Source: Vicinamibacterales bacterium (GTDB taxonomy: Bacteria; Acidobacteriota; Vicinamibacteria; Vicinamibacterales; CAVVIG01). From it: 64,000 nt of DNA. The stretch lies in contig JBEBGG010000003.1 in the NCBI GenBank assembly GCA_040081555.1, positions 628-64,627 of the forward strand, read 5' to 3'. Below are positions 1 through 64,000 of the stretch, piece after piece. Each line of letters opens with the position of its first letter. Positions within the stretch are counted from its first letter, which is position 1. Under the pieces are notes generated by a model, which did not search any database, had not been told where the DNA came from, and saw nothing but the letters and a program-made list of their open reading frames with translations. A program made the translations under genes and the position numbers.

Positions 1-35
1 TATTCGATTGCCCGGATGCGGCGACGCACGCAGGG

Positions 36-473
36 TTGACGCTGCCCATGACGGTGGATGTCCAAGTGGCGGCGTTCGCACAGAATGCGACCTTGCACGC
101 ATCGGAGGCGGATTACCTGAGCGCACAGGCGGCGCAAGGCATGTCGTTTCCAGCCAAGGCAGTCATTCCCTCTGGCGTGATCGCGCCGTCTGGCCAACCC
201 GTCTCCCCGCCCGAGCCCCACGCACTCATCAGCGGGCTCGTTCTCGAAGCCGACGAACGCCACAACGCGATCACGGGCAACGCATTCTTCTGGGCACTGG
301 TCGAGAGCGTCGGCGGCACGTTTGACGTCATCATCGACCCGACACTGCTCACCCACCGGCCAAGCGCCGGCAACGTCGTCTCCGGTTGGTTCTGGCTCTC
401 AGGTCGAATCATCACGCAGACCACGGCCCCCTCGGCCCGCAGCTGGTTCGGCAGGCTGACGGGGAGGAAGTAG
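36..473 (+). CDS. hypothetical protein (frame stays open to the window start, so possibly 5'-truncated)
   Basis: 145-aa ORF with protein-like composition. It starts at TTG and there is no stop in frame upstream to nt 3. No recognisable motifs. Confidence 0.4.
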   Translation: MTLPMTVDVQVAAFAQNATLHASEADYLSAQAAQGMSFPAKAVIPSGVIAPSGQPVSPPEPHALISGLVLEADERHNAITGNAFFWALVESVGGTFDVIIDPTLLTHRPSAGNVVSGWFWLSGRIITQTTAPSARSWFGRLTGRK

Positions 474-480
474 GCGGCCT

Positions 481-1701
481 ATGAACGCCGACGCTCGCGC
501 GCCGCGCGCCGAGGGTGCGGCGGTGACCGTGCTCGCAGCGATCAGCGCCTCACACTTCCTGAACGACGCGATTCAGTCGCTGCTCCCAGCCATCTATCCC
601 GTGCTGAAGCAGACCTTCGGGCTGTCATTCGCGCAGGTCGGACTCATGACGCTGGCGCTCATGCTGACGGCGTCGATCCTTCAGCCGCTGGTCGGCCTCT
701 ACACCGACAAACGACCGACGCCCCAGGCACTCACGCTTGGTATGGGCTTCTCGCTGCTCGGCCTGCTGTTGCTCTCCGTGGCGTCGACCTTCGGCCTCTT
801 GCTGGTGGCCGCCGGACTCGTCGGTCTCGGCTCATCGATCTTCCATCCCGAGTCGTCGCGCGTGGCTCGAATGGCGTCAGGCGGCAAGCACGGGCTCGCG
901 CAATCCGTCTTTCAAGTCGGGGGAAATCTCGGCTCGGCGACTGGTCCGCTGCTTGGCGCCTGGCTCGTGGCACCGTTTGGCCAGCGCAGCATCGCGTGGT
1001 GCTCACTACTGGCGCTGGCTGGAATGGTCGTCGTCTCCCGTGTCGGGCAGTGGACCAGGAGTCGCCACCTCGCCCGCCGACCGCGCCCTTCACACGAGGG
1101 CGACCCCGTCGCGACGGTCACATCTCGCCGAGCCGCCTGGTCGATTGCCATTCTTGCCGCACTGATCTTCTCCAAGTACTTCTACCTGGCCAGCCTCAGC
1201 GTCTACTACACGTTCTATCTCATCGAGAAGTTTCACGTCTCGGTGCAGACGGCGCAGCTCGATCTCTTCAGCTTCCTCGGCGCTGTCGCCGTTGGCACAA
1301 TTCTCGGCGGCCCGATCGGCGATCGCATCGGCCGCAAGCCCGTGATCTGGGGCTCGATCCTCGGCATCCTGCCGCTGACCCTGCTCCTCCCTCACGCCAA
1401 TCTGGTCTGGACGCGCATCCTGGTAGTCCTCATCGGGCTCGTCCTCGCGTCCGCGTTTTCGGCCATCGTGGTCTACGCACAGGAACTCGTGCCTGGGCGG
1501 GTCGGTCTCATCGCGGGTCTGTTCTTCGGTTTCGCCTTCGGCATGGGTGGCATCGGCGCGGCCGCGCTCGGTGCACTCGCCGACGCGATCGGCATCGAAG
1601 CGGTGTACCGAATCTGCGCCTACCTGCCGGCGATCGGCCTCCTCGCGGCGTTTCTGCCCGATCTGGAAGGTCACAAGGTCCGCGGCAGCGAACCCACGTA
1701 A
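481..1701 (+). CDS. MFS transporter, Fsr (fosmidomycin-resistance)-like
   Basis: 406 aa and polytopic. The N-terminal 'SHFLNDAIQSLLPAIYPVL' motif is typical of the Fsr subfamily of MFS. About 12 hydrophobic segments. Confidence 0.85.
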   Translation: MNADARAPRAEGAAVTVLAAISASHFLNDAIQSLLPAIYPVLKQTFGLSFAQVGLMTLALMLTASILQPLVGLYTDKRPTPQALTLGMGFSLLGLLLLSVASTFGLLLVAAGLVGLGSSIFHPESSRVARMASGGKHGLAQSVFQVGGNLGSATGPLLGAWLVAPFGQRSIAWCSLLALAGMVVVSRVGQWTRSRHLARRPRPSHEGDPVATVTSRRAAWSIAILAALIFSKYFYLASLSVYYTFYLIEKFHVSVQTAQLDLFSFLGAVAVGTILGGPIGDRIGRKPVIWGSILGILPLTLLLPHANLVWTRILVVLIGLVLASAFSAIVVYAQELVPGRVGLIAGLFFGFAFGMGGIGAAALGALADAIGIEAVYRICAYLPAIGLLAAFLPDLEGHKVRGSEPT

Positions 1702-1836
1702 CCAGACGGCACGATCGCCAGACCGCCCGCTGGTATGTGTCGCCCCCCCGTCACATGGTCGATCTACTGACAGGGTTCGCGTGCCAGTTCGGCAGTTTTC
1801 CTAATAATTCTGGCTCCGTCCACCCCGGCACCCGGC

Positions 1837-4404
1837 TTGCGGCGCGCTCTGGGCGTGATCGACCCGACGAGCACTGACGGCACGCCCGTCAACCGAATCA
1901 GTTCGCCACTCGAAGCCAACCTGGCCCTGCTGCCCGCTGCCACCCAACAGGCGCTGCGGGCGGCCACCGCCCAGCCGGCCACGAGCCTCCATGGTCACGG
2001 CGCACAACTTCGCGCGTCGGTGAAGACCGACGATGGGCGCTGGGTGCCGGTGCATAGCTCGGACGACCCGCTGGCCGCTTCGGCGCGTGTGGCCGAGCGC
2101 TTCGCGGCCTCAAACCCGCCGCTCGTCATCGTCGTGGGTCTGGGGCTCGGCTACCTGCTCGACGCACTCGAATCGACCACCGCGACCACGCGCGTGCTGG
2201 CGATTGAACCGATGCCGGCCATCACCCGCGCCATGCTCACGCGGCGCGACTGGAAGGCATGGCTGTCATCCGGACGCCTGACCATCCTGACCGGCCCCGA
2301 CTACACCGGCTCCGCCGAAGTGTGGGGACTGTTTGGCCGCGGTGCCGCGACGCCACCGATCATCATGGCGCCAATGCTCGAGCGAGAGTTTCCTGAGGAA
2401 GCCCTGCGTGCAAGAGCACTCGCGACACAGGTGATCGCAGGGGCCCTGGCCAACGAACACGCGCGGCGCCAATTTGCCGGCCGGTATCTGCTCAACACAC
2501 TCGCCAACATTCCCGTCGTCGCGAAGGAAGGCGACAGCGCCTCCCTCTTTGGCGCATTTTCTCGCGTGCCCGCCATTGTGGTCGGCGCAGGCCCGTCGCT
2601 CGATCGCAACATTCGCGAACTCCAGAAGATGGAGGGGCGGGTCCTGCTGATCGCGGTCGACACCGCACTGCGCCCCTTGCTGGCCGCGGGCATCGTGCCT
2701 CAGATCGTCGTCTCTGTAGACCCGAGCGAACTGAATGCGCGACACCTCAGAAACATCGCCGACCGCCGCGGCTCATGGCTGGTGGCCGAAGCCAGCATCG
2801 ATCCGGCAGTCTTCCCGTCGTATGCGGGCCGCACGTTCACGTTCAATGTGAGTCAGCATCAGCCGTGGCCCTGGCTTTCAGCTCACGGCCTCGGTCGAGG
2901 GACGCTACGCGCCTGGGGCTCGGTGCTCACCACCGCGTTCGACCTGGCCATTCGCGCCGGCTGCGACCCGATCGTCTTTGCGGGCGCCGACCTCGCGTAC
3001 AGCGGCGGTCTCCAGTACTGCCGCAACACCACCTACGAGGACAAGTGGCGCGACTTTCCAACCGACGCCGCCCGCGTCGAACTGTTCAAGACCTATCTCG
3101 CCGAACGTCCACACCTGACCCAACCAGACGTGCACGGCGGAGCAGTGACGACGACGCCGCACTTTGTTCAGTTCCGCGACTGGATCGTCTCGCGCGCCAA
3201 CGAAGCGGCGGACCGGCGCATTGTCAATGCGACAGGCGGCGGGATTCTGCAGGGTGGGCGGATCGCGCAGACCGACTTCTCGGTGTTGCATCTCCCGAAG
3301 GCCAAGCACGATCTCGGTCTCCATCGTCGACTACATTCCGCCTGGGCGGCCGGCCTCGATCAGCGCCGCCACGCAGTCGCGCAACTCGAACACGCGATCA
3401 CACCCAGTGAGACGCGTCCCATGGATGCGTGGCTCGACTTTGGCGGCGACACGGCGTCGCGCCAACAGATTGACGCCGCGGCCGACCATGCGGCGCACGA
3501 GATCTCGCGTCAGGCACGAACTGCCATCGCTCTGGAAGCGCAGGCCGCCCATGCTGATGCGCACGCTCAGTCGCTCGCGCAGGCACAGGCCTGGATTCAT
3601 CCCAACTACGCGTTTGCGTGCGAGCAGGCCGAGGGACAGCAGGCGCATGTCCTGCTCAACCACCTGCAGCGCACGCATCCGCTCGTCGCCCCGGCCAACC
3701 TCCGGGCGATTGTCGATCGTGCCACCTCACGCCCTGGACCACTCAGGGCGCTCGACATCGGTTGTGGCCTTGGCCGAACCATGGTGCCGCTGGCCACGGC
3801 CGGACACCACGTCGACGGAGTCGATATCAGCCAGGCGATGATCGAACTGGCGCAGCAAGACCCGACGCTCACCGCGTCGCGTTTCTTTGTCAGCGACGGC
3901 GACGACTGCGGCGCCGCACCTGACGGGGCCTATGACATCGCCACGCTGCACCTGACGCTGCACCTGATCACGTCCAGGTCGGTGCGTCAATCACTCCTGC
4001 GCTCGATCGCCCGGGCCCTTCGCCCAGGCGGGACGTTCTTCGCGCAGATGCCGTTCTATCCCGACTGCACTGCCGCAACGGTGCCCGCTCCGCACCTGCC
4101 GTGGCAGGCAGACGGCCTAGACCGCCAGGCGCCCTCGTCGGGCGGCCACGTGTGGCCCACGACTGACGCGCTGCCGGACATCTTCAGCGATTTCAGTGAG
4201 GTCTTTCGCGACGTCCAATTCCAGTTCGTGAACTTCCCCGAGAAGACCGCGCGTCACGACGGCAGCCTCAGACCTATCACCCACCTGCTCGTGAGCGGCT
4301 CATCCGCCGACGCCCTGGCCGTACGAATCTACGCGCTGCCAACGTCAACCCCGGCCAAGCGTGAGGCGGTGCTCGCCTTCCCTGGCGCCCAGAGACACCC
4401 ATGA
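1837..4404 (+). CDS. Maf-like DUF115 (MptE-like) domain protein fused to a C-terminal class I SAM-dependent methyltransferase
   Basis: The central segment 'VVGAGPSLDRN...LLIAVDTALRPLLAAGIVPQIVVSVDP' matches the DUF115/motility-accessory-factor signature. The C-terminus has SAM motif I 'ALDIGCGLGRTMVPLATAGHHVDGVDIS' and 'LRPGGTFF'. The start (TTG 1837 or GTG 1855) is uncertain. Confidence 0.75.
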   Translation: MRRALGVIDPTSTDGTPVNRISSPLEANLALLPAATQQALRAATAQPATSLHGHGAQLRASVKTDDGRWVPVHSSDDPLAASARVAERFAASNPPLVIVVGLGLGYLLDALESTTATTRVLAIEPMPAITRAMLTRRDWKAWLSSGRLTILTGPDYTGSAEVWGLFGRGAATPPIIMAPMLEREFPEEALRARALATQVIAGALANEHARRQFAGRYLLNTLANIPVVAKEGDSASLFGAFSRVPAIVVGAGPSLDRNIRELQKMEGRVLLIAVDTALRPLLAAGIVPQIVVSVDPSELNARHLRNIADRRGSWLVAEASIDPAVFPSYAGRTFTFNVSQHQPWPWLSAHGLGRGTLRAWGSVLTTAFDLAIRAGCDPIVFAGADLAYSGGLQYCRNTTYEDKWRDFPTDAARVELFKTYLAERPHLTQPDVHGGAVTTTPHFVQFRDWIVSRANEAADRRIVNATGGGILQGGRIAQTDFSVLHLPKAKHDLGLHRRLHSAWAAGLDQRRHAVAQLEHAITPSETRPMDAWLDFGGDTASRQQIDAAADHAAHEISRQARTAIALEAQAAHADAHAQSLAQAQAWIHPNYAFACEQAEGQQAHVLLNHLQRTHPLVAPANLRAIVDRATSRPGPLRALDIGCGLGRTMVPLATAGHHVDGVDISQAMIELAQQDPTLTASRFFVSDGDDCGAAPDGAYDIATLHLTLHLITSRSVRQSLLRSIARALRPGGTFFAQMPFYPDCTAATVPAPHLPWQADGLDRQAPSSGGHVWPTTDALPDIFSDFSEVFRDVQFQFVNFPEKTARHDGSLRPITHLLVSGSSADALAVRIYALPTSTPAKREAVLAFPGAQRHP

Positions 4405-5471
4405 CACCATCGAACGAACGCGCAATCATCTTCGGAGCAGGCACCAGGGGCCGTGATGCCCTGGCCGCGATCGCGGCAAGTGGTCCGGTCATCGGCTTTG
4501 CCGACAACGACCCGAACCAGCAACAGACCACGGTGCTCGGTCACCCGGTGTTCGCACCATCGGCCCTGAGCTCGCTGGAGTTCGACGTGGTGTACCTGGC
4601 CAGCGGACAGGTCGGGCGTATCAGACGCCAGCTCACCGACCTGGGCATCGACCCGTCGCGCATCCGCCTCGTCGCTGGCCTCGAAGACCAGCCCATGGTG
4701 CCAGGGCCTGAGGTCGCCCCACCGCAGAACTCGCTCGATCAGTATCTGAACAAGGGCTATCACGACATCGCCGGCTGGCTCTACATGCCAGCCGTCGAGG
4801 CGACCTTGATGCTTGCAGACATCCAGCGCGCGCACCTGGCGCCGGGACCGCTCTGCGAAATCGGCGTCTGGGAGGGACGCTATCTCTCGCTGCTCTCCTT
4901 CTTACCGGAGACGCCGCAGCGTGTCCTCGCCATCGACCCGCTCTACCACGGCGGCGACCGCGACGCCCAGCTGGCGAGGTTGCAGCACAACATCGCCACC
5001 TACGCACGCCGCCCGGACCTTGTCACGCTGCTCCAGCGCGACTCGAAAGAGGTGACACCGGACGCCATCCTCGCCATCCTCGGTGCCAAGTGTCAGTTTG
5101 TCAGCGTCGATGGCGACCACACCATGGAGGGCGCCCTTCACGATCTCCAGATCGCCGAGGCCATCACCGCCGAAGGGGGCATCGTCTCCCTCGACGATAT
5201 CCCGAACTTCTCCTGCCCCGGCGTGACCGAGGCCATCATGCGACATGCGCTGGACGAGTCGAGTCAGCTGGCGCCATTCCTACTCGTCGCCAACAAGCTG
5301 TTCCTGACACAGAAGTCTTACTGCGAGGTCTATCGGCGCGAGGTGACGGCACGAGCCGGAGCAGGCGCGGCCGGTGACTGGGGCAAGAAAGTGCTGGCCC
5401 ACTACCAGAGGATGAAGGCGCTCAACGTGCCGGTGCGTTTTCTCGGCCAGGAACTACTGGTCGCCGCCTAG
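4401..5471 (+). CDS. Rossmann-like N-domain plus class I SAM-dependent methyltransferase (Methyltransf_24-like)
   Basis: ATGA overlap with the upstream stop. N-terminus 'IIFGAGTRGRDAL...GFADNDP'. C-terminus 'CEIGVWEGRYL...VSVDGDHTMEGALHDL...GGIVSLDD'. Confidence 0.7.
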   Translation: MTPSNERAIIFGAGTRGRDALAAIAASGPVIGFADNDPNQQQTTVLGHPVFAPSALSSLEFDVVYLASGQVGRIRRQLTDLGIDPSRIRLVAGLEDQPMVPGPEVAPPQNSLDQYLNKGYHDIAGWLYMPAVEATLMLADIQRAHLAPGPLCEIGVWEGRYLSLLSFLPETPQRVLAIDPLYHGGDRDAQLARLQHNIATYARRPDLVTLLQRDSKEVTPDAILAILGAKCQFVSVDGDHTMEGALHDLQIAEAITAEGGIVSLDDIPNFSCPGVTEAIMRHALDESSQLAPFLLVANKLFLTQKSYCEVYRREVTARAGAGAAGDWGKKVLAHYQRMKALNVPVRFLGQELLVAA

Positions 5472-5474
5472 CGC

Positions 5475-6446
5475 GTGCCGAACATGGCTGACACTCCACT
5501 CACCCCGACAGACCGCCCGGCTGGCGTCGACGCCTACCTGCGCATGGAAAAGGCGCACTACGCGGCCCTTGTCGGACGTTCTGCCTACGGCGACGAGGCG
5601 TTTGCGACGCGTGACGACGACGAACTCGTCGTCGGCTCCTATGTCTCGCACGAAGCGTACGACTACGAGCGATTTCTCATCGGTGGCCTGAGTCGAAAGC
5701 CGGGTGCGGTGGCGCTCGACTACGGATGCGGCCCGGGCCGGATGGTCAAGCGGATGGCTCGCCACTTCTCCCGCGTGGACGGCGTCGACATCTCGCCGGA
5801 CGTGATTGCCGTTGCGGCTCGCCGGTGTGCGGACATTCAGCCGGCGCCGCGCTTCTTTGTCACGCCAGGCGACTCGGTGCCGACCGCGGCAGGCAACGAC
5901 TACGACTTTGCCTTCTCGGTCATCTGTCTGCAGCACATTTGCGTCTACTCGATCCGCCGCAGGATTCTGGCGAGCCTGTTCGAGGCGCTCAAGCCCGGCG
6001 GGGTGCTGTCATTTCAGATGGGTTACGGCCCGGGCCATCCCAACATGGTGGACTACGAGCAGGACTTCGTCGACGCCAACGCCACCAACGGCGTCATCGA
6101 CGCCGGCGTGCTGCACCCCGGGGAGATTGCCGCGGACCTGCAGAGCATCGGTTTCACTCGCATGGCATTCGCGCTGACGCCGGCAGGGCCGGGCGACAAA
6201 CACGGCGCGTGGATTTTTGTCCGCGCGGTCAAGCCGGGGCAGGAGGCGCTGCTCGGTCACACCGACCCGTCCTACTGGACGCCCTACGGATTCACGACGC
6301 TCGCGGTGGACGACCTCGCGGTGCAGCACGCTCGCCGCACCCAACGCCAGCACGGGGTACTCGGCCGGCGACGGCAACTGCACCACAGAGTCGCGGCACT
6401 TGAACACACACTGGCGGCCGCTCGAGCCGCCCTCGTCAACGCTTGA
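5475..6446 (+). CDS. class I SAM-dependent methyltransferase
   Basis: Motif I 'ALDYGCGPGRMV', 'VDGVDISPDVIAVA', 'LKPGGVLSFQ'. Alternative ATG start at 5484. Confidence 0.8.
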   Translation: MPNMADTPLTPTDRPAGVDAYLRMEKAHYAALVGRSAYGDEAFATRDDDELVVGSYVSHEAYDYERFLIGGLSRKPGAVALDYGCGPGRMVKRMARHFSRVDGVDISPDVIAVAARRCADIQPAPRFFVTPGDSVPTAAGNDYDFAFSVICLQHICVYSIRRRILASLFEALKPGGVLSFQMGYGPGHPNMVDYEQDFVDANATNGVIDAGVLHPGEIAADLQSIGFTRMAFALTPAGPGDKHGAWIFVRAVKPGQEALLGHTDPSYWTPYGFTTLAVDDLAVQHARRTQRQHGVLGRRRQLHHRVAALEHTLAAARAALVNA

Positions 6447-6458
6447 TGGACCAGTGAC

Positions 6459-6938
6459 ATGTCTCAGTCCTCTGACGCGCAGGTGATTCCGTTTGACGGC
6501 CTCAAAGGCCGCGCCCTCTCCGGGCTACTACAGCTGCCCTTTGTGCGATTCCATCGCGTGCAGCTCGGCTTTGTGGAGCGGCCGGCCCAATACCGACGTT
6601 TTCTCGCCGAGGTCATTGGCCCGCGGCTCTTCGCCCTGCCGGAACCGCTCGGTGTCTTTGGCGCTGGCGAGCACTCACGAGTCCTGCTGGAGGCGATTCC
6701 GGAACTCGAGCCGCGCATCTTCTGCTTCATCGACAACAACTCCGGGCTGTGGGGCAAGGAACGCTTCGGCAAGCTGGTGCTCTCGCCCGCAGACGCGCTG
6801 CCGCAATGCGGCGGCATCTTCCTGTCGACCGCCGTGTTCCAGCACGTCCTGCGTGCTGATGTCAGGAAACGCGGCTACTCAGGCCCCGTCGTCGCCGTCG
6901 ACGACCTGGTGCCGCCATCGTGGTTTCTGACCGCCTAG
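6459..6938 (+). CDS. hypothetical protein with a Rossmann-like 'FGAGEH...FIDNN' segment
   Basis: 159-aa ORF packed in the operon. 'VFGAGEHSRVLL...FCFIDNNSGLWGK' resembles the N-domain of the 4401-5471 product. Confidence 0.5.
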   Translation: MSQSSDAQVIPFDGLKGRALSGLLQLPFVRFHRVQLGFVERPAQYRRFLAEVIGPRLFALPEPLGVFGAGEHSRVLLEAIPELEPRIFCFIDNNSGLWGKERFGKLVLSPADALPQCGGIFLSTAVFQHVLRADVRKRGYSGPVVAVDDLVPPSWFLTA

Positions 6939-6943
6939 GACAC

Positions 6944-9319
6944 ATGATGCCGAATTCGACCACGCTCACACCCGCCCCGATGCTGTCGGTCGTCGTGCCC
7001 ACGCACGGCCGGACCGCGCTCTTTCTCGACACGCTGGCCAGCCTCGCGGCGCAGACCCTGGACTCATTCGAGCTGATCGTGACAGACGACTCGACGGACT
7101 GGGCCGATCGGCTCGTCATCCAGGAAGCCACCATGAGGTTCAGCGCCGAGACCACGCGTCCGGCGCGCTACCTGTTCTCGACGGCGAGACTCGGCCAGGC
7201 CAGAAACACCAATCAGGGACTCTACGCCGCACGCGGCCGTTTCGTGCGCATCCTGCACAGCGACGACCTGCTGTCGCCCCAGGCGCTCGAAGCCGAAGTG
7301 TCCCTGCTGAGCGACTCACGCCTCTCGCTCGACATCCTCTACCACCTGGTCGAACCCTTCAGTGAGGCACCGAAGTTCGACCAATCACCGTCGCTGACGT
7401 TGGTGCAACCGTCGTTGTTCTTCCGCTCGTGTCTGCACTCCGGCACACCGCTCCCCTCGGCCACCGTGTTTCGCCGCGAACTGCTCGATGAGGTCGGCGG
7501 CATGCGCGAGGACTTCGACTTTCTCTGCGACTGGGAGTTCTTCACCAGACTGTTGACGACGCAATACCAGCGGCAGCGCTTTCTTGGCCGGTTGACGCCG
7601 GGCTTCGTCGGCTGGCGCGTGCATCCCAACAGCACGACCGGCACGCTGTGGCATCGTCACTTCCTCGAACATGAACAGTTCATGAACGAGATGCGGGCCA
7701 ACTCGGAATACTGCGAGACCTTGATCGGGGATCAGGGCACGCGGGACGGCTTCTTTGCAAAGGCCGTGCGCTACCGCTATCGTCGGCTGGCGCAGGACGT
7801 GGTCAAGATGTCGCGCCTGCAGTTGCTGAAGGCGCTGCCGAGGATCGCCCGCTGCGCCTTGTCACCGACCTCACTGCGCGAGCGACTGACGCCGGCCCCC
7901 TGGACAGCGCGCGGCGGCAGAAAGTATCCAAGTCTGGTCGTGGAATGCGACGTGCCGGCGGCACCCTCGACGTCGGCCCCGGCGCCGTCACCCGTGGCCG
8001 CGCCACCCTCGTTTGTCGAGCCGCGCACCGGCGTCCGGTTCGTCGCCTCAGCGTATACGTCGGCCGCCATCATCCGGTGGGGCAAGGCGCATGCAGCCGC
8101 GTTCCAGCCGGTCGGCGGCGGCCAGGTCGATCCAGCCCTGGGCACGGAGACCGCACTGAACAATGCGGCGAGCAGCAACGGACCAGCGCCGCTCACCATT
8201 GGCCCGGACGTGGAAGTGCACCACTCGCTGATGCGGCAGCCCAACCTCCCATCAGCGGTCCGCATCGTCACGGAGTACAACAACAGCATCAACTTCTGGG
8301 CGTTGCGTCAGTTGATTCGCGGCGCCGCCAACATGACGTTGCACGAGATCAACGCGAACACCTTTGTCGAGCCGGTCGTGCATCAGTCGCTGAAGTATCT
8401 CAGCGTCGGCAGCGCGTTCCAGACGACCATCTTCGACAACCAGCACCTGACATCGTTTGGTTTCAAGTCGCTCCTGGACCGGTTGTTCGATGGCCAGTTC
8501 GCCTGGAGTAGCCAACACAAAGGTGGCCCCCTGCAGCACACGATGCGCTACGAGCGGAAACGCGCCGGCCATCGGACCTACCTGACCGCGCATACGGGGT
8601 GGACCTTCGGGATTCTGACCACCGGCGCACGACTCGGCAACGTCGAGCAGTTCATCAACTCGGTTGAACAGCACTGCCGCGAGCCCTACGAGATTCTGGT
8701 CGTCTCACCCGTGGACATCGGCCCGCTCGCGGCGCGACGACACGTCCGGGTACTCAGCTTCGCCGAGCACGACGACCTGGGCTGGATCACGAAGAAGAAG
8801 AATCTGATTTGCGAGGAGGCGGCCTACTCCGACATCCTCGTCTGCCACGACCGCTTCACACTCGATCCGCAGTTCACCAGCGATTTTGCGGCATGGGGCT
8901 ACGGCTACGGGCTGGCCGCCGTGCGGGTGCGCCTGGCCGATGGCCGACGCGGCCTCGACTGGGCCGTGGTGAGCAGTCAGAACCAGGTCTGGTCAGCGGG
9001 TGGGTTGCTCGACTACCGCGCCTACTCCCAATACGCCTATAACCCTGGCGGCGCGACGCTGGTGCGCAAGGCCTTCTGGCGTGATTTCCAGTGGAATGAA
9101 AACCTGTTCTGGAACGAGCATGAGGACGTCGAGCTCTGTCGCCGCGTGCAACGCGCCGGCGGCCTCATCGCACTGACCACCGCCAACGTCGTCGCCATCG
9201 AGGATCGCTGGGTGGACGCCAACCCGCGGATTCCGTATTGCGACCAGAACGAAGTGCTCTACGGCCGGCCGGTTGGCGAGCAGCGCATCAAGTTCATCTC
9301 CAGGCAGGCTGCAGCATGA
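6944..9319 (+). CDS. family 2 glycosyltransferase with a second GT-A-like C-terminal domain
   Basis: N-terminus 'LSVVVPTHGRTALFLDTLASLAAQTLDSFELIVTDDSTD' is the GT2 signature. C-terminus 'TFGILTTGARLGNVEQFINSVEQHC..YEILVVSP' is a second GT-A-like start. ATG 6944 was chosen because it lies just after the upstream stop at 6938. Confidence 0.8.
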   Translation: MMPNSTTLTPAPMLSVVVPTHGRTALFLDTLASLAAQTLDSFELIVTDDSTDWADRLVIQEATMRFSAETTRPARYLFSTARLGQARNTNQGLYAARGRFVRILHSDDLLSPQALEAEVSLLSDSRLSLDILYHLVEPFSEAPKFDQSPSLTLVQPSLFFRSCLHSGTPLPSATVFRRELLDEVGGMREDFDFLCDWEFFTRLLTTQYQRQRFLGRLTPGFVGWRVHPNSTTGTLWHRHFLEHEQFMNEMRANSEYCETLIGDQGTRDGFFAKAVRYRYRRLAQDVVKMSRLQLLKALPRIARCALSPTSLRERLTPAPWTARGGRKYPSLVVECDVPAAPSTSAPAPSPVAAPPSFVEPRTGVRFVASAYTSAAIIRWGKAHAAAFQPVGGGQVDPALGTETALNNAASSNGPAPLTIGPDVEVHHSLMRQPNLPSAVRIVTEYNNSINFWALRQLIRGAANMTLHEINANTFVEPVVHQSLKYLSVGSAFQTTIFDNQHLTSFGFKSLLDRLFDGQFAWSSQHKGGPLQHTMRYERKRAGHRTYLTAHTGWTFGILTTGARLGNVEQFINSVEQHCREPYEILVVSPVDIGPLAARRHVRVLSFAEHDDLGWITKKKNLICEEAAYSDILVCHDRFTLDPQFTSDFAAWGYGYGLAAVRVRLADGRRGLDWAVVSSQNQVWSAGGLLDYRAYSQYAYNPGGATLVRKAFWRDFQWNENLFWNEHEDVELCRRVQRAGGLIALTTANVVAIEDRWVDANPRIPYCDQNEVLYGRPVGEQRIKFISRQAAA

Positions 9320-10695
9320 AAATCGTCTCTCGGCACAGCGCCGCCACTGACACCGCGGTGCGCCCGCGGATGTACTTTGTTCACATCCCCAAGACCGCCG
9401 GCATCACGCTGAAGGCGTTTCTTGAAAATCACTACGCCACCGGCGAGTCACTGGTCATCGACGAGTGGAAGGCGCGCGAGCTGCCGGCGCACGTGCTGCA
9501 GAGCTATCGGCTTCTCAGCGGCCATTACTCGTCTGAAGTGCTGGACGCGCTGGGCGAGCGCCCAGACGTGACGATCATGCTCGTCCGCGAGCCCGCCGCT
9601 CGCTTCCGTTCGTGGATGGCCCACTGTCGCCGACTGACGACCAGCAAGTACCGCCAGATGTGCGAGGGGCGCACCGATCGCGAAGTACTGGATGGCCCCG
9701 ACGGGTACACGTGCCATCAGTCTTACTGGCTCGCGCGGGCTCTTCGCGACGGCGCCAATGGCACGACCGTTCCTTCGACCGGCGAACTGAGCGAGCTGCT
9801 GGCGCGGGTGGACATCGCCGGAACCACCGAGGACATCGAGCGCTTCATGCAGCTGGTGTCGTTCCGGATGGGATGGCCGCCACCGCAACGTGGCTGGCAC
9901 ATCAATCGGCGGCCCGACGGCCTCACCGAGCACGCGGACCAGCAGGTGACAGACGAGGAACTGGACGCGTTGCTCGAGAGCGATCGCGCGCTCTACGCCA
10001 TGGCCAAGAACCGGTTCTGGACGGCCTACAGCGAGATGTTGTGCGCCATCCGTCCGGATGCGCCAGCCTTTTCGCCAGAAAGCGCGCAGGAGGTGCCAAC
10101 CGAGCTGGTGCAGGACTGGCTCCGGCGCCACTTCGAGGCCACGTTGGCCGGCCAATACGTCGCGCCCGTGAACCACATCGACATCACTGCGGACCGCCCG
10201 CTCAACGGCGAGGGGTGGTGGTGGCGCGAGCGGCCGAAGTCGACCGCCTATCGCTGGAGCGGACCAGACCGTGAATCCACACTCCTGGCCCCCCCGTTGG
10301 TCGAGGGGCAGGACTACGAGCTGACCTTGGACGCTATGGGTGCGGCCACCTGGCGCGTCTGGGATGAGGTGGCGATCACGATCAACGGCCAGCCAGTCCC
10401 GGCGGTGCACGAACGCTCCGCGCCCGCGGAACCAGGCAGCGCGTGCATCCGCATCCGGGCCAGAGTCCCCTCCTCTGCGATCGGGGTCCAGAAGGGACTC
10501 ACGCGGATCGGTCTCACCGCGCGTACCGAACAATCATTGACACATGCGCGCGTCGAGGAGTCCTTCGACACCTTCCACAACGACATGCGCATGGTCGGCC
10601 TCGCCCTGCACCGCGTGCAGCTCAAGGCCGTCGCCGCCCTGCCACGTCCGGTGCTGGCGCTCCGCCGGCCCCAGCGCGAGGGGCGCGCGGCCTGA
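9317..10695 (+). CDS. sulfotransferase family protein (Sulfotransfer_2-like) with an uncharacterised C-terminal domain
   Basis: ATGA overlap with the GT2 stop. 'MYFVHIPKTAGITLKAFL' is the PAPS 5'-phosphosulfate-binding loop of family-2 sulfotransferases. Confidence 0.7.
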
Positions 10696-10743
10696 GCGAC
10701 ACGGCGACATTAACGGCCCACGGCACGGGCGCTATCATGCCGT

Positions 10744-12897
10744 ATGCGCCAGACCCTTGCGGCCCTTGTTCTGACCTCCGTCTCGGCGCTCACGCCGGGC
10801 GTCGTCTCTGGACAGCCGGCACGGGCGCTCACCGCCGCCGACTACGCGCGAGCTGAGCGCTTCCTGCCGGCCGGCACGGCGCCACTCGTGCTCGGCGCCG
10901 GGGTCCGAGCCACGTGGTTGCCGGACGGCCGCTTCTGGTATCGCACCACGCGGGAGCGGGGGGCTGAGAGCTGGCTGGTCGACCCACGCACCGGAGCGAA
11001 GGTGGCGTGTGATCTTCCCGCCTGCCGCACGACCCCGCCACCAGTCGACTACGCACGCTCGCCCGACGGCCACTACACCGCCTTCATTCGAGACTGGAAC
11101 CTTTGGCTACGCGACACTGCCACCAACCGCGAGCGTCAGCTCACGACGGACGGTGTGACCGACTTCGGCTACGCCACCGACAACGCTGGCTGGGTCAGTA
11201 GCGACCGTCCGGTCCTGGTCTGGTCGCCAGACTCAACACAGATCGCCACTTTCCAGCAGGATCAGCGTGGCGTCGGCGAGATGCACCTGGTCAGCACGAA
11301 CGTTGGTCACCCGAAGCTGACCTCTTGGAAATATCCGCTGCCGGGCGATGCCGTCGTCACCACCATCCAACCCGTCGTGATCGATGTCGCGAGGGCGACG
11401 GTCGTGCGCATTCAGACGCCCCCTCTGCAGCACCGCTCGTCGATCTGCGACGACGTCTCGTGCCGGGGAGATGAGTGGACGGATGTGCAGTGGGCCGCCG
11501 ACAGCAAGAGCCTGGCGGTGGTATCGACCTCACGCGATCACCGCCACGAGGAGCTGCTGATTGCCGACGCAGTGACCGGGCGCGCCCGCAAGGTACTCGA
11601 GGAGACGGTGGCCACCTTCTTCGAGGCGGGCAACGGTCGGGCCAACTGGCGGTATCTGTCGGCGTCCAACCAACTGTTGTGGTTTTCTCAGAAGGACAAC
11701 TGGGGCCATCTTTATCTGCACGACGCCACCACCGGCGCCCTGACGCGGCAGATCACCAGGGGCGAGTTCAATGTCACGCAACTGCTGCGCGTCGACGAGC
11801 AGAACGGCTGGTTGTACTTCGTCGGCGTCGGCCGCGAAGCCGGGCGCGATCCGTACTTCCGGCACTTCTACCGCGCCTCGATCGACGGCAGGACCGTCAC
11901 GCGACTCTCACCCGCCGATGCCGATCACGACATTCAGCTGTCGCCGACGGGCGAGTTCTTTGTCGATGTCGCATCGACGCCAGCGACGCCGCCAGTGGCG
12001 GAGCTGCGCTCGGCCGATGGGCGCCTGGTCACGACGCTCGAAACCGCCGACATCTCGCGTCTCGTCAGCATCGGCTGGAGGCCACCGATGTCCGTCACCG
12101 TGAAGGCGCGCGACGGTGTCACCACGCTGTATGGCCTGCTCTACGCGCCCACCACCCTGGATCCATCGAAGAAATACCCGATCGTCAACCGTATCTATCC
12201 GGGCCCGCAGACCGGCAGCGTCGGTTCACGCAGCTTCAGCCCCGCCCGTGGCGACGCTCAGGCGCTGGCCGAACTCGGATTCATGGTCGTTGAAATCGAC
12301 GGCATGGGGACGCCCTGGCGGTCCAAGGCGTTCCATGATGCCTCCTACGGCAACATGGGCGACAACACCATTCCCGACCAGGTCGCCGGCATGCGCGACC
12401 TCGCGCGGCGGCTGCCCTACATCGATCTGGATCGTGTCGGCATCTACGGACATTCCGGTGGCGGCTACGCCACCGCGACGGCGATGCTGCGGTATCCCGA
12501 TTTCTTCAAGGTCGGCGTTGCCCAGGCCGGCAACCACGACAACCGCAACTACGAAGACGACTGGGCGGAAAAATGGCAGGGACTGCTGACAACCAACGCC
12601 GACGGCACGACCAACTACGACAACCAGGCCAACCAGCTCATCGCCGCTAATCTCAAGGGGCACCTGTTGCTCGCGCATGGCACGATGGACGCCAACGTCC
12701 CGCCCTCAAGTACTCTCCTCTTGGTCGACGCGCTCATCAAGGCCAACAAGGACTTCGATCTGCTCATGCTGCCCAACCGCGACCATGGGTTTGGTAACGA
12801 GCCGTATATGGTGCGACGCCGTTGGGATTACTTTGTAAAATACCTCCTCGGCTTGGAACCCCCACGCGAATATCAGATCGGTCGCAGTACTCCTTAG
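10744..12897 (+). CDS. S9 family serine peptidase, dipeptidyl-peptidase IV-like
   Basis: 717 aa with a signal peptide and a beta-propeller-like N-half. The C-terminal nucleophile elbow is 'GIYGHSGGGYATA', with a downstream 'HGTMDANV...DHGF' triad context. Confidence 0.85.
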   Translation: MRQTLAALVLTSVSALTPGVVSGQPARALTAADYARAERFLPAGTAPLVLGAGVRATWLPDGRFWYRTTRERGAESWLVDPRTGAKVACDLPACRTTPPPVDYARSPDGHYTAFIRDWNLWLRDTATNRERQLTTDGVTDFGYATDNAGWVSSDRPVLVWSPDSTQIATFQQDQRGVGEMHLVSTNVGHPKLTSWKYPLPGDAVVTTIQPVVIDVARATVVRIQTPPLQHRSSICDDVSCRGDEWTDVQWAADSKSLAVVSTSRDHRHEELLIADAVTGRARKVLEETVATFFEAGNGRANWRYLSASNQLLWFSQKDNWGHLYLHDATTGALTRQITRGEFNVTQLLRVDEQNGWLYFVGVGREAGRDPYFRHFYRASIDGRTVTRLSPADADHDIQLSPTGEFFVDVASTPATPPVAELRSADGRLVTTLETADISRLVSIGWRPPMSVTVKARDGVTTLYGLLYAPTTLDPSKKYPIVNRIYPGPQTGSVGSRSFSPARGDAQALAELGFMVVEIDGMGTPWRSKAFHDASYGNMGDNTIPDQVAGMRDLARRLPYIDLDRVGIYGHSGGGYATATAMLRYPDFFKVGVAQAGNHDNRNYEDDWAEKWQGLLTTNADGTTNYDNQANQLIAANLKGHLLLAHGTMDANVPPSSTLLLVDALIKANKDFDLLMLPNRDHGFGNEPYMVRRRWDYFVKYLLGLEPPREYQIGRSTP

Positions 12898-12903
12898 GTC
12901 ACA

Positions 12904-15366
12904 GTGCCAATCATCTCGCTCCTGCTCTCATTCATCCTCTCCGCAAGCGTCGCCAGGCCCATCACCATCACCGGCGACGTCACGACCGATCGACCAAAGG
13001 GACCGGTGGATGGCGCCATCGTGAGTGTCGGCGGTCTCAGCACCACCACTGACGCGAAGGGCGCCTTCTCGTTACCGATCGATGCCGCTGACGGCGAGGT
13101 CGTGCACCTGCTGGTTGTCAAGCCGGGCTATCACGACTTCACCATCGACCTGACGATCCGGAACGACCTCTCGGTGAGCGTGACGTTGTCACGGCGCACC
13201 TTTGAGGAGGAAGTCGTCGTCTCGGGTCGCGCGGCGAATATCGCGACGGCGGCGCCGGCCATCGAGCTCACGCCCATCACCGTCAGCCGCGTGGCCGGTG
13301 CCGGAGACAACGTCTACCGCGTGCTGCAGACGCTGCCGGGGGTCTCTGCTGCCGACGATTTCGGGAGCCGCCTGGCCGTGCGTGGCGGTGGTCCGGACCA
13401 GAATCTGACGATGATGGACGGCGTCGAGATCCACAATCCCTATCGGCTGTTCGGATTGACCAGCGCGTTCAACCCGGACACGATCGAGCGGTTTGAACTG
13501 ACGGCTGGTGGATTCAGCGCCAAGTACGGCGACCGGTTGTCGTCGATTCTCCTGGTTGACAATCGCATCGGCAACAGCGCGTCCCGGGTCACGGGCTCAG
13601 CGGCGCTGTCGGCCACAGACACGAATCTAGTGCTCGAGGGCGGCTTCCCGTCCGGCTCGTGGCTGGTCTCTGGCAGGCGCACCTACTACGATCTGGTCGC
13701 GGAGCGGGTGACCGACAATGACCTGCCGTCGTTTGGCGACCTCCAGACCAAGGTGAGCTGGGAACCACGCGTGGGCCAGCGTCTGACACTGACCGGAGTG
13801 ACCAGCCGAGAATCGACCGATGCCACCTTCAACGACAGCGGCAGCGGCGATCGTATCGGCCTGATCGACCACTCGCGCAACGACGTTGGCGCCCTCACCT
13901 ATTCCGCAGTGCTCGGCACGCGGGCCACCGCCACCACGACGCTGGCCGCCTATCGCTATCGAGACGACCTCGGGGTCGACGGCACGGTTCGCAACGACTC
14001 CACCCGTTCAAACGCCGCCAACGATGACACCGCATTCCCTCCAGCGGCCATCGTCTTCACGCGCGGCCTCGGCGTACGCGACCTGTCGGCACGCGAGAGC
14101 ATCCGCGTCGTGGTGACGCCGAAGCAGACACTCGACTTTGGCGCCGAGTACCATGCACTGCGGACCGACTGGGGTTGGATGATCACGGGTGACCGCAACG
14201 ACAGCGTCGCCAACGGCTCGAGCGTGCTGGGTGGTGCCGGGCTGCCATCCAACCTCGTCTCGACGGCCAAGAGCAGCCGAGCGGCACTCTTTGCGGAAGA
14301 CGAGATCCAACTGCGGCCGAGTCTGAGCGTCGCGGCCGGAGCCCGGCTCGATTGGAGCCAACTTTCCGGCGAACACCTGCTCTCACCCCGTGCGCGGGCG
14401 ACGATCACCCTGAGCCCACGCACGAAACTGAAGGCCGCGGGGGGACTGTTCACGCAGAGCCCTGGCTACGAGAAACTCCTGCAGTCCGACTACTTCGTCG
14501 ACCTCTCGAACAGCCAGGGACTCGGGCTGCAGAGCGAACGGTCCGTCCACGCCATCGGCGGCTGGGAACAGACCCTCACCGACGCCACCACCATTCGCGT
14601 CGAGGCCTACCACAAGACATTCGATCGGATGATGGCCGGCCGACTCGAAACCCCGGCCGAGACCGCCCTCCGCGTGGCGCAGTACGACTACCCGACGTCA
14701 CTCACCTCGCAAGTGCCAACGGCACCGCAGATCACGAGCGTGCCGAATAACAATGCGAGCGGACGCTCGTACGGGGTTGACCTCTTCCTCGAGAAGCGGC
14801 AGCTGGGCGCCCGCGACCGCGTCACGGGCTGGGTGTCCTACACCCTGGGCAAAGCCACTCTCGACAACTACGACCAGTCGTATCCCTTCGACTACGACCG
14901 GCGACACTCGCTCAGCATCGTGTCGACGTGGCGCTTCATCCCGCGCGTCGACCTTGGTGCGACGCTGCGCGTGGCCTCCGGCTTCCCGGCATCCACACCG
15001 GTCGGTATCCGCGTGGCATCGGTGCTGAAAGACGGCGCGACGCCGGGTGCGCCCAAGAGCCTGGTGCCACGCACGGACGCCAACGGTTTACTGATGTGGA
15101 CCGCCGACTTTGGCGGCGTGGAGAATCTGAATCGCAGTCGATTGCCGCTCTACGCGCGCCTCGATCTGCGGTTCACCTACATCCGCCGGCCCACGAGCCG
15201 GTGGCAGTTCTATCTCGAAGCCATCAATGCGCTCAATCGAAAGAACGCCAGTTCATTGACGCCCAAGCTGGTGTTCGATCCCGGCGCGGATCGTCCCGGC
15301 CTGACCCTGTCGCGTGACGGTGGCCTACCGTTCTTCCCGTCTGGCGGCTTCCGCTGGCGCTTTTGA
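12904..15366 (+). CDS. TonB-dependent receptor with N-terminal carboxypeptidase-regulatory-like domain
   Basis: N-terminus 'ITGDVTTD..PVDGAIVSVGGLSTTTDAKGAFSL' (CarbopepD_reg). Plug 'GDNVYRVLQTLPGV'. The C-terminus ends in an aromatic residue ('FRWRF'). Confidence 0.8.
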   Translation: MPIISLLLSFILSASVARPITITGDVTTDRPKGPVDGAIVSVGGLSTTTDAKGAFSLPIDAADGEVVHLLVVKPGYHDFTIDLTIRNDLSVSVTLSRRTFEEEVVVSGRAANIATAAPAIELTPITVSRVAGAGDNVYRVLQTLPGVSAADDFGSRLAVRGGGPDQNLTMMDGVEIHNPYRLFGLTSAFNPDTIERFELTAGGFSAKYGDRLSSILLVDNRIGNSASRVTGSAALSATDTNLVLEGGFPSGSWLVSGRRTYYDLVAERVTDNDLPSFGDLQTKVSWEPRVGQRLTLTGVTSRESTDATFNDSGSGDRIGLIDHSRNDVGALTYSAVLGTRATATTTLAAYRYRDDLGVDGTVRNDSTRSNAANDDTAFPPAAIVFTRGLGVRDLSARESIRVVVTPKQTLDFGAEYHALRTDWGWMITGDRNDSVANGSSVLGGAGLPSNLVSTAKSSRAALFAEDEIQLRPSLSVAAGARLDWSQLSGEHLLSPRARATITLSPRTKLKAAGGLFTQSPGYEKLLQSDYFVDLSNSQGLGLQSERSVHAIGGWEQTLTDATTIRVEAYHKTFDRMMAGRLETPAETALRVAQYDYPTSLTSQVPTAPQITSVPNNNASGRSYGVDLFLEKRQLGARDRVTGWVSYTLGKATLDNYDQSYPFDYDRRHSLSIVSTWRFIPRVDLGATLRVASGFPASTPVGIRVASVLKDGATPGAPKSLVPRTDANGLLMWTADFGGVENLNRSRLPLYARLDLRFTYIRRPTSRWQFYLEAINALNRKNASSLTPKLVFDPGADRPGLTLSRDGGLPFFPSGGFRWRF

Positions 15367-15424
15367 GGCTAAGCTCTCTGTGCCTTGGGTCCCGCTGTGG
15401 CCTCAGGTCAATTCTGATCGCCCG

Positions 15425-17383
15425 ATGGTGAATGCATCTCGCAGCGCTGCCGCCGGCATCGCCATCGCAGGACTGATGGCCTTGGCCATCACGCTCGCCA
15501 TCGCGTGGCCGGTGGTCCTTCACCCGAACACGATGATCTACGGGCGAGAGATTCTTGGCCGGCACCCGGATCCGTACGTCACGATTCAGCACCTGGGAGG
15601 CGCCCCCGACGCCAGCGCACCGACGCAGCCACTCACCGACGGCCTCGGGCGGGTTCTGGCCCAGCGGATGTCACCGGTCGCCGCCTACAACCTGCTGGTG
15701 TTGCTGTCGTTTCCGTTGTCGGCAATGGCCGCCTACGCGCTGGGCCGCTACCTGATGCGCTCTCACGGCGCGGCAGTCATTGCGGCGCTTGCATTTGCGT
15801 TCTCGCCAGCACACCTGGCGCAAGCCGCCTATCACCCGCACTTTATCCAGACGCAGTGGATACCGCTCTTCGTGCTGGCGTTACTGGCTCTGGTCGATCG
15901 CTTCTCGATGGCCCACATCGTCGCCACCATTTTTGCCTGCGCGGCGCTCGTCCTGGCCAACACCGACGGCGCGGTGATCGGCGTCGTGATGGCACCGGTG
16001 ATTTTGGCGACCTATTGGGCCCTCCGAGACGACGCCGACCACAATCCGTGGCCGTTTCTCGGCCCGATGGCCGTCGTCTCCGTGATCGCGATCGGCTTCG
16101 GCCTGCTGGTCTGGAGCAATCATCTGCAGCTCGGGGGCGACGGATCACGCGTCGGCTACGCGCTCGAGGACATCGGCTTCTATCGCGCACGCTGGTGGAC
16201 CTATCTGACACCGGCGGTCGACAATCCCCTTCTGGCGCCGATCTCGGCGCCGATCTTCGATCGCAGCGACGTCACGTTGCAGCTCACCGAGTCGCAGCTC
16301 TATCTTGGCTACGCACTCCTGTGCCTGGCGGGGGTCGCGCTGGTCTCGTCCATCGCGTCCTGGCGTGCCGATCCGCGGCGACGTTGGGTGCCTGCCGCCC
16401 TGGCCGTGGGCGTGGTCGCGGCGCTGATCTCACTGGGGCCCACTTCAGGGGCGTGTCTGCCGTCGACGCTCGCACCAGCGTGTCTGCTCTACGGCGTCGC
16501 GCCTGTCTTCGGTGTCTACGCGCGCTTCGGCGTCATGACGCAATTGGTGGTGGCCCTGGCCGCCGGCCTTGGTGCGAGCGTGCTCGCCCATCGATCATCG
16601 AAGTGGCGCGGCGTTGCGGCGGGTCTCCTGGTGCTGGCGACGGTCGAGTACTGGCCATGGCCGGCGCGCGCGCATGACGTCCTGCCAACCTCTGCGCATC
16701 GCTGGCTCGCTTCTGCGCCAGACGGCGGCCGCACGCTCGACTGCTATCCAGGTGCCCCTGACACGGCGCTTCCATGGCTGATGCAGCGCGACATCACGTT
16801 TCTCGGTGAAGCGCTCGAAGACTGCACCGATCCGGAGCTTGGCAGCACGCTGGCGGGCATGCAGGTGTCGCAGGTGTTGGTGCGCCGCAGTGCCATCGCG
16901 TCGGCATTGGCCACACCCCTGCCCGTTGGTATCACGCTCTCGCGCAGCTTTCCCGACGCCGATCTCTATGCCGTGTCGCAGACACCGCCGGCGATCGTCA
17001 CCGTGCAGTCAATAGGCTTTTGGGGCCGCGAACATGCCGGCACCGATTGGTGGCGCTGGATGAGCCCGTCAGGACGTTGGGTGGTACGAAACACCACCGG
17101 GTCGCCTCAGCGAGTGTCGCTCTCCGTCAATCTGCAACCGATCGGCACGCCCCGGCGCCTCACCGTCACCATGGCTGGCACACCAGACGCCACGCAATTG
17201 TTGGTGATGAACCCCCAGGACGTGACGTTCGGTCCTTGGACCCTGGGCCCGGGCGATCACGAGCTGGCCTTCACCGTCGATGGCGAACCGGTGCGTCCCG
17301 CCGCCACACAGGGTGGCGACGATCAACGACTGCTGACCGTGTCGTTCAGAAACGAGCGCTGGATACTGGACGATGGGCGCTAG
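15425..17383 (+). CDS. polytopic membrane protein of unknown function with a C-terminal soluble domain
   Basis: ATG 15425 precedes the first TM segment. There are more than 10 hydrophobic segments followed by a soluble tail of about 200 aa. The longer ORF from 15314 overlaps the receptor gene. Confidence 0.6.
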   Translation: MVNASRSAAAGIAIAGLMALAITLAIAWPVVLHPNTMIYGREILGRHPDPYVTIQHLGGAPDASAPTQPLTDGLGRVLAQRMSPVAAYNLLVLLSFPLSAMAAYALGRYLMRSHGAAVIAALAFAFSPAHLAQAAYHPHFIQTQWIPLFVLALLALVDRFSMAHIVATIFACAALVLANTDGAVIGVVMAPVILATYWALRDDADHNPWPFLGPMAVVSVIAIGFGLLVWSNHLQLGGDGSRVGYALEDIGFYRARWWTYLTPAVDNPLLAPISAPIFDRSDVTLQLTESQLYLGYALLCLAGVALVSSIASWRADPRRRWVPAALAVGVVAALISLGPTSGACLPSTLAPACLLYGVAPVFGVYARFGVMTQLVVALAAGLGASVLAHRSSKWRGVAAGLLVLATVEYWPWPARAHDVLPTSAHRWLASAPDGGRTLDCYPGAPDTALPWLMQRDITFLGEALEDCTDPELGSTLAGMQVSQVLVRRSAIASALATPLPVGITLSRSFPDADLYAVSQTPPAIVTVQSIGFWGREHAGTDWWRWMSPSGRWVVRNTTGSPQRVSLSVNLQPIGTPRRLTVTMAGTPDATQLLVMNPQDVTFGPWTLGPGDHELAFTVDGEPVRPAATQGGDDQRLLTVSFRNERWILDDGR

Positions 17384-17392
17384 GAACGAGCC

Positions 17393-18067
17393 ATGACCCC
17401 TCCGACCGCGACGTGGCGCGACCGCGCGATGTTCGTGATCAGAAAATTCGTCATCGGATACCGCATCTCCAAGGAGCCGCATTTCGATCGCGAGGCCACG
17501 GCGCACTTCGAGAACGCGGTGGCGCGCTCCACCAACTATCTCGAGTATGGCAGTGGGGGCTCGACGATACGGGCGTGGCAGTCCGCCCGCACGGTGGTCT
17601 CAGTCGACAACGATCGCGGTTACGTGCGCGCCGTGAGCCGCGCACTCACACGGTCCGCCCGCAGACCGCAGCTGTCGCAGCTGATTCACGTCCACACGGG
17701 AATCACCTGGCAGTACGGGATTCCGGTCTTCAAGGCGCCCACGCCCAGGCGACTGCAACGCTGGCAGCGCTACGCCACCGCTCCCTGGGAATTCCTGCGC
17801 GCTCATGCCATCGTCCCAGACACCATCCTGGTCGATGGCCGCTTTCGGGTGGCCTGCATCCTCGAATCCCTACTGAATCTCGATGACGGGAGCGCCTGCG
17901 TGATCCTGGTGGACGACTACCTGGACCGCCCTGAGTACAGCGTGGTCGAGGCATTCGCCGACCGCGTGGCCACGGCTGGACGCATGGTGACGTTGCGCAA
18001 GAAACCAGACTTCGACCGGCAGGAGTGTCTGCGTCTGCTGCCCCACTTCCAGCGGGAGTGGCGATAG
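17393..18067 (+). CDS. hypothetical protein, possible SAM-methyltransferase-fold
   Basis: 'YLEYGSGGSTIRA...VVSVDND' resembles a glycine-rich motif I plus an acidic loop. 'ILVDGRFR' follows. Confidence 0.5.
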   Translation: MTPPTATWRDRAMFVIRKFVIGYRISKEPHFDREATAHFENAVARSTNYLEYGSGGSTIRAWQSARTVVSVDNDRGYVRAVSRALTRSARRPQLSQLIHVHTGITWQYGIPVFKAPTPRRLQRWQRYATAPWEFLRAHAIVPDTILVDGRFRVACILESLLNLDDGSACVILVDDYLDRPEYSVVEAFADRVATAGRMVTLRKKPDFDRQECLRLLPHFQREWR

Positions 18068-18068
18068 G

Positions 18069-19271
18069 GTGCGCGGCGTGCTCACCGGCGACGGCGCGTG
18101 GTGCTGGTTTCAGGACCCGCGCGCGGTGCACATCCATCACCGCTTCCGCCGCACCACCGCCACGTGGGTGACGCGCTCGGGAGAGTTGCAAGTCGGCAGC
18201 TACGATCACGACACGAATGACACGGGCGTCTTCACAGTGAGACGACGATGGGGCGCCGACGACCATGGTAGTGGCTCGCTGCTAGTACTGCCCGACCGGC
18301 GCCTCATGGTCTTCTACGCACAACACAACGGGAAGGGACTCTACTGCCGAACCACGACGCAGGCTGAAGACATCCGCGAATGGGACGAAGAGGTGGCGGT
18401 CACGACGGACGACCGGGTGACCTATTCCAATCCTGTCTATCTGCGCGACGAGGGGCGCATGTACCTCTTCTGGCGCGGTCAGGACTGGAAGCCGACCTAT
18501 GCGACGTCGTCTGATGGCTCGACGTGGTCGGAGCCACGCACGCTTATTCGTGATGCGGCGCGAGCCGCGCACAACGTCCGCCCGTACTTCAAGATTGCGT
18601 CCGATGGCACGTCGGCGATCGACATCGTCTTCACCGATGGCCACCCGCGGGATGAGCCCACCAATTCTGTCTACCACGTGCGCTATGAGCGGCAGGAACT
18701 CCGCGCCTCGGACGGCCGCGTGCTGGGGCGTCTCGAGGACCTGCCCCTGTCGCCCCGCGTCGCTTCCGTGGTCTACGAGGGTCGGCAGCAGCGTGTGCCG
18801 GCCTGGGTCTGGGATCTGGCGCTCGATCGGAGTGGACACCCGGTCGTCGCCTATACCCGTCTGCCTTCTATTGGCGATCATCGCTATCACTACGCGCGAT
18901 GGACCGGACAGGCGTGGTCAGACACGCAGATCACACCCGGCGGTGGGTGGTTCCCCCGGACGCCGCGGTGGCGGCGCGAGCGTGAACCCCACTACTCGGG
19001 CGGCATCGCACTGGACCATGCCGACCCCTCAACCGCGTACCTCTCTCGCCAAGTCGACGGGCGCTTCGAAATCGAGCGGTGGGCCACAGCCGATGGCGGC
19101 CACAGCTGGGACATGACCCCGATCACGAGTGGCTCCGAGCAGGACAATGTCCGTCCGGTGGTCCCGCGGGGAGTCACAGGGCAGGGCGACCTCGTCCTCT
19201 GGCTCCAGGGCCGCTACGTGCGCTACACGAAGTACGACATGCGGATCGCGATGCACGCCTCTCTGCGCTGA
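18069..19271 (+). CDS. BNR repeat-containing protein (BNR_4-like)
   Basis: N-terminus 'GDGAWCWFQDPRAV'. Asp-box-like 'SSDGSTWS' and 'TADGGHSW'. GTG start. Confidence 0.7.
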   Translation: MRGVLTGDGAWCWFQDPRAVHIHHRFRRTTATWVTRSGELQVGSYDHDTNDTGVFTVRRRWGADDHGSGSLLVLPDRRLMVFYAQHNGKGLYCRTTTQAEDIREWDEEVAVTTDDRVTYSNPVYLRDEGRMYLFWRGQDWKPTYATSSDGSTWSEPRTLIRDAARAAHNVRPYFKIASDGTSAIDIVFTDGHPRDEPTNSVYHVRYERQELRASDGRVLGRLEDLPLSPRVASVVYEGRQQRVPAWVWDLALDRSGHPVVAYTRLPSIGDHRYHYARWTGQAWSDTQITPGGGWFPRTPRWRREREPHYSGGIALDHADPSTAYLSRQVDGRFEIERWATADGGHSWDMTPITSGSEQDNVRPVVPRGVTGQGDLVLWLQGRYVRYTKYDMRIAMHASLR

Positions 19272-19485
19272 TCGGCGCTAGCCAACCCTGCTCGGCGCGT
19301 CTGGGCCGCCCTCGTAAACGGCACGTCCATCAGCCCTGGGACCGCGCCCAGGCCTGGCGCGAGAAATCTCGCGGCCACTCCTGAAATCTCCCCCCTTCAG
19401 CGTGCCTGAGGCGGCGGCGCCCTCTGATCACGGCCTTCCTGGACGGTCAAGCTCTTGCAGCAACGGCCGTACAGAGGAGAGACCT

Positions 19486-20010
19486 ATGATGAGTTGTGTG
19501 TCTGGACGGATGTTCGCACCTGCAGTTCTGCTGGCTTTCGGAAGCTCGTTGCTCTTGTCAGGGTGTAACAAGCCCGAACCGGCGCCCGCGCCCGTGGTGC
19601 CGAAGGTCAGTGTCAACGCGATCATGGTAACGATGGTGGACAACGCGGGCCACGTGTTGTGGGACGTCGAAAAACCTGACGGCGCTCCCAAGGACGAAGC
19701 AGACTGGCTGGAAATCGAGGACCATGCGATTCAAATGGCGGCGGCCGGCTCCCTGATCCAGCTCGGGGGCACCGGTCCGGCCGACGCGGGGTGGATTCGT
19801 CAGGTCGGGTGGAGCAAGAGCGCTGACATGATGGCCGACGCCGCGCTGACGGCGCTGAGCGCGGCGAAGGCCAGGGATCTCCCGGCGCTCATCAAGGCCA
19901 ACGGCCTTCTGGCGGATTCCTGCACCAGCTGCCACGACGCGTTCAAGCCCGGTCTCCCGACCGAAGGCATCACGCACCAGCGACCGCACTCAGAGTCGCA
20001 CTCCAAGTAA
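19486..20010 (+). CDS. cytochrome c'-like (class II cytochrome c) lipoprotein
   Basis: GAGGAG RBS, signal peptide with lipobox 'LLLSGC', and a single CxxCH near the C-terminus ('DSCTSCHDAFKP'), as in class II cytochromes c. Confidence 0.65.
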   Translation: MMSCVSGRMFAPAVLLAFGSSLLLSGCNKPEPAPAPVVPKVSVNAIMVTMVDNAGHVLWDVEKPDGAPKDEADWLEIEDHAIQMAAAGSLIQLGGTGPADAGWIRQVGWSKSADMMADAALTALSAAKARDLPALIKANGLLADSCTSCHDAFKPGLPTEGITHQRPHSESHSK

Positions 20011-20016
20011 TTGGTT

Positions 20017-20044
20017 CGGGGGCGCGAAGAATTTCGCGCCCCCG
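20017..20044 (+). terminator. stem-loop downstream of the cytochrome c' gene (putative intrinsic terminator, no U-tract)
   Basis: Perfect 12-bp arms CGGGGGCGCGAA/TTCGCGCCCCCG with a 4-nt loop, 7 nt after the stop codon. Confidence 0.5.
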
Positions 20045-20198
20045 ATGCAATCGTGCTGTCCACCAACGGGGACGCCTGCCAACGTCCCCGTTGCCTTCCC
20101 GTTCGACTTGCCAATAAAAACGCGACCTGCCTTGGCAGGATAGTTGCCCACTCGTGACTGCGTGAGCCATCCGTGGCTCAACAACGGAGGCAACAAAC

Positions 20199-20858
20199 AT
20201 GGTTAACAGAGCGATTCTCTCCGCGAGTGCAGTGGCTCTCGTGCTTGGCACCACCGGATTCTCAGCAGAGGCCGCCCAGAGCGAAGGCCACGCTCGGTCG
20301 CGACGGGGTGGGGGCGAGTCTCGCGACTCGGACAGCCGCCGCGGCGACCGCCGGGACAATCACGACCGTCAGGACAACCGGCGCGGCTCCTCGGAGCGCG
20401 CGCAACGCGATGATCGCCGTGACGGTCACTTCCGACCGGAGCTGCGCGGTGACGACCGCCGCCACTTCGAGTTCCGCCGGGTGCCGCCCCGCCACTACTA
20501 CGGGCTCGGCGGGAACTTCCGCCCCTACTTCGGCCTTGGCTACGGCTACCGCTACGGCTCGCCCTACTCAGGCCGGGTCTACGGGTACGTGGATCGACCC
20601 GGTTACGGCCTGCGCCGCTACTACGGCGACGTTCGGCTGCTGGTACGGCCACGCGGCGCAGAGGTGTTTGTCGACGGCTACTACGCCGGCATCGTCGATG
20701 ACTTCGACGGCGTCTTTCAGCGACTGACGCTCGAAGCAGGCCCGCACAACATCGAGATCGCGGCGCCAGGCCTCGAGCCGCAGTTCTTCGACGTCTACGT
20801 AGACGCAGCGCGCACCGTGGAACTGCACGGCGATCTGCTCCGGGATCGACGCTACTAA
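20199..20858 (+). CDS. secreted protein with an Arg/Asp-rich and Tyr/Gly-rich low-complexity region and a C-terminal PEGA-like domain
   Basis: GGAGG RBS and a signal peptide. 'RSRRGGGESRDSDSRRGDRRDNHDRQDNRR', then 'YGYRYGSPYSGRVYGY'. C-terminus 'VRLLVRPRGAEVFVDGYYAG...NIEIAAPGLEP'. Confidence 0.6.
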   Translation: MVNRAILSASAVALVLGTTGFSAEAAQSEGHARSRRGGGESRDSDSRRGDRRDNHDRQDNRRGSSERAQRDDRRDGHFRPELRGDDRRHFEFRRVPPRHYYGLGGNFRPYFGLGYGYRYGSPYSGRVYGYVDRPGYGLRRYYGDVRLLVRPRGAEVFVDGYYAGIVDDFDGVFQRLTLEAGPHNIEIAAPGLEPQFFDVYVDAARTVELHGDLLRDRRY

Positions 20859-20897
20859 GGACCGGAGGGAGCGCATCGCGGAGCTTATGATCGCTCT

Positions 20898-21245
20898 GTG
20901 ATCAGCCTTCGCCGGCCGGTGCTCACTCGCCAGCGCGTGCGGCTCGCCTACGCCGTCGCGGTCACAGCAGACCTGCTGCAGCTTCTGCTGGGACCGCTCG
21001 GCTGGGCGGGCGCCGACCAACTCATCGACCTGGCGGCGATGGTGCTGACCTGGCGCATCATCGGGTTTCATCCGGTGCTGCTGCCAACCTTCGTACTGGA
21101 GTTTCTGCCGATCGTCGACTGGTTGCCAACCTGGACAGGGTGTGTGGCGGTCGTCGTCGCGCTACGCAAGCGAGAGCAGGCTGCGATGCCTCCGCCGGCT
21201 GGCCCGGGACCGTTCATTGATGTCAAACCGACCAGAGTTGAGTGA
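20898..21245 (+). CDS. small hypothetical membrane protein
   Basis: 115-aa ORF with 2-3 hydrophobic segments. No motif recognised. Confidence 0.4.
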   Translation: MISLRRPVLTRQRVRLAYAVAVTADLLQLLLGPLGWAGADQLIDLAAMVLTWRIIGFHPVLLPTFVLEFLPIVDWLPTWTGCVAVVVALRKREQAAMPPPAGPGPFIDVKPTRVE

Positions 21246-21289
21246 GCCCAACAGCGACTCGGTCAGTAAATCACCAAATCACCACATGA

Positions 21290-23050
21290 CTAACGCGCCC
21301 CCGGCGGTGGAATGCGCCGGTGGGTCGCCTGTTCGAAAGCGTAGGCCAGCGCGAGCAGTTGGGGTTCGCTGCACGCCGTGCCGGTGAAGCTCACACCGAA
21401 GGGCGCAGGAGCGGCGGCGAAGCCGTCCGGAAATGCGGGCGTCGGTTGGTTCGGCAGAAGCGCGAATGGAACGATCACCGTTGGGTAGCCTGGACGGGAG
21501 CCCATCACCGCAGCACCCGGGCCTGGGAACAACAACGCATCGAGACGGTGGGATTTCATCACGGCATCGATCCCTCGAGTCGCGGTCAGCTGCACATCAC
21601 GCGCGCGGTCGGCGTCGTAACGCGCTTTGTCTCGCTCAACATCCATCTCGTCTGAAATCTCGAGAAGCGACTGTCCGTACCTCAGTGAACCCGCCGGGCG
21701 ATGTGCTCGGTTCCACTCGATGAGCGCCGTGAGGCTCTTCACCGGCGCGCTGGCGCCAAGAGTCTCGAGCCACTGGTTGAAGTCGCGCTTCATGCCGTAC
21801 TTGAGGACGACCGAGCAACCGTCGTCTTGGCCGCGCGCTTCGTCAGCACCAGAACAACTGTTCCACTGGATGACGTTCTGTGCGGGATCAGGCTCAATCA
21901 CGCTCGGGAGATCGGCCGGGTCGACCACCACCGCGCCTCGCGCCTTGAGCACCGCAATCGCATCAGCCATGGCCCGGGCCTGGTCGGGACTCAAGCCGCC
22001 GCGTGGTCCATCGCCCAATGCGTCTGGCAAACGGTCGAAGAAATACGCACGAGGAATGCCAATGCGCGCGCCCTTGAGCGCATCCACCTTGAGATACGGC
22101 ACGTAGTCATTGGCAGGAGGCGGCATGCAGGTGCGCGTCGCCATGTCGTGAGGGTCGGGCTGACGCCCCTCGAGCGCGCCCAGCATGATGGCCACGTCCG
22201 TCACGCTCCTCGCCATCGGCCCAGGCGTGTCCTGATCGGCCGTGATCGGAATCACGCCATACCGGCTGATGCGCCCGACCGTGGGCTTCACCGCGGCCAG
22301 CATGTTCTGGTTCGACGGACTCAGAATCGACCCGGAGGTTTCAGTGCCGACGTTGCCAGCCCAGAGGCTCGCGGCGGTCCCGCTGCCGGAGCTGGACCCG
22401 CCGGTCGAGAGGGCTGGCCGGCCGTCAAACGTGGCGTCGCGCGGATCGCGCCGCGGGTCGTAGGGATTGAAACCGAAGCCGCCCACCGCGTTGTAGTTGC
22501 TCGGCATGGGCGTCGGCGCACCGGCCACCCAGTTGGCGAGCTCGGTCATACCGGTCTTGGCGATGATGATCGCGCCAGACGCTTTGAGATTGGTGACGAG
22601 CGTCGCTTCGTAGGGCGGCGTGAAGCCCGCAAACGCCAGCGCACCGCCGGTGGTCGGCATGTTGGTCGTCTGGATGTTGTCCTTCACCGCGATGGGAATG
22701 CCGTGGAGCGGCCCTCTGACGTGGTGCTGACGCCGCTCACGATCGCGCTCCGCCGCTTCCTTCAGCGCGTCACGGTTCACGTAGAGCGTGGCATGCAGCG
22801 TCGATTCGTAGGTGCCGATCCTGGCGAGAGACTGCGTCACGAGTTCGACCGAGGTGACGCGCTTCTGCTCGAGCGCGCGGCGCATCTCGGGAATCGTCGC
22901 CTCAACCACCGTGAATGGCCGCTTGGCAGCGTCAAGCGTGAGCGTGGCGACGGCAACCACAGCCACGAGCACGGCAGTCACGGTCGGCAGCTTCAAGATC
23001 CGGTTCCGTGACGTCGTGTTTTCTGGGCGCATCCGGTCCGCGAAAATCAT
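21290..23050 (-). CDS. amidase (amidase-signature family), secreted or membrane-anchored
   Basis: 'IAVKDNI' with the catalytic Lys, and 'GGSSSGSGTA', the AS-family Ser-cisSer-Lys signature. N-terminal hydrophobic anchor. Confidence 0.85.
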   Translation of the reverse strand: MIFADRMRPENTTSRNRILKLPTVTAVLVAVVAVATLTLDAAKRPFTVVEATIPEMRRALEQKRVTSVELVTQSLARIGTYESTLHATLYVNRDALKEAAERDRERRQHHVRGPLHGIPIAVKDNIQTTNMPTTGGALAFAGFTPPYEATLVTNLKASGAIIIAKTGMTELANWVAGAPTPMPSNYNAVGGFGFNPYDPRRDPRDATFDGRPALSTGGSSSGSGTAASLWAGNVGTETSGSILSPSNQNMLAAVKPTVGRISRYGVIPITADQDTPGPMARSVTDVAIMLGALEGRQPDPHDMATRTCMPPPANDYVPYLKVDALKGARIGIPRAYFFDRLPDALGDGPRGGLSPDQARAMADAIAVLKARGAVVVDPADLPSVIEPDPAQNVIQWNSCSGADEARGQDDGCSVVLKYGMKRDFNQWLETLGASAPVKSLTALIEWNRAHRPAGSLRYGQSLLEISDEMDVERDKARYDADRARDVQLTATRGIDAVMKSHRLDALLFPGPGAAVMGSRPGYPTVIVPFALLPNQPTPAFPDGFAAAPAPFGVSFTGTACSEPQLLALAYAFEQATHRRIPPPGAR

Positions 23051-23143
23051 AGTGCACGCGCCGCCGCCGGCAGGAAACCGGTGGCCGCAATTTTCGGATG
23101 GGCCCCTTCGCTCCCGTCCCGCCGAGTCCGGTAAGATGCACCC

Positions 23144-24439
23144 ATGCGCACGAAGCTTGCTGGCCTCATGGTCACGCTCCTTGCAACCCTCGCGTCAGCC
23201 CAACAGCCGGCGCGCGCGCCGCAACCCCCTGCCCGCACCACGGGGCAGACGCCGCCGCGTACCGGCGCAGGCGCGCTGCCTCCGCTGGTCTACATCTGCC
23301 CGATGCCGGAAGACTCGGAAGTCATTGAAGACAAGCCGGGCAAGTGTCCGAAGTGCCGCATGGCCCTGGTGGCGGTCCGGCTCGACTCGAAGTTCTGGTG
23401 CCCCATCCATCAAACCGTGGTCGTGCGAGACCAGGCGGGCAAGTGCCCGCGCGACGGCAGGGACCTCGTCCCGGTGACGCTCTCTGAGTCGTGGAGCTGC
23501 GCAGACAAGCCAGACACCAAGCTGCTCGAACCAGGGCGCTGCGCCGACGGCAAGGCCCGCACCATCAAGTACGAGCTCGCGGCCCACGGCGATCACAACC
23601 CGAAGCACGGCGGCCAGTTCTTCATGGCGGCGGATCGGTGGCACCACCTCGAAGGCACCTACCCGACGCTCGGCCTGGTACGCCTGCACTTGTACGACAA
23701 CTTCACCAGGCCGATGTCGCCCAAGGGGGTTACCGGCACGCTGCTATTGCTCGACCAGATGAACAAAGAGGTGGCGGCGTATCCCTTGGTGGCGGCCCGC
23801 GACAATCGAACGATGACGGCCAAGATTCCGGCGGCAAGAGCAGCGCTTCCGCTGAACGCGGCCGTGAAGATCAAGTTCAAGCCGACCGAGCCGGAGAACT
23901 TCTTCAACTTCCCGTTCTCGAAGTTCTCGATTGAACCCCCTGCCGCACCAGCGGCGAAGGCGCCCAAGCCTGCCGCGGGGTCCACGCCGGGCATGCCCGG
24001 AACGCCCGCAGCCTCAGCGCCAGCGGCCCCACCTGCCGCCGCCGCACAGGAGCCGGTGATGCTCGACCGTCCGCTGCAAGTGCCACCAGGCCTCGCCGAA
24101 GCGACGGACGAAACCAGGCTCCCCAAGAACGTCGCGGGCCTGGTGGCCGAACTCAACACGCGCGCCACCGATGTCGGCAAGCTTGTCGCCGCCGGTGAAC
24201 TCGCGCAGGTCTGGCTGCCGGCCATTGGCACCAAGACCGTGGCACTGGTGCTCGACGCGCACACGCCGTCGCTGCCCGAACGTCAACGCGCCTCGGCCAG
24301 CGCCGCCGTCAAGCAGATCGTCATGGCCTCGTGGGACATCGACAACTACGGCGATCTCGGCAACGGCACGAAGGTCACCGCGGCCTACCAGCGGCTCACC
24401 GCCGCGGTTCAGAGTCTCAACGCTCTCTATGCGCCCTAG
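23144..24439 (+). CDS. heavy-metal-binding-domain (HMBD) protein, secreted
   Basis: Signal peptide. 'YICPMPEDSEVIEDKPGKCPKCRMAL' plus a second degenerate copy 'WCPIHQTVVVRDQAGKCPRDGRDL'. Ala/Pro-rich linker. Confidence 0.7.
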   Translation: MRTKLAGLMVTLLATLASAQQPARAPQPPARTTGQTPPRTGAGALPPLVYICPMPEDSEVIEDKPGKCPKCRMALVAVRLDSKFWCPIHQTVVVRDQAGKCPRDGRDLVPVTLSESWSCADKPDTKLLEPGRCADGKARTIKYELAAHGDHNPKHGGQFFMAADRWHHLEGTYPTLGLVRLHLYDNFTRPMSPKGVTGTLLLLDQMNKEVAAYPLVAARDNRTMTAKIPAARAALPLNAAVKIKFKPTEPENFFNFPFSKFSIEPPAAPAAKAPKPAAGSTPGMPGTPAASAPAAPPAAAAQEPVMLDRPLQVPPGLAEATDETRLPKNVAGLVAELNTRATDVGKLVAAGELAQVWLPAIGTKTVALVLDAHTPSLPERQRASASAAVKQIVMASWDIDNYGDLGNGTKVTAAYQRLTAAVQSLNALYAP

Positions 24440-25577
24440 CGTCGTTCGCACGGCGCTCTCGCTCACTGTCGTCGCCCTGGTCATGTCCATCGCGTCCACT
24501 CGCACCGACGCGCACAAGGGCGTCACGTCGAAGTACACCTACAACGACGATGTCTATCCGATCCTGAAAGCAAAGTGCGGCCGGTGCCACGCCGACAACG
24601 GGCCGACGCCCATGTCTTTACTCACCTATCAGGAGGGTGGCGGCGCGGTCGCCTGGGCGCAGTCGATTCGCGAGATGCTGATGGCAGAGGCCATGCCGCC
24701 GTGGCACGTGGACCCGACCGGCCCCGCGGTGAAGAACAGTCATTCGATCACCCCGCACGAGATGGACATCCTCATCACGTGGGCCTCGGGCGGCACGCCA
24801 CAGGGCGATCAGCTCAAGAAGCCCGGCCCCTCGCAGGTCGTCTCACAGTGGTCGCTCGGCACACCGGACGCGACGCTGGCGCTCACCGAGTACGCGCTGC
24901 CGGTGGGCACGATGGAAGCCAGCACCGACATGACGGTGGCCACCAACTTCACCGAAGCCAAGTGGGTGAAGGCGGTGGACCTGCTGCCGGGGACGCCCTC
25001 ACTCGTCCGTCAGGCCACCATTGCCATTGACGGCGGGCAGACGCTCGCCGTGTGGGAGCCGGCCGACGATGCGGTAACCGCGCCGGGGGGGACGGCGTTC
25101 AAGATTCCTGCGGGCGCCAAGCTGAAGGTACACATTCGTTACAAGAAGGGCTGGCAGGACGAGCAGTCGGCCAAGGCAGACAAGAGCACCATCGCCTTCT
25201 ACTTCACCGACGAGCCGCTCTCAGGCAAGGAGATCGAAGCCTTTGCCGTAGAGCCGCCCGCGGGTGAAGCGCCGCCGCGTTTCAGCCGCACCTTGCCAAC
25301 TGGCGGCCGCGTGCTCGCCATCCGTCCGCAGGTGGATCGCGCCTACGCCGCGGTGGAGATCAACGCCGTGGCCGCCTCAGGGCGGAAGGTGCCGCTACTG
25401 AAACTGCGCGGTGTGCGTCCCGAGTGGCCGCGCCGCTACTGGCTCGCCGATCCGGTGGAGCTCCCCAAGGGCACGACCATCGAAGTCAGCACCACACCGG
25501 GCGACGAAGACACCGGCCCTCTTGGTCCGGCCGTCAAGAGCCCGTTGCAGTTCTCGCTCGACCTGGTCGCGCAGTAG
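24429..25577 (+). CDS. secreted protein with an N-terminal CxxCH (PSCyt1-like cytochrome c) motif
   Basis: ATG 24429 overlaps the upstream stop. Signal peptide, then 'YPILKAKCGRCHADNGPTPMSLLTY' and 'MPPWHVDP'. The longer ORF from 24171 is an out-of-frame extension over the upstream gene. Confidence 0.6.
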   Translation: MRPSVVRTALSLTVVALVMSIASTRTDAHKGVTSKYTYNDDVYPILKAKCGRCHADNGPTPMSLLTYQEGGGAVAWAQSIREMLMAEAMPPWHVDPTGPAVKNSHSITPHEMDILITWASGGTPQGDQLKKPGPSQVVSQWSLGTPDATLALTEYALPVGTMEASTDMTVATNFTEAKWVKAVDLLPGTPSLVRQATIAIDGGQTLAVWEPADDAVTAPGGTAFKIPAGAKLKVHIRYKKGWQDEQSAKADKSTIAFYFTDEPLSGKEIEAFAVEPPAGEAPPRFSRTLPTGGRVLAIRPQVDRAYAAVEINAVAASGRKVPLLKLRGVRPEWPRRYWLADPVELPKGTTIEVSTTPGDEDTGPLGPAVKSPLQFSLDLVAQ

Positions 25578-25591
25578 ACGCGCTGCAGGTT

Positions 25592-27937
25592 CTAGAACCC
25601 GACGGTCGCGCTCACGCGGACAGAGCGTGGCACTGCGGGATGGAAGTGGATATCGTCCACCCCGGCGAGTGGCTCCCCTTGCAGCCTCGATGTGAAGAAG
25701 TAGTCGATGTCGCTCACCTGAGCATCGAACAGGTTGAATACGTCGGACACGATACGCAAGTGTGGCGACACCTGGTAGCCCGCCTGCATGTTGACGAGCC
25801 TGGTCGCCTGGGATCGCACCGAATCGTCTTCAATCAACGCACGCGGGCCGAAGTAGCGCACGCGAATGCTGCCGAACATGCGCTTGTAGCCGTCCACACT
25901 CGCCCCTGCGGACACCACTCTGCCCACGGCCTCCGGCACATGCGCTTGGGCGGGATCAGCGCCGAGAAACCGCGCCTGCGACAGGGACAGATCGGCATCA
26001 AACACCAGCCACCTGGTCGGGCTGTAGTAATTGGCGATTTCGACACCGTGACGCGCGCTGGCTGGCCCAGGCTCAGTGGCGCCAACATCGCCGTTGTAGA
26101 CCAGCTCCGACCCGAGCCGCAACATCCACAGCGACACGGTGCTCTGCAAATGCGGCACCGCGACGCTGCGCACGCCGACCTCCGCGCCCCACGCCCGTAC
26201 CAGCGGCGTCACACGGTCGACCGGCGCGCCACTTGGATCGCGCGTGATGGTGGTGCCCAGCGCGTTATTGCTGTGAAACCCTGAGCCGGCGTTGGCGTAG
26301 AACTCGGTCGCGTGCCAAGGCCCGATGGTGGCGCCCGCCTTCGGACTCACGACACCAGCCGACGATGAGCCACTGTTCTCAGGGTCGAGGGCGTCGACGT
26401 TGAAATGCGCCCCATCCACCCGTAACCCCATCGTCGTTCGAAGTTTCGACCCCCATTCAATGTCATTCTGGCCAAAGGCGCCAGCGCTCATGACGTCGGC
26501 GGAGGACTTCGTGCGGGTGTCGAGGCGCACACGGCGCTCGGTGTGATAGAGCGCCACCTCCGGGATGTTGTCGTTGCGCAGCTGCACTCCAAAGACGTTC
26601 TGCACGGAACGTCCGGCCCAGCGGCCGACGCGGCGCTGAGACATCTTCACGCCGGTGACGAAGCGGTGGTCCACCTGCTCCTGCTGGTCGCCCCGGATCG
26701 GATCGTCGAGATAGAAGGTGAAGTTGGAAATCAGGTCGAGGTTGTAGGCGATGCCGAATGCACTGATCTTGGTGACCGCATTGTTACTGCCGCGCTGCCA
26801 TTCGCCAGCCACGCTGTACCTGTAGGTATTGCCGCCATCGGAGCCATCGACGGTACCGAAGCGACCGATGAGGCCAGACGTCACCGCACGCAGCGGCGAG
26901 GCCTCAGTGGCGTTCCACTCGCCGCGGTAACCCATGGCCGTGAGTGAGACGCCGTTGACGGCGTCGCCCTTACTGAAGCGCAGCACGCCGTTAAACTTCT
27001 GATACGAGTCCGGCACGCTCCACGGCCCGGTGTTGTTGGACACCTCGAACGCGCCAAGGAGATGGCCGCCCGCCAGCGCCGGCGAGGCGGCAGCAAACAC
27101 TCGCGAGAATCCGTAGCTGCCAAATTCCGCCGTCACCAGCTTGCGATCGAGTTCGGTGGCATAGGTGATGTTCGACGCACCGGCCGTCGCAAAGTCTCCC
27201 TGCTCGGCGTAGTAGGGTCCCTTCGAAAACTGCACGCCAGCCACGAGTTCCGGGATGAGGAAGTTGATGTCCGAGTAGCCCTGGCTGTGGGCATGCGTCG
27301 GCATGTTCACCGGCGTGCCCGCCACCGTCATCGCAAAATCGCTGCCGTGGTCCAGATTGAAGCCGCGAAGGAAATACTGGTTCGCCTTTCCCTCTCCACT
27401 GTGCTGCGTGATGATCACGCCCGGCACGGTCTCGAGTACTTCACCGGCGCGCATCACCGGGCGCACCTCCAGCTGACGCGCGGTAATGGCGCCCTGGCTC
27501 GCGGACTGGGCAATGCCCACCAGGTTCTCGGCCGGATTCTCGGCGTCTGCAAGATTCACGAACAATCTCTTGCCGGTCACGACGACGTCGGCGTTCATCG
27601 ACAGCGAGAGCGTGCCGTCCACCGTCAACGCCTGTCCGACGGCGAGCACCAGGTTGCGGCGCACCTGCTCACTGAAATTCGGGAGGCGAAAGCTCAAGTC
27701 GTAGGTGCCCGGCGACAGCTGATCGAAGCGGTAGCTACCAGTGCTGTCGGACGCAGTCACCTGCGTGGCGGCGCCAGACGTGGCAAGCTCGACGGTCACC
27801 CCTGGCAGCGCGCCGCCAGTCTGATCCTTGACCGTTCCAGCAAACGACGCGGTGCCTTGAGCGATGGCCGGAGCGGCGGATGCGGCCAGAAGCACAACGG
27901 CGAGCCACGCCACGACGGCAGACAGGCGATTCATCAC
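25592..27937 (-). CDS. TonB-dependent receptor with carboxypeptidase-regulatory-like N-domain
   Basis: Signal peptide. 'GTVKDQTGGALPGVTVEL' (CarbopepD_reg). Plug 'EVLETVPGVIITQHSGEGKANQYFLRGF'. The C-terminal residue is F. Confidence 0.8.
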   Translation of the reverse strand: MMNRLSAVVAWLAVVLLAASAAPAIAQGTASFAGTVKDQTGGALPGVTVELATSGAATQVTASDSTGSYRFDQLSPGTYDLSFRLPNFSEQVRRNLVLAVGQALTVDGTLSLSMNADVVVTGKRLFVNLADAENPAENLVGIAQSASQGAITARQLEVRPVMRAGEVLETVPGVIITQHSGEGKANQYFLRGFNLDHGSDFAMTVAGTPVNMPTHAHSQGYSDINFLIPELVAGVQFSKGPYYAEQGDFATAGASNITYATELDRKLVTAEFGSYGFSRVFAAASPALAGGHLLGAFEVSNNTGPWSVPDSYQKFNGVLRFSKGDAVNGVSLTAMGYRGEWNATEASPLRAVTSGLIGRFGTVDGSDGGNTYRYSVAGEWQRGSNNAVTKISAFGIAYNLDLISNFTFYLDDPIRGDQQEQVDHRFVTGVKMSQRRVGRWAGRSVQNVFGVQLRNDNIPEVALYHTERRVRLDTRTKSSADVMSAGAFGQNDIEWGSKLRTTMGLRVDGAHFNVDALDPENSGSSSAGVVSPKAGATIGPWHATEFYANAGSGFHSNNALGTTITRDPSGAPVDRVTPLVRAWGAEVGVRSVAVPHLQSTVSLWMLRLGSELVYNGDVGATEPGPASARHGVEIANYYSPTRWLVFDADLSLSQARFLGADPAQAHVPEAVGRVVSAGASVDGYKRMFGSIRVRYFGPRALIEDDSVRSQATRLVNMQAGYQVSPHLRIVSDVFNLFDAQVSDIDYFFTSRLQGEPLAGVDDIHFHPAVPRSVRVSATVGF

Positions 27938-28032
27938 TACTAATTATGAAACCCTGGGACCGGCGCGAGCCTGACAAGTTCCTGACAACTGCCTGAAGGC
28001 ACGTCGCCGGCTTCATCCGCACCAGGCGAACG

Positions 28033-29771
28033 CTACTGGCTGACCCGTAGCCAGCGGAACTCAGACGGAGCGAGCGTGACAACGTCGCCGTCGAGTGTGA
28101 GGGTGCCCGCCTCCCCGCCTGCGACGAGAGGGCGAAGACTGGCCCCGGCCAGTTCCGTCGGCAGGCGGACTTCGCACGTGCGGGGCTGCAGCGAGAGATT
28201 GGCCACGACCAGCACCGTCTCGCGCTGGTAGCGTCGCAAGAACGCCAGCACCTCACCGCCACCCACCGTGAGGAACTCGATCGTGCCTCGGCCAAAGACC
28301 TGACTCTGCGCGCGAGCCGCGATCAGGCGGCGCAACCGCCAGAGCATCGACTGCTGGTCGCTCTCCTGCGCGTCGACATTCACCTCCGCACCACCGAACA
28401 CGGCGTCGTCGATGACAGGCTGCGTCAGCGGGCCCACGGTCTCCGAGAATCCGGCATTCAGTCCGGCGGTCCACTGCATGGGCGTACGAACGCCGTCGCG
28501 ATCATTCAGCCCCACGTTGTCACCCATCGCCAACTCATCACCGTAGTAGATCACGGGCGAGCCCGGCAGAGACAACAGCAACGAGAACGCCAGCATGATC
28601 CGCGCGGGGTCGTTGTCAAGCAGTGGCGCCAGTCGCCGACGGATGCCGAGGTTCAGCCGCATTCTCGGCTCAGGTGCATAGAGCGCGAACATCAGCCGCC
28701 GCTCGTCATCGGTCAGCGCTGAGATCGTCAACTCGTCGTGATTCCGGAGGAACAGCGCCCACTGTGCTGTTGGTGGAATCTCGCCGGTGCTCCTCACGAT
28801 CGACACGATCGGGCTCGCGTCTTCGCGCTTGAGCGCCAGGAACAGCCGCGGCATCAGCGGAAACTGGAACGCCATGTGGCACTCATCGCCCTGCCCGAAG
28901 TACTCGCAAGTGACGGCAGGGGCCTGGTCGGCTTCGGCCAGAAGGACGCGATGGGTATAGCGCCGGTCCATCTCGGTGCGAATTTCGCGGAGAAAGGCGT
29001 GGGTCTCGGGAAGGTTCTCGCACGATGTGCCCTCTCGCTCGTAGAGGTGCGCCACGGCATCGAGACGCAAACCATCCACGCCCTTGTCGAGCCAGAACCG
29101 CATCACCTTCAGAACGGCACGCCGCACCTTCGGATTGTCAAAGTTCAGATCCGGCTGGTGGCTGAAGAAGCGATGCCAGTAATACGCTTTGGCGATCGGA
29201 TCCCAGGTCCAGTTTGACGGCTCCACGTCATTGAAGATCACACGAGCGTCGCGATAGCGGTCGGGTGTCACACTCCAGACGTAGTAATCGCGCTTGGGCG
29301 ATCCCTCGGGCGCGAGTCGCGACGCCTGAAACCATGGGTGCTGGTCTGACGTGTGATTGATGACCAGTTCGGTGAACACCTGCAGGCCAAGCCGATGCGC
29401 TTCGGCCAGACAGCACCTGAAGTCATCCATGGTGCCGTAGCGCGCATCAATACGCTCGTAATGCGCAATGTCATAACCGTCGTCCTTGAGCGGCGATTCG
29501 TAGAACGGCAGCAGCCAGATGGCGTTCACGCCAAGTCGGCGCACGTAGTCGAGACGGCTGGTCAGCCCCCGAAAGTCGCCGATGCCGTCGCCGTTGCTGT
29601 CGCAGAAAGTGCGGACGTGCACCTGGTAGATGACGGCATCCTTGTACCAAAGCGGATCGATCGCGCTGCCCGCAGCCGGCGCGGTCCGCCGTCGCGCGCC
29701 GCGACGTCCAGGTGAAGGATGGGCGGCCAAGCGCTGGAGTGCGGGCCGACCCCGCCCCGAGAGCAGATGGG

Positions 29772-29775
<4 letters not shown>
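28033..29775 (-). CDS. treS: trehalose synthase / maltose alpha-D-glucosyltransferase (GH13)
   Basis: 'DPLWYKDAVIYQVHVRTFCDSNGDGIGDFRGLTSRLDYVRRLGVNAIWLLPFYESPLKDDGYDI', 'GVDGLRLDAV', 'FLRNHDELT'. Confidence 0.85.
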
Positions 29776-31505
<1,730 letters not shown>

Positions 31506-31654
31506 GGGGCATTCCGGCTGAGGGGCTCTATTTCATTGGGAAAGTCATGCTCATTCCGGGCGCCGTGTATGGATCCGCTGCACGAGGTCGTGTGGGCGTT
31601 GAGTAGGCTACCCGAGTAGGCTACCGGAGTCGACACCGGTGTGGATATTTCTGA

Positions 31655-32974
31655 TCAGTGTCCCGCGTGCATCATCATGCCCACCGGGCGAAACGTCACG
31701 TAGACCCCGAAACCGGGGTTGACTCGCCCACCATAGAGATCCCTCAGGCTTTCGGGCACAAAGCCAGCCGACAGACCCGCGCCCAGTCCTGGCTGGATAC
31801 GGTGCCGCGCCCGCAGGTACCGTGTATAGCCGCCTTGCAGCTTCGCGACCATGAACTTGTCGTCGGACTCGGAGATGTCGAGGTCATGCGCCGTCTTGTT
31901 CACGACTTCGAAGCGACCGAACCACGTGTCCCGGTCGTTGCGTGTCAGGCTCGATTCTGCGAGCAGCGCATTCGTCGCCACGCCAGACTCCTCATTGCGG
32001 CCCCACGCCACCGTCGTCGCCCAGATCCCAGCAGTGCCAGCCATCGCGTGATAGATGACAGACGCAGTCATTCGGCTGACGTCGAGACCTGCGCCGCCGT
32101 GCTCGTCGGGCTCCGCCTCCGTGAGCTTCCCGGAAGACACCTGCAGCGAGAGCGAAGGAGTCGGCAGGAAGGAGAGGCGACCCGAGAATGAGTCGAGCGC
32201 ACCGAAATCGAAGTCCTTTCGATCCTCGTCAGGCTCGCGACCGTTGAATACGGATCCTTCAGCTTTCCAACGTCTGCCGTAGACACCCGCGGTCACGACG
32301 CCGAAGGAGATGTGCGTCGCGTCGAACCAATGATGCGTGAGCGGCGCGAGCGGATTCGGCATCGCCGACACGCGGTGGGGAAACGCCACCGGACCAAGCG
32401 CCGGCTCGCCCACCGGACCGCCGTACACCTGCCAGTGCAGCGACTTCTTCAGGGGCGCTTCATATTGGACCGCCAGTTCCATGAAGAGATCGTGCGGATG
32501 CTGCTGGTCGTGAATCTTCTCGCCGCCACAGCGCTCGCCACTGGCCAGCAGGTCCGGATAGCCGCAGCCGCGAATCGTCCAGGGCTCTGCACCGAGCATC
32601 CCCGTGAACGTCACACGGCCGGACCCGGCCTTGCGCGCCGCCATCCCCATCAGCCAGTTGATGCTCCCGAACTGTTGGTGGCCGCGGGCGCCTCGTTCAC
32701 TCAGATACTGGACAAACACGTTCTCGTGCGCCATGAGATACCACGGGCCAACTGTCCCGTGCACGGCATACATCGGGCTCATGTCCGGAAGCCAGGACGT
32801 GCCCGAAGCTTCGCGGCTCGGCGTCGCGGCCGCGGCCGCGGCCGGCTTCTGCCCCATGTCCATGTGCGCCATGTCATGGGCCGGCGTGGCCTGCGCAACC
32901 GCGTTGGACGCATTCAGGCCGAGGACGACAACGGTGAACACTGTAACGATCGAGACAACACCACGCGTGTACAT
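31655..32974 (-). CDS. secreted protein of unknown function with a His/Met-rich N-terminus
   Basis: The start at ATG 32974 gives a signal peptide. The mature N-terminus is 'ATPAHDMAHMDMGQ'. Conserved-looking 'DQQHPHDLFMEL'. The beta-strand-rich, aromatic pattern suggests an outer-membrane protein. Confidence 0.6.
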   Translation of the reverse strand: MYTRGVVSIVTVFTVVVLGLNASNAVAQATPAHDMAHMDMGQKPAAAAAATPSREASGTSWLPDMSPMYAVHGTVGPWYLMAHENVFVQYLSERGARGHQQFGSINWLMGMAARKAGSGRVTFTGMLGAEPWTIRGCGYPDLLASGERCGGEKIHDQQHPHDLFMELAVQYEAPLKKSLHWQVYGGPVGEPALGPVAFPHRVSAMPNPLAPLTHHWFDATHISFGVVTAGVYGRRWKAEGSVFNGREPDEDRKDFDFGALDSFSGRLSFLPTPSLSLQVSSGKLTEAEPDEHGGAGLDVSRMTASVIYHAMAGTAGIWATTVAWGRNEESGVATNALLAESSLTRNDRDTWFGRFEVVNKTAHDLDISESDDKFMVAKLQGGYTRYLRARHRIQPGLGAGLSAGFVPESLRDLYGGRVNPGFGVYVTFRPVGMMMHAGH

Positions 32975-33030
32975 ACACTTCTCCCCAGAGCCACCATTCG
33001 CGTTGTCGAAGAATGTTCGGGTGGAGAGAA

Positions 33031-33480
33031 TCAGATCCGCAGCGGCATGACGGATGCGACATCCGTCGGCGCCGAGCGAAGCGCGCCTGCGGCGACACGC
33101 AGCGTGCGAACCGACGGCGGCCACACGATGCTGGCGGGGGAGCTCGTCAACGCCAAGGCCATGGCGACCCAAGCGTCGGCGGCACTAGACACGGTGGTGG
33201 CCGGAACCTCACCGTTGTGATGACAGACATGAGGCACCGCGCTCAGTTGCAGGCGGGCGAACGACCGCGGTTGATCCGCCTGTCGCTCTGCGTGGTGGGG
33301 CGCGGCCTCAGGCTGGCTGGCGTCATTGGTGACGGCTTCGTGATGACAGGCAGGAACGCTGTCGGAGGCAACCGCGACCGCGGCGGTCATGTCGGGGCAC
33401 AGCGCCTGGCACAACTCCAGCGCCACCGGAACCCCTGCCACGGCAAGTACAAGCAGTAATGACAGCAGCCGCTTCGTCAT
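33031..33480 (-). CDS. small secreted Cys/His-rich protein of unknown function
   Basis: ATG 33480 gives the signal peptide 'MTKRLLSLLLVLAVAG'. Motifs 'CQALCPD', 'PACHHE', 'HVCHHN'. Confidence 0.5.
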   Translation of the reverse strand: MTKRLLSLLLVLAVAGVPVALELCQALCPDMTAAVAVASDSVPACHHEAVTNDASQPEAAPHHAERQADQPRSFARLQLSAVPHVCHHNGEVPATTVSSAADAWVAMALALTSSPASIVWPPSVRTLRVAAGALRSAPTDVASVMPLRI

Positions 33481-33538
33481 TGGACCCAGTATAGCGCTCA
33501 CGGTCCTGAGCCGTTGCCGTGGGACGACGCGTCCGGCT

Positions 33539-34777
33539 TCAGCCGGGCGTGGTGAAATGGCCAGACGCCGGAACGGCAGCGAGCACACCGACTGTGGCCA
33601 CGGCCGCAATTGCAGCGCCGGCCAGAAACGTCGCCGAGGGGCCCAACGCGCTCCACAGCGAACCGGCGACGACGCTGGCCAGCAGCAACGCGACACCGCT
33701 CACCAGGTTGAATAATCCGAAGCCGGTGCCGAGCAAGGCCTTGGGCACCGTCTCCGCAACGAGCTTCGACAGTAGGCCCTGCGTGAACGCCATGTGCAGC
33801 CCCCACAGTGCCGCGCCGGCAAACACCACGGGCGCCGAAGTGGCCGCCGCAAGCACCACGTCTGCCGCGACAAGCAGTACGAGTCCGACGCAGAGCAGCG
33901 TGCGCGGGCTCATGCGGTCGGCTGCGGCGCCGGCCGGATACGCCGCGCCCGCGTAGAGCACGTTCATCACAATCATCACCAACGGCACGTAGGTGAGGGC
34001 GAGCCCGACGTTCTGCGCACGCAGCACGAGAAACGCCTCACTGAAACGCGCGAGCGTGAACAGACCGCCAAGCAGGACCACTAGCCAGTAGGCCCGCGGC
34101 AAACGCCTCGCGTCGGCCATGGTCAGCGGCGTCCTCACCGGACGGCCGCCCGGCGCGTGCTCCGGCTCCCGGATATAGAACACCAGCAACGCGACACAGA
34201 TGAACGCCGGCACCGCGCCAATCCACATGACGGTTCGGATGTCGTTGGCCAGCCAGACCATCAGGCCCACGGCGAGCAGGGGTCCGGTGAAGGCTCCCAC
34301 CGAATCGAGTCCCTGCCGCAGACCGTAGGCAGCGCCTCGCAACGCCTGAGGCGTCAGTTCGGCGACCAGCGCGTCACGTGGGGCGCCGCGGATGCCTTTA
34401 CCGACCCGATCAATGGCCCGCGCCGCAAAGACCCACGCCACGGAGTTGGCCAGAGGGAACACCGGCTTGGTGAAGGCCGCGAGACCATAACCGAGCACCA
34501 TCAGCGGCTTGCGCTTGCCGAGATAGTCACTCAGCGCGCCGGAGAACACCTTCACGATTGCGGCGGTGGCCTCCGCGACGCCTTCGACGATGCCCACCGT
34601 GACCATCGACGCGCCGAGGCCCGTCACCATGAAGACCGGCAACAGGCTGTGAATCAGCTCGGACGACATGTCCATGAACAGTGAGCCAAAGCCTAGAACC
34701 CAGATGCTCGCGGGCACCTGGCGCCAGGGTGCTACAGGGGCCATGGTGCCAGAGGTGTGTGGTCTCGTCTCCGTCAT
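33539..34777 (-). CDS. MFS transporter
   Basis: About 12 TM segments. 'GALSDYLGKRKPLMVLG' is the MFS loop 2-3 motif. Start at ATG 34777 ('MTETRPH'), which avoids overlap with the neighbouring gene. Confidence 0.8.
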   Translation of the reverse strand: MTETRPHTSGTMAPVAPWRQVPASIWVLGFGSLFMDMSSELIHSLLPVFMVTGLGASMVTVGIVEGVAEATAAIVKVFSGALSDYLGKRKPLMVLGYGLAAFTKPVFPLANSVAWVFAARAIDRVGKGIRGAPRDALVAELTPQALRGAAYGLRQGLDSVGAFTGPLLAVGLMVWLANDIRTVMWIGAVPAFICVALLVFYIREPEHAPGGRPVRTPLTMADARRLPRAYWLVVLLGGLFTLARFSEAFLVLRAQNVGLALTYVPLVMIVMNVLYAGAAYPAGAAADRMSPRTLLCVGLVLLVAADVVLAAATSAPVVFAGAALWGLHMAFTQGLLSKLVAETVPKALLGTGFGLFNLVSGVALLLASVVAGSLWSALGPSATFLAGAAIAAVATVGVLAAVPASGHFTTPG

Positions 34778-34788
34778 GTTCAGCTCAC

Positions 34789-35220
34789 CTATTTCTGACT
34801 CGTCGTCGTCCCCGGCCGGCGCCGGTAGTTGGGACGGTAGTGCATGTGACAGGTCGTGCACGACTGATAGAGCGGCTCGTTCAACGCGTCCAGTGCCGCG
34901 AGATCCTTGTTCTTGGCGGCACGAAACGCCGCGGCCCCGGCCTCACGCATCAACTTGGCGTCCGCCAGCCAGCGATCCTGGTCGCGCGCGTACCCGGGCA
35001 TCGCCAGCAGATTGGCCGACTCGGCAAGCATCAGGGCCTTGGCCTGGAGCTCGCCCCACTCCACCTCCGTGGTCGGCGTGCGTGACGTGATGTAGAAGAC
35101 GGCGTCCGACGAGGGGTAGATGACCTTCACCATCAGGTCGCTCACCGTGCCGACACTCTGTGCGGCAAGCGACACCGCGAGCACGGCTGGCGCAAGGCAG
35201 GCGAGGAGCACAGGACGCAT
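34789..35220 (-). CDS. cytochrome c'-like (class II cytochrome c)
   Basis: 143 aa with a signal peptide, a helical composition, and a single C-terminal 'CTTCHMHYRP'. Confidence 0.6.
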   Translation of the reverse strand: MRPVLLACLAPAVLAVSLAAQSVGTVSDLMVKVIYPSSDAVFYITSRTPTTEVEWGELQAKALMLAESANLLAMPGYARDQDRWLADAKLMREAGAAAFRAAKNKDLAALDALNEPLYQSCTTCHMHYRPNYRRRPGTTTSQK

Positions 35221-35231
35221 CTATTCCTCCC

Positions 35232-36428
35232 TCAGTCCGGCGGAAGCCGGGTGGCAGGCCCGGCCGGGCCCGTCTGGTGCAGCAGCCGCTCGACCTTTGC
35301 CATCACGGTCGGCCACCGATACTCGCGCTCGACATAAGCGAGCCCCTGACGCCCCATCTGCGCAGCGGCCCCGGGCTCCGCCAGCAGGTACTCCACGCCG
35401 CGCGCAAACTCATCGTAGTTGTTGTAGTACAGCGCCCCGTTGGCGCGGCGCGCCTGCCCCTTGAGCACACGGCAGTGTCCGTTCACAATCGCCGGCCTCG
35501 CGTGATTCCACGCCTCGAGCAGGACCAGACTCAGGCTCTCGAGACGCGACGGCACGACCAGTAGGGCCGCATTCGCCAGGAGGGTGGCGCGCACCTCTTC
35601 GTTCACGAACCCCAACAGGCGCACCCGCGGGTGAGAGGGGATTGGCATGTTGACCGGACCCGCCATCACCAACTGCACACCATCGTCGTGCTCACCCGCA
35701 TAGCGGATGAAATGGTGCAACAGCGATTCACACCCTTTGTTAGGGTCAATCCGGCCGAGATACAGAAGGAAAGGTGCACGTACACCGAGGGACTCGAGCG
35801 AGACCGATGGGACGGCGGGCGCTTGGTCGAGGCCCGAGCCGATGATGCAGCTGGGCGGCGGTGCCACCGACAAGCGACGCTCAACCAGCTCCTGCTCCTC
35901 CGGCGTGAGAAACACATAGCCTTTGGCGCGGTCGAGAAACGGGCCGACAATCTCCATGCGGATCAGGGGATCTTCTTCAGCGGTCGGGACGAGAATGGCG
36001 CGGTCGGCCACGTGCGGCAAACCAAAATAGACCTCCGCGTAACGGAACGCCCAGAAGAGCACGCGGTCGAACTCGCCGCCGTGCGATCGCAGGTAATCGA
36101 CCAGCGCCGGCGTCTCTGGACCGTTCTCGCGAAACCATTCTTCCTGATCCGCCGCGCTCGCAGTCCCGCTGAAGGCGATCTCGCTGATGTCATGAAAGCG
36201 GTGCAGCGAGCGTTGGCGCACGACCGGGAAGCGGTGCACCCGGACGCCGTTGAGGGTCGACTCCCCCGCCGGGTACTCGTTGCGCCACGTGATGTGATCG
36301 CGCGCGCAGGTGGTCAGCACCGTGACCTCATGCGACTGCGCCAACCGTTCCGCGATGTGACGACAGTGCGCTTCCGACCCGCCGGCAAAATCGACGCCGT
36401 AGCGATGGACCACGCAGGCGAGCTTCAA
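35232..36428 (-). CDS. family 4 (GT-B) glycosyltransferase
   Basis: N-terminus 'GGSEAHCRHIAERL'. C-terminus 'VVPSRLESLSLVLLEAWNHARPAIV', the E-x7-E region. Confidence 0.8.
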   Translation of the reverse strand: MKLACVVHRYGVDFAGGSEAHCRHIAERLAQSHEVTVLTTCARDHITWRNEYPAGESTLNGVRVHRFPVVRQRSLHRFHDISEIAFSGTASAADQEEWFRENGPETPALVDYLRSHGGEFDRVLFWAFRYAEVYFGLPHVADRAILVPTAEEDPLIRMEIVGPFLDRAKGYVFLTPEEQELVERRLSVAPPPSCIIGSGLDQAPAVPSVSLESLGVRAPFLLYLGRIDPNKGCESLLHHFIRYAGEHDDGVQLVMAGPVNMPIPSHPRVRLLGFVNEEVRATLLANAALLVVPSRLESLSLVLLEAWNHARPAIVNGHCRVLKGQARRANGALYYNNYDEFARGVEYLLAEPGAAAQMGRQGLAYVEREYRWPTVMAKVERLLHQTGPAGPATRLPPD

Positions 36429-36913
36429 TCGGAACTCTGGTCCCGGCGTTCAGCGCCAGACGTCCGGCCCTCGACGACCTGGCGCAGCTTGGCATTCTCG
36501 ATGGCCAGTTCCTCGATGCAGGCAAACAGCACCTGATTGACGCGCCGCTGGGTGCGGAAATTCTCGAGGCTGTACTCCCACAGCCAGCGAAACATCGGTA
36601 ACAGCAGGCGCCGCTTGATGAAGATGAGCAAGGCACCGACGCCGGGGCGGTGACTGGCCCAGCGCAGATGCAGGTTGAGCTTCCAGTCCCCTTCGCCTTC
36701 GAGGACGTCCGGCAGAAGCAGCGCGTCGTGGTCGCGCGCATCGAGCGCCCGGCGCAGCAACACATCGACCTTGTCGTAGACATCCGCGTCGCGATAATCC
36801 GACGCGCCGCCGCGCGCCAGCAGACGCTTGCGGCGCGCCCGGCGGACATCGTCTTCAAGTTCCGACATCAGACGATCGATGTCGAGAGGAGCTGGCGAAG
36901 GATCCGCTGTCAT
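36425..36913 (-). CDS. hypothetical protein (coiled-coil-like ends), co-transcribed with the GT4 gene
   Basis: 162-aa ORF whose stop overlaps the GT4 start by 4 bp. No catalytic motif. Confidence 0.5.
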   Translation of the reverse strand: MTADPSPAPLDIDRLMSELEDDVRRARRKRLLARGGASDYRDADVYDKVDVLLRRALDARDHDALLLPDVLEGEGDWKLNLHLRWASHRPGVGALLIFIKRRLLLPMFRWLWEYSLENFRTQRRVNQVLFACIEELAIENAKLRQVVEGRTSGAERRDQSSD

Positions 36914-37108
36914 CGACCGGTCATGTTACTTCGTGGTGGCCTTGAACGGGCTGCACACCGATTCGCACAGAGCCCAGGAACCAGCGTGCATTCTAGTAGA
37001 TAGCTGCGCGCCGCTGCGCACTCCGCTGAAGTTCTCCCCGCAGGGGCCGATTCCGCCGGTGGCGCTCCAGCGCTCGACAAGCGCCTATGTCCCGCGGAGG
37101 AACCTGTA

Positions 37109-38350
37109 GTGGCCTTCGGTCTCGATTCACGCAAAGCCGTCACCGTCGCGCGACAGCCCATTCTCGACACGACCAGCCAGATCTTCGGCTACGAGCTGCT
37201 CTACCGCGGCCAGCAGGAGGCGTCGGCGGCCAGCGCCGATGACCTGACCCGCGCCCGCGTCCTGAGCGACGCCGTGCTCGGCGTTGGACTGGACGCGCTG
37301 ACCAGTGGCCTGCGGGCGTTTGTGAACCTCAGCCACCACCTGCTGCTCGATGGTGCCGGGTCGCTGCTGCCACCAGACAAGACCGTCCTCCAGCTCCACA
37401 ACGAAATGCCAGTCGACCCCGCGGTCATCGAGACCTGCCAGCGGATGCAGGCCGAAGGCTACGCCTTGGCCCTCGATGGCTTTCGCCCCAACGGCCCGAC
37501 CGAAGCACTCCTGCCGTATGTGCAGTTTGTCAAAGTCGACACCCAGAAGGTGTCGACCGGCGAGATGCGCATGACGGCCATGCGCCTGCGCCCGCGACCC
37601 ATCAAGTTGATCGCCGAGGGCGTTGAGACGGCGCAGACCGCCGAGATCGCCCGTGCCTGCGGCTACCACTACTTCCAGGGCTTCTACTTCTGCAAGCCGA
37701 CGACATTTGCGCGCTCGCCACTGCCGGCGCGCCGGCTCGCGTACATGAACCTCCTGACCGCGATCAACCGGCCGAACCTGAGTCTCGAGGAGGTCGAGAA
37801 CCTGGTCAAGCACGACGTCTCGCTCAGCTATCGCGTGTTGCGGTCGGTGAACTCCGCCGCGTTTGGACTGCAGCAGGAGGTGACCTCCATTCGCCGGGCG
37901 CTCGTGCTGCTCGGCGTCCATCAAATCCGCAAGTGGGCGTCGGTGTGGACCCTGGCCGGCCTCAGCGACGGCGGCACGCCGGAAGCCGTGTCGGTGGCCC
38001 TGGTGCGCGCGCGTTGCTGCGAGATGATCGGCGAGCAGACGCGCAATCCCGACGCCGGCGCCTTCTTCCTGCTGGGTCTCTGTTCGCTGCTCGACGTCAT
38101 CCTCCAGCGGCCGATGGCCGACGCGCTCGCCGACATGCCGCTGCCAGCGCCGGTCAGGGACGCCATTCTCGGCAAGCACAACCAGGCCCGCGTCGTGCTC
38201 GACACGATCACCGCCTACGAACAAGGACTCTGGGACCCGGCCAGCACCGGTGCCGCCACGCTCGGCCTCGACGCCGACGCGCTCCCCCTCATCTACGCCG
38301 ACGCGCTCTGCTGGGCGCGCGAGCTCTCGCGGCAGTCACAGGCCGCCTAA
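37109..38350 (+). CDS. EAL plus HDOD domain signalling protein (YuxH/PdeH-like architecture)
   Basis: GGAGGA RBS and GTG start. 'ARQPILD...GYELLYR', 'FVKVD', 'IAEGVET', 'FQGFYFCKP'. HDOD segment 'LVKHDVSLSYRVLRSVNSAAFG'. Confidence 0.8.
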   Translation: MAFGLDSRKAVTVARQPILDTTSQIFGYELLYRGQQEASAASADDLTRARVLSDAVLGVGLDALTSGLRAFVNLSHHLLLDGAGSLLPPDKTVLQLHNEMPVDPAVIETCQRMQAEGYALALDGFRPNGPTEALLPYVQFVKVDTQKVSTGEMRMTAMRLRPRPIKLIAEGVETAQTAEIARACGYHYFQGFYFCKPTTFARSPLPARRLAYMNLLTAINRPNLSLEEVENLVKHDVSLSYRVLRSVNSAAFGLQQEVTSIRRALVLLGVHQIRKWASVWTLAGLSDGGTPEAVSVALVRARCCEMIGEQTRNPDAGAFFLLGLCSLLDVILQRPMADALADMPLPAPVRDAILGKHNQARVVLDTITAYEQGLWDPASTGAATLGLDADALPLIYADALCWARELSRQSQAA

Positions 38351-38356
38351 CGCGTC

Positions 38357-39811
38357 ATGCCCGCCCCGCGTCCAACAGCCGACAGGCCGGCCACGATCGC
38401 CCTCGGTGACATCCTCACCGGGCTGTCGCATGCGCTCGACATCACGGAAGGCCAGGAGCGCGGCCACACGGCACGGGCGTGCCTCATCGGCGTGCGCCTG
38501 GCTGCAATCATCGGGTTATCAGACCTGGAACAGCGCGACCTGTTCTATGCGCTCCTCATCAAGGACGCCGGCGGCTCCAGCAACTCGTCGCACCTCTACC
38601 AGCTCTTCTCGCAGGGCACCGCGCCTCGCGAGATGAACCTCCGCGACTGGCGCAGCCTGGTGCGTGAGTCGGGTTACGCACGCGAGTATGCCGGCATCGG
38701 CGGTTCGATCTGGGAACGCCTCGCGCACGTCGGACACCTCTCGAAGGCGGGCCGTGCAGAACGACGCTCGCTGTTCCGCATTCGCTCCAGCCGCGGCGCG
38801 CGCATGGCGATCGGGCTCGGACTCTCGGAGGCCTCGGCCACGGCCATCCGCTCGATGGACGAACATTGGGACGGCGGCGGCGATCCACAGGGACTACGCG
38901 GTGAGGAGATTCCGCTGCTGGCCCGCATCATTGGCCTCTCGCAGGTCGCTGAGGTCTTTGCGCACACACAAAGTCAGGATGCCGCGCTGGCGGTCGTCGA
39001 GCGGCGCAGCGGCCGCTGGTTCGACCCTGCGCTGGTCACGGCATTCCGCACGCTCGTTGGCGACGCCGCGTTCTGGACCTCGCTCCGGCAGGAGTCGGTG
39101 GACGAGTTGGTGAAAGCCGTCGAGCCCGCGCAAGTGCGCATCGTCGCCGACGAGGCCCGCCTCGATCAGATCGCCGACGCCTTCGCCTCGCTCATCGACG
39201 CCAAGTCGCCCTACACGAGCGACCACTCACGGCGTGTGGCGCACCTGGCGGTCGTAATCGGCGAGCGTCTCGGATTCACCGTGCCGGAGCTGACGCGGCT
39301 CCGCCGTGCGGCGCTCCTCCATGACATCGGCAAACTCGGTGTTCCAAGTCGTGTGCTCGAAAAGCCCGGCGCCCTGACGCCAGACGAGTGGGACCTCATC
39401 AGGTTGCATCCCGCGCACACGCTCCAGATTCTGCAGGCGGTGCCGGGCTTCAGCGATTTCGCGTTCGACGCCGCCTGCCACCACGAAAAACTGGATGGCA
39501 GCGGCTATTACCACGGCTACACCGGCGACCAACTGAGTCAGACCGCCCGCGCACTCACGGTGGCGGACATGGCCGATGCGCTGCTGACGGATCGGCCATA
39601 CCGTCAGGCGCTCGAACCCTTCGACGCGCTACGCATTCTGCATGGTGACTGCATCGCGGGCCAACTGTGCCCGGACAGTGTCGACGCGTTCACCGATTAC
39701 GTCGCCGAACGATTGACCGCCGCCGAAGTTCAGCCGCCGGTTGAATTCGATGACGACCTCGATCACGAACCCGATCACCACACAGACGATCTGACGACGC
39801 GCCTGCAGTAA
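38357..39811 (+). CDS. HD-GYP domain protein (N-terminal degenerate HD-like domain plus C-terminal HD-GYP)
   Basis: 'HSRRVAHLAV', 'LLHDIGKLGVP', 'HHEKLDGSGYYHGY'. Confidence 0.8.
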   Translation: MPAPRPTADRPATIALGDILTGLSHALDITEGQERGHTARACLIGVRLAAIIGLSDLEQRDLFYALLIKDAGGSSNSSHLYQLFSQGTAPREMNLRDWRSLVRESGYAREYAGIGGSIWERLAHVGHLSKAGRAERRSLFRIRSSRGARMAIGLGLSEASATAIRSMDEHWDGGGDPQGLRGEEIPLLARIIGLSQVAEVFAHTQSQDAALAVVERRSGRWFDPALVTAFRTLVGDAAFWTSLRQESVDELVKAVEPAQVRIVADEARLDQIADAFASLIDAKSPYTSDHSRRVAHLAVVIGERLGFTVPELTRLRRAALLHDIGKLGVPSRVLEKPGALTPDEWDLIRLHPAHTLQILQAVPGFSDFAFDAACHHEKLDGSGYYHGYTGDQLSQTARALTVADMADALLTDRPYRQALEPFDALRILHGDCIAGQLCPDSVDAFTDYVAERLTAAEVQPPVEFDDDLDHEPDHHTDDLTTRLQ

Positions 39812-39822
39812 TCGAAAGCGCG

Positions 39823-40695
39823 TCACGGTCGACCGAGCAGTTCCAGCACCGAGAGCGAATCGACCCGCGCACCAGCCACGGTGACGGCCCAATGCAGATG
39901 CGGCCCAGTCACTCGTCCCGTGGCACCGACCAGTCCGAGCTGTTGACCAGCGTCCGCCTCGTCGCCTTCTTTCACGTCGAGCCGAGACAAGTGCGCCAGC
40001 AGCGAGAAGACTCCCAAGCCGTGGTCGATGATGACGGTGTTGCCGGTGAAGTAGAGCTCGCGGGCACACACCACGCGCCCGCGGTTGGGAGCCTGGATCG
40101 GCGTGCCTGACGGGCTGAGGAAATCCGTCCCTGCGTGTGGACTGCGACGCGCACCGTTGTAGACGCTGCGGGTGCCGAATCGGCTGTTGGCGGCTTGCGG
40201 TACCGGCCTGACAAAGGGGGCCGCCCAGAGGCGCACGGGAGCGGACTGCGCGAACACCTCACGCGTGAAGGCCTGTTCGCGGGTGATGCGCGCCAGCACG
40301 TCTGGCGGCGGGTTGACGAAATCCGGTGCGACGCTCAGGGTGCGCGTGGGAAACACGCGCCGCGCAATCGTCAACGTGTGCGTGGCCCGGCGCACGTCTG
40401 CGCCGTCAATCGCTTGCACATTGGCGACAAACGCACCAGGGCGCTGCTCCAGGTCGATGCCGACGAGCACCTGCCACCGACTCCCGCCGAGCGGATATCC
40501 GGCCACGGTGCGGCCAAACACCGTGACGCGCACCTCGGTCACTGGCGGCGGCACATCGAGCGTGAACACCACCAGCTCACCCGGCGTGAAGCTCCGAGCC
40601 TTCACGTCCACACCGAACGGTGCGTCAGCCGAACGGACAGCGAGCGGCACCAGCACGCAACACAGCAGGACGAGCAGAACACGACGAGCCGTCAC
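39823..40695 (-). CDS. M23 family metallopeptidase
   Basis: 'HAGTDFLSPSGTPIQAPNRGRVV' and 'GATGRVTGPHLHW' (the HxxxD and HxH motifs). Confidence 0.85.
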   Translation of the reverse strand: MTARRVLLVLLCCVLVPLAVRSADAPFGVDVKARSFTPGELVVFTLDVPPPVTEVRVTVFGRTVAGYPLGGSRWQVLVGIDLEQRPGAFVANVQAIDGADVRRATHTLTIARRVFPTRTLSVAPDFVNPPPDVLARITREQAFTREVFAQSAPVRLWAAPFVRPVPQAANSRFGTRSVYNGARRSPHAGTDFLSPSGTPIQAPNRGRVVCARELYFTGNTVIIDHGLGVFSLLAHLSRLDVKEGDEADAGQQLGLVGATGRVTGPHLHWAVTVAGARVDSLSVLELLGRP

Positions 40696-40735
40696 GCCGC
40701 GTATTGTCCCTCCGTTTTCGACCTACACTTGGCGC

Positions 40736-41554
40736 ATGCGCGTCGGTCGCATTACGGCGGTCGGAATCGGGGTGCTGCTGGCCGCCTCCCTCGCGGCGGC
40801 CCAGTTTGGCCGCAGTCGCGGTGGCGTTGGCCGGCGTGCGGCGTTTGCAAAATCTGAAGACTTCGACGGCGGCTTCCAGTTCTGCCGCCTGGTGGTGCGT
40901 GAATCACGCCAGGGTGATGGTGCCGGCTGGAACGTCGACTACCCGCGCGCTGACATCAACCTCTCGATTCGGCTGTCCGAGCTGACCAAGACCTCCGTCA
41001 GCATGGATGAGGCCAGGGAACCGAAGATCCTCCTCGTCAACCTCGGCGCGCCCGAGCTGTTTCATTGCGGCTTCGTGATGTTGACCGAGCCCGGCGCCGC
41101 CTACTTCACGCCTGAGGAGGCCGCGAACCTCAAGAAGTATCTGCTGCAGGGTGGCTTTCTGTGGGCCGACGATTTCTGGGGCGAGTACGCCTGGGACTTC
41201 TTCGAGAACCAGATCCGCCAGGCGCTCCCGTCAACGACGTATCCGATTGTCGATCTACCCCGCACGCATCCGATCTTCATGCAGACACTCAACGCCACGC
41301 AGGTGCCGCAGATTCCCGGCATCGGCTACTGGGATGGCGGCGGCCGCACCTGGGAACGCAGCCGGCGGGAGAACCAGGCCCATTTCCGCGCCATCAACGA
41401 CGCACATGGCCGAATCATGGTGCTGTTCACGCACGATACCGACTTTGGCGATGCCTACGAACGCGAATCGGAGAACCCCGAGTACTTCATGAAGTTCTCC
41501 GTGCCCGGCTATGCGTTTGGCATCAACGTCATCACCTACGCGATGACCCACTGA
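40736..41554 (+). CDS. DUF4159 domain-containing protein
   Basis: ATG 40736 gives a signal peptide. 'GAGWNVDYPRADINL', 'KKYLLQGGFLWADDFWG', 'FAINVITYAMTH'-type C-terminus. The ORF extension from 40172 overlaps the M23 gene. Confidence 0.7.
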   Translation: MRVGRITAVGIGVLLAASLAAAQFGRSRGGVGRRAAFAKSEDFDGGFQFCRLVVRESRQGDGAGWNVDYPRADINLSIRLSELTKTSVSMDEAREPKILLVNLGAPELFHCGFVMLTEPGAAYFTPEEAANLKKYLLQGGFLWADDFWGEYAWDFFENQIRQALPSTTYPIVDLPRTHPIFMQTLNATQVPQIPGIGYWDGGGRTWERSRRENQAHFRAINDAHGRIMVLFTHDTDFGDAYERESENPEYFMKFSVPGYAFGINVITYAMTH

Positions 41555-41569
41555 CGTGAGGCACTCCTA

Positions 41570-42931
41570 GTGGCTGGCGTCAGCCGGACCGTCAACGCCG
41601 CCGCGCTCTGGGTGACGGCGTGTCTTGCACTGGTCTACCTCCCCGACATCGGACGCGGCTTCATCAAGGACGACTACGGCTGGATCGCCTCGAGCCATGT
41701 GACGGACCTCCACTCGCTGTGGCGAATGTTCACCACAACGCCGATGGGGTTCTATCGTCCGCTGGTCTCGCTATCGTTTGGCCTCAACGAGGTCGTCGCC
41801 ACGGGTCCCTTCACCTATGCGCTCACGAACCTGCTGCTGGTCGTCGCCATTGCCACCAGCATCTGGCGACTGGGCCAGCGTCTGGGCCTTCCCTCGGCCG
41901 CGGCGCTCTTCTCAGCGGCCGTGTGGGCGTTCAACATGCACGGCATCAACATGTCCGTGCTGTGGATCAGCGGCCGCACCTCGCTGCTCGGCACGTTGTT
42001 CGCGGTCCTGGCCGGACTCGCCTTCACGGCGTCACGACCGCTGCTGACCGGCCTGCTCACGCTGGCCGCGCTCTTGAGCAAAGAAGAACCGTTGCTCCTC
42101 CCCCTGGTGTTCGCTCTCTGGACGCTGATTGACACGCGCCGCCTGACGTTACTCGGCGGACAGCCAGCCCCACGCCTCCGGTCGCTCTGGCCGGCGGTGG
42201 CCGCGGTCGTGATCTATCTGGCGATGCGTTCGCAGACGGCTGCGCTCACCCCCGCCAACGCACCGGACTTCTATCGCCTCAGCGCCGCCGCCATCGGTGG
42301 CAACATGATCCAATACCTCGATCGGTCACTGACCTTCCCCGCCGCCCTGCTGCTACTCGGGTCCCTCGGGATCACGCGGCCCCTCTTCGCACTGACGGCG
42401 ACAGAGCGCGGAGTGCTCATGAAGGGTCTGGCGTGGCTGGTGCTCGGATTCGGCCTCACCATCATGCTGCCAGTCCGATCGAGCCTCTACGTGCTGCTGC
42501 CATCGGTCGGCTCGGCGCTGGCGGCGGGTGCCGTAGGCGCCGCGCTCTGGCGCAGCATGAAGCAGCCACGCCTCGCGCGCTGGGCTCTCGTCATGCTTCC
42601 GCTGGCACTGTGGCCGGTCTACCACTCCCGCAACGCGCGCATCCGGAACGAGGCCGTGCTCGCCAGCCACACGCTGACGACGATCGGCGAGACAGTCCGC
42701 CGTTCGCACCCGTCCAGCATCGTCATCATCTCCACACCCTCTGATCGCCCCTCGATCGCCGACGCGTTTGCCGAGGCACTGCCGATCGCGCTCACACTGT
42801 TTGTCCCTGAAGCCGCCGCAACCACGGTGACCGTTCGAACACACGGGAACGACACTCGACCGGGCGATGCGGTCTACGTCGTCAACGAAACCCGGTTGCA
42901 GCCCTTCGAAACGCCCGTAACCGTGAAGTAA
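41570..42931 (+). CDS. GT-C-fold membrane glycosyltransferase-like protein (ArnT/PMT_2-like)
   Basis: Polytopic. The first loop 'GRGFIKDDYGWI' resembles the acidic DD/DE motif of GT-C enzymes. GTG start. Confidence 0.55.
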   Translation: MAGVSRTVNAAALWVTACLALVYLPDIGRGFIKDDYGWIASSHVTDLHSLWRMFTTTPMGFYRPLVSLSFGLNEVVATGPFTYALTNLLLVVAIATSIWRLGQRLGLPSAAALFSAAVWAFNMHGINMSVLWISGRTSLLGTLFAVLAGLAFTASRPLLTGLLTLAALLSKEEPLLLPLVFALWTLIDTRRLTLLGGQPAPRLRSLWPAVAAVVIYLAMRSQTAALTPANAPDFYRLSAAAIGGNMIQYLDRSLTFPAALLLLGSLGITRPLFALTATERGVLMKGLAWLVLGFGLTIMLPVRSSLYVLLPSVGSALAAGAVGAALWRSMKQPRLARWALVMLPLALWPVYHSRNARIRNEAVLASHTLTTIGETVRRSHPSSIVIISTPSDRPSIADAFAEALPIALTLFVPEAAATTVTVRTHGNDTRPGDAVYVVNETRLQPFETPVTVK

Positions 42932-42954
42932 ACTCGTCTGGCCTCCGGCCACTG

Positions 42955-43716
42955 ATGAGTAGTACTGATTCTTCTCAAGGCGTCCTGTACATCGCGACAG
43001 GCGCGAAGTACATCCGCGCGGCCATTCGCTCAGCGGAAACCGTCCGGGCGCATTGCCCTGGCCTCGCCATCCATCTCTTTGCCGACTGGCAGCAGCACGG
43101 CTTCGACTTCGGCGCATCGCCACACCCGTTTTCGTCGGTCGAGCAGGTCACCGACCCGAATCGGCGCTCCAAAGTGGACTACATGGCACGCTCGCCGTTT
43201 GACCACACACTCTTTCTCGACACCGACACCGCGGTCGTGAGGGACGTCCGGGGCGTGTTCGGCCTACTCGACCGCTTCGACGTCGCGGCGAGCCACGCAC
43301 CCCGCCGTCCCACCTCGGGAAACCGCCACGTGTGGCGTGTGGCGATGCCGCATGCGTTTCCACAATTCAACAGCGGTGTCTTCCTGTTCCGAAAGTCGCC
43401 TGCTGTGGTGACGCTGCTTGACCAATGGCGGCACCACTATCACAGCGCGGGCTTCCCCCAGGATCAGGTGACGCTGCGAGAGCTCCTGTGGCTGAGCGAC
43501 CTGCGCATTGCGACGCTGCCGCCGGAATACAACGTCCGCTTCATGAAGTACCACTACATGTGGGCAAAGCGCGAAGCCTCAACGTACATCTTCCACCGCC
43601 GGCGCTATCACGACGGGCCGTTCTTTCGTGTGCACAAGTGGATCCGCAGAGTCCGCCGGGCGTTAGCTCGCAGGGGTCTTGGACCACGCCGCTGGCTGGA
43701 CGATGCGCCGAAATGA
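42955..43716 (+). CDS. nucleotide-diphospho-sugar transferase-like protein (GT8-like)
   Basis: 'LFLDTDTAVV' (DxD) and 'FNSGVFLF'. Confidence 0.55.
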   Translation: MSSTDSSQGVLYIATGAKYIRAAIRSAETVRAHCPGLAIHLFADWQQHGFDFGASPHPFSSVEQVTDPNRRSKVDYMARSPFDHTLFLDTDTAVVRDVRGVFGLLDRFDVAASHAPRRPTSGNRHVWRVAMPHAFPQFNSGVFLFRKSPAVVTLLDQWRHHYHSAGFPQDQVTLRELLWLSDLRIATLPPEYNVRFMKYHYMWAKREASTYIFHRRRYHDGPFFRVHKWIRRVRRALARRGLGPRRWLDDAPK

Positions 43717-44612
43717 CGTCTGCTGGGCCATTGCCCACCTTCCTCGTCATCGGCGCTGCCAAGGCAGGGACGACCACGCTGTACGAAATCCTGCGTCAGC
43801 ATCCACAGGTGTTCCTGCCGTCAACCAAGGAGCCGGCGTTCTTTTGCGACGACGAGTACTACGAGCAGGGCGCCGACTGGTATCGGCGGACGTATTTTGG
43901 CGGGGCTGGCGGCCGTGTGAGCGGCGAGGCCACCTCCACCTACCTGTTCTGGAGCGGCAAGGTCGTGCCACGGCTGCAACACACCTACGGCGCGCAGTTG
44001 CCACGCATCATCGCCATCTTCCGTGACCCGGTGGCGCTGGTCCACTCGTTCTACTGGCACAGCGTGCGTGAGGGGCGCGAAGATCTGGGCCTGCCAGAAG
44101 CACTCGCTGCAGAGCCTGAGCGGCTGGCCCAACACGACGCCTTCCTCCGTCGTCGCGGCCGCATCGTCTACAGCTACCGCCAGATTGCCCGATACGCGTC
44201 ACACCTCCAGCCGTTTCTCGCCAGCATTCCGCCAGCGCGCCGGCTCTTTCTGTTGACCGAGGATCTCAGGGATTCTGGCAGTCTGGTCAAGAAGCTGGAG
44301 GCGTTTCTCGAACTGGAGCAGACGGCGACGCTGCGGCCGGTTGTGAGTAACGCCGCCGCCTTGCCGAGAAGCCCGCAGTTGCACCGCTGGCTGCGGGGCC
44401 AGTCCCGGGTCAAGGACGCGGCAAAGCGCCTGCTGCCACGGAACGTGCGGCAATGGTTGAAGGCCCGCGCCATCGACGCCAATCTGAAGCCGTTTCAGAT
44501 TCCGCCGATCGACCCGACCATTGGCGACAACATCCGGCGCGGCTATGCCGAGGAAATGAAACGGCTCGAAGGCATCATCGGACGCGATCTGTCGCACTGG
44601 TACGCGACATGA
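43713..44612 (+). CDS. sulfotransferase (PAPS-dependent, Sulfotransfer_1/3-like)
   Basis: ATGA overlap with the upstream stop. 'FLVIGAAKAGTTTLYEIL' is the 5'-PSB loop. 'RDPVALVHSFYWH' is the 3'-PB region. Confidence 0.8.
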   Translation: MTSAGPLPTFLVIGAAKAGTTTLYEILRQHPQVFLPSTKEPAFFCDDEYYEQGADWYRRTYFGGAGGRVSGEATSTYLFWSGKVVPRLQHTYGAQLPRIIAIFRDPVALVHSFYWHSVREGREDLGLPEALAAEPERLAQHDAFLRRRGRIVYSYRQIARYASHLQPFLASIPPARRLFLLTEDLRDSGSLVKKLEAFLELEQTATLRPVVSNAAALPRSPQLHRWLRGQSRVKDAAKRLLPRNVRQWLKARAIDANLKPFQIPPIDPTIGDNIRRGYAEEMKRLEGIIGRDLSHWYAT

Positions 44613-45523
44613 CGACCACACCAGATGCTGGGCGCCCCCCCGACTGCATCATTATCGGCGCCGCAAAAGCGGGCACGACCTCGCTCTTCAACATGCTGTC
44701 TCAGCACCCGCAGGTTGCGGCGTCGCGCTTCAAGGAGGCAAAGTTCTTCAGCGACGATGCGCGGTTTGCCAAGGGGTGGGACTGGTACCAGGATGAGTAT
44801 TTTTCCGGCGCACAGGCGTCGCAGATGCGCCTCGATGCGACCCCTGCGTACTTGACGTGGAGCGACAAGACGGCGCCTCGCATCCTGGCCACCTACCGCC
44901 AGCAGCCGGTGAAGCTTGTGGCGATTCTTCGCGACCCGGTGGCGCGCACGTATTCGCACTATCGGCATCGCGTCAGCCTCGGGCACGACACGCTGTCCTT
45001 TCGAGAAGCCGTCGCCCAGGAAGACCAGCGACTGCGTGCGGACTGGGAGACGTTGTCGCGCACCGGCAATGGCAAGTTCGGCTACATCCGCGCCAGTTGC
45101 TATGCGACGCGCCTCACGCCCTTCTTCGACCTGTTCGACCGCCAGGCGATCCATGTCATGCTGCAGGACGATCTGGCGCCTGATCGCATCCACGAGACGG
45201 TTAGGCGGCTGCTGACGTTTCTCGATCTCGATAGCACCATCACTCTGCGTCCAGTGCACCTCAACGTGCCGACGCAGGCGCGTTCACAACTACTGGCCAG
45301 GCAGTACTGGCGTCTCAAGAAGACCGTGGCCAAGCGGATCGCGACGACGCTGATTCCGGCGTCGTGGCGCGAGCGAGCCGTTGGGCTCTTGTTTGCGGCG
45401 TCGACCAATCCACCGATGGAGCCCGATCTCGAGCGCATGCTTCGGCTTCGATTTGCCGACGAGGTCCGCGCGTGCGCGGCCCTGGTGCAGCGCGACCTGT
45501 CACACTGGCTCCCCTCGGCATGA
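44609..45523 (+). CDS. sulfotransferase (PAPS-dependent), paralog of the preceding gene
   Basis: ATGA overlap. 'CIIIGAAKAGTTSLFNML', 'RDPVARTYSHYRH'. Confidence 0.8.
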   Translation: MTTTPDAGRPPDCIIIGAAKAGTTSLFNMLSQHPQVAASRFKEAKFFSDDARFAKGWDWYQDEYFSGAQASQMRLDATPAYLTWSDKTAPRILATYRQQPVKLVAILRDPVARTYSHYRHRVSLGHDTLSFREAVAQEDQRLRADWETLSRTGNGKFGYIRASCYATRLTPFFDLFDRQAIHVMLQDDLAPDRIHETVRRLLTFLDLDSTITLRPVHLNVPTQARSQLLARQYWRLKKTVAKRIATTLIPASWRERAVGLLFAASTNPPMEPDLERMLRLRFADEVRACAALVQRDLSHWLPSA

Positions 45524-46638
45524 TCGCTCACGTGGCGGCACCCGCGCCTCACGTGGCGCTCGTGTTTTCGTCGTTGCAGGGCGCTGGCATCCAGCGCGTC
45601 ATGCTGACGCTGGCCGAAGGATTCATCGCCCGCGGCCTGCGAGTGGACCTTGTGGTGGTCAACGCTGCCGGCGCTCTGCGGCAGGACGTGCCGCCGCAGG
45701 CGCGGCTCGTCGATCTGCGCGCACGCGGCGCACTCCACGGACTGCCGGCGCTGGTCCGATACTTCCGCCGGGAACGGCCGCAGGCCGCGCTGTCCTCGCA
45801 GACCCATCACAACGTGGTCGCGATTGCGGCGCGGTGGCTGGCCGGCGTGCCGATGCGACTGGCGGTCAGCGTCCACGTCGCACTGGACGCGGTCCTCCGT
45901 GAATCGCCCGGCTGGAAGGAACGGACCTTTCCCCTGCTCGCCCGACTGCTCTACCCGCGCGCTGATGCGATCGTGGCCGTGTCCCAGGGAACAGCCGAAG
46001 GCTTCTCAAGAGCCACCGGCGTGCCGCTGGCCGCTGTCACCGTCATCCACAATCCCATCGTGACGCCGACGGTGTTCACCAGGGCGGCCATGCCGGTCGA
46101 CCATCCGTGGTGTGCAGACACCGAGCCGCCGCTATTGCTGTCGGTCGGCAGACTCACCCGCCAGAAGGACCACGACACACTGATTCGTGCCTTCGCGCTC
46201 GTCAGAGCCGCCAGACCAGCACGACTCATCATCCTGGGAGAGGGCGAAGATCGCCCGGCGCTCGAGCGCCTGGTCCACGCACTCGGGCTCGACGACGATG
46301 TGCAATTGCCTGGGTTCACGATCAACCCGCTGGCCTACATGGCCAACGCCAGGCTCTTTGTGTTGTCGTCGCGGTGGGAAGGATTTGGCAATGTGGTCGT
46401 CGAGGCGATGGCGTGCGGAACGCCCGTCGTCAGCACGGATTGCCCGAGCGGTCCGGCCGAGATTCTCGACGGCGGCGCGGTCGGCCGACTGACTCCCGTC
46501 GGCGACCCGAAGGCCCTCGCCGAGGCCATTTGCCTGGAACTCGACCACCCGACGCCGCCCGAGCGGCTGCGGGAGCGCGCCATGGCATTCACTGCCGACG
46601 CAGCCGTCGATCGCTACCTGCGCGTGTTGCTGCCATGA
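45520..46638 (+). CDS. family 4 glycosyltransferase
   Basis: ATGA overlap. 'GAGIQRVMLTLAEG', 'SVGRLTRQKDHDTLIRAF', 'FVLSSRWEGFGNVVVEAMACGTPVVSTD'. Confidence 0.85.
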   Translation: MIAHVAAPAPHVALVFSSLQGAGIQRVMLTLAEGFIARGLRVDLVVVNAAGALRQDVPPQARLVDLRARGALHGLPALVRYFRRERPQAALSSQTHHNVVAIAARWLAGVPMRLAVSVHVALDAVLRESPGWKERTFPLLARLLYPRADAIVAVSQGTAEGFSRATGVPLAAVTVIHNPIVTPTVFTRAAMPVDHPWCADTEPPLLLSVGRLTRQKDHDTLIRAFALVRAARPARLIILGEGEDRPALERLVHALGLDDDVQLPGFTINPLAYMANARLFVLSSRWEGFGNVVVEAMACGTPVVSTDCPSGPAEILDGGAVGRLTPVGDPKALAEAICLELDHPTPPERLRERAMAFTADAAVDRYLRVLLP

Positions 46639-47755
46639 AGGTCGTCCACGTCATCACCGACCTTCAGACGGGCGGAGCGCAGGTGATGCTGCGGCAACTC
46701 GTGCCCCGGCTGCAGGCATGCGGGGTCGAGAACACCATCGTCTCCCTCGGCGCCATCAGCCCGGACTTCGAAGGGCTGCGCACCATGGCCGGGCTCCACT
46801 CGCTGCACATGAGGGCCAAGGTCCCAAGCGTGTCGGCGCTGGTCCGCCTCAGGCGACTCCTGAGCGCCACACGGCCAGATGTGATTCACACCTGGCTGTA
46901 TCACGCCGATCTTCTGGGAGGACTGGCGGTGGTGCCGCCGGCCGTGGCGCCGGTCATTTGGGGCCTGCACCACACGCCGAGTCCCGCCGAACGTTTCAAG
47001 ACGACCACGGCGGCGATTGTGCGCCTCAACGCTGCGCTCTCGTCGTTGGTCCCGGCCCGCATCGTCTGTTGCGCGCATGCCTCGAAAGACGCCCACATCG
47101 CGCGTGGCTACGACAGCAGTCGGATGACCGTCATCTGCAACGGATTCGATTGTGACGCCTTCACGATTGCGCCCGAGTCCAGAGCCTCGTTGCGCCAGGA
47201 GCTCGGTCTTGCGGACGAGACGCCACTGGTGGCGCTGATGGCGCGGTTCCACCCGCAGAAAGACCACCGTACGTTCGTGCGGGCCGCCGCACAGCTGCAC
47301 CGCGTGAGGCCGGACGTGCACTTTGTGCTGGCAGGAGGCGGCGTGGACGATACCAACCTCGCCCTGCGTGACTGGATTTCCGCCACGCCGTGCGCAGACC
47401 GCTTTCATCTGCTCGGCCTGCGGCGCGACATGCCGCGGCTGATGGCGGCCGTCGACCTTCTGGCAAGTGCGGCGTGTTATGGCGAGGCCCTGCCGCTGGT
47501 CCTTGGCGAAGCGATGGCCTGCGGCGTCCCCTGCGTCACGACCGACGTCGGCGACTCGGCGCGGCTGGTCAGCGACACAGGGCGAGTCGTGCCACCAGGT
47601 GATGCCGACGCGATGGCCGGGGCCTGGGCCTCACTATTGAAGATGCCGCCCGACCAACGCCGTCAACTGGGCGAACAAGCCAGAGCGCGCATCCGCGAAC
47701 ACTTCTCGCTCTCCGGCTACGTGGCCGAGCATCTGGCGCTCTACGAGAGCGTCCG

Positions 47756-47759
<4 letters not shown>
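46635..47759 (+). CDS. family 4 glycosyltransferase
   Basis: ATGA overlap. '[10 protein letters not shown]', '[16 protein letters not shown]', '[29 protein letters not shown]'. Confidence 0.85.
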
Positions 47760-48745
<986 letters not shown>

Positions 48746-48770
48746 TACCCTCTCTTCATCGTGCCGCGCG

Positions 48771-49829
48771 CTATCGCCCGAGCGTCTCCATCTCGATCAC
48801 GAAGCGATACTTGACGTCGCTCTTGACCATGCGCGCATACGCCTCGTTGATCTGAGGCATCGCAATCTTCTCCACGTCGCAGACAATGCGCTTGTCGGCG
48901 CAGTAGTCGAGCATGGCCTGCGTCTCAGGAATGCCGCCAATCAGCGAGCCGGCAATGGCGCGACGCTCGAAAATCAACATGCCGGCGGTCGGCGACGGAT
49001 GCGGCAACTCCGGCACGCCCAACAGCACGAGAACCCCATCGCGCCTGAGCAGCGTCGTATACGCGTCCAGACTGTGCGAATACGCCACCGTATCCAGAAT
49101 CAGGTCGAAGGTGCGAACGTGCTGACGCATGGCCGCCGCGTCGGTCGACAAGACGACCTCGTCGGCACCGAGCCGCCTGGCGTCGTCCACCTTTCCGGGC
49201 GACGTGGTGAACAGCACCGTGTGCGCGCCAAGGGCGTGCGCAAACTTGAGGCCCATGTGACCCAGTCCGCCGAGGCCAACGATGCCGACTTTCTTGCCAG
49301 GGCCGGCCTCCCAGTGCACCAGCGGCGACCAGGTGGTGACGCCGGCACAGAGCAGCGGCGCCGCGGCCGCCATGTCCAACTCGGGCGAGATGTGCAGGCA
49401 GAAGTCCTGATGAACGACGATGTGGCTGGAGTAGCCGCCGTAGGTGTGATCGCCAGGCCGATGCGCATCGGGGCTGTTGTAGGTGTAGGTCGTCGAGCCG
49501 GTGTCGCAGTACTGCTCGAGCCCGGCGCGGCAGCTCGGGCACGTCCGACACGAGTCGACCATGCAACCCACGCCGGCCCGATCACCCACGGCGAACCCGC
49601 GCACGTTGCGCCCAACCGCCGAGACCCGGCCGACGATCTCATGCCCGGGCACGCACGGATACAGCGTACCGGCCCATTCACTTCGTACGGTGTGCAGGTC
49701 TGAATGGCAGACTCCGCAAAACAGAATCTCAATCTGGACGTCGTCTGGTCCGGGCTCGCGCCGCTCGACGGCAAACGGAACAAGCGGCGACGATTTGTCG
49801 TGGGCAGCGTAGGCGCGAGCAAGAGCCAT
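48771..49829 (-). CDS. zinc-dependent NAD(P)-alcohol dehydrogenase (YahK/cinnamyl-ADH-like)
   Basis: 'GVCHSDLH', 'GHEIVGRV', structural-zinc '[15 protein letters not shown]', '[16 protein letters not shown]'. Confidence 0.9.
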
Positions 49830-49875
49830 CGCGCTATTCTAGTGCCCGAATCTCTCACGCCTCGGTCTGACACCT

Positions 49876-51645
49876 ATGTCTCTGCTCTATAAATATCTGA
49901 AGGCCCACACGGCGCTTGTCGGTCTGGCGTTGGTGCTGGCCGCCATCAACCAGATCTTCTCGCTGCTCGATCCGCTGATCTTCCGGCATGTGATCGATGA
50001 GTATGCGACGCGCTTTTCCGACTACACCACCGGGCAGTTCTTCCGCGGCGTCAGCCTGCTGCTTGGCGCCGCGGTGGGCGTGGCGTTTGTGTCGAGGGTG
50101 GCCAAGAATTTTCAGGACTATTGCATCAGCGTCATCACGCAGCGCATCGGCGCACAGATTTATGCGGACGGGATCAGCCACTCACTGAAGCTGCCCTACG
50201 CGGTCTTCGAAGATCAGCGCAGCGGCGAAACCCTCGGGCGGCTGCAGAAGGTGCGCACCGACGTCGAGAAGCTCATTGCCATCTCGATCAACGTGCTGTT
50301 CACGTCGGTGGTCGGCATCATCTTCGTGGTGATCTACTCGTTCAGTGTCCACTGGGTGATTGCCCCGGTGTACTTCGCCACAGTGCCAGTGCTGGGCGTG
50401 CTCAGCTCGGTGCTGAGCCGAAAGATCAAGACGATTCAGAAGGTCATCGTCGCGGAAACCACGGCGCTGGCCGGGTCGACCACCGAATCGCTGCGCAACA
50501 TCGAACTGGTCAAGAGCCTGGGCCTGGCCGAACAGGAGATTGCCCGGCTCAACGCCACCACCGGCAAGATCCTCCAGCTCGAACTCAAGAAGGTGCGCTA
50601 CATCCGGAGCCTCAGTTTCATCCAGGGGACGACGGTGAACTTCCTGCGCACGAGCATCCTGTTCCTGATGCTCTATCTGATTTTCGCCAGGGCGATCACT
50701 GTCGGGCAGTTCTTCTCACTGTTCATCTATTCGTTCTTCATCTTTGGCCCGCTGCAGGAACTCGGCAACGTCATCAACGTGTATCGCGAGACCGAGGTCT
50801 CGCTCAACGCCTTCCGCGCCATTCTGCAGATGCCGCTGGAACCCAAGCCAGCCAACCCTGCTCCGGTGAAAGACCTCCAGCGCCTCACCTTCGAGCACGT
50901 CACGTTCAAGCATCAATCCGCGACCTCTCCGGCCCTCACCGACATCTCCTTCGAAGTGGAGCGCGGCGACACCATTGCCTTTGTCGGCCCCTCGGGCTCG
51001 GGCAAGACGACACTCGTGAAGCTGCTGGTCGGGCTGTACCCGCCGCAGTCTGGTGACATCCTCTACAACGGCCACAGCGCGGCCACCGTGGACCTCGACC
51101 AGCTGCGCGAACGTATCGGTTTCGTCACGCAGGACACGCAGCTCTTCTCTGGCTCGATTCGCGAGAACTTGCTGTTTGTGAACCCGACGGCCACCGACGC
51201 GCAGTGCCTCGAGGTGCTGCGTCAGGCGTCGTGCGACGGCCTGCTGGCGCGGGCAGAAAAGGGCCTGGACACGGTGATCGGCGAAGGGGGCGTGAAGGTG
51301 TCTGGCGGCGAGAAGCAACGCCTCTCGATTGCTCGGGCGTTGCTGCGCCGGCCGCATCTGCTGGTCTTCGACGAAGCGACCTCGTCGCTCGATTCACTGA
51401 CGGAAGAGGACATCACCACGACCATCCGCGAGGTTGGTGTCAATCGCGACGTCATGACGATTCTCATCGCCCACCGTCTGTCGACAATCATGCACGCCGA
51501 CCGCATCTTCGTCCTGGAGCGCGGCCGCATCGTCGAATCGGGCCCACACGCCGAGTTGCTCGAGCAGAAGGGCCTCTACTACGCGATGTGGCGCCAGCAG
51601 ATCGGCGAGCGCCGGCCGCAGGTCTCTCCGGCACTGAGGAGCTGA
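49876..51645 (+). CDS. ABC exporter, fused permease/ATPase (MsbA-like half transporter)
   Basis: Six N-terminal TM segments. Walker A 'GPSGSGKTT', signature 'VSGGEKQRLSIARA', Walker B 'LLVFDEATS'. Confidence 0.9.
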   Translation: MSLLYKYLKAHTALVGLALVLAAINQIFSLLDPLIFRHVIDEYATRFSDYTTGQFFRGVSLLLGAAVGVAFVSRVAKNFQDYCISVITQRIGAQIYADGISHSLKLPYAVFEDQRSGETLGRLQKVRTDVEKLIAISINVLFTSVVGIIFVVIYSFSVHWVIAPVYFATVPVLGVLSSVLSRKIKTIQKVIVAETTALAGSTTESLRNIELVKSLGLAEQEIARLNATTGKILQLELKKVRYIRSLSFIQGTTVNFLRTSILFLMLYLIFARAITVGQFFSLFIYSFFIFGPLQELGNVINVYRETEVSLNAFRAILQMPLEPKPANPAPVKDLQRLTFEHVTFKHQSATSPALTDISFEVERGDTIAFVGPSGSGKTTLVKLLVGLYPPQSGDILYNGHSAATVDLDQLRERIGFVTQDTQLFSGSIRENLLFVNPTATDAQCLEVLRQASCDGLLARAEKGLDTVIGEGGVKVSGGEKQRLSIARALLRRPHLLVFDEATSSLDSLTEEDITTTIREVGVNRDVMTILIAHRLSTIMHADRIFVLERGRIVESGPHAELLEQKGLYYAMWRQQIGERRPQVSPALRS

Positions 51646-51679
51646 CCGAAGCCGCTTCAGCTGGTCGCTGTCTCTGTAG

Positions 51680-52753
51680 TTAGGAGACCGGGCGTGAAGG
51701 GCGGCCGGCTGAGGGAGGCGGACCTTCGACGCGCTCGGGCGGTGCGGCGGAGACAATCGGGAGCGGCACGCCGTGCTGGTAGCGGCGCCACGTCTGCTCC
51801 ACCACGTCCGCCATCATGTCGAGAAACGCCGGCGCGTCGTTCACCGCGGCGGCGCGTGCCATCGGCAGGCCAAGATCCCGGCACGTATCTGCGGCTTCGT
51901 GATCGAGGTCGTAGAGGACCTCGACGTGATCGCAGAGAAACCCGATCGGACACAACACCGCGGCGGCCAGGCCGGCCGCGTGCTCAGCCCGCAAATAGTC
52001 ATTCACATCAGGTCCGAGCCACGGATCTTCGGGACGTCCGCTACGGCTCTGAAAGACCAGCGCCCAGTCGGCCATGCCGGCACGCTCGGCGACCCGGGCG
52101 GCGCTTTCAAGCAGCTGGCGCTTGTAGCCCGCCGCGCCACCCATGGACTCGGGAATACTGTGGGCCGTAAACACCAGGCGTGCACCGGCACGCACCGCCT
52201 CCGGCAAGCGACCGCGCGCGGTGGCCACGTTCGCCGCGTTGCTGTTGATGAAGCCCGGCGCCAGGTGCCAGTCCGCCACGTAGGTGACCTCGACGTCACG
52301 GCCGCCCTGTCCAACCACCGCCCCTCGCGCGTCAGTAACATTCTGCCGGTACTGCGTGCAGCTCGAGTACGACCGGTGTGCGGCGCAAATGAATCCCACG
52401 GCACGGCGGACGCCGGCCGCGGCCATCTCGCCCACCGTTTCCGGTAGCAGCGGGTGCCAGTTGCGCATGCCGAGGTACACGGGCACATCAATGCCGCGCG
52501 CGACCAAGCGGGTCTTCAGACCATCGGCTTGTCGACGCGTGATGGCGGTGAGCGGCGAGACACCGCCGAAGAGGTCGTAATGCTTCGCCACGGCCTCCAC
52601 TCGTTCAGCCGGGACACGACGGCCGCGCAGGACATTCGCGAGAAACGGGCGCACATCGTCTGGCCCCTCAGGGCCACCAAACGCAACGACAAGAACGGCG
52701 TCGAACGGACGAGTCATTGAACCTCGGTACAGTGCCGGAAGCGCCGGCGACAC
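51680..52753 (-). CDS. hemH: ferrochelatase
   Basis: 'VLVVAFGGPEGPDDVRPFLANVLRGRR', 'FTAHSIP', 'CPIGFLCDHVEVLYDLD'. The true start may be the internal ATG at 52717. Confidence 0.85.
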   Translation of the reverse strand: MSPALPALYRGSMTRPFDAVLVVAFGGPEGPDDVRPFLANVLRGRRVPAERVEAVAKHYDLFGGVSPLTAITRRQADGLKTRLVARGIDVPVYLGMRNWHPLLPETVGEMAAAGVRRAVGFICAAHRSYSSCTQYRQNVTDARGAVVGQGGRDVEVTYVADWHLAPGFINSNAANVATARGRLPEAVRAGARLVFTAHSIPESMGGAAGYKRQLLESAARVAERAGMADWALVFQSRSGRPEDPWLGPDVNDYLRAEHAAGLAAAVLCPIGFLCDHVEVLYDLDHEAADTCRDLGLPMARAAAVNDAPAFLDMMADVVEQTWRRYQHGVPLPIVSAAPPERVEGPPPSAGRPSRPVS

Positions 52754-52815
52754 GAATGTGCGTTAGTGTATGCCGTCACGGGCACCGGGGGGTGCCGGCG
52801 TGCTGGAGGAATTGA

Positions 52816-53388
52816 TTGATGGCCAAGACGTGGATCGCTCGGATGGTGGGGACCCTGTTGGTCTCTGGGTGTGCGGCATCGGTAGGCGCGCAGACGCCAG
52901 CGGCGCCACCCACAGGAAATATCGTCGTTGCCGCGCCGACCTACACGTTCATTCAGTTGGAAGTGGCCGTCAACCGGCCGGCCGCGGAGGTCTGGAAGCG
53001 GGTCGGCAAGTACTGCGATATCGGCGAATGGCTTCGCCTGCCTTGCACGATCACATCCGGCAAGGATGGTCAGCTCGGAGCCGTGCGCACCGTGGGCAAT
53101 GAAGTGCTCGTCGGCATCACCGAGTTCTCGTACACCTACGCCCAGCCGCCACGCGAGGGGCGGCCCTACAACCTCTATCACGGCACGCTCGAGGCTCGGC
53201 CGCTCACGGCCACCACGTCAAAGCTGGTCTACAGCCTGTTCTTCGACAACTCCATGCTGGCCGACGATGCCGCGCGTGCGGCGGACAAGGCGCGGCGCAC
53301 CACGTCGTTCACCAATGCGCTGCAGAACATGAAGATTCTGGCGGAGGGCGGGACGATGCCACCGGCGCCAGCGCCCGCACCACGGTAG
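52816..53388 (+). CDS. SRPBCC/START-fold-like secreted protein
   Basis: Signal peptide. 'VAVNRPAAEVWKRVGKYCDIGEW' is typical of polyketide-cyclase/SRPBCC N-termini. Confidence 0.55.
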   Translation: MMAKTWIARMVGTLLVSGCAASVGAQTPAAPPTGNIVVAAPTYTFIQLEVAVNRPAAEVWKRVGKYCDIGEWLRLPCTITSGKDGQLGAVRTVGNEVLVGITEFSYTYAQPPREGRPYNLYHGTLEARPLTATTSKLVYSLFFDNSMLADDAARAADKARRTTSFTNALQNMKILAEGGTMPPAPAPAPR

Positions 53389-53499
53389 GTGCGTGTGACA
53401 CATCACATCGGTCTATCGTCGTCGACAGCGTCAGAACAAGGGCGGGAGGCGAGGCAGGTTCTCGAGACTGGGAGAGCCGGCCGCGCTGATAGTCCTGCT

Positions 53500-53976
53500 A
53501 TGCTGCGGGCCATGAAAAAACGGTCCTACCTCGCTGCCTTTGTCGCCGTCGCCGCGCTCAGTACTACCTTGCTCGCACAATCGTTCAACGTGCGTCCCGG
53601 CACGTGGGAAGTCACCGTGCAGATGCAGGGCGCCCTGCCCATGCAGGGCCTTCCGCCGGCGCAGCAGGCGCACATGGAAGCCGAGATGCGCAAACCGCGC
53701 ACAACCACGAGCTGCCTGAGCGCCGAGGACATCAAGTCGCTCAATCTCGGCTCGATGGACGAGGACCCGAACTGCAAGACCATCTCGTCGAAGATCGGCG
53801 CCACCGTCGGCGACATCGTCCGTCAGTGCACCGGCGACGATCCGCACACCGAGACCGCGCATTTCGAGGCGACGACGCCGCAGAGCCTCAAGGCGACCAT
53901 GACGTCGAAGGGCGCGCAGGGGACGATGACGATTGCGATGACCGGCCGGTGGATGTCCGCCGACTGCCGCCAGTAG
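53500..53976 (+). CDS. DUF3617-like secreted protein
   Basis: Start at ATG 53500 or 53512 gives a signal peptide. 'VRPGTWEVTVQMQG' and four spaced Cys residues. Confidence 0.55.
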   Translation: MLRAMKKRSYLAAFVAVAALSTTLLAQSFNVRPGTWEVTVQMQGALPMQGLPPAQQAHMEAEMRKPRTTTSCLSAEDIKSLNLGSMDEDPNCKTISSKIGATVGDIVRQCTGDDPHTETAHFEATTPQSLKATMTSKGAQGTMTIAMTGRWMSADCRQ

Positions 53977-53993
53977 TCTGCGTTCACGGCGCC

Positions 53994-54026
53994 GGACGCC
54001 CGCGTCTTCTTGAGGGCGCGGGGTCC
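53994..54026 (+). terminator. GC-rich stem-loop at the core/cassette-array junction
   Basis: GGAC(G)CCCGCG ... CGCGGGGTCC: 10-bp stem with one bulged G and a 12-nt loop, 18 nt after the DUF3617 stop. No U-tract. Confidence 0.4.
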
Positions 54027-54099
54027 ACCCATAGGATGTCGGGCGTTCTAATGTTCCAGCGAACTGCATTTCTCTTGCCGTCCTCTGATCGGAGCGTAC

Positions 54100-54825
54100 A
54101 TGACTCGAAGAATCCGTCGAGATCTCCGCATGCTCAAGGTGTGGGCCTTGCTCAGTACGAGTGTTTCCGCGTGGCTCGGCGCCTCGGCCCTGACCCACGG
54201 CCAGTCTCAGACCACAAAGTTCGACGAACTGAATGTTGAGCGGATCAACATCGTAGAGTCCGATGGACGGGTTCGTTTGGTCCTCTCAAATAGTGCTCGC
54301 CAAGCACAAACGGTGATCGATGGGCGCGTATTGGCGCCAGGTCGGAGCAGGCCTGCCGGCATGATCTTCTTTAACGAAGAAGGCGACGAAGTCGGCGGGG
54401 TGATCTTCAGCGGACTTAAGCAGCCGAACGGGCCGCAGGCGTCGGGCAGCCTGACATTCGACCAGTTCAAGCAAGATCAGACGGTCTCGCTCCACTATGC
54501 CGAGGGCCGGGGCCAACGGAGAGCGGGATTGGCGGTCATCGACCGCCCAAACGCGTCGCTGGCTTCGTATGCACCACTGATTGATCGGAGGCAGGCCGCA
54601 AAGACCGACGAGGAACGTGCCGCGATCGATCGAGAACTTTCGGCGCTGGGTCAGCCAAGTGCGCCGCGGATGTTTGTTGGCAAGGACGTCGATGGAAGAG
54701 CAACCCTCGCGCTTTCGGACGCAACAGGCAAACAGAGGCTCCTCCTGGGCGTCGCCCCGGACGGAAGCGCTAGCATTCGGTTCCTGGACTCTGCCGGCAA
54801 AGTCCTTCGGGAGATCGTGCCGTAG
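54100..54825 (+). CDS. secreted hypothetical protein (cassette 1, gene 1)
   Basis: 241 aa with a signal peptide. Repeated 'DG..R/S..L.L' strand-like motifs. No catalytic motif recognised. Confidence 0.6.
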   Translation: MTRRIRRDLRMLKVWALLSTSVSAWLGASALTHGQSQTTKFDELNVERINIVESDGRVRLVLSNSARQAQTVIDGRVLAPGRSRPAGMIFFNEEGDEVGGVIFSGLKQPNGPQASGSLTFDQFKQDQTVSLHYAEGRGQRRAGLAVIDRPNASLASYAPLIDRRQAAKTDEERAAIDRELSALGQPSAPRMFVGKDVDGRATLALSDATGKQRLLLGVAPDGSASIRFLDSAGKVLREIVP

Positions 54826-54827
54826 TT

Positions 54828-55436
54828 GTGGAATCCAAGATGCCTAACCTGACAGCCAATCTGGTGCTTGAACGCTGTCCCCATTGCTCTGTTGCCAGTC
54901 CGAATCTGCCTAGGCAGCACCATCTTGAAACGCAGGACCATGCCGGCGGCAATAGGCGCACGTGGGCGCTGTATGTGTGCGGCCGTTGTGGCGGCGTGGT
55001 GACGGCCTGCGCGACAGGCCATAGCCAGCTTGTTCAAGCACACTTTCCAGCCACGAAGTCAGTACAGGATGAGGTTCCTGAGAAGCCGCGGGCATTTCTC
55101 CAACAGGCTACAGAGAGCCTACACGCGCCAGCCGGGGCCGTAATGCTGGCCGCAAGTGCGGTTGACGCCATGCTCAAGATAAAGGGGTACTCCGAAGGTA
55201 CCTTGTACTCTCGCATCGAAAGAGCAGCTGCCGAGCACGCCGTTACCGCAGACATGGCAAGGTGGGCTCATGACGTTCGACTCGATGCCAACGACCAACG
55301 TCACGCCGATGAAGGGGCCGGTCTTCCTTCGCGGGCCGACGCGGGCCGCGCAATCGATTTCGCTCTGGCCCTGGCTGAGTTTATGTTCGTGTTACCCAGC
55401 CGCGTTCAGAGAGGCATTCAACAAGCTGCCGGCTAA
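54828..55436 (+). CDS. zinc-ribbon plus DUF4145 domain protein (cassette 1, gene 2)
   Basis: 'CPHCSV...CGRCGG' is a four-Cys ribbon. 'APAGAVMLAASAVDAMLK...WAHDVRLDANDQRH' is DUF4145-like. The TAA stop lies in the attC R'' box. Confidence 0.65.
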   Translation: MESKMPNLTANLVLERCPHCSVASPNLPRQHHLETQDHAGGNRRTWALYVCGRCGGVVTACATGHSQLVQAHFPATKSVQDEVPEKPRAFLQQATESLHAPAGAVMLAASAVDAMLKIKGYSEGTLYSRIERAAAEHAVTADMARWAHDVRLDANDQRHADEGAGLPSRADAGRAIDFALALAEFMFVLPSRVQRGIQQAAG

Positions 55437-55528
55437 TAGGCGCTTGCAGCCCACGAAGGTACGTTGAGCAGCCACCAAGAAATGCTCTAATCGCGCACGC
55501 CTTCGCGCCTGAAGCGCGAACGTTGGGC
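55431..55528 (+). repeat. attC-like site a (degenerate R'' GGCTAAT ... R' GTTGGGC)
   Basis: Shares 'CGCTTGCAGCC' with site e after the R'' box. Ends in GTTGGGCTGACAA, like site h. 98 bp. Confidence 0.55.
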
Positions 55529-55650
55529 TGACAAGATTCCGGACCAGCCTGGCCCGCGGCTTCGTTCGCAAAGGCGAGAATCAAGAAGGCGAAAAGGCCG
55601 GAACCGAAGAGGAAGCCCTAAATAACGTCAGGGATGCACGAGGATTCCAC

Positions 55651-56238
55651 ATGCGCCGCATTGTTGCCGTGCTGGTTCTGGTTGGCTTCGTAGTCGCCAC
55701 ACGCTCAACAGCCGCCCAGCCCCTTGACTCTCGTTTCCTTGCCCGGAAGTTCGTCGCACCCGAAAACGCTCCGTCGATGATCACAATGACGGACATGAAT
55801 GAAGGCGGCGAGCGGATGATCGTGACGGGCCAAGTCACGGACGGGTCCAAGCCGCTGGCAGGCGTATCGATTTACGTGTTTCAGGCCGACGCCAAGGGGC
55901 TATACACGACCGACGGTTTCAACAGTGATGACAGAGCGAGACTGCACGGTGCGATGCGCACCGATGCGACCGGGCGCTACAGGTTTGAAACCATTCGTCC
56001 GGCTGGCTACGGCGCCCCCCAGCCAATGCCCGCGCACGTCCACTACGTCGTCAGGGCGCCGAAAGGGTACAAATCGTTGATGTACCAGTTGTGGTTTGAG
56101 GATGACGCCGCCGTTGCCAAGCTCCGCGCAGATAACTCCCTGTTCAAACTGCCAGATTGGGTGGCCATCCGCCCAATCACACGCGATTCCGACGGCGTCT
56201 GGCACACCACGCGAGACGTGGTGCTGGATCGCGAATGA
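55651..56238 (+). CDS. intradiol ring-cleavage dioxygenase-like protein, secreted (cassette 2)
   Basis: 'VTGQVTDGSKPLAGVSIYVFQADAKGLY', 'GRYRFETIRPAGYG', 'PAHVHYVV'. Confidence 0.7.
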   Translation: MRRIVAVLVLVGFVVATRSTAAQPLDSRFLARKFVAPENAPSMITMTDMNEGGERMIVTGQVTDGSKPLAGVSIYVFQADAKGLYTTDGFNSDDRARLHGAMRTDATGRYRFETIRPAGYGAPQPMPAHVHYVVRAPKGYKSLMYQLWFEDDAAVAKLRADNSLFKLPDWVAIRPITRDSDGVWHTTRDVVLDRE

Positions 56239-56304
56239 CCGGCCTATGATTGGCCCGCAGCCCAACCTGTCTGCCATCCTGATTTCGAACCATGCTCAAA
56301 CAGT

Positions 56305-56365
56305 GCCCTAACCCTTCCCTCAAGCGGACTGGCCTTCGGCCCGCCGCTTAGATCACACGTTAGGC
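56305..56365 (+). repeat. attC-like site b (GCCCTAAC ... GTTAGGC)
   Basis: 61 bp. Arms CTCAAGCGG / CCGCTTAG around GGCCTTCGGCC. The R'' box has one extra C. Confidence 0.6.
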
Positions 56366-56398
56366 GTTCAAGTCACAGGCCAGGATCTGCAGAGCGTA

Positions 56399-57370
56399 AT
56401 GTTCCACACATACCAATTTGACCAACTCCCTCTTGATCGCGAAGTCTTCATGATGGATGAGCGTTGGCGAGCCGATTGGGAATCCGCGCAACAAGAAATG
56501 GTGCAAGGGCGCGGCGACGGGATTGTGGGCTTCATCAGCTATGTCGCTGTTCGGCGCTGCGGTTCTGATTCGGCGTCTCTGTCCTGGTATCCAAACATCA
56601 CAGATCGGTTTCACGAGCTGGGAATCCGATTACCTCGGACCGCCTTTGTGACCTGCGTCTCCGTTCCTGGTTGGGATGTTAAGCCGCATATCTTCGTTAA
56701 CAGTGAATGGCTCAACTCCCTTCACTTTCGTCCCTATACGGCATTCGCTTTGGTAGATGCAATCGGTGTCCGTGCGGCGTTGGCTGCAGGTGCATTGGGT
56801 GGCAAAGCGCTCGTTCGTTTGCGTGACCGAATCGATCAAATCGCATCTGAAAATCCCCAAGTTGCCTTTCTGAGCTTCGCTGACAGCCTGCTCCTAAAGG
56901 TCAACTGGTTTGTGGGGCAGTTCGGTAGCGCCGTGCGATATTCGTACGAGCCAGAGATCCTGGTGCGGCTGCTACCGACCATCGCTGCCGCCTTCGAGAA
57001 AGAGATTGGGCTTCCTGTATACACGGCCATCACACAGGGCGCAAATGAGTACGAAGACAGTGAACTGCTTCATTTCTCGGAACGAAGGAATCACGTATCG
57101 TTGAACAGTCTTGGCTTGCCGTTCGCGCAACTACAGGCGATCGATGGAGCTGCCAGAGCGGCAATCCGCGCGGGAAGGCACCCAAAAGCTGAGCTATACA
57201 TGGATGAGTGCTTCTTCCGGTCGCTGCGCCTTCGCTACGGCTTCGACAAGAAAGCCCTCTCGACAGGCATCTACAAGGCCCCGCTCTCATCCGAGGATGC
57301 GGAGTATGTCTGCGCTGATTGCGCCACAATCCTTGAGAATCTCGATAATGAAAAGTCGCAATCTGCTTGA
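56399..57370 (+). CDS. orphan hypothetical protein with a nucleotidyl-cyclase-like motif pattern (cassette 3)
   Basis: 323 aa, no signal peptide. 'TAFALVDAIGV' (D120) and 'VAFLSFADSLLLKV' (D162) are spaced like the two metal-binding Asp strands of class III cyclase/GGDEF palm folds. This is weak, pattern-only evidence. Confidence 0.55.
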   Translation: MFHTYQFDQLPLDREVFMMDERWRADWESAQQEMVQGRGDGIVGFISYVAVRRCGSDSASLSWYPNITDRFHELGIRLPRTAFVTCVSVPGWDVKPHIFVNSEWLNSLHFRPYTAFALVDAIGVRAALAAGALGGKALVRLRDRIDQIASENPQVAFLSFADSLLLKVNWFVGQFGSAVRYSYEPEILVRLLPTIAAAFEKEIGLPVYTAITQGANEYEDSELLHFSERRNHVSLNSLGLPFAQLQAIDGAARAAIRAGRHPKAELYMDECFFRSLRLRYGFDKKALSTGIYKAPLSSEDAEYVCADCATILENLDNEKSQSA

Positions 57371-57379
57371 GACGGTGAC

Positions 57380-57455
57380 GCCTAACTTGCGTTGCACCAG
57401 ACGGGGGCCAGTGTAGTGATGGGCCGCCGCTGGTGAACGCTGGCATTAGTTGGGC
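57380..57455 (+). repeat. attC-like site c (GCCTAAC ... ATTAGTT/GTTGGGC)
   Basis: Near-identical left arm to sites h and i (TGCGYTGCACCAGACGG). The homologous R' reads ATTAG (G to A), with GTTGGGC 4 nt downstream. Confidence 0.65.
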
Positions 57456-57486
57456 AGACTAAGGGACTTACAGAGCCGCAAGCCTT

Positions 57487-58326
57487 ATGTCGCCAGTCGA
57501 TCCCCTGTTCAGGGCGCGCACCGACAGACTCGTTCGGTCCGGGTACCTGCCGAGCTTTTCAGGCATGGCGCAGGCGATGTGCGCACCCTTCTGGTGGAGC
57601 GTCGGTCCGAAGGGCCGAGCTGAAATTCTTGGCAATGGGACAATTTGCTTCGTCAACACGGGCGGTGCCCACATCGGAGTCACGGCTGACCATGTATTCG
57701 CTGAGTATCTCTCCGCCAAGACAACTCATGCTGACGTTGAGTGCCAGTTCGGCGGGAACACCTTCGCTCCTGAGGGCTACCTCATCGACAGGAGCCCTGA
57801 GACTGAACTGGACCTCGCCACGTTTCGAGTACCTGAGGTCTTCGTAACGGCCAGTCGGGGCCACTATCACCACAATGCGCTGGCGTGGCCGCCGCCAGCA
57901 CCTCGCGATACGGAAGTTGTTCTCTACGGTGGGTATCCGCAAGCCCTCAGGAACCCGGATGGCGGCCAGGTTCACTTCGGGTTCGAGTACTTCATTTCTC
58001 GTGTCAGCTCTACAGAGGAGACTCGCGTCGTGCTGGATCCGGATCTCGCCAACTTGTACTGGCCGGGCCACGACGGTGAAGCGATCAACGTGCAGTGGGG
58101 TGGCATCAGTGGCGGTCCCGTCTACCGGGTAATCGATGCCTCGCCAGGTGCAGAGCCCGTTGACCGTCTGGAGCTTGTCGGCTTTGTCTATCAGCGTTGG
58201 CAGGAGGTCATGCTTGCCAGGCCAGCAGGTCTCGTGAACCTCGACGGAACGATCAATCGGGGCGCCATCGCCGCAACGCCGCCTAACCACGCGCTGGAGC
58301 CGACGCTACCCGGCGGTGTATCGTGA
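57487..58326 (+). CDS. trypsin-like (S1/PA-clan) serine protease, no signal peptide (cassette 4)
   Basis: Triad candidates: 'GVTADHVF' (H69), 'ELDLATFRV' (D109), 'WGGISGGPVY' (S208). The 3' end runs 46 nt into attC site d. Confidence 0.65.
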   Translation: MSPVDPLFRARTDRLVRSGYLPSFSGMAQAMCAPFWWSVGPKGRAEILGNGTICFVNTGGAHIGVTADHVFAEYLSAKTTHADVECQFGGNTFAPEGYLIDRSPETELDLATFRVPEVFVTASRGHYHHNALAWPPPAPRDTEVVLYGGYPQALRNPDGGQVHFGFEYFISRVSSTEETRVVLDPDLANLYWPGHDGEAINVQWGGISGGPVYRVIDASPGAEPVDRLELVGFVYQRWQEVMLARPAGLVNLDGTINRGAIAATPPNHALEPTLPGGVS

Positions 58327-58360
58327 CGCCGCGTAGCGCGGCTCAGCGCTACCGTTAGGC
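58281..58360 (+). repeat. attC-like site d (GCCTAAC ... GTTAGGC)
   Basis: 80 bp. GCGCTGGAGCCGACGC ... GCGCGGCTCAGCGC imperfect dyad. Confidence 0.8.
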
Positions 58361-58389
58361 AGATGACTCTGAACATCATGTAGTGAACC

Positions 58390-59217
58390 ATGGCCCTGGC
58401 AACTGACGATCCGCAGCCGATTCCCGGGTATCGAAACTATCTGGTCTACTGTGATGAGTCCGGCCAGCAGGGCAAGGTGTACTACGGCTTCGGTTCCCTT
58501 TGGATGCCGTGGGAGCGACGGGGTGATTTTACCGGTCTGATCGGGGCGCTGCGCGACAAGCATCGCTACCACCACGAGATCAAGTGGAACAAGATTGACG
58601 ACCGCAACGAAGGGTTCTACCGAGACCTTGTCGAAGAGATCTTTCGCCGCAACTGGCTGATGTTCCACTGCTTGGTAGGCCGCAAAGGCTACATCGACAA
58701 GTCTCTTCACGCCGGCGGATACGACGAGGCATTGCGAAAGCACTTCGCTATGCTGATGCGCAAGAAGATTGGCTTCTTTTCACAAGGCGACCGCCAGAAG
58801 GCGTATCACATTGTGGTCGACAAGATGCCATCAAGCTACGCCAAGGCTGACGAAGCGGCTCACGTCATCGTCAACCACACTTTGAAGCGAGAGATGGGCT
58901 TCACACCCGTCCACACTCTCGTCAGCCGTAACTCGAGAGATTCGGCAGGCATCCAGGCTGCTGACGTGCTGTTGGGCGCTGTGGTGACCGCCTGGAATCA
59001 AGAGAAATCTGGTCCGGCGAAGCAAGGGCTACGCGACTGGGTGGCCGAACATCTAGGCTGGCGGCATCTCAGAGCCGACACTCGCCACTGGGAATGGAAG
59101 TTCAATATTTGGTATTTCCATGCCGATGGCGGGACGAAGCCACGGGAGGCGCGATCTTGGGCACTGAACCTGAAGTATCCCGTTCCACCGTACAACCCGC
59201 GCCGACGCTCTGCCTAA
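58390..59217 (+). CDS. DUF3800 domain protein (cassette 5)
   Basis: N-terminus 'LVYCDESGQQGKVYYGFGSLW' is the DUF3800 hallmark. 'AGIQAADVLLGAV' lies near the C-terminal third. The TAA stop is inside the R'' box. Confidence 0.75.
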   Translation: MALATDDPQPIPGYRNYLVYCDESGQQGKVYYGFGSLWMPWERRGDFTGLIGALRDKHRYHHEIKWNKIDDRNEGFYRDLVEEIFRRNWLMFHCLVGRKGYIDKSLHAGGYDEALRKHFAMLMRKKIGFFSQGDRQKAYHIVVDKMPSSYAKADEAAHVIVNHTLKREMGFTPVHTLVSRNSRDSAGIQAADVLLGAVVTAWNQEKSGPAKQGLRDWVAEHLGWRHLRADTRHWEWKFNIWYFHADGGTKPREARSWALNLKYPVPPYNPRRRSA

Positions 59218-59283
59218 CTCCGCTTGCAGCCGACGGCGGCTGAGGCGATGATGAGCCGCCGCGGCTGATGAGTAGCGTTAGGC
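59212..59283 (+). repeat. attC-like site e (GCCTAAC ... GTTAGGC)
   Basis: 72 bp. GCAGCCGACGGCGGCT / AGCCGCCGCGGCTG arms with an unpaired A. Confidence 0.85.
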
Positions 59284-59293
59284 GGATTGCCTG

Positions 59294-60358
59294 ATGTCTG
59301 ATGAGAATGGAGTGGTGATGAAGCGACGCATGCTTGCCTCATTGGCCACAGTCGTGTGCGCAGCGTCGACCACCAGCTTTGCGCAGGCGCCACCGGCACC
59401 CAACGCCGCCTTCGATGTCTACCTCAGTCAGGAAGCGAGCGTCAGGCTCGAGGATGGCCGAAGTCTCCACCTTGTCTGCATGGGTGCCGGAAGTCCGACC
59501 GTCATTCTCTCCGCGGGGGCCGGCAGCTGGAGCGTCACCTGGGCTAGGGTGCAGGGCGAACTCGCCACACTGACGCGCGCGTGCGCCTGGGACCGTCCGG
59601 GTTTCGGTTTCAGCAGTGCGTCACCGATGCCACAGAACGTGGTCAACACGACCATGGACTTGGAGGCAGCCCTCAGTCGCGGCGGAGTCGAGGGACCATA
59701 TGTCATGGTTGGCCATTCGCTCGGTGGTCACGAGTCACTGATCTTCGCCGACCGACATCGGAGCTCGGTTGCCGGCATGGTGCTTGTAGATCCGGGCATT
59801 CCGGACCACTGGGCGCGTATCGGGCGTTCCGCACCAGCGATTCTGAAGGTAAATCACGAGATTTGGCCGCGGCAGGCCGCCGAGTTGAGGCAGTGCGCTC
59901 GGGTCGTTCGCTTTGAGGCTGATTCGGCCGAGGCAGACCGCTGCCGCCGGATTGGAGTGTCACCGAACTATTCGAAGCCGCTCTCTGACGCGCTGATTCA
60001 ATGGTCCGCGGATCCTGCACGGTTTGAAACACGAGCGTCGCTCGTCGAGAATTCAGAGCTGCACAGCCGGCTCGCGCTGAATCCAGACCGAGACTATGGC
60101 TCGATGCCGCTGATCGTGCTGTCGTCAACGATCCCAGATACCCCGCCGCCGGACCCGCCCGAGCGACGGGCGACGCTGCTCGCCGAGACGCCAAGGGCAA
60201 TGGCGGAAATGTTCAAGGGACACGAGGAGCTCGCCGCTTTGTCGAGAATGGGCGTACATAGGTCGGTACCGGATGTGGGCCACTTTATTCAAACGGCAAA
60301 GCCAGAAGTCGTTACTGCCGCGGTTGCGGAGATTGTTCAGGCCGTGCGCGCGCACTGA
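59294..60358 (+). CDS. secreted alpha/beta hydrolase (cassette 6)
   Basis: Signal peptide from the internal 'MKRRMLASL' (alternative start 59318). Nucleophile elbow 'VGHSLGGH'. C-terminal 'VGHFIQ' His context. Confidence 0.75.
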   Translation: MSDENGVVMKRRMLASLATVVCAASTTSFAQAPPAPNAAFDVYLSQEASVRLEDGRSLHLVCMGAGSPTVILSAGAGSWSVTWARVQGELATLTRACAWDRPGFGFSSASPMPQNVVNTTMDLEAALSRGGVEGPYVMVGHSLGGHESLIFADRHRSSVAGMVLVDPGIPDHWARIGRSAPAILKVNHEIWPRQAAELRQCARVVRFEADSAEADRCRRIGVSPNYSKPLSDALIQWSADPARFETRASLVENSELHSRLALNPDRDYGSMPLIVLSSTIPDTPPPDPPERRATLLAETPRAMAEMFKGHEELAALSRMGVHRSVPDVGHFIQTAKPEVVTAAVAEIVQAVRAH

Positions 60359-60442
60359 GGGGACCAAGGGATCCTTTTCGAAGTGCGCACGTCATTTCCG
60401 TGCACGGACTGACCTATTGCTGGCTCCTCATCTGCAGTTACC

Positions 60443-60525
60443 GCCTAACTTCGTCTGGAGCCGACGCGGCCCGCGTGGAACAATCACCGCGATCCGAGCC
60501 GCGCGGCTCATCTGAATCGTTAGAC
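60443..60525 (+). repeat. attC-like site f (GCCTAAC ... GTTAGAC)
   Basis: 83 bp. CTGGAGCCGACGCGGC ... GCCGCGCGGCTCA imperfect dyad. Confidence 0.8.
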
Positions 60526-60590
60526 CCTCAGTGGGAGATGATCCGGCGCATTGGCCGACCGCACACGCTCTTGGAGCACAGGTTCCGACC

Positions 60591-61979
60591 ATGATCCGAA
60601 TATTCCTCGTGGCATCCGTGACGGCTGCAGTGCTCGCAATCGGCCCGCACACGGGAAGCTCCGCCGCCGCTCAACAGCTAACGCCGTCTCCGTGGCGACG
60701 GTTCGATCGCAGCCCAAGAATCGAGCAGCTTCGTCGAGATCTCGAATCCGGCAAGACGGACACGACGCCCTTCTGGGCGGATATCAAGTCCAGCGGCACG
60801 CCACTCATCGAGCGACTGCCTGGAGCCACAAAGCACGCCCTGGTGACGTTTCTCTATCGCGGAGGACCTGACACTCGTAACGTCGTGGTGTTCCTCTCGG
60901 ACTTCGGTGGCGTCAGGCCGGCCGATCACATGATGTCCAGGCTCGGACAAACAGATGTCTGGTTTCTGACGGTCAGGCTGCCAAGCCAGGCACGGTTCAT
61001 CTATCGCCTGTCAATCAACGACCCGCTTGATAATCCGTTCCACGGAGCATTAATGGGCGGCACGCTGAAGCTTGACGAGCTCAACCCACATCGCTTCTTC
61101 AACATAGGAAGCATTGCGGAGTTGCCGGACGCTCCCCCGCAGCCGTGGCTCCAGAAGCCAGTCCAGGCCGGAATAGTCTCTGACCCTCAGACAATCACCA
61201 GTCGCCTGCTCAAGAAGGATCGAAAGCTGTGGGTATATCTGCCTCCAGGCTATGAACAGAGCAGATCAGTATCGAACCTCGTCATCCTGTTCGACGGCAC
61301 GATGTACGCGAACAGACTCGCCGCGCCTACCACTCTGGACAATCTGATCGCCGCGAAGCGGCTGTCATCGACCGTGGTGGTCTTCGTAGAGACACCAGTA
61401 GAAACCAGAAACGACGAGATGTTCTGGAACACGACATATGCGGATTTCCTCGCGAACGAGCTGGTTCCGTGGATCAGGGCTCGCTATCGCGTCACGAAGG
61501 ACGCAAGACGAGTGGTCGTCGGCGGTGCAAGCGCGGGTGGTGCCGGCGCCACATATGCCGCGCTACGGCACCCCAGGGTATTTGGCAATGTCCTGTCTCA
61601 ATCCGGCGGATTCTTCGCTTCACCTGAACGCAATCGTGAGTTGGCTGAGCGTTCGCCGCTCCTTACGCGCGAGAACGACGATCGTCACGTCGTCGAGGAG
61701 ATCGAGGATAGGGCTGTCACTGAGGGCGGATGGTTGGCGAAGCTCTTCATCCAGGAGCCTCGTCTGCCGATTCGTTTCTATCTCGACGTGGGTGCCTTTG
61801 AGGCTGATTTCATGGGCGGTGGTCTCGGCGCACTCGAGCCTAACCGCCACATGCGCGACGTCCTGCTTGCGAAGGGCTACGAGGTGCACTATCAAGAGTT
61901 CATGGGTGGTCACGACTACATTAACTGGCGCGGTACATTTGCTGACGGCATACTTGCGCTCATCGGGGAGACGAGGTAG
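60591..61979 (+). CDS. secreted esterase, enterochelin-esterase-like (cassette 7)
   Basis: Signal peptide from ATG 60591. N-terminal Ig-like segment 'VWFLTVRLPSQARFIYRL'. Esterase core 'VVGGASAGGAGATYAAL'. C-terminus 'GGHDYINW'. Confidence 0.7.
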   Translation: MIRIFLVASVTAAVLAIGPHTGSSAAAQQLTPSPWRRFDRSPRIEQLRRDLESGKTDTTPFWADIKSSGTPLIERLPGATKHALVTFLYRGGPDTRNVVVFLSDFGGVRPADHMMSRLGQTDVWFLTVRLPSQARFIYRLSINDPLDNPFHGALMGGTLKLDELNPHRFFNIGSIAELPDAPPQPWLQKPVQAGIVSDPQTITSRLLKKDRKLWVYLPPGYEQSRSVSNLVILFDGTMYANRLAAPTTLDNLIAAKRLSSTVVVFVETPVETRNDEMFWNTTYADFLANELVPWIRARYRVTKDARRVVVGGASAGGAGATYAALRHPRVFGNVLSQSGGFFASPERNRELAERSPLLTRENDDRHVVEEIEDRAVTEGGWLAKLFIQEPRLPIRFYLDVGAFEADFMGGGLGALEPNRHMRDVLLAKGYEVHYQEFMGGHDYINWRGTFADGILALIGETR

Positions 61980-62011
61980 GTCGCACATCAGGCAGTTAGT
62001 GGTTCGTCGGG

Positions 62012-62081
62012 GTCTAACATCGGCTGCCCTTGACCGCAGCCTTCATTTCTTGGCGGCCGCGAGTGAGCCGTGCCGTTAGGC
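62012..62081 (+). repeat. attC-like site g (GTCTAAC ... GTTAGGC)
   Basis: 70 bp. CGGCTG..CCGC / GCGG..CAGCCG-type imperfect arms. Confidence 0.75.
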
Positions 62082-62182
62082 ACTTAGTCGAATACACCTC
62101 CCGGGGCCGAGGGAATCTGAGTTCTGTCGCACGAACCAGTTCACCTTTGGCACGGGACCGTCACACTGGCAGGGTCGCGGCC

Positions 62183-62794
62183 ATGGAACGACGAACACTC
62201 CTTCACATCGGTATGCGGTTCTCGGCCGTTGCGGCGCTCGGCAAGACGCTGTCGGCGCAGACTCCCAAGCTCCTGATTCCAGCGGTCTATCTGTCGGAGA
62301 AGTACACCGCGCTCCCAACTGCGCCATCAGCCGTTGTCATTGCCGGTCCGGATGAACCTGGCGAACGCTTGGTTGTCACCGGGTGCGTCCTTGACGGCAC
62401 TAAACCTGTTCCCGGCGTATCGATCTATGCGTTTCACGCCGACCAGAAGGGGCTCTACGAACCACGGGGCATGAACCAAGGAGTAGACCCGCGGCTATAC
62501 GGTGCGATGCGAAGCGATGAGGGTGGACGCTATCGGTACGAGACGATCCGTCCGGGTTACTACGGCGGCAGCGACAACCCTGCGCATGTGCACTACGTGG
62601 TGAATGCGCCAGGGTACAAGCCACGTCTGGTCGATCTGCGATTTGAAGATGACCCGGTGATCGCCGCGCGCCGAAAACGGGGCGTCGATGATGACGATGG
62701 TTTCGAGCCTGGGAAAATGGTTGTGCGGCCGGTCGAGCGCGATGCCACGGGCGTGTGGCATGTAACGCGAGACTTGGACATGATTCGGGACTAG
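62183..62794 (+). CDS. intradiol dioxygenase-like protein with a Tat-like signal (cassette 8); paralog of 55651-56238
   Basis: 'MERRTLLHIG' signal. 'VTGCVLDGTKPVPGVSIYAFHADQKGLY', 'GRYRYETIRPGYYG', 'PAHVHYVV'. Confidence 0.7.
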   Translation: MERRTLLHIGMRFSAVAALGKTLSAQTPKLLIPAVYLSEKYTALPTAPSAVVIAGPDEPGERLVVTGCVLDGTKPVPGVSIYAFHADQKGLYEPRGMNQGVDPRLYGAMRSDEGGRYRYETIRPGYYGGSDNPAHVHYVVNAPGYKPRLVDLRFEDDPVIAARRKRGVDDDDGFEPGKMVVRPVERDATGVWHVTRDLDMIRD

Positions 62795-62816
62795 CCCGCA
62801 TCGTCACTCGCACGGT

Positions 62817-62885
62817 GCCTAACATGCGCTGCGCCAGACGGCCGCGGCGCTCATTGGTGGCCGCCGGTGAGCGCTATCGTTGGGC
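62817..62885 (+). repeat. attC-like site h (GCCTAAC ... GTTGGGC)
   Basis: 69 bp. Highly similar to site i (ATGCGCTGCRCCAGACGGCC ... GGTGAGCGCT). Confidence 0.85.
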
Positions 62886-62917
62886 TGACAAACACGACGA
62901 ACGGACTGATCTGATGG

Positions 62918-63153
62918 CTATCGGGAGTGCTTGAGACGAGCCTGCCAATGGCCTGGTTTCCGGCGGTCGTGGGCAATGGCGAGGATGCGAAGCTCCGGGC
63001 CTACTTCGAGATAGATGACGTGATAAGGGAAGCGGGTCACCGCACGGCGTCGAAGAACTCAATGCCGAGGTGCTCCCGGCAGTCCTCGTAGTACCGGCCG
63101 GCGAAACGGTACTCGGCGTACGCTTCGTCTTCAAATCGAACGCGCGGGTTCAC
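62918..63153 (-). pseudogene. decayed RelE/ParE-family toxin (frameshifted, possibly internally deleted)
   Basis: The GTG at 63153 overlaps the antitoxin stop (GTGA). Frame 1 reads 'MNPRVRFEDEAYAEYRFAGRYYEDCREHLGIEFFDAVR*' with a stop at 63037. The ParE-like C-terminus 'AVTRFPYHVIYLEVGPELRILAIAHDRRKPGHW' continues in another frame to 62918. Confidence 0.7.
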
Positions 63154-63395
63154 CGCCGCCGCAATTCCTCTTCGGCGCGACGACGAACCTCCTGCCATGG
63201 GACGCCAGCAGACTCCCCTGCCAGGACTCGCCTTGCCCTACGCCCGATTTCCGCGGCCCAGGCCGCTTCGACTTCGCCTGGATCATCCGCGGCTGCGTCG
63301 TCGAGGCTGGCCAGCAACTGCGCGGCCACATCGGCACGCTCATGGACCGGCAGGGCCAGTGCTTCTCGCAGAAGTTCTTGCGACCGTGGCGACAT
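63150..63395 (-). CDS. addiction-module antitoxin component (Unstab_antitox-like)
   Basis: 81 aa. 'LLREALALPVHERADVAAQLLASL...AWAAEIGRRARRVLAGE' is typical of this antitoxin family. Antisense to the cassette array. Confidence 0.75.
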   Translation of the reverse strand: MSPRSQELLREALALPVHERADVAAQLLASLDDAAADDPGEVEAAWAAEIGRRARRVLAGESAGVPWQEVRRRAEEELRRR

Positions 63396-63420
63396 GAGGC
63401 CATTCTACCGCGAGACCTCA

Positions 63421-63489
63421 GCCCAACATGCGCTGCACCAGACGGCCACCAAGGTCGGGACCGGCCGCTGGTGAGCGCTGGCGTTAGAC
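63421..63489 (+). repeat. attC-like site i (GCCCAAC ... GTTAGAC)
   Basis: 69 bp, a near-copy of site h. Confidence 0.85.
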
Positions 63490-63542
63490 CGATTGGAAAC
63501 GACATCGGAACGGCGCCGAGCGAAGGGAGTAAGATCGGCCCC

Positions 63543-63764
63543 ATGGGGTGGGAACAACGAATCACCGTGAATCCCGGCATCCGTAGTGGTAAGCCGTGCA
63601 TCAAAGGCACGCGCATCACCGTCTACGACGTGCTGGAATATCTCGCTGGTGGTATGACCGAAGCGCAGCTGCTGGGCGACTTCCCGGATCTGGCTCCCGA
63701 GGATATTCGCGCCAGCCTTGCCTTCGCCGCCGCGCGTGAACGTCGCGTGAGTTCGGTGGCGTGA
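63543..63764 (+). CDS. DUF433 domain protein (putative antitoxin)
   Basis: 'ITVNPGIRSGKPCIKGTRITVYDVLEYLAGGMTEAQLLGDFPDLAPEDIRASLAFA' is the DUF433 signature. Confidence 0.8.
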   Translation: MGWEQRITVNPGIRSGKPCIKGTRITVYDVLEYLAGGMTEAQLLGDFPDLAPEDIRASLAFAAARERRVSSVA

Positions 63765-64000
63765 AGCTGCTCTTCGACGCGAACCTCAGCCCCACACTCG
63801 TCGCACATCTTCGCACGCACTACCACGGCAGTCTGCACGTCCGCGACATCGGCCTCGGCGCAGGTTCGGATGCGAAGATCTGGGAACACGCGAAAGCCGA
63901 AGCGTTTGTCATCGCCTCGAAGGACACAGACTTCCGGGAGCGAAGCTTTGTCGAGGGATTCCCACCGAAGGTGGTGTGGCTCAACCTCGGAAATGCCGGC
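63761..64000 (+). CDS. DUF5615 (PIN-like) protein, putative toxin; 3'-truncated by the window end
   Basis: GTGA overlap with the DUF433 stop. 'KLLFDANLSPTLVAHL...HVRDIGLGAGSDAKIWEHAKAEAFVIASKDTDF'. Confidence 0.75.
   Translation, partial: MKLLFDANLSPTLVAHLRTHYHGSLHVRDIGLGAGSDAKIWEHAKAEAFVIASKDTDFRERSFVEGFPPKVVWLNLGNAG

What the first reader, a model, noticed from the sequence alone, without database searches (positions are those of the whole stretch)
54045..64000. Integron-type gene cassette array (9 attC-like sites) with no integrase in sight
Seen directly in the sequence. Nine co-oriented 61-98 bp elements are present: 55431-55528, 56305-56365, 57380-57455, 58281-58360, 59212-59283, 60443-60525, 62012-62081, 62817-62885 and 63421-63489. 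Each begins with an RYYYAAC-type box (GCCTAAC x5, GTCTAAC, GCCCAAC, two degenerate). Each ends with GTTRRRY (GTTAGGC x4, GTTAGAC x2, GTTGGGC x3). Between the boxes is an imperfect dyad with unpaired bases, for example GCAGCCGACGGCGGCT/AGCCGCCGCGGCTG. The primary sequence is otherwise poorly conserved except among sites c, h and i. Exactly one element follows each ORF or ORF pair, giving units of 0.6-1.6 kb. Two stop codons are supplied by the TAA of the R'' box (55434-55436 and 59215-59217), and one ORF runs into its site. This is the architecture of attC sites and promoterless integron cassettes. The region is also compositionally foreign: single-line spot counts give 45-52% G+C against about 65% upstream. 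The cassette contents (orphans, hydrolases, TA modules) fit a sedentary chromosomal integron or CALIN. Such arrays are reservoirs of uncharacterised functions, including anti-phage genes.
Basis: partly seen in the sequence, partly recalled or inferred. Interest (0 to 1): 0.85.

Follow-up and report, generated by a model that had tools for sequence, protein, structure and literature searches.

The report
Integron cassette array without its integrase
The last 10 kb of the window is a genuine integron gene-cassette array (nine attC recombination sites, ten cassettes) with no integrase next to it, which is a well-known kind of element called a CALIN, here in an uncultured, probably soil, bacterium.

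Summary
All nine elements are at the stated coordinates, on the + strand, one after each ORF or ORF pair.

**attC test.** A covariance model built only from 11 class 1 resistance-cassette attC sites finds eight of the nine and nothing with E below 4 in the 54 kb upstream. A second model, built from 56 attC sites of soil-MAG arrays, finds all nine at 22-63 bits. All nine share the canonical layout: R box, spacer, 3+6 bp L box with two single-base bulges, variable loop. In total 91% of box positions pair, with compensatory changes.

**Mobility.** Two cassettes recur in other metagenome arrays with different neighbours. Three of the four homology breakpoints fall at the R' crossover point.

**Integrase.** IntI1 and four soil-MAG IntIs give no match anywhere in the 64 kb. 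In related complete integrons intI sits directly 5' of the array. So this is a CALIN.

**Corrections.** G+C is 57-62%, not 45-52%. Site c's real R' box is probably ATTAGTT.

**Verdict.** Side notes are an orphan cassette protein with a class III nucleotidyl-cyclase fold and a DUF3800 cassette matching a candidate defence family.

The parts
54045..54051 (+). Left junction of the array: GGGC G|TTCTAA. This is a GTT-containing, non-canonical core with no attC or attI-like sequence upstream of it.
   Evidence: Read directly from the sequence. Neither model finds an attC here with filters off. There is no similarity to the attI regions of intI-linked MAG loci. The sequence is compatible with a 5'-GWT-3' secondary (attG) site (10.1101/2022.09.11.507474). 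The G+C and GC3 break occurs here.
54100..54825 (+). Cassette 0, ORF 1: 241 aa, apparent N-terminal signal peptide, no family match.
54840..55436 (+). Cassette 0, ORF 2: DUF4145 protein. Its stop codon is the TAA of site a's R'' box.
   Evidence: Pfam PF13643, 29.2 bits. ORF map.
55431..55528 (+). attC site a (98 nt, degenerate: R'' GGCTAAT, R' GTTGGGC).
   Evidence: R2 gives 22.3 bits, E 4e-4. R1 does not find it. The layout can be parsed.
55651..56238 (+). Cassette 1: intradiol dioxygenase-like protein with a signal peptide.
   Evidence: PF00775, 74.9 bits. The 3' end of the ORF and the 3' UTR as far as GCCCAA are 96% identical (DNA) in contig L002, where a different attC and a different neighbour follow.
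56306..56365 (+). attC site b (60 nt). Its 5' arm closely resembles the aacA4 attC.
   Evidence: R1 37.3 bits, E 5e-7. R2 32.4 bits. Compared with the aacA4 attC.
56399..57370 (+). Cassette 2: orphan protein of 323 aa with a predicted class III nucleotidyl-cyclase fold.
   Evidence: No Pfam, NCBIfam or PADLOC match. At least 552 homologues. AlphaFold2 model pLDDT 87.9. Foldseek hits to adenylyl/guanylyl cyclases at E about 1e-5. The whole cassette recurs in array L144.
57380..57455 (+). attC site c. The R' box is probably ATTAGTT (57445-57451) rather than GTTGGGC (57449-57455).
   Evidence: R1 18.8 bits, with the hit ending at 57451. R2 57.0 bits. Homology to the L144 cassette ends at ...GCTGGCATTAG.
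57487..58326 (+). Cassette 3: weak trypsin-like peptidase. The ORF ends inside site d.
   Evidence: PF13365, E 0.0012, below the family cutoff. ORF map.
58281..58360 (+). attC site d (80 nt), the best-formed hairpin of the nine.
   Evidence: R1 41.4 bits, E 4e-8. R2 55.8 bits. Bottom-strand DNA fold -33.8 kcal/mol, z = -5.6.
58390..59217 (+). Cassette 4: DUF3800 protein. Its stop codon is the TAA of site e's R'' box.
   Evidence: PF12686, 47.8 bits. PADLOC candidate defence family PDC-M04A, E 2.6e-31.
59212..59283 (+). attC site e (72 nt).
   Evidence: R1 19.9 bits. R2 63.0 bits. Fold z = -5.2.
59294..60358 (+). Cassette 5: alpha/beta hydrolase with a signal peptide.
   Evidence: PF12697 and PF00561.
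60443..60525 (+). attC site f (83 nt).
   Evidence: R1 19.9 bits. R2 37.3 bits.
60591..61979 (+). Cassette 6: esterase with an enterochelin-esterase N-terminal domain.
   Evidence: PF00756, 105 bits, and PF11806.
62012..62081 (+). attC site g (70 nt).
   Evidence: R1 11.9 bits, E 1.5. R2 41.9 bits.
62183..62794 (+). Cassette 7: second intradiol dioxygenase-like protein, 50% identical to the cassette 1 protein.
   Evidence: PF00775. blastp.
62817..62885 (+). attC site h (69 nt, stem with two mismatches).
   Evidence: R1 15.6 bits, E 0.17. R2 49.6 bits. Fold z = +0.29.
62900..63395 (-). Cassette 8, in reverse orientation: an intact antitoxin (63150-63395) followed by a frameshifted ParE/RelE-like toxin (about 62900-63150).
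   Evidence: PF09720, 52 bits. The three-frame translation shows the toxin split between two frames.
63421..63489 (+). attC site i (69 nt).
   Evidence: R1 30.0 bits, E 4e-5. R2 63.0 bits.
63543..64000 (+). Cassette 9: a DUF433 antitoxin-like gene (63543-63764) and a DUF5615/PIN-like gene cut by the end of the window.
   Evidence: PF04255 for the DUF433 gene; PF18480 and PF18478 on the L002 copy of the second gene. The same module follows a different cassette in L002. The closest homologues in metagenomes are flanked by attC sites.

Best explanation
Window 54045-64000 is an array of at least ten integron gene cassettes. Each is an ORF, ORF pair or toxin-antitoxin module followed by an attC site. 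The array lies in the chromosome next to ordinary metabolic genes, with no integron integrase and no attI beside it. That makes it a CALIN (cluster of attC sites lacking an integrase).

Mechanism, taken from established integron biology and inferred here, not shown:
1. When the DNA is single-stranded, the bottom strand of each attC folds into a hairpin. The R''/R' and L''/L' boxes pair, leaving an unpaired spacer and two flipped-out bases.
2. An IntI tyrosine recombinase recognises that shape and cuts between A and C of the bottom-strand AAC, which is G|TT on the top strand.
3. Recombination between two attC sites releases a circular cassette. Recombination of attC with attI, or with a genomic GWT site, inserts it.

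This array has no integrase of its own. Its cassettes can therefore move only if an IntI is supplied in trans, from elsewhere in the genome or from an incoming element. Their expression must rely on read-through from the co-oriented upstream genes or on internal promoters, as is usual for the TA modules.

The attC sites are heterogeneous and each resembles attC sites from other phyla more than it resembles its neighbours. This indicates a mosaic assembled from a shared environmental cassette pool.
For: **Shown here**
1. A model trained only on 11 class 1 attC sites from clinical plasmids hits 8 of 9 sites with exact ends, all on the + strand, and gives nothing with E below 4 in 1-54000.
2. A model built from 56 attC sites of MAG arrays hits all nine.
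3. Within the nine sites, 91% of R/L-box cells pair, against 22-43% when partners are slid. Six of the nine L-box pairs show compensatory changes. In the 56 MAG sites the L box is 99% paired.
4. Bottom-strand DNA folds of c, d, e, f and i show a 1-nt bulge on the 3' arm, and all nine sites share the layout of the cmlA1 and aadA attC sites.
5. The ORF4 cassette recurs in a different nine-site array, L144, at 83.5% identity over 1093 nt. The homology begins at the upstream R' box and ends in the cassette's own R' box.
6. In L002 the DUF433/PIN cassette follows the dioxygenase cassette directly, joined at G|TTAGAC.
7. Five MAG loci carrying the c/h/i-type attC have an IntI immediately 5' of the array: four with a full-length intI, TIGR02249 at 384-447 bits against a cutoff of 265, and one (L023) with an IntI fragment seen by tblastn only.
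8. No IntI is present in the window. IntI1 gives a best E of 2.9 and the four MAG IntIs a best E of 0.24.
9. The flank encodes glycosyltransferases, oxidoreductases, an ABC transporter and ferrochelatase.
10. GC3 drops from 0.82-0.88 in the flank to 0.59-0.72 in the cassettes.

**Definition used:** at least two attC sites less than 4 kb apart on one strand, without intI (PMC4889954).
Against: - No recombination was observed. Activity is inferred from sequence comparison alone.
- Site a is marginal. Site h has a weakened stem. Site c has lost the crossover G. Some junctions may therefore be dead.
- R2 is not fully independent, because its source loci were fetched with a 21-nt motif taken from sites c, h and i. 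R1 is independent.
- The left breakpoint of the L002 rearrangement lies at the R'' box (after GCCCAA), not at R', which the canonical model does not predict.
- The source genome is unknown, and up to about 5 kb of the 69-kb source contig lies outside the window. An intI elsewhere in the genome, or a misjoin at 54.04 kb, cannot be excluded.
- No independent assembly covers the left junction. The Logan contig L001 starts at 54757.
Confidence: 0.88

Rival explanations
1. The array is the cassette part of a complete integron. Its intI/attI platform has been separated from it by a misassembly or misjoin at about 54.04 kb, or by a recent chromosomal rearrangement. On this reading the integrase-less state is an artefact or very recent.
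For: - Draft assemblies often split integrons at attC sites (IntegronFinder 2.0 preprint).
- No independent contig spans the junction. L001 starts at 54757, and look-ups of ORF1 and of the upstream gene found nothing.
- Composition changes sharply at the junction.
Against: - The junction lies in an ordinary intergenic spacer after a hairpin, with co-oriented genes on both sides.
- There is no attI-like sequence or intI fragment.
- Most CALINs have no recognisable intI pseudogene nearby (PMC4889954), so the state is common.
- A compositional break is expected for any acquired array.
Confidence: 0.1
2. The array is a fossil: former cassettes whose sites have decayed and no longer recombine. It now functions only as a fixed block of accessory genes.
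For: - Site a is degenerate, site h's stem has two mismatches and z = +0.29, and site c's crossover G is mutated.
- The ParE-like toxin is frameshifted.
- No intI lies within 54 kb.
Against: - Six sites keep intact boxes, bulges and stable hairpins (z from -2.5 to -5.6) and score 32-63 bits.
- Near-identical cassettes (96-98% DNA identity) are arranged differently in another sample, which points to recent exchange.
Confidence: 0.2
3. The elements are a general intergenic repeat (REP/BIME-like) or transcription-terminator hairpins, unrelated to integrons.
For: They are GC-rich imperfect palindromes placed after ORFs.
Against: - None occurs in the 54 kb upstream.
- They are found by a model trained on clinical attC sites.
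- They carry RYYYAAC and GTTRRRY boxes at fixed distances from the bulges.
- They are not followed by T-runs. Terminator-like sites number 8 against 7.7 expected.
- The same site type sits next to IntI genes in other genomes.
- Rearrangement breakpoints fall at G|TT.
Confidence: 0.01

Closest known systems
CALIN (cluster of attC sites lacking an integron integrase; Cury et al. 2016, PMC4889954)
   Same: At least two co-oriented attC sites less than 4 kb apart. No intI or intI pseudogene nearby. Cassettes mostly of unknown or non-resistance function. Chromosomal location.
   Different: With nine or more sites it is larger than most: 83% of CALINs have fewer than six attC sites. The host is an uncultured high-GC bacterium rather than a sequenced isolate.
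attC sites of class 1 mobile-integron cassettes (aadA1/aadA2/aadB, cmlA1, blaVIM-2, aacA4)
   Same: Same geometry: R''(7) - spacer - 3 bp - bulge - 6 bp - bulge(A) - stem. The 5' arms are nearly identical. Window sites e, d and f carry TG(C/G)AGCCGACG, as do cmlA1 and blaVIM-2 (TGCAGCCGAC). Site b carries CCTAACCCTTCC..., as does aacA4.
   Different: The spacer is usually 4 nt rather than 5. The first bulged base is G on the top strand (C on the bottom) in most sites, rather than C (G on the bottom). None of the cassette genes are resistance genes.
Inverted-integrase integrons of soil Acidobacteriota and Gemmatimonadota MAGs (loci L024, L061, L017, L051, L023)
   Same: Same attC sequence type. 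Window sites c and i are 84% identical to attC sites in the intI-linked loci L024 and L017. The cassettes are similarly small and unannotated, and include TA cassettes.
   Different: Those loci have a TIGR02249 integrase directly 5' of the array and co-oriented with it, plus an attI ending in AGTTAGGC or AGTTRGRC. The window has neither.
Sedentary chromosomal integrons (Vibrio and Xanthomonas type)
   Same: Chromosomal array of cassettes with orphan genes and TA modules, some of them inverted.
   Different: No intI. Only 9-10 cassettes are visible. The attC sites are heterogeneous, with mean pairwise identity 0.61, against 0.78 in the related array L144.

Membership tests
attC recombination site | Inverse core R'' (RYYYAAC) at the 5' end and core R' (GTTRRRY) at the 3' end, mutually complementary | tested here: met
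   Seven of nine R'' boxes are exact and nine GTTRRRY boxes are present. The R helix is 92% paired across the nine sites. Site a's R'' and site c's homologous R' (ATTAGTT) are degenerate.
attC recombination site | Imperfect palindrome with an L''/L' box, an unpaired central spacer and extrahelical bases on the R''/L'' arm of the folded bottom strand | tested here: met
   Folds. Model alignments show 3 bp - bulge - 6 bp - bulge in all nine sites. The L helix is 90% paired, with compensatory changes in 6 of 9 pairs.
attC recombination site | Detected by an attC covariance model | tested here: met
   Surrogate models were used. R1 (11 class 1 attC sites) finds 8 of 9, six of them at E <= 0.025. 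R2 (56 MAG attC sites) finds 9 of 9 at E <= 4e-4. IntegronFinder's own attC_4 model and HattCI could not be run.
attC recombination site | Recombined by an integron integrase as a folded bottom strand, with crossover at G|TT | not testable with these tools
   Indirect evidence only. Homology breakpoints between arrays fall at R' in three of four junctions.
CALIN | At least two attC sites on the same strand, each less than 4 kb from the next | tested here: met
   Nine sites on the + strand, spaced 0.6-1.6 kb apart.
CALIN | No integron integrase gene or pseudogene next to the cluster (4 kb, or 10 kb for pseudogenes) | tested here: met
   tblastn with IntI1 (verified 100% identical to database intI1) and with four soil IntIs gives a best E of 0.24 over the whole 64 kb. 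No tyrosine-recombinase box motifs were found. The 3' side beyond 64000 is unseen, but intI is not expected there in either known layout.
Integron gene cassette | A mobile unit of ORF plus attC that occurs in different arrays, bounded by TTRRRY...G | tested here: met
   ORF4 cassette: window 56358-57449 matches L144 5234-6326, with different neighbours on both sides. DUF433/PIN cassette: a different upstream neighbour in L002, joined at G|TTAGAC.
Complete integron | intI, attI and Pc adjacent to the first cassette | tested here: not met
   No intI. The left junction has no similarity to the attI regions of related integrons.
Sedentary chromosomal integron | intI plus a large array (more than about 19 sites) of highly similar attC sites | tested here: not met
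   No intI. Nine sites are visible. Mean pairwise attC identity is 0.61, range 0.49-0.75.
REP/BIME-type dispersed intergenic repeat | Copies scattered through the intergenic regions of the genome, without cassette organisation | tested here: not met
   No copies in 1-54000 with either model, filters off. The rest of the genome is not available.

The most novel reading that the evidence does not exclude
The array may be an active exchange partner of trans-acting, inverted-type integron integrases in soil bacteria, seeded at a genomic GTT (attG-like) site. Two unrecognised features could accompany this. First, attC replacement by a non-canonical exchange at the R'' box, because the dioxygenase cassette carries two unrelated attC sites in two samples and the sequences diverge exactly after GCCCAA. 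Second, a single-gene class III cyclase-fold cassette family (ORF4, at least 552 homologues, no Pfam match) that could act as a new streamlined nucleotide-signalling anti-phage defence.
Probability: 0.12. Interest if true: 0.55.

Novelty: new member of a known kind. Interest (0 to 1): 0.3.

Why it matters
It adds one well-documented example to a large known class. CALINs and soil integron arrays are already catalogued in the thousands.

Its practical value is as a source of cassette genes worth testing:
- a DUF3800 protein matching the PADLOC candidate family PDC-M04A;
- an orphan family with a nucleotidyl-cyclase fold;
- several secreted hydrolases and dioxygenase-like enzymes.

It is also a clean case showing that cassettes with class 1-like attC sites circulate between arrays of uncultured high-GC soil bacteria. 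That is relevant to where mobile-integron cassettes come from.

Tried and rejected
- **Rfam.** A gathering-threshold scan of the whole window gave 0 hits. Rfam's lack of an attC family is my own knowledge, not a tool result, so this says nothing about attC either way.
- **Extending the contig.** Exact-protein look-ups returned only a 9-kb Logan contig identical to 54757-63773 and the 928-bp L002. The 69-kb source contig is not retrievable.
- **Genome scan.** The scan with the c/h/i motif did not return the source genome. L013 looked like a continuation (contig 65,795 nt) but its sequence does not continue the window.
- **Organism.** It could not be named. Paper searches for the run and assembly accessions found nothing.
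- **A decayed attC or attI at the left boundary (53976-54051).** I considered this. A hairpin is there, but neither model scores it and it has no similarity to the attI regions of related integrons. Rejected.
- **GCCTAAC at 54842.** This overlaps the DUF4145 start codon and has no attC behind it. Rejected as chance.
- **Weak R2 hits at 28582-28657 and 10874-10926.** Both lie inside coding ORFs and lack AAC/GTT boxes. Rejected.
- **PADLOC.** Nothing significant for nine of the ten cassette proteins scanned.
- **Promoters.** The sigma-70 scan was uninformative: 2 sites found against 2.9 expected.
- **Constrained folding.** My attempt to force R-box pairing did not take effect. The unconstrained folds were used instead.

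Full report
**Observation.**
- Seven begin with an exact RYYYAAC box. Site a begins with GGCTAAT, and site b with CCCTAAC at 56306.
- All nine end with a GTTRRRY box.
- GCCTAAC, GTTAGGC and GTTAGAC are almost confined to this 10 kb. GCCTAAC, for example, occurs 7 times here and once in the other 54 kb.
- Each element follows one ORF, an ORF pair or a toxin-antitoxin pair, and all are on the + strand.
- The TAA stops at 55434-55436 and 59215-59217 lie inside R'' boxes, and ORF 57487-58326 ends inside site d.
- The G+C figure of 45-52% is wrong. One-kb windows give 57-63%, and the region averages 60.0% against 65.5% upstream. The break is real and is sharper at third codon positions: GC3 is 0.59-0.72 in cassette ORFs and 0.82-0.88 in the flanking genes.

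**Are they attC sites? An independent model.** Rfam returned no hits for the window. That Rfam has no attC family, so that this result is uninformative, is my own knowledge. IntegronFinder could not be run, so I built a surrogate.
It proved 100% identical to database intI1.
2. I used it to fetch class 1 integrons from clinical plasmids.
3. I cut out 11 bona fide attC sites: aadA1, aadA2, aadB, psp, qacL, cmlA1, blaVIM-2, aacA4, arr-3, estX and aac(6')-29a.
4. I aligned them and built covariance model R1. Its only pairs are the textbook R box (7 bp) and L box (3+6 bp, with two single-base bulges).

With filters off on the whole window, R1's eight best + strand hits are reader sites with exact ends:

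| Site | Bits | E-value |
|---|---|---|
| d | 41.4 | 4e-8 |
| b | 37.3 | 5e-7 |
| i | 30.0 | 4e-5 |
| f | 19.9 | 0.014 |
| e | 19.9 | 0.014 |
| c | 18.8 | 0.025 |
| h | 15.6 | 0.17 |
| g | 11.9 | 1.5 |

Site a is missed. The best hit anywhere else scores 10.2 bits (E 4.1). The 5' arms are close to clinical ones. Sites d, e and f read TG(C/G)AGCCGACG, like cmlA1 and blaVIM-2. Site b reads CCTAACCCTTCC..., like aacA4.

**Structure.** Bottom-strand DNA folds of b-g and i are more stable than shuffles, with z from -2.0 to -5.6. Sites a and h are not.
- Sites c, d, e, f and i show a 1-nt bulge on the 3' arm in the fold. R-box pairing and the internal loop appear in the minimum-energy fold only for some sites: d, e and f, and also b.
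- All nine share one layout: R''(7) - spacer(4-5) - 3 bp - bulge - 6 bp - bulge(A) - stem - variable loop - stem - 6 bp - 3 bp - spacer(6) - R'(7).
- Across the nine sites, 91% of box positions form standard pairs, against 22-43% when partners are slid. Six of the nine L-box pairs change on both sides.
- Caveat: that alignment was fitted to the model.

**Relatives.** A 21-nt motif shared by sites c, h and i (AACNTGCGYTGCRCCAGACGG) was scanned through one genome per species. It gave 50 loci, mostly soil or groundwater MAGs of Acidobacteriota (Vicinamibacterales, Solibacteraceae), Gemmatimonadota, Acidimicrobiia and Planctomycetota.
- None overlaps the window.
- R1 finds co-oriented arrays of attC sites in these loci.
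- Five loci carry an IntI homologue 48-55% identical to IntI1. The four full-length ones (L024, L061, L017, L051) score 384-447 bits on TIGR02249 'integron integrase', against a cutoff of 265. L023 has only a fragment and was not scanned.
- In all five, intI lies directly 5' of the array and on the same strand. This is the known 'inverted integrase' layout (PMC13323075).
- The 56 best MAG sites (alignment A3) show an L box that is 99% paired, with compensatory changes in 6 of 9 pairs.
- Model R2, built from them, finds all nine window sites at 63.0 to 22.3 bits. The next best hit scores 16.8 bits and lies inside a coding ORF with no AAC/GTT boxes.
- R2 is not fully independent of the window, because its loci were fetched with a window-derived motif. 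R1 is independent.
- Each window site resembles attC sites in other phyla's arrays (up to 84-89% identity) more than it resembles its neighbours (maximum 75%, mean 61%).

**Mobility.**
- *ORF4 cassette.* The closest homologue of the ORF4 protein (84% amino-acid identity) lies in a JGI metagenome contig, L144. That contig is a different array of nine attC sites, scoring 48-71 bits. DNA homology runs from L144 5234-6326 to window 56358-57449, at 83.5% over 1093 nt. It starts at the R' box of the upstream attC (GTTAGGC|GTTCAA in both) and ends in the cassette's own R' box. The neighbours differ on both sides. This comparison also shows that site c's R' box is ATTAGTT (57445-57451), where L144 has GTTAGGC. 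R1's hit ends at the same place.
- *DUF433/PIN cassette.* A 928-bp NCBI metagenome contig, L002, joins the end of the first dioxygenase cassette (96% identity) directly to the DUF433/PIN cassette (97.8% identity). The join is through another attC, at G|TTAGAC.
- *DUF433 homologues.* Among 80 metagenomic DUF433 homologues, the closest ones are flanked by attC sites, in either orientation.

**No integrase.**
- tblastn of IntI1 against the window gives a best E of 2.9. The four soil IntIs give a best E of 0.24.
- No tyrosine-recombinase box motifs occur together.
- The 10 kb to the left encodes glycosyltransferases, an aldo-keto reductase, an alcohol dehydrogenase, an ABC transporter, ferrochelatase, an SRPBCC protein and a DUF3617 protein.
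- In both known integron layouts intI sits at the 5' end of the array, and that end is fully visible here. The element therefore meets the CALIN definition (PMC4889954).
- The left junction reads GGGC G|TTCTAA. It has no attC and no resemblance to the attI regions of the related integrons.
- It is compatible with insertion at a genomic 5'-GWT-3' secondary site (10.1101/2022.09.11.507474), and equally compatible with loss of the platform. I cannot tell these apart.
- No independent assembly covers the junction. L001 starts at 54757. The source contig is 69 kb, so up to about 5 kb of it is unseen.

**How it most likely works.** *Shown:* the sites have attC sequence and structure, the cassettes occur in different arrays with breakpoints at the crossover point, and there is no local integrase. 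*Inferred from established integron biology:* the bottom strands fold, an IntI supplied in trans cuts at AA|C, attC x attC recombination excises circles, and these insert at an attI or at a secondary site. *On expression:* the gaps between an attC and the next start codon are only 29-122 nt, and promoter-like sites are not enriched (2 found against 2.9 expected; a weak test for this organism). This fits promoterless cassettes that depend on read-through from the co-oriented upstream genes.

**Cassette contents**:
- an unannotated, apparently secreted protein together with a DUF4145 protein;
- two intradiol-dioxygenase-like proteins, 50% identical to each other;
- a weak trypsin-like protein;
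- a DUF3800 protein matching the PADLOC candidate family PDC-M04A (E 2.6e-31);
- an alpha/beta hydrolase;
- an esterase;
- an inverted antitoxin with a frameshifted ParE-like toxin;
- a DUF433 plus PIN-like pair.

The orphan ORF4 belongs to a family of at least 552 homologues with no Pfam model. Its AlphaFold2 model (pLDDT 87.9) matches class III adenylyl/guanylyl cyclase catalytic domains. Foldseek gives E about 1e-5 and target-normalised TM 0.53-0.63, and the hits include a uridylate cyclase.

**Unexplained.** The dioxygenase cassette carries unrelated attC sites in the window and in L002. The two sequences diverge exactly after GCCCAA (56260-56265). In the window, 46 nt bracketed by two RYYYAA|C boxes precede site b. 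This could be an exchange on the R'' side, an attC replacement, or simple decay.

**Verdict.** This is a real integron cassette array of the CALIN kind. It is a new member of a known kind and of modest interest.

Noticed in passing
window 56399-57370: The orphan cassette protein ORF4 (323 aa, no Pfam, NCBIfam or PADLOC match, at least 552 homologues at 50-84% identity) has a confident predicted fold (pLDDT 87.9). It matches class III adenylyl/guanylyl cyclase catalytic domains and a uridylate cyclase. D120 and D162 are invariant and sit where the two metal-binding aspartates would be; that is my reading and was not tested. One homologue lies on a genomic island with phage-type integrases rather than in an array.
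   Followed up: partly
window 58390-59217: The DUF3800 cassette protein matches the PADLOC candidate anti-phage family PDC-M04A (E 2.6e-31, 225 of 232 profile positions).
   Followed up: no
window 56260-56312, and L002 278-350: The dioxygenase cassette has a different attC in another sample. The sequences diverge exactly after GCCCAA of an R''-like box. The window has an extra 46 nt bracketed by two RYYYAA|C boxes before site b. This may reflect a non-canonical exchange on the R'' side or an attC replacement.
   Followed up: partly
window 57445-57455: Site c's homologous R' box is ATTAGTT, with the crossover G mutated to A. A second GTTGGGC lies 4 nt downstream. The junction between cassettes 2 and 3 may be impaired, or may use the downstream box.
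   Followed up: partly
window 62900-63150 (- strand): The ParE/RelE-like toxin of the inverted TA cassette is split between two reading frames, while its antitoxin (63150-63395) is intact. The Logan contig has the identical sequence, so this is unlikely to be an error specific to one assembly.
   Followed up: partly
loci L024, L061, L017, L051, L023: All five integrase-linked soil-MAG arrays found with the c/h/i attC motif have intI on the same strand as the cassettes and directly 5' of them (the inverted-integrase layout). Their attI ends in AGTTAGGC, AGTTGGGC, AGTTAGAC or GCGTTAGAC, about 0.3 kb after the intI stop codon.
   Followed up: partly
window 54100-62794: Five of the cassette proteins (ORF1, both dioxygenase-like proteins, the alpha/beta hydrolase and the esterase) begin with what look like signal peptides. 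This is by eye only; no predictor was run. The two dioxygenase-like cassettes are 50% identical paralogues carrying different attC types.
   Followed up: no
window 53993-54030: A GC-rich hairpin (GGACGCCCGCG...CGCGGGGTCC) without a T-run lies between the stop codon of the DUF3617 gene and the array's left junction. It is not scored as an attC by either model.
   Followed up: partly
locus L144 (JGI Ga0183872_10600254) 1-6443: A nine-site array with much more uniform attC sites (mean pairwise identity 0.78, maximum 0.97) than the window's (0.61). It is a candidate for the kind of array where c-type cassettes such as ORF4 originate.
   Followed up: partly
window sites c, d, e, i compared with loci L024, L041, L021, L017: Individual window attC sites are 83-89% identical to attC sites in MAGs assigned to other phyla (Acidobacteriota, Acidimicrobiia), without any homology between the adjacent ORFs. 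This suggests attC types are shared across phyla in soil.
   Followed up: no

Follow-up and report, generated by a model that had tools for sequence, protein, structure and literature searches.

The gene considered here is an open reading frame on the plus strand at 56399..57370 of the window, by which we mean the whole analysed stretch of 64,000 nucleotides. It starts with ATG and codes for a protein of 323 amino acids. The four motifs which the first-pass annotation had quoted from the translation are found at the residues it had given: YTAFALVDAIGV at residues 113-124, which includes D120, VAFLSFADSLLLKV at residues 155-168, which includes D162, LPVYTAITQGANEY at residues 205-218 and SLNSLGLPFAQLQAIDGAAR at residues 234-253. 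That the protein has neither a signal peptide nor a transmembrane segment is also borne out, as no stretch in the 323 residues is hydrophobic enough to qualify. The highest Kyte-Doolittle mean over 19 residues is 1.72 and is reached over AFALVDAIGVRAALAAGAL, a segment which contains D and R and which forms strand beta1 and helix alpha1 in the AlphaFold2 model.

An integron cassette is recognised as a promoterless open reading frame between attC sites (R'' RYYYAAC ... R' G/TTRRRY) in a co-oriented array. The attC sites were located with a relaxed pattern combined with folding; a strict pattern missed most of them. The upstream attC (CCCTAAC...GTTAGGC; 56306..56365, plus strand) has 60 nt, a folding energy of -22.9 kcal/mol and paired R'' and R' boxes, and it is part of a preceding dioxygenase-like cassette. 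The present cassette starts, at G/TT, in the R' box of this site (GTTAGGC, 56359-56365). The cassette's own attC (GCCTAAC...GTTGGGC; 57380..57455, plus strand) has 76 nt and -42.1 kcal/mol, and its R'' and R' boxes are fully paired. In both sites the boxes R'' (YYTAAC) and R' (GTTRRRY) are complementary and the site is an imperfect palindrome. Counted from G/TT to G/TT the cassette occupies 56360..57449 on the plus strand, 1090 bp bounded by the two attC R' boxes and holding one open reading frame. At least eight co-oriented attC sites are found by the pattern and folding scan from 56306 to 63489, and no sigma-70-like promoter is found in 55400-57600, which includes the cassette. The gene is a single-gene integron cassette, as the first-pass annotation had read it.

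The low GC content noted at the outset is seen over the whole gene and not just on one line. The gene has 54.3% GC and a GC3 of 0.59, the whole cassette 55%, and the core region (1-53000) 65.5% with a GC3 of about 0.8. Within the gene the GC content of a 60-nt stretch falls as low as 41.7%. To the left of the array lie a ferrochelatase gene and core genes, and no integrase adjoins it. An integron integrase (449 bits to TIGR02249) is encoded elsewhere in the genome, on a separate contig of 2.9 kb. The other cargo of the array includes a DUF3800 protein which matches the PADLOC candidate PDC-M04A (E 2.6e-31), a DUF4145 protein and a stand-alone trypsin-like protease. An Rfam scan of the window gave no match.

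Spread and genomic setting of the family

The product had first been described as an orphan without a family that could be named. The first half of this description does not hold: more than 552 homologues, with 50-84% identity over the full length, were found in a collection of 5.8 billion proteins, and a second search gave 216 clusters among representatives at 50% identity, 81 of these at E <= 1e-30. The second half does hold. Searched with the single protein, Pfam gave no match even at E <= 1, and NCBIfam, PADLOC and PHROGs gave nothing significant; the same is true of the PDB chain sequences, searched with the single protein and with family profiles. The members have about 330 amino acids, and all are named "hypothetical" except one, which its submitter called an "RNA-binding protein". 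A scan of longer homologues (425-600 amino acids) for fusions brought up a single domain, the molybdopterin-binding tail of one protein. Literature searches, which covered defence genes in integron cassettes and defence by enzymes of the cyclase type, met with no mention of the family.

Homologues occur in at least eight phyla: Proteobacteria, Nitrospirota, Nitrospinota, Acidobacteriota, Planctomycetota, Chloroflexota, Bacteroidota and Campylobacterota. The 80 genomic loci are from Alpha-, Beta-, Gamma- and Deltaproteobacteria, Nitrospirota, Nitrospinota, Acidobacteriota, Planctomycetota, Thermomicrobiales, Bacteroidota and Sulfuricurvum, and within the host's own order the gene is carried by 3 of 201 genomes. 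This patchy distribution is that of an accessory gene which moves horizontally. At E <= 1e-5 no homologue was found in a plasmid collection, and a tblastn search of a phage collection of 50,697 records gave none at E <= 1e-5 or at E <= 10.

The closest homologue, at the locus L119, has 84% identity and is part of a different cassette array. Both copies have the start GTTAGGCGTTCAA after the upstream R' box, and the attC downstream of the L119 gene is nearly identical to that of the cassette in the window; the preceding cassettes differ. Between the two copies dN/dS is 0.12, which shows that the gene is under purifying selection and functional. Homologues in Vibrio ouci and Vibrio mytili have GTTAGC upstream and GCTAAC downstream, matching attC core boxes, and the homologue in Paucibacter is found within an array of nine attC-like sites, so these are cassette-borne as well. 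The gene is an accessory module which is traded horizontally: several lineages carry it in integron cassettes, and in others it is inserted as a small island. Frameshifted copies are present at 5 of the 80 loci. Some apparent tandem duplicates were rejected, as they turned out to be single genes with a frameshift.

To look for a partner gene, open reading frames were called by a greedy procedure and clustered (1177 open reading frames from 81 loci), and flanks of 600 nt were compared by tblastx. Around the 75 genes of the family that were identified, none of the positions from -2 to +2 has a recurrent neighbour. The largest clusters of neighbours other than the family itself are generic regulators and ABC ATPases, and the flanks are conserved between close relatives only. 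Genes for integrases, resolvases and rve transposases are found repeatedly, no more than a few kb from the homologues. One homologue lies downstream of a toxin-antitoxin pair of the HigB-type Gp49 / HI1420 kind, one between AbiH, nSTAND NTPase and HEPN-Toprim genes, and one is solitary between Lon and DsrE. Some immediate neighbours match PADLOC models (DRT reverse transcriptases, mads, PD-Lambda-2, PDC). It should be kept in mind that control open reading frames of the same loci, at least 5.5 kb away, also include PsyrT, AbiEii, DpdF and methyltransferases, and because of this an enrichment of defence genes beside the gene is not demonstrated. The setting of the homologues is variable or mobile regions and not metabolic operons; a metabolic context had been named at the outset as one that would speak against the first reading.

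Predicted fold and conserved residues

The AlphaFold2 model of the full protein, based on an alignment of 46 sequences, has a pLDDT of 89.5 and a pTM of 0.85. When it is compared with the PDB by Foldseek the top 50 matches are all catalytic domains of class III adenylyl or guanylyl cyclases, the best with an E value of 1.1e-5 and a probability of 1.00, and 45 of them with E <= 1e-3. The TM scores normalised to the target are 0.5-0.70, and the 200-246 aligned columns cover whole domains, which have about 165-200 residues. CyaC, Cya2, soluble guanylate cyclase, Rv1900c, Ma1120, the mammalian C1/C2 domains and rhodopsin cyclases are among the matches. Cyclase-domain proteins also ranked first in a library of viral structures (BFVD), and polymerases and diguanylate cyclase appear in the structure searches only at E >= 0.05. 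The palm domain which had been suspected from the motifs, and which a prediction of some unrelated fold would have spoken against, is what the model contains.

This putative palm domain, similar to the cyclase homology domain, is placed by the secondary structure of the model and by Foldseek at about residues 113-315 (56735..57343, plus strand). It is modelled as beta1 (113-121, with D120 and followed by G123), alpha1 (135-150), beta2 (156-160), the hairpin with D162, beta3 (163-170, with K167), alpha2 (186-203, with P185 and E186 at its start), beta4 (207-215, with Y208, Q213 and G214), a conserved loop (216-238, with N216, N231 and H232), a helix (239-257, with P241 and F242) and C-terminal strands (with Y267 and Y303). 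As predicted, the order of elements is the beta-alpha-beta-beta-alpha-beta of the cyclase homology domain. In front of it is an alpha+beta domain of residues 1-110 (56399..56728, plus strand). Folded alone with an alignment of 72 sequences it has a pLDDT of 94.3, and a Foldseek search of the PDB assigns it to no known fold (best E 0.48). Two of its residues, R70 and H72, show a conservation of 96% each. Judging by the high pTM of the full model, the N-terminal domain and the palm seem to pack as a single unit.

In an alignment of 81 diverse sequences, with identities down to 21%, only the columns of D120, D162, G214 and Y267 are invariant. The two aspartates, for which conservation among homologues had been named as a check, are invariant in 46 close relatives as well. 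D120 (codon 56756..56758, plus strand), the proposed first metal-binding aspartate, is at the C-terminal end of beta1 with G123 at +3, as in F-x-D-I-x-G. D162 (codon 56882..56884, plus strand), the proposed second, lies where the G-D motif has its Asp, within the beta2/beta3 hairpin, and G214 ends beta4, where the [HN][ST]G motif is found. For comparison we aligned 21 canonical cyclase domains taken from PF00211 matches in related genomes. In these the Asp of FxDIxGFT, the hairpin GD, the Gly of [HN][ST]G and the N/R pair of alpha4 (N128, R132) are invariant or nearly so. D120, D162 and G214 of the family match the first three of these both in place and in sequence of occurrence; for the N/R pair no counterpart can be recognised. 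In the model, then, D120 and D162 appear to occupy both metal-aspartate positions of the class III palm.

The transition-state pair of class III cyclases is the Asn and Arg of the N-x-x-x-R with which helix alpha4 starts. The canonical pair which specifies the base is Lys/Asp for ATP and Glu/Cys for GTP. The register of these positions in the family was assigned by eye from secondary structure. Read in this register, the helix equivalent to the transition-state helix starts with G239-L-P241-F-A, and N236, three residues upstream, has no Arg at +4. The position of the phosphate-binding Arg in beta4 is, in the same by-eye register, occupied by Y208, and the equivalent of the D-K of "DKFxGD" would be F157-L158, which puts Leu 158 at the position of the purine-specifying Lys. 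The best-conserved segment of the family is its own loop 216-242, NEY..D..LH.S...NH.SLNSLG.PF, which has no counterpart in cyclases.

Profile comparison gives no significant match to a class III cyclase family, whether with PF00211 at E <= 1, with hhalign or with PDB sequences; hhalign of two family alignments (A1 and A4) against the 21 canonical domains gives probabilities of 0.8-1.4%. An alternative register in which D162 and D220 would be the metal pair (hhalign, 1.4%) was rejected on conservation and secondary structure, as the conservation of D220 falls short of 80% and D120 and D162 are present in all sequences. The apparent kinship with cyclases is visible at the level of predicted structure only.

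Proposed mechanism and its rivals

On balance it seems rather likely that the protein is a very divergent stand-alone enzyme in which the catalytic fold of class III cyclases is joined to an N-terminal domain, about 110 residues long, that is specific to the family. A precedent is PanT of a Burkholderia prophage, a cyclase-fold protein validated as a toxin that arrests growth (PMC8832971). What we infer beyond the fold, which is metal binding, catalysis, a nucleotide product and a biological role, can be put together as follows. The most likely mechanism would be a two-metal nucleotidyl transfer on an NTP. D120 and D162 would hold two Mg2+ or Mn2+ ions and the turn D120-A-I-G123 would cradle the triphosphate of the NTP. 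The metals would activate a ribose hydroxyl for attack on the alpha-phosphate, pyrophosphate would be released, and a nucleotide in cyclic or otherwise modified form would result. Class III cyclases require a head-to-tail dimer to form the active site, a requirement that counts against this reading.

As there is no conserved partner gene the protein must act alone, and three routes can be imagined. The nucleotide product could be read by receptors encoded by the host, the enzyme could act by consuming NTP, or it could be a self-regulated enzyme for growth arrest or abortive infection which is gated by its N-terminal domain. The most specific version of this, which we consider doubtful, is an immune or growth-control enzyme made of one protein, in which a novel N-terminal sensor gates a cyclase-fold domain that does without the canonical transition-state and specificity residues, and which makes a non-canonical product or burns NTP with no dedicated effector. 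In this version R70 and H72 of the N-terminal domain might complete the active site and replace the dimer partner.

The setting of the cassette and its defence-like neighbours in the array make an anti-phage role plausible. A one-protein abortive-infection system would have an N-terminal domain that senses infection and releases the cyclase-fold domain. By a nucleotide product or by consuming NTP, the released domain would poison or starve either the cell or the phage. This is possible, although we would not call it likely. It is in line with the documented role of integron cassettes as reservoirs of compact defence genes, with the patchy and horizontally transferred distribution of the gene, with the DUF3800, DUF4145 and protease genes of the array, with the homologue among AbiH, nSTAND NTPase and HEPN-Toprim genes and with the PADLOC matches of some adjoining genes; yet the protein itself has no match in PADLOC, the distant control open reading frames contain defence genes too, and some copies are solitary among housekeeping genes, such as the one between Lon and DsrE. 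If conflict is what the family serves, it could also be a growth-arrest toxin with the cyclase fold of PanT, carried by a selfish or addictive cassette, whose antitoxin was lost or never needed. We regard this as improbable. PanT is a precedent for a cyclase-like protein that blocks transcription and translation (PMC8832971), toxin-antitoxin modules are common in integron arrays, and the broken copies at 5 of 80 loci are what is expected of a costly gene. On the other side no antitoxin-like neighbour is conserved, DUF4065/PanA is absent from the listed neighbour families and the tblastn search of the phage records gave nothing relevant; a dN/dS of 0.12 and the wide spread of intact copies without a partner are at variance with an unregulated toxin.

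A more ordinary explanation is an accessory signalling cyclase which delivers cAMP or cGMP to CRP or other cNMP-binding regulators of the host, with the N-terminal domain as a sensor of some small molecule. Signalling cyclases have the fold predicted here, three canonical PF00211 cyclases in the host genome show that cNMP signalling is present, and the lack of a dedicated effector gene nearby would be natural. We nevertheless find it quite improbable, since neither the specificity residues nor the transition-state residues of canonical cyclases can be recognised, the family has diverged much further than any of the signalling cyclases which PF00211 detects, and a patchy, mobile distribution is atypical for regulatory wiring. 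Least probable in our judgement is a palm enzyme with other chemistry (an oligonucleotide synthase, a primase-like enzyme, a nucleotidyltransferase acting on protein or RNA) or a nucleotide-binding protein that is not catalytic. The palm with two aspartates is common to polymerases, GGDEF proteins and Cas10, the loop 216-242 is without counterpart in cyclases, and several invariant Tyr and His residues are without explanation; however, the top of the Foldseek ranking is class III cyclases only, with polymerases and diguanylate cyclase at E >= 0.05.

Among the genes carried by integron cassettes and small genomic islands are many whose function is unknown, and some of these have by now turned out to be anti-phage genes. 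With hundreds of members, spread over eight phyla or more, the present family was missed by Pfam, NCBIfam, PADLOC and profile-profile comparison, and still a two-metal nucleotidyl-cyclase palm can be recognised in its predicted structure. If the enzyme is active, the superfamily of class III cyclases would gain a mobile form without a partner, with a new regulatory domain and probably with new chemistry. If it is a defence gene or a toxin, it would together with the PanT-type toxin be evidence that cyclase-fold enzymes can act alone in bacterial conflict. A single gene of 1 kb is a compact test case, with one protein and two obvious point mutants.

Comparison with known systems

The class III cyclase domains (PF00211; Spirulina CyaC, Cya2, Rv1900c, Ma1120, soluble guanylate cyclase) have the same predicted fold as the family. 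The likeness extends to the invariant Asp that ends beta1 with Gly at +3, the Asp of the hairpin and the Gly that ends beta4. In contrast to them the family has no detectable relation in sequence, and neither N-x-x-x-R nor the Lys/Asp or Glu/Cys pairs can be recognised in a register set by eye. The family further differs in its extra conserved loop 216-238, in its N-terminal domain of 110 residues without a known fold, and in that the gene is stand-alone and mobile.

The first-pass annotation had left the choice between a class III and a GGDEF palm. The former is supported by the top 50 PDB matches; the latter is not, as the family has no GG[DE]EF motif and diguanylate cyclase is found at E 0.15 in BFVD and is absent from the PDB top 50. 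GGDEF diguanylate cyclases and Cas10/mCpol do resemble the family in having a palm with two acidic residues (aspartate or glutamate) and a catalytic acid in the beta2/beta3 hairpin, but the hairpin of the family is S-F-A-D-S and not GG[DE]EF or GGDD, and there is no Pfam match, PF00990 included. Judged from the model, class III appears to be the better fit.

Pycsar, in which the pyrimidine cyclase PycC works with the effector PycTM or PycTIR, shares with the family a cyclase fold of class III type and a mobile setting, which for Pycsar is associated with defence. It is a system of two genes with an effector, unlike the family, for which no neighbour is conserved around 75 genes at 81 loci. The PADLOC models, that of PycC included, give no match to the protein at E <= 1.

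To our knowledge PanT is the one studied case of a cyclase-fold protein which acts by growth arrest. It is encoded by the Burkholderia prophage phi52237 and was recognised as a cyclase-like toxin by HHpred (97% to cyclases; Kurata et al. 2022, PMC8832971). It inhibits transcription and translation by a chemistry which is unknown, and it is paired with and neutralised by PanA (DUF4065), as a type II toxin-antitoxin system (PMC8832971). The family differs from it in lacking a conserved partner (DUF4065 is absent among the listed neighbour families), in that profiles do not detect it as a cyclase, and in having no similarity at the BLAST level to any phage record. Compared by description, the two are nevertheless alike in being small, carried by mobile elements and recognised only as cyclase-like, and by this analogy PanT may be the nearest studied analogue of the family in behaviour.

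The cassette array and the integrase

The cyclase-fold cassette belongs to an array of at least eight co-oriented attC sites which extends over positions 54045-63489 of the window. Neither an integrase nor an attI site was found at the left end of this array, and a ferrochelatase gene and core genes directly abut it. The integron integrase of the genome (449 bits to TIGR02249) is located on a separate contig of 2.9 kb, G000:C181, which also carries attC-like sites and a TA-like pair. Because integrase and attI are absent at the left end and the integrase is found on another contig, the array is either a CALIN, that is a cluster of attC sites without integrase, or an integron split by the assembly.

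The attC site which closes the cyclase-fold cassette ends with ...GCTGGCATTAGTTGGGC (57440-57455), and the homologous cassette in L119, the array with the closest homologue, ends with ...GCTGGCGTTAGGC (6313-6328). In the window copy an A stands in place of the G expected at the G|TT crossover, and a second GTTGGGC box is found 4 nt further on.

Copies of the family elsewhere

In five of the 80 loci recovered (L027, L058, L084, L091 and L088, the last from Vibrio mytili) a frameshift or a stop divides the family gene into two ORFs. These could be cases of pseudogenisation or assembly errors; the split copies hint that at times the gene is dispensable or carries a cost.

In Aquipseudomonas ullengensis (L001, 5650-5880) a CsrA-family gene and a tyrosine integrase adjoin the homologue in divergent orientation, and this neighbourhood may be the reason for the stray label "RNA-binding protein" on that homologue.

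Other genes of the array

The head of the low-GC region is a two-ORF unit, made up of an ORF for a 241-aa protein with no assigned function (54100-54825) and a gene coding for a zinc-ribbon and DUF4145 protein (54828-55436). Small intradiol-dioxygenase-like proteins are encoded by two separate cassettes, 55651-56238 and 62030-62794 (PF00775, E 7e-21; protocatechuate dioxygenase models also match).

The cassette next after the cyclase-fold one (57487-58326) codes for a stand-alone cytoplasmic trypsin-like protease, with weak matches both to Trypsin_2 (E 1.2e-3) and to the LmuA model (E 5e-3). The second cassette downstream of the cyclase-fold one carries the gene for a DUF3800 protein (58390-59217), and PDC-M04A, a candidate defence model of PADLOC, matches this protein with E 2.6e-31.
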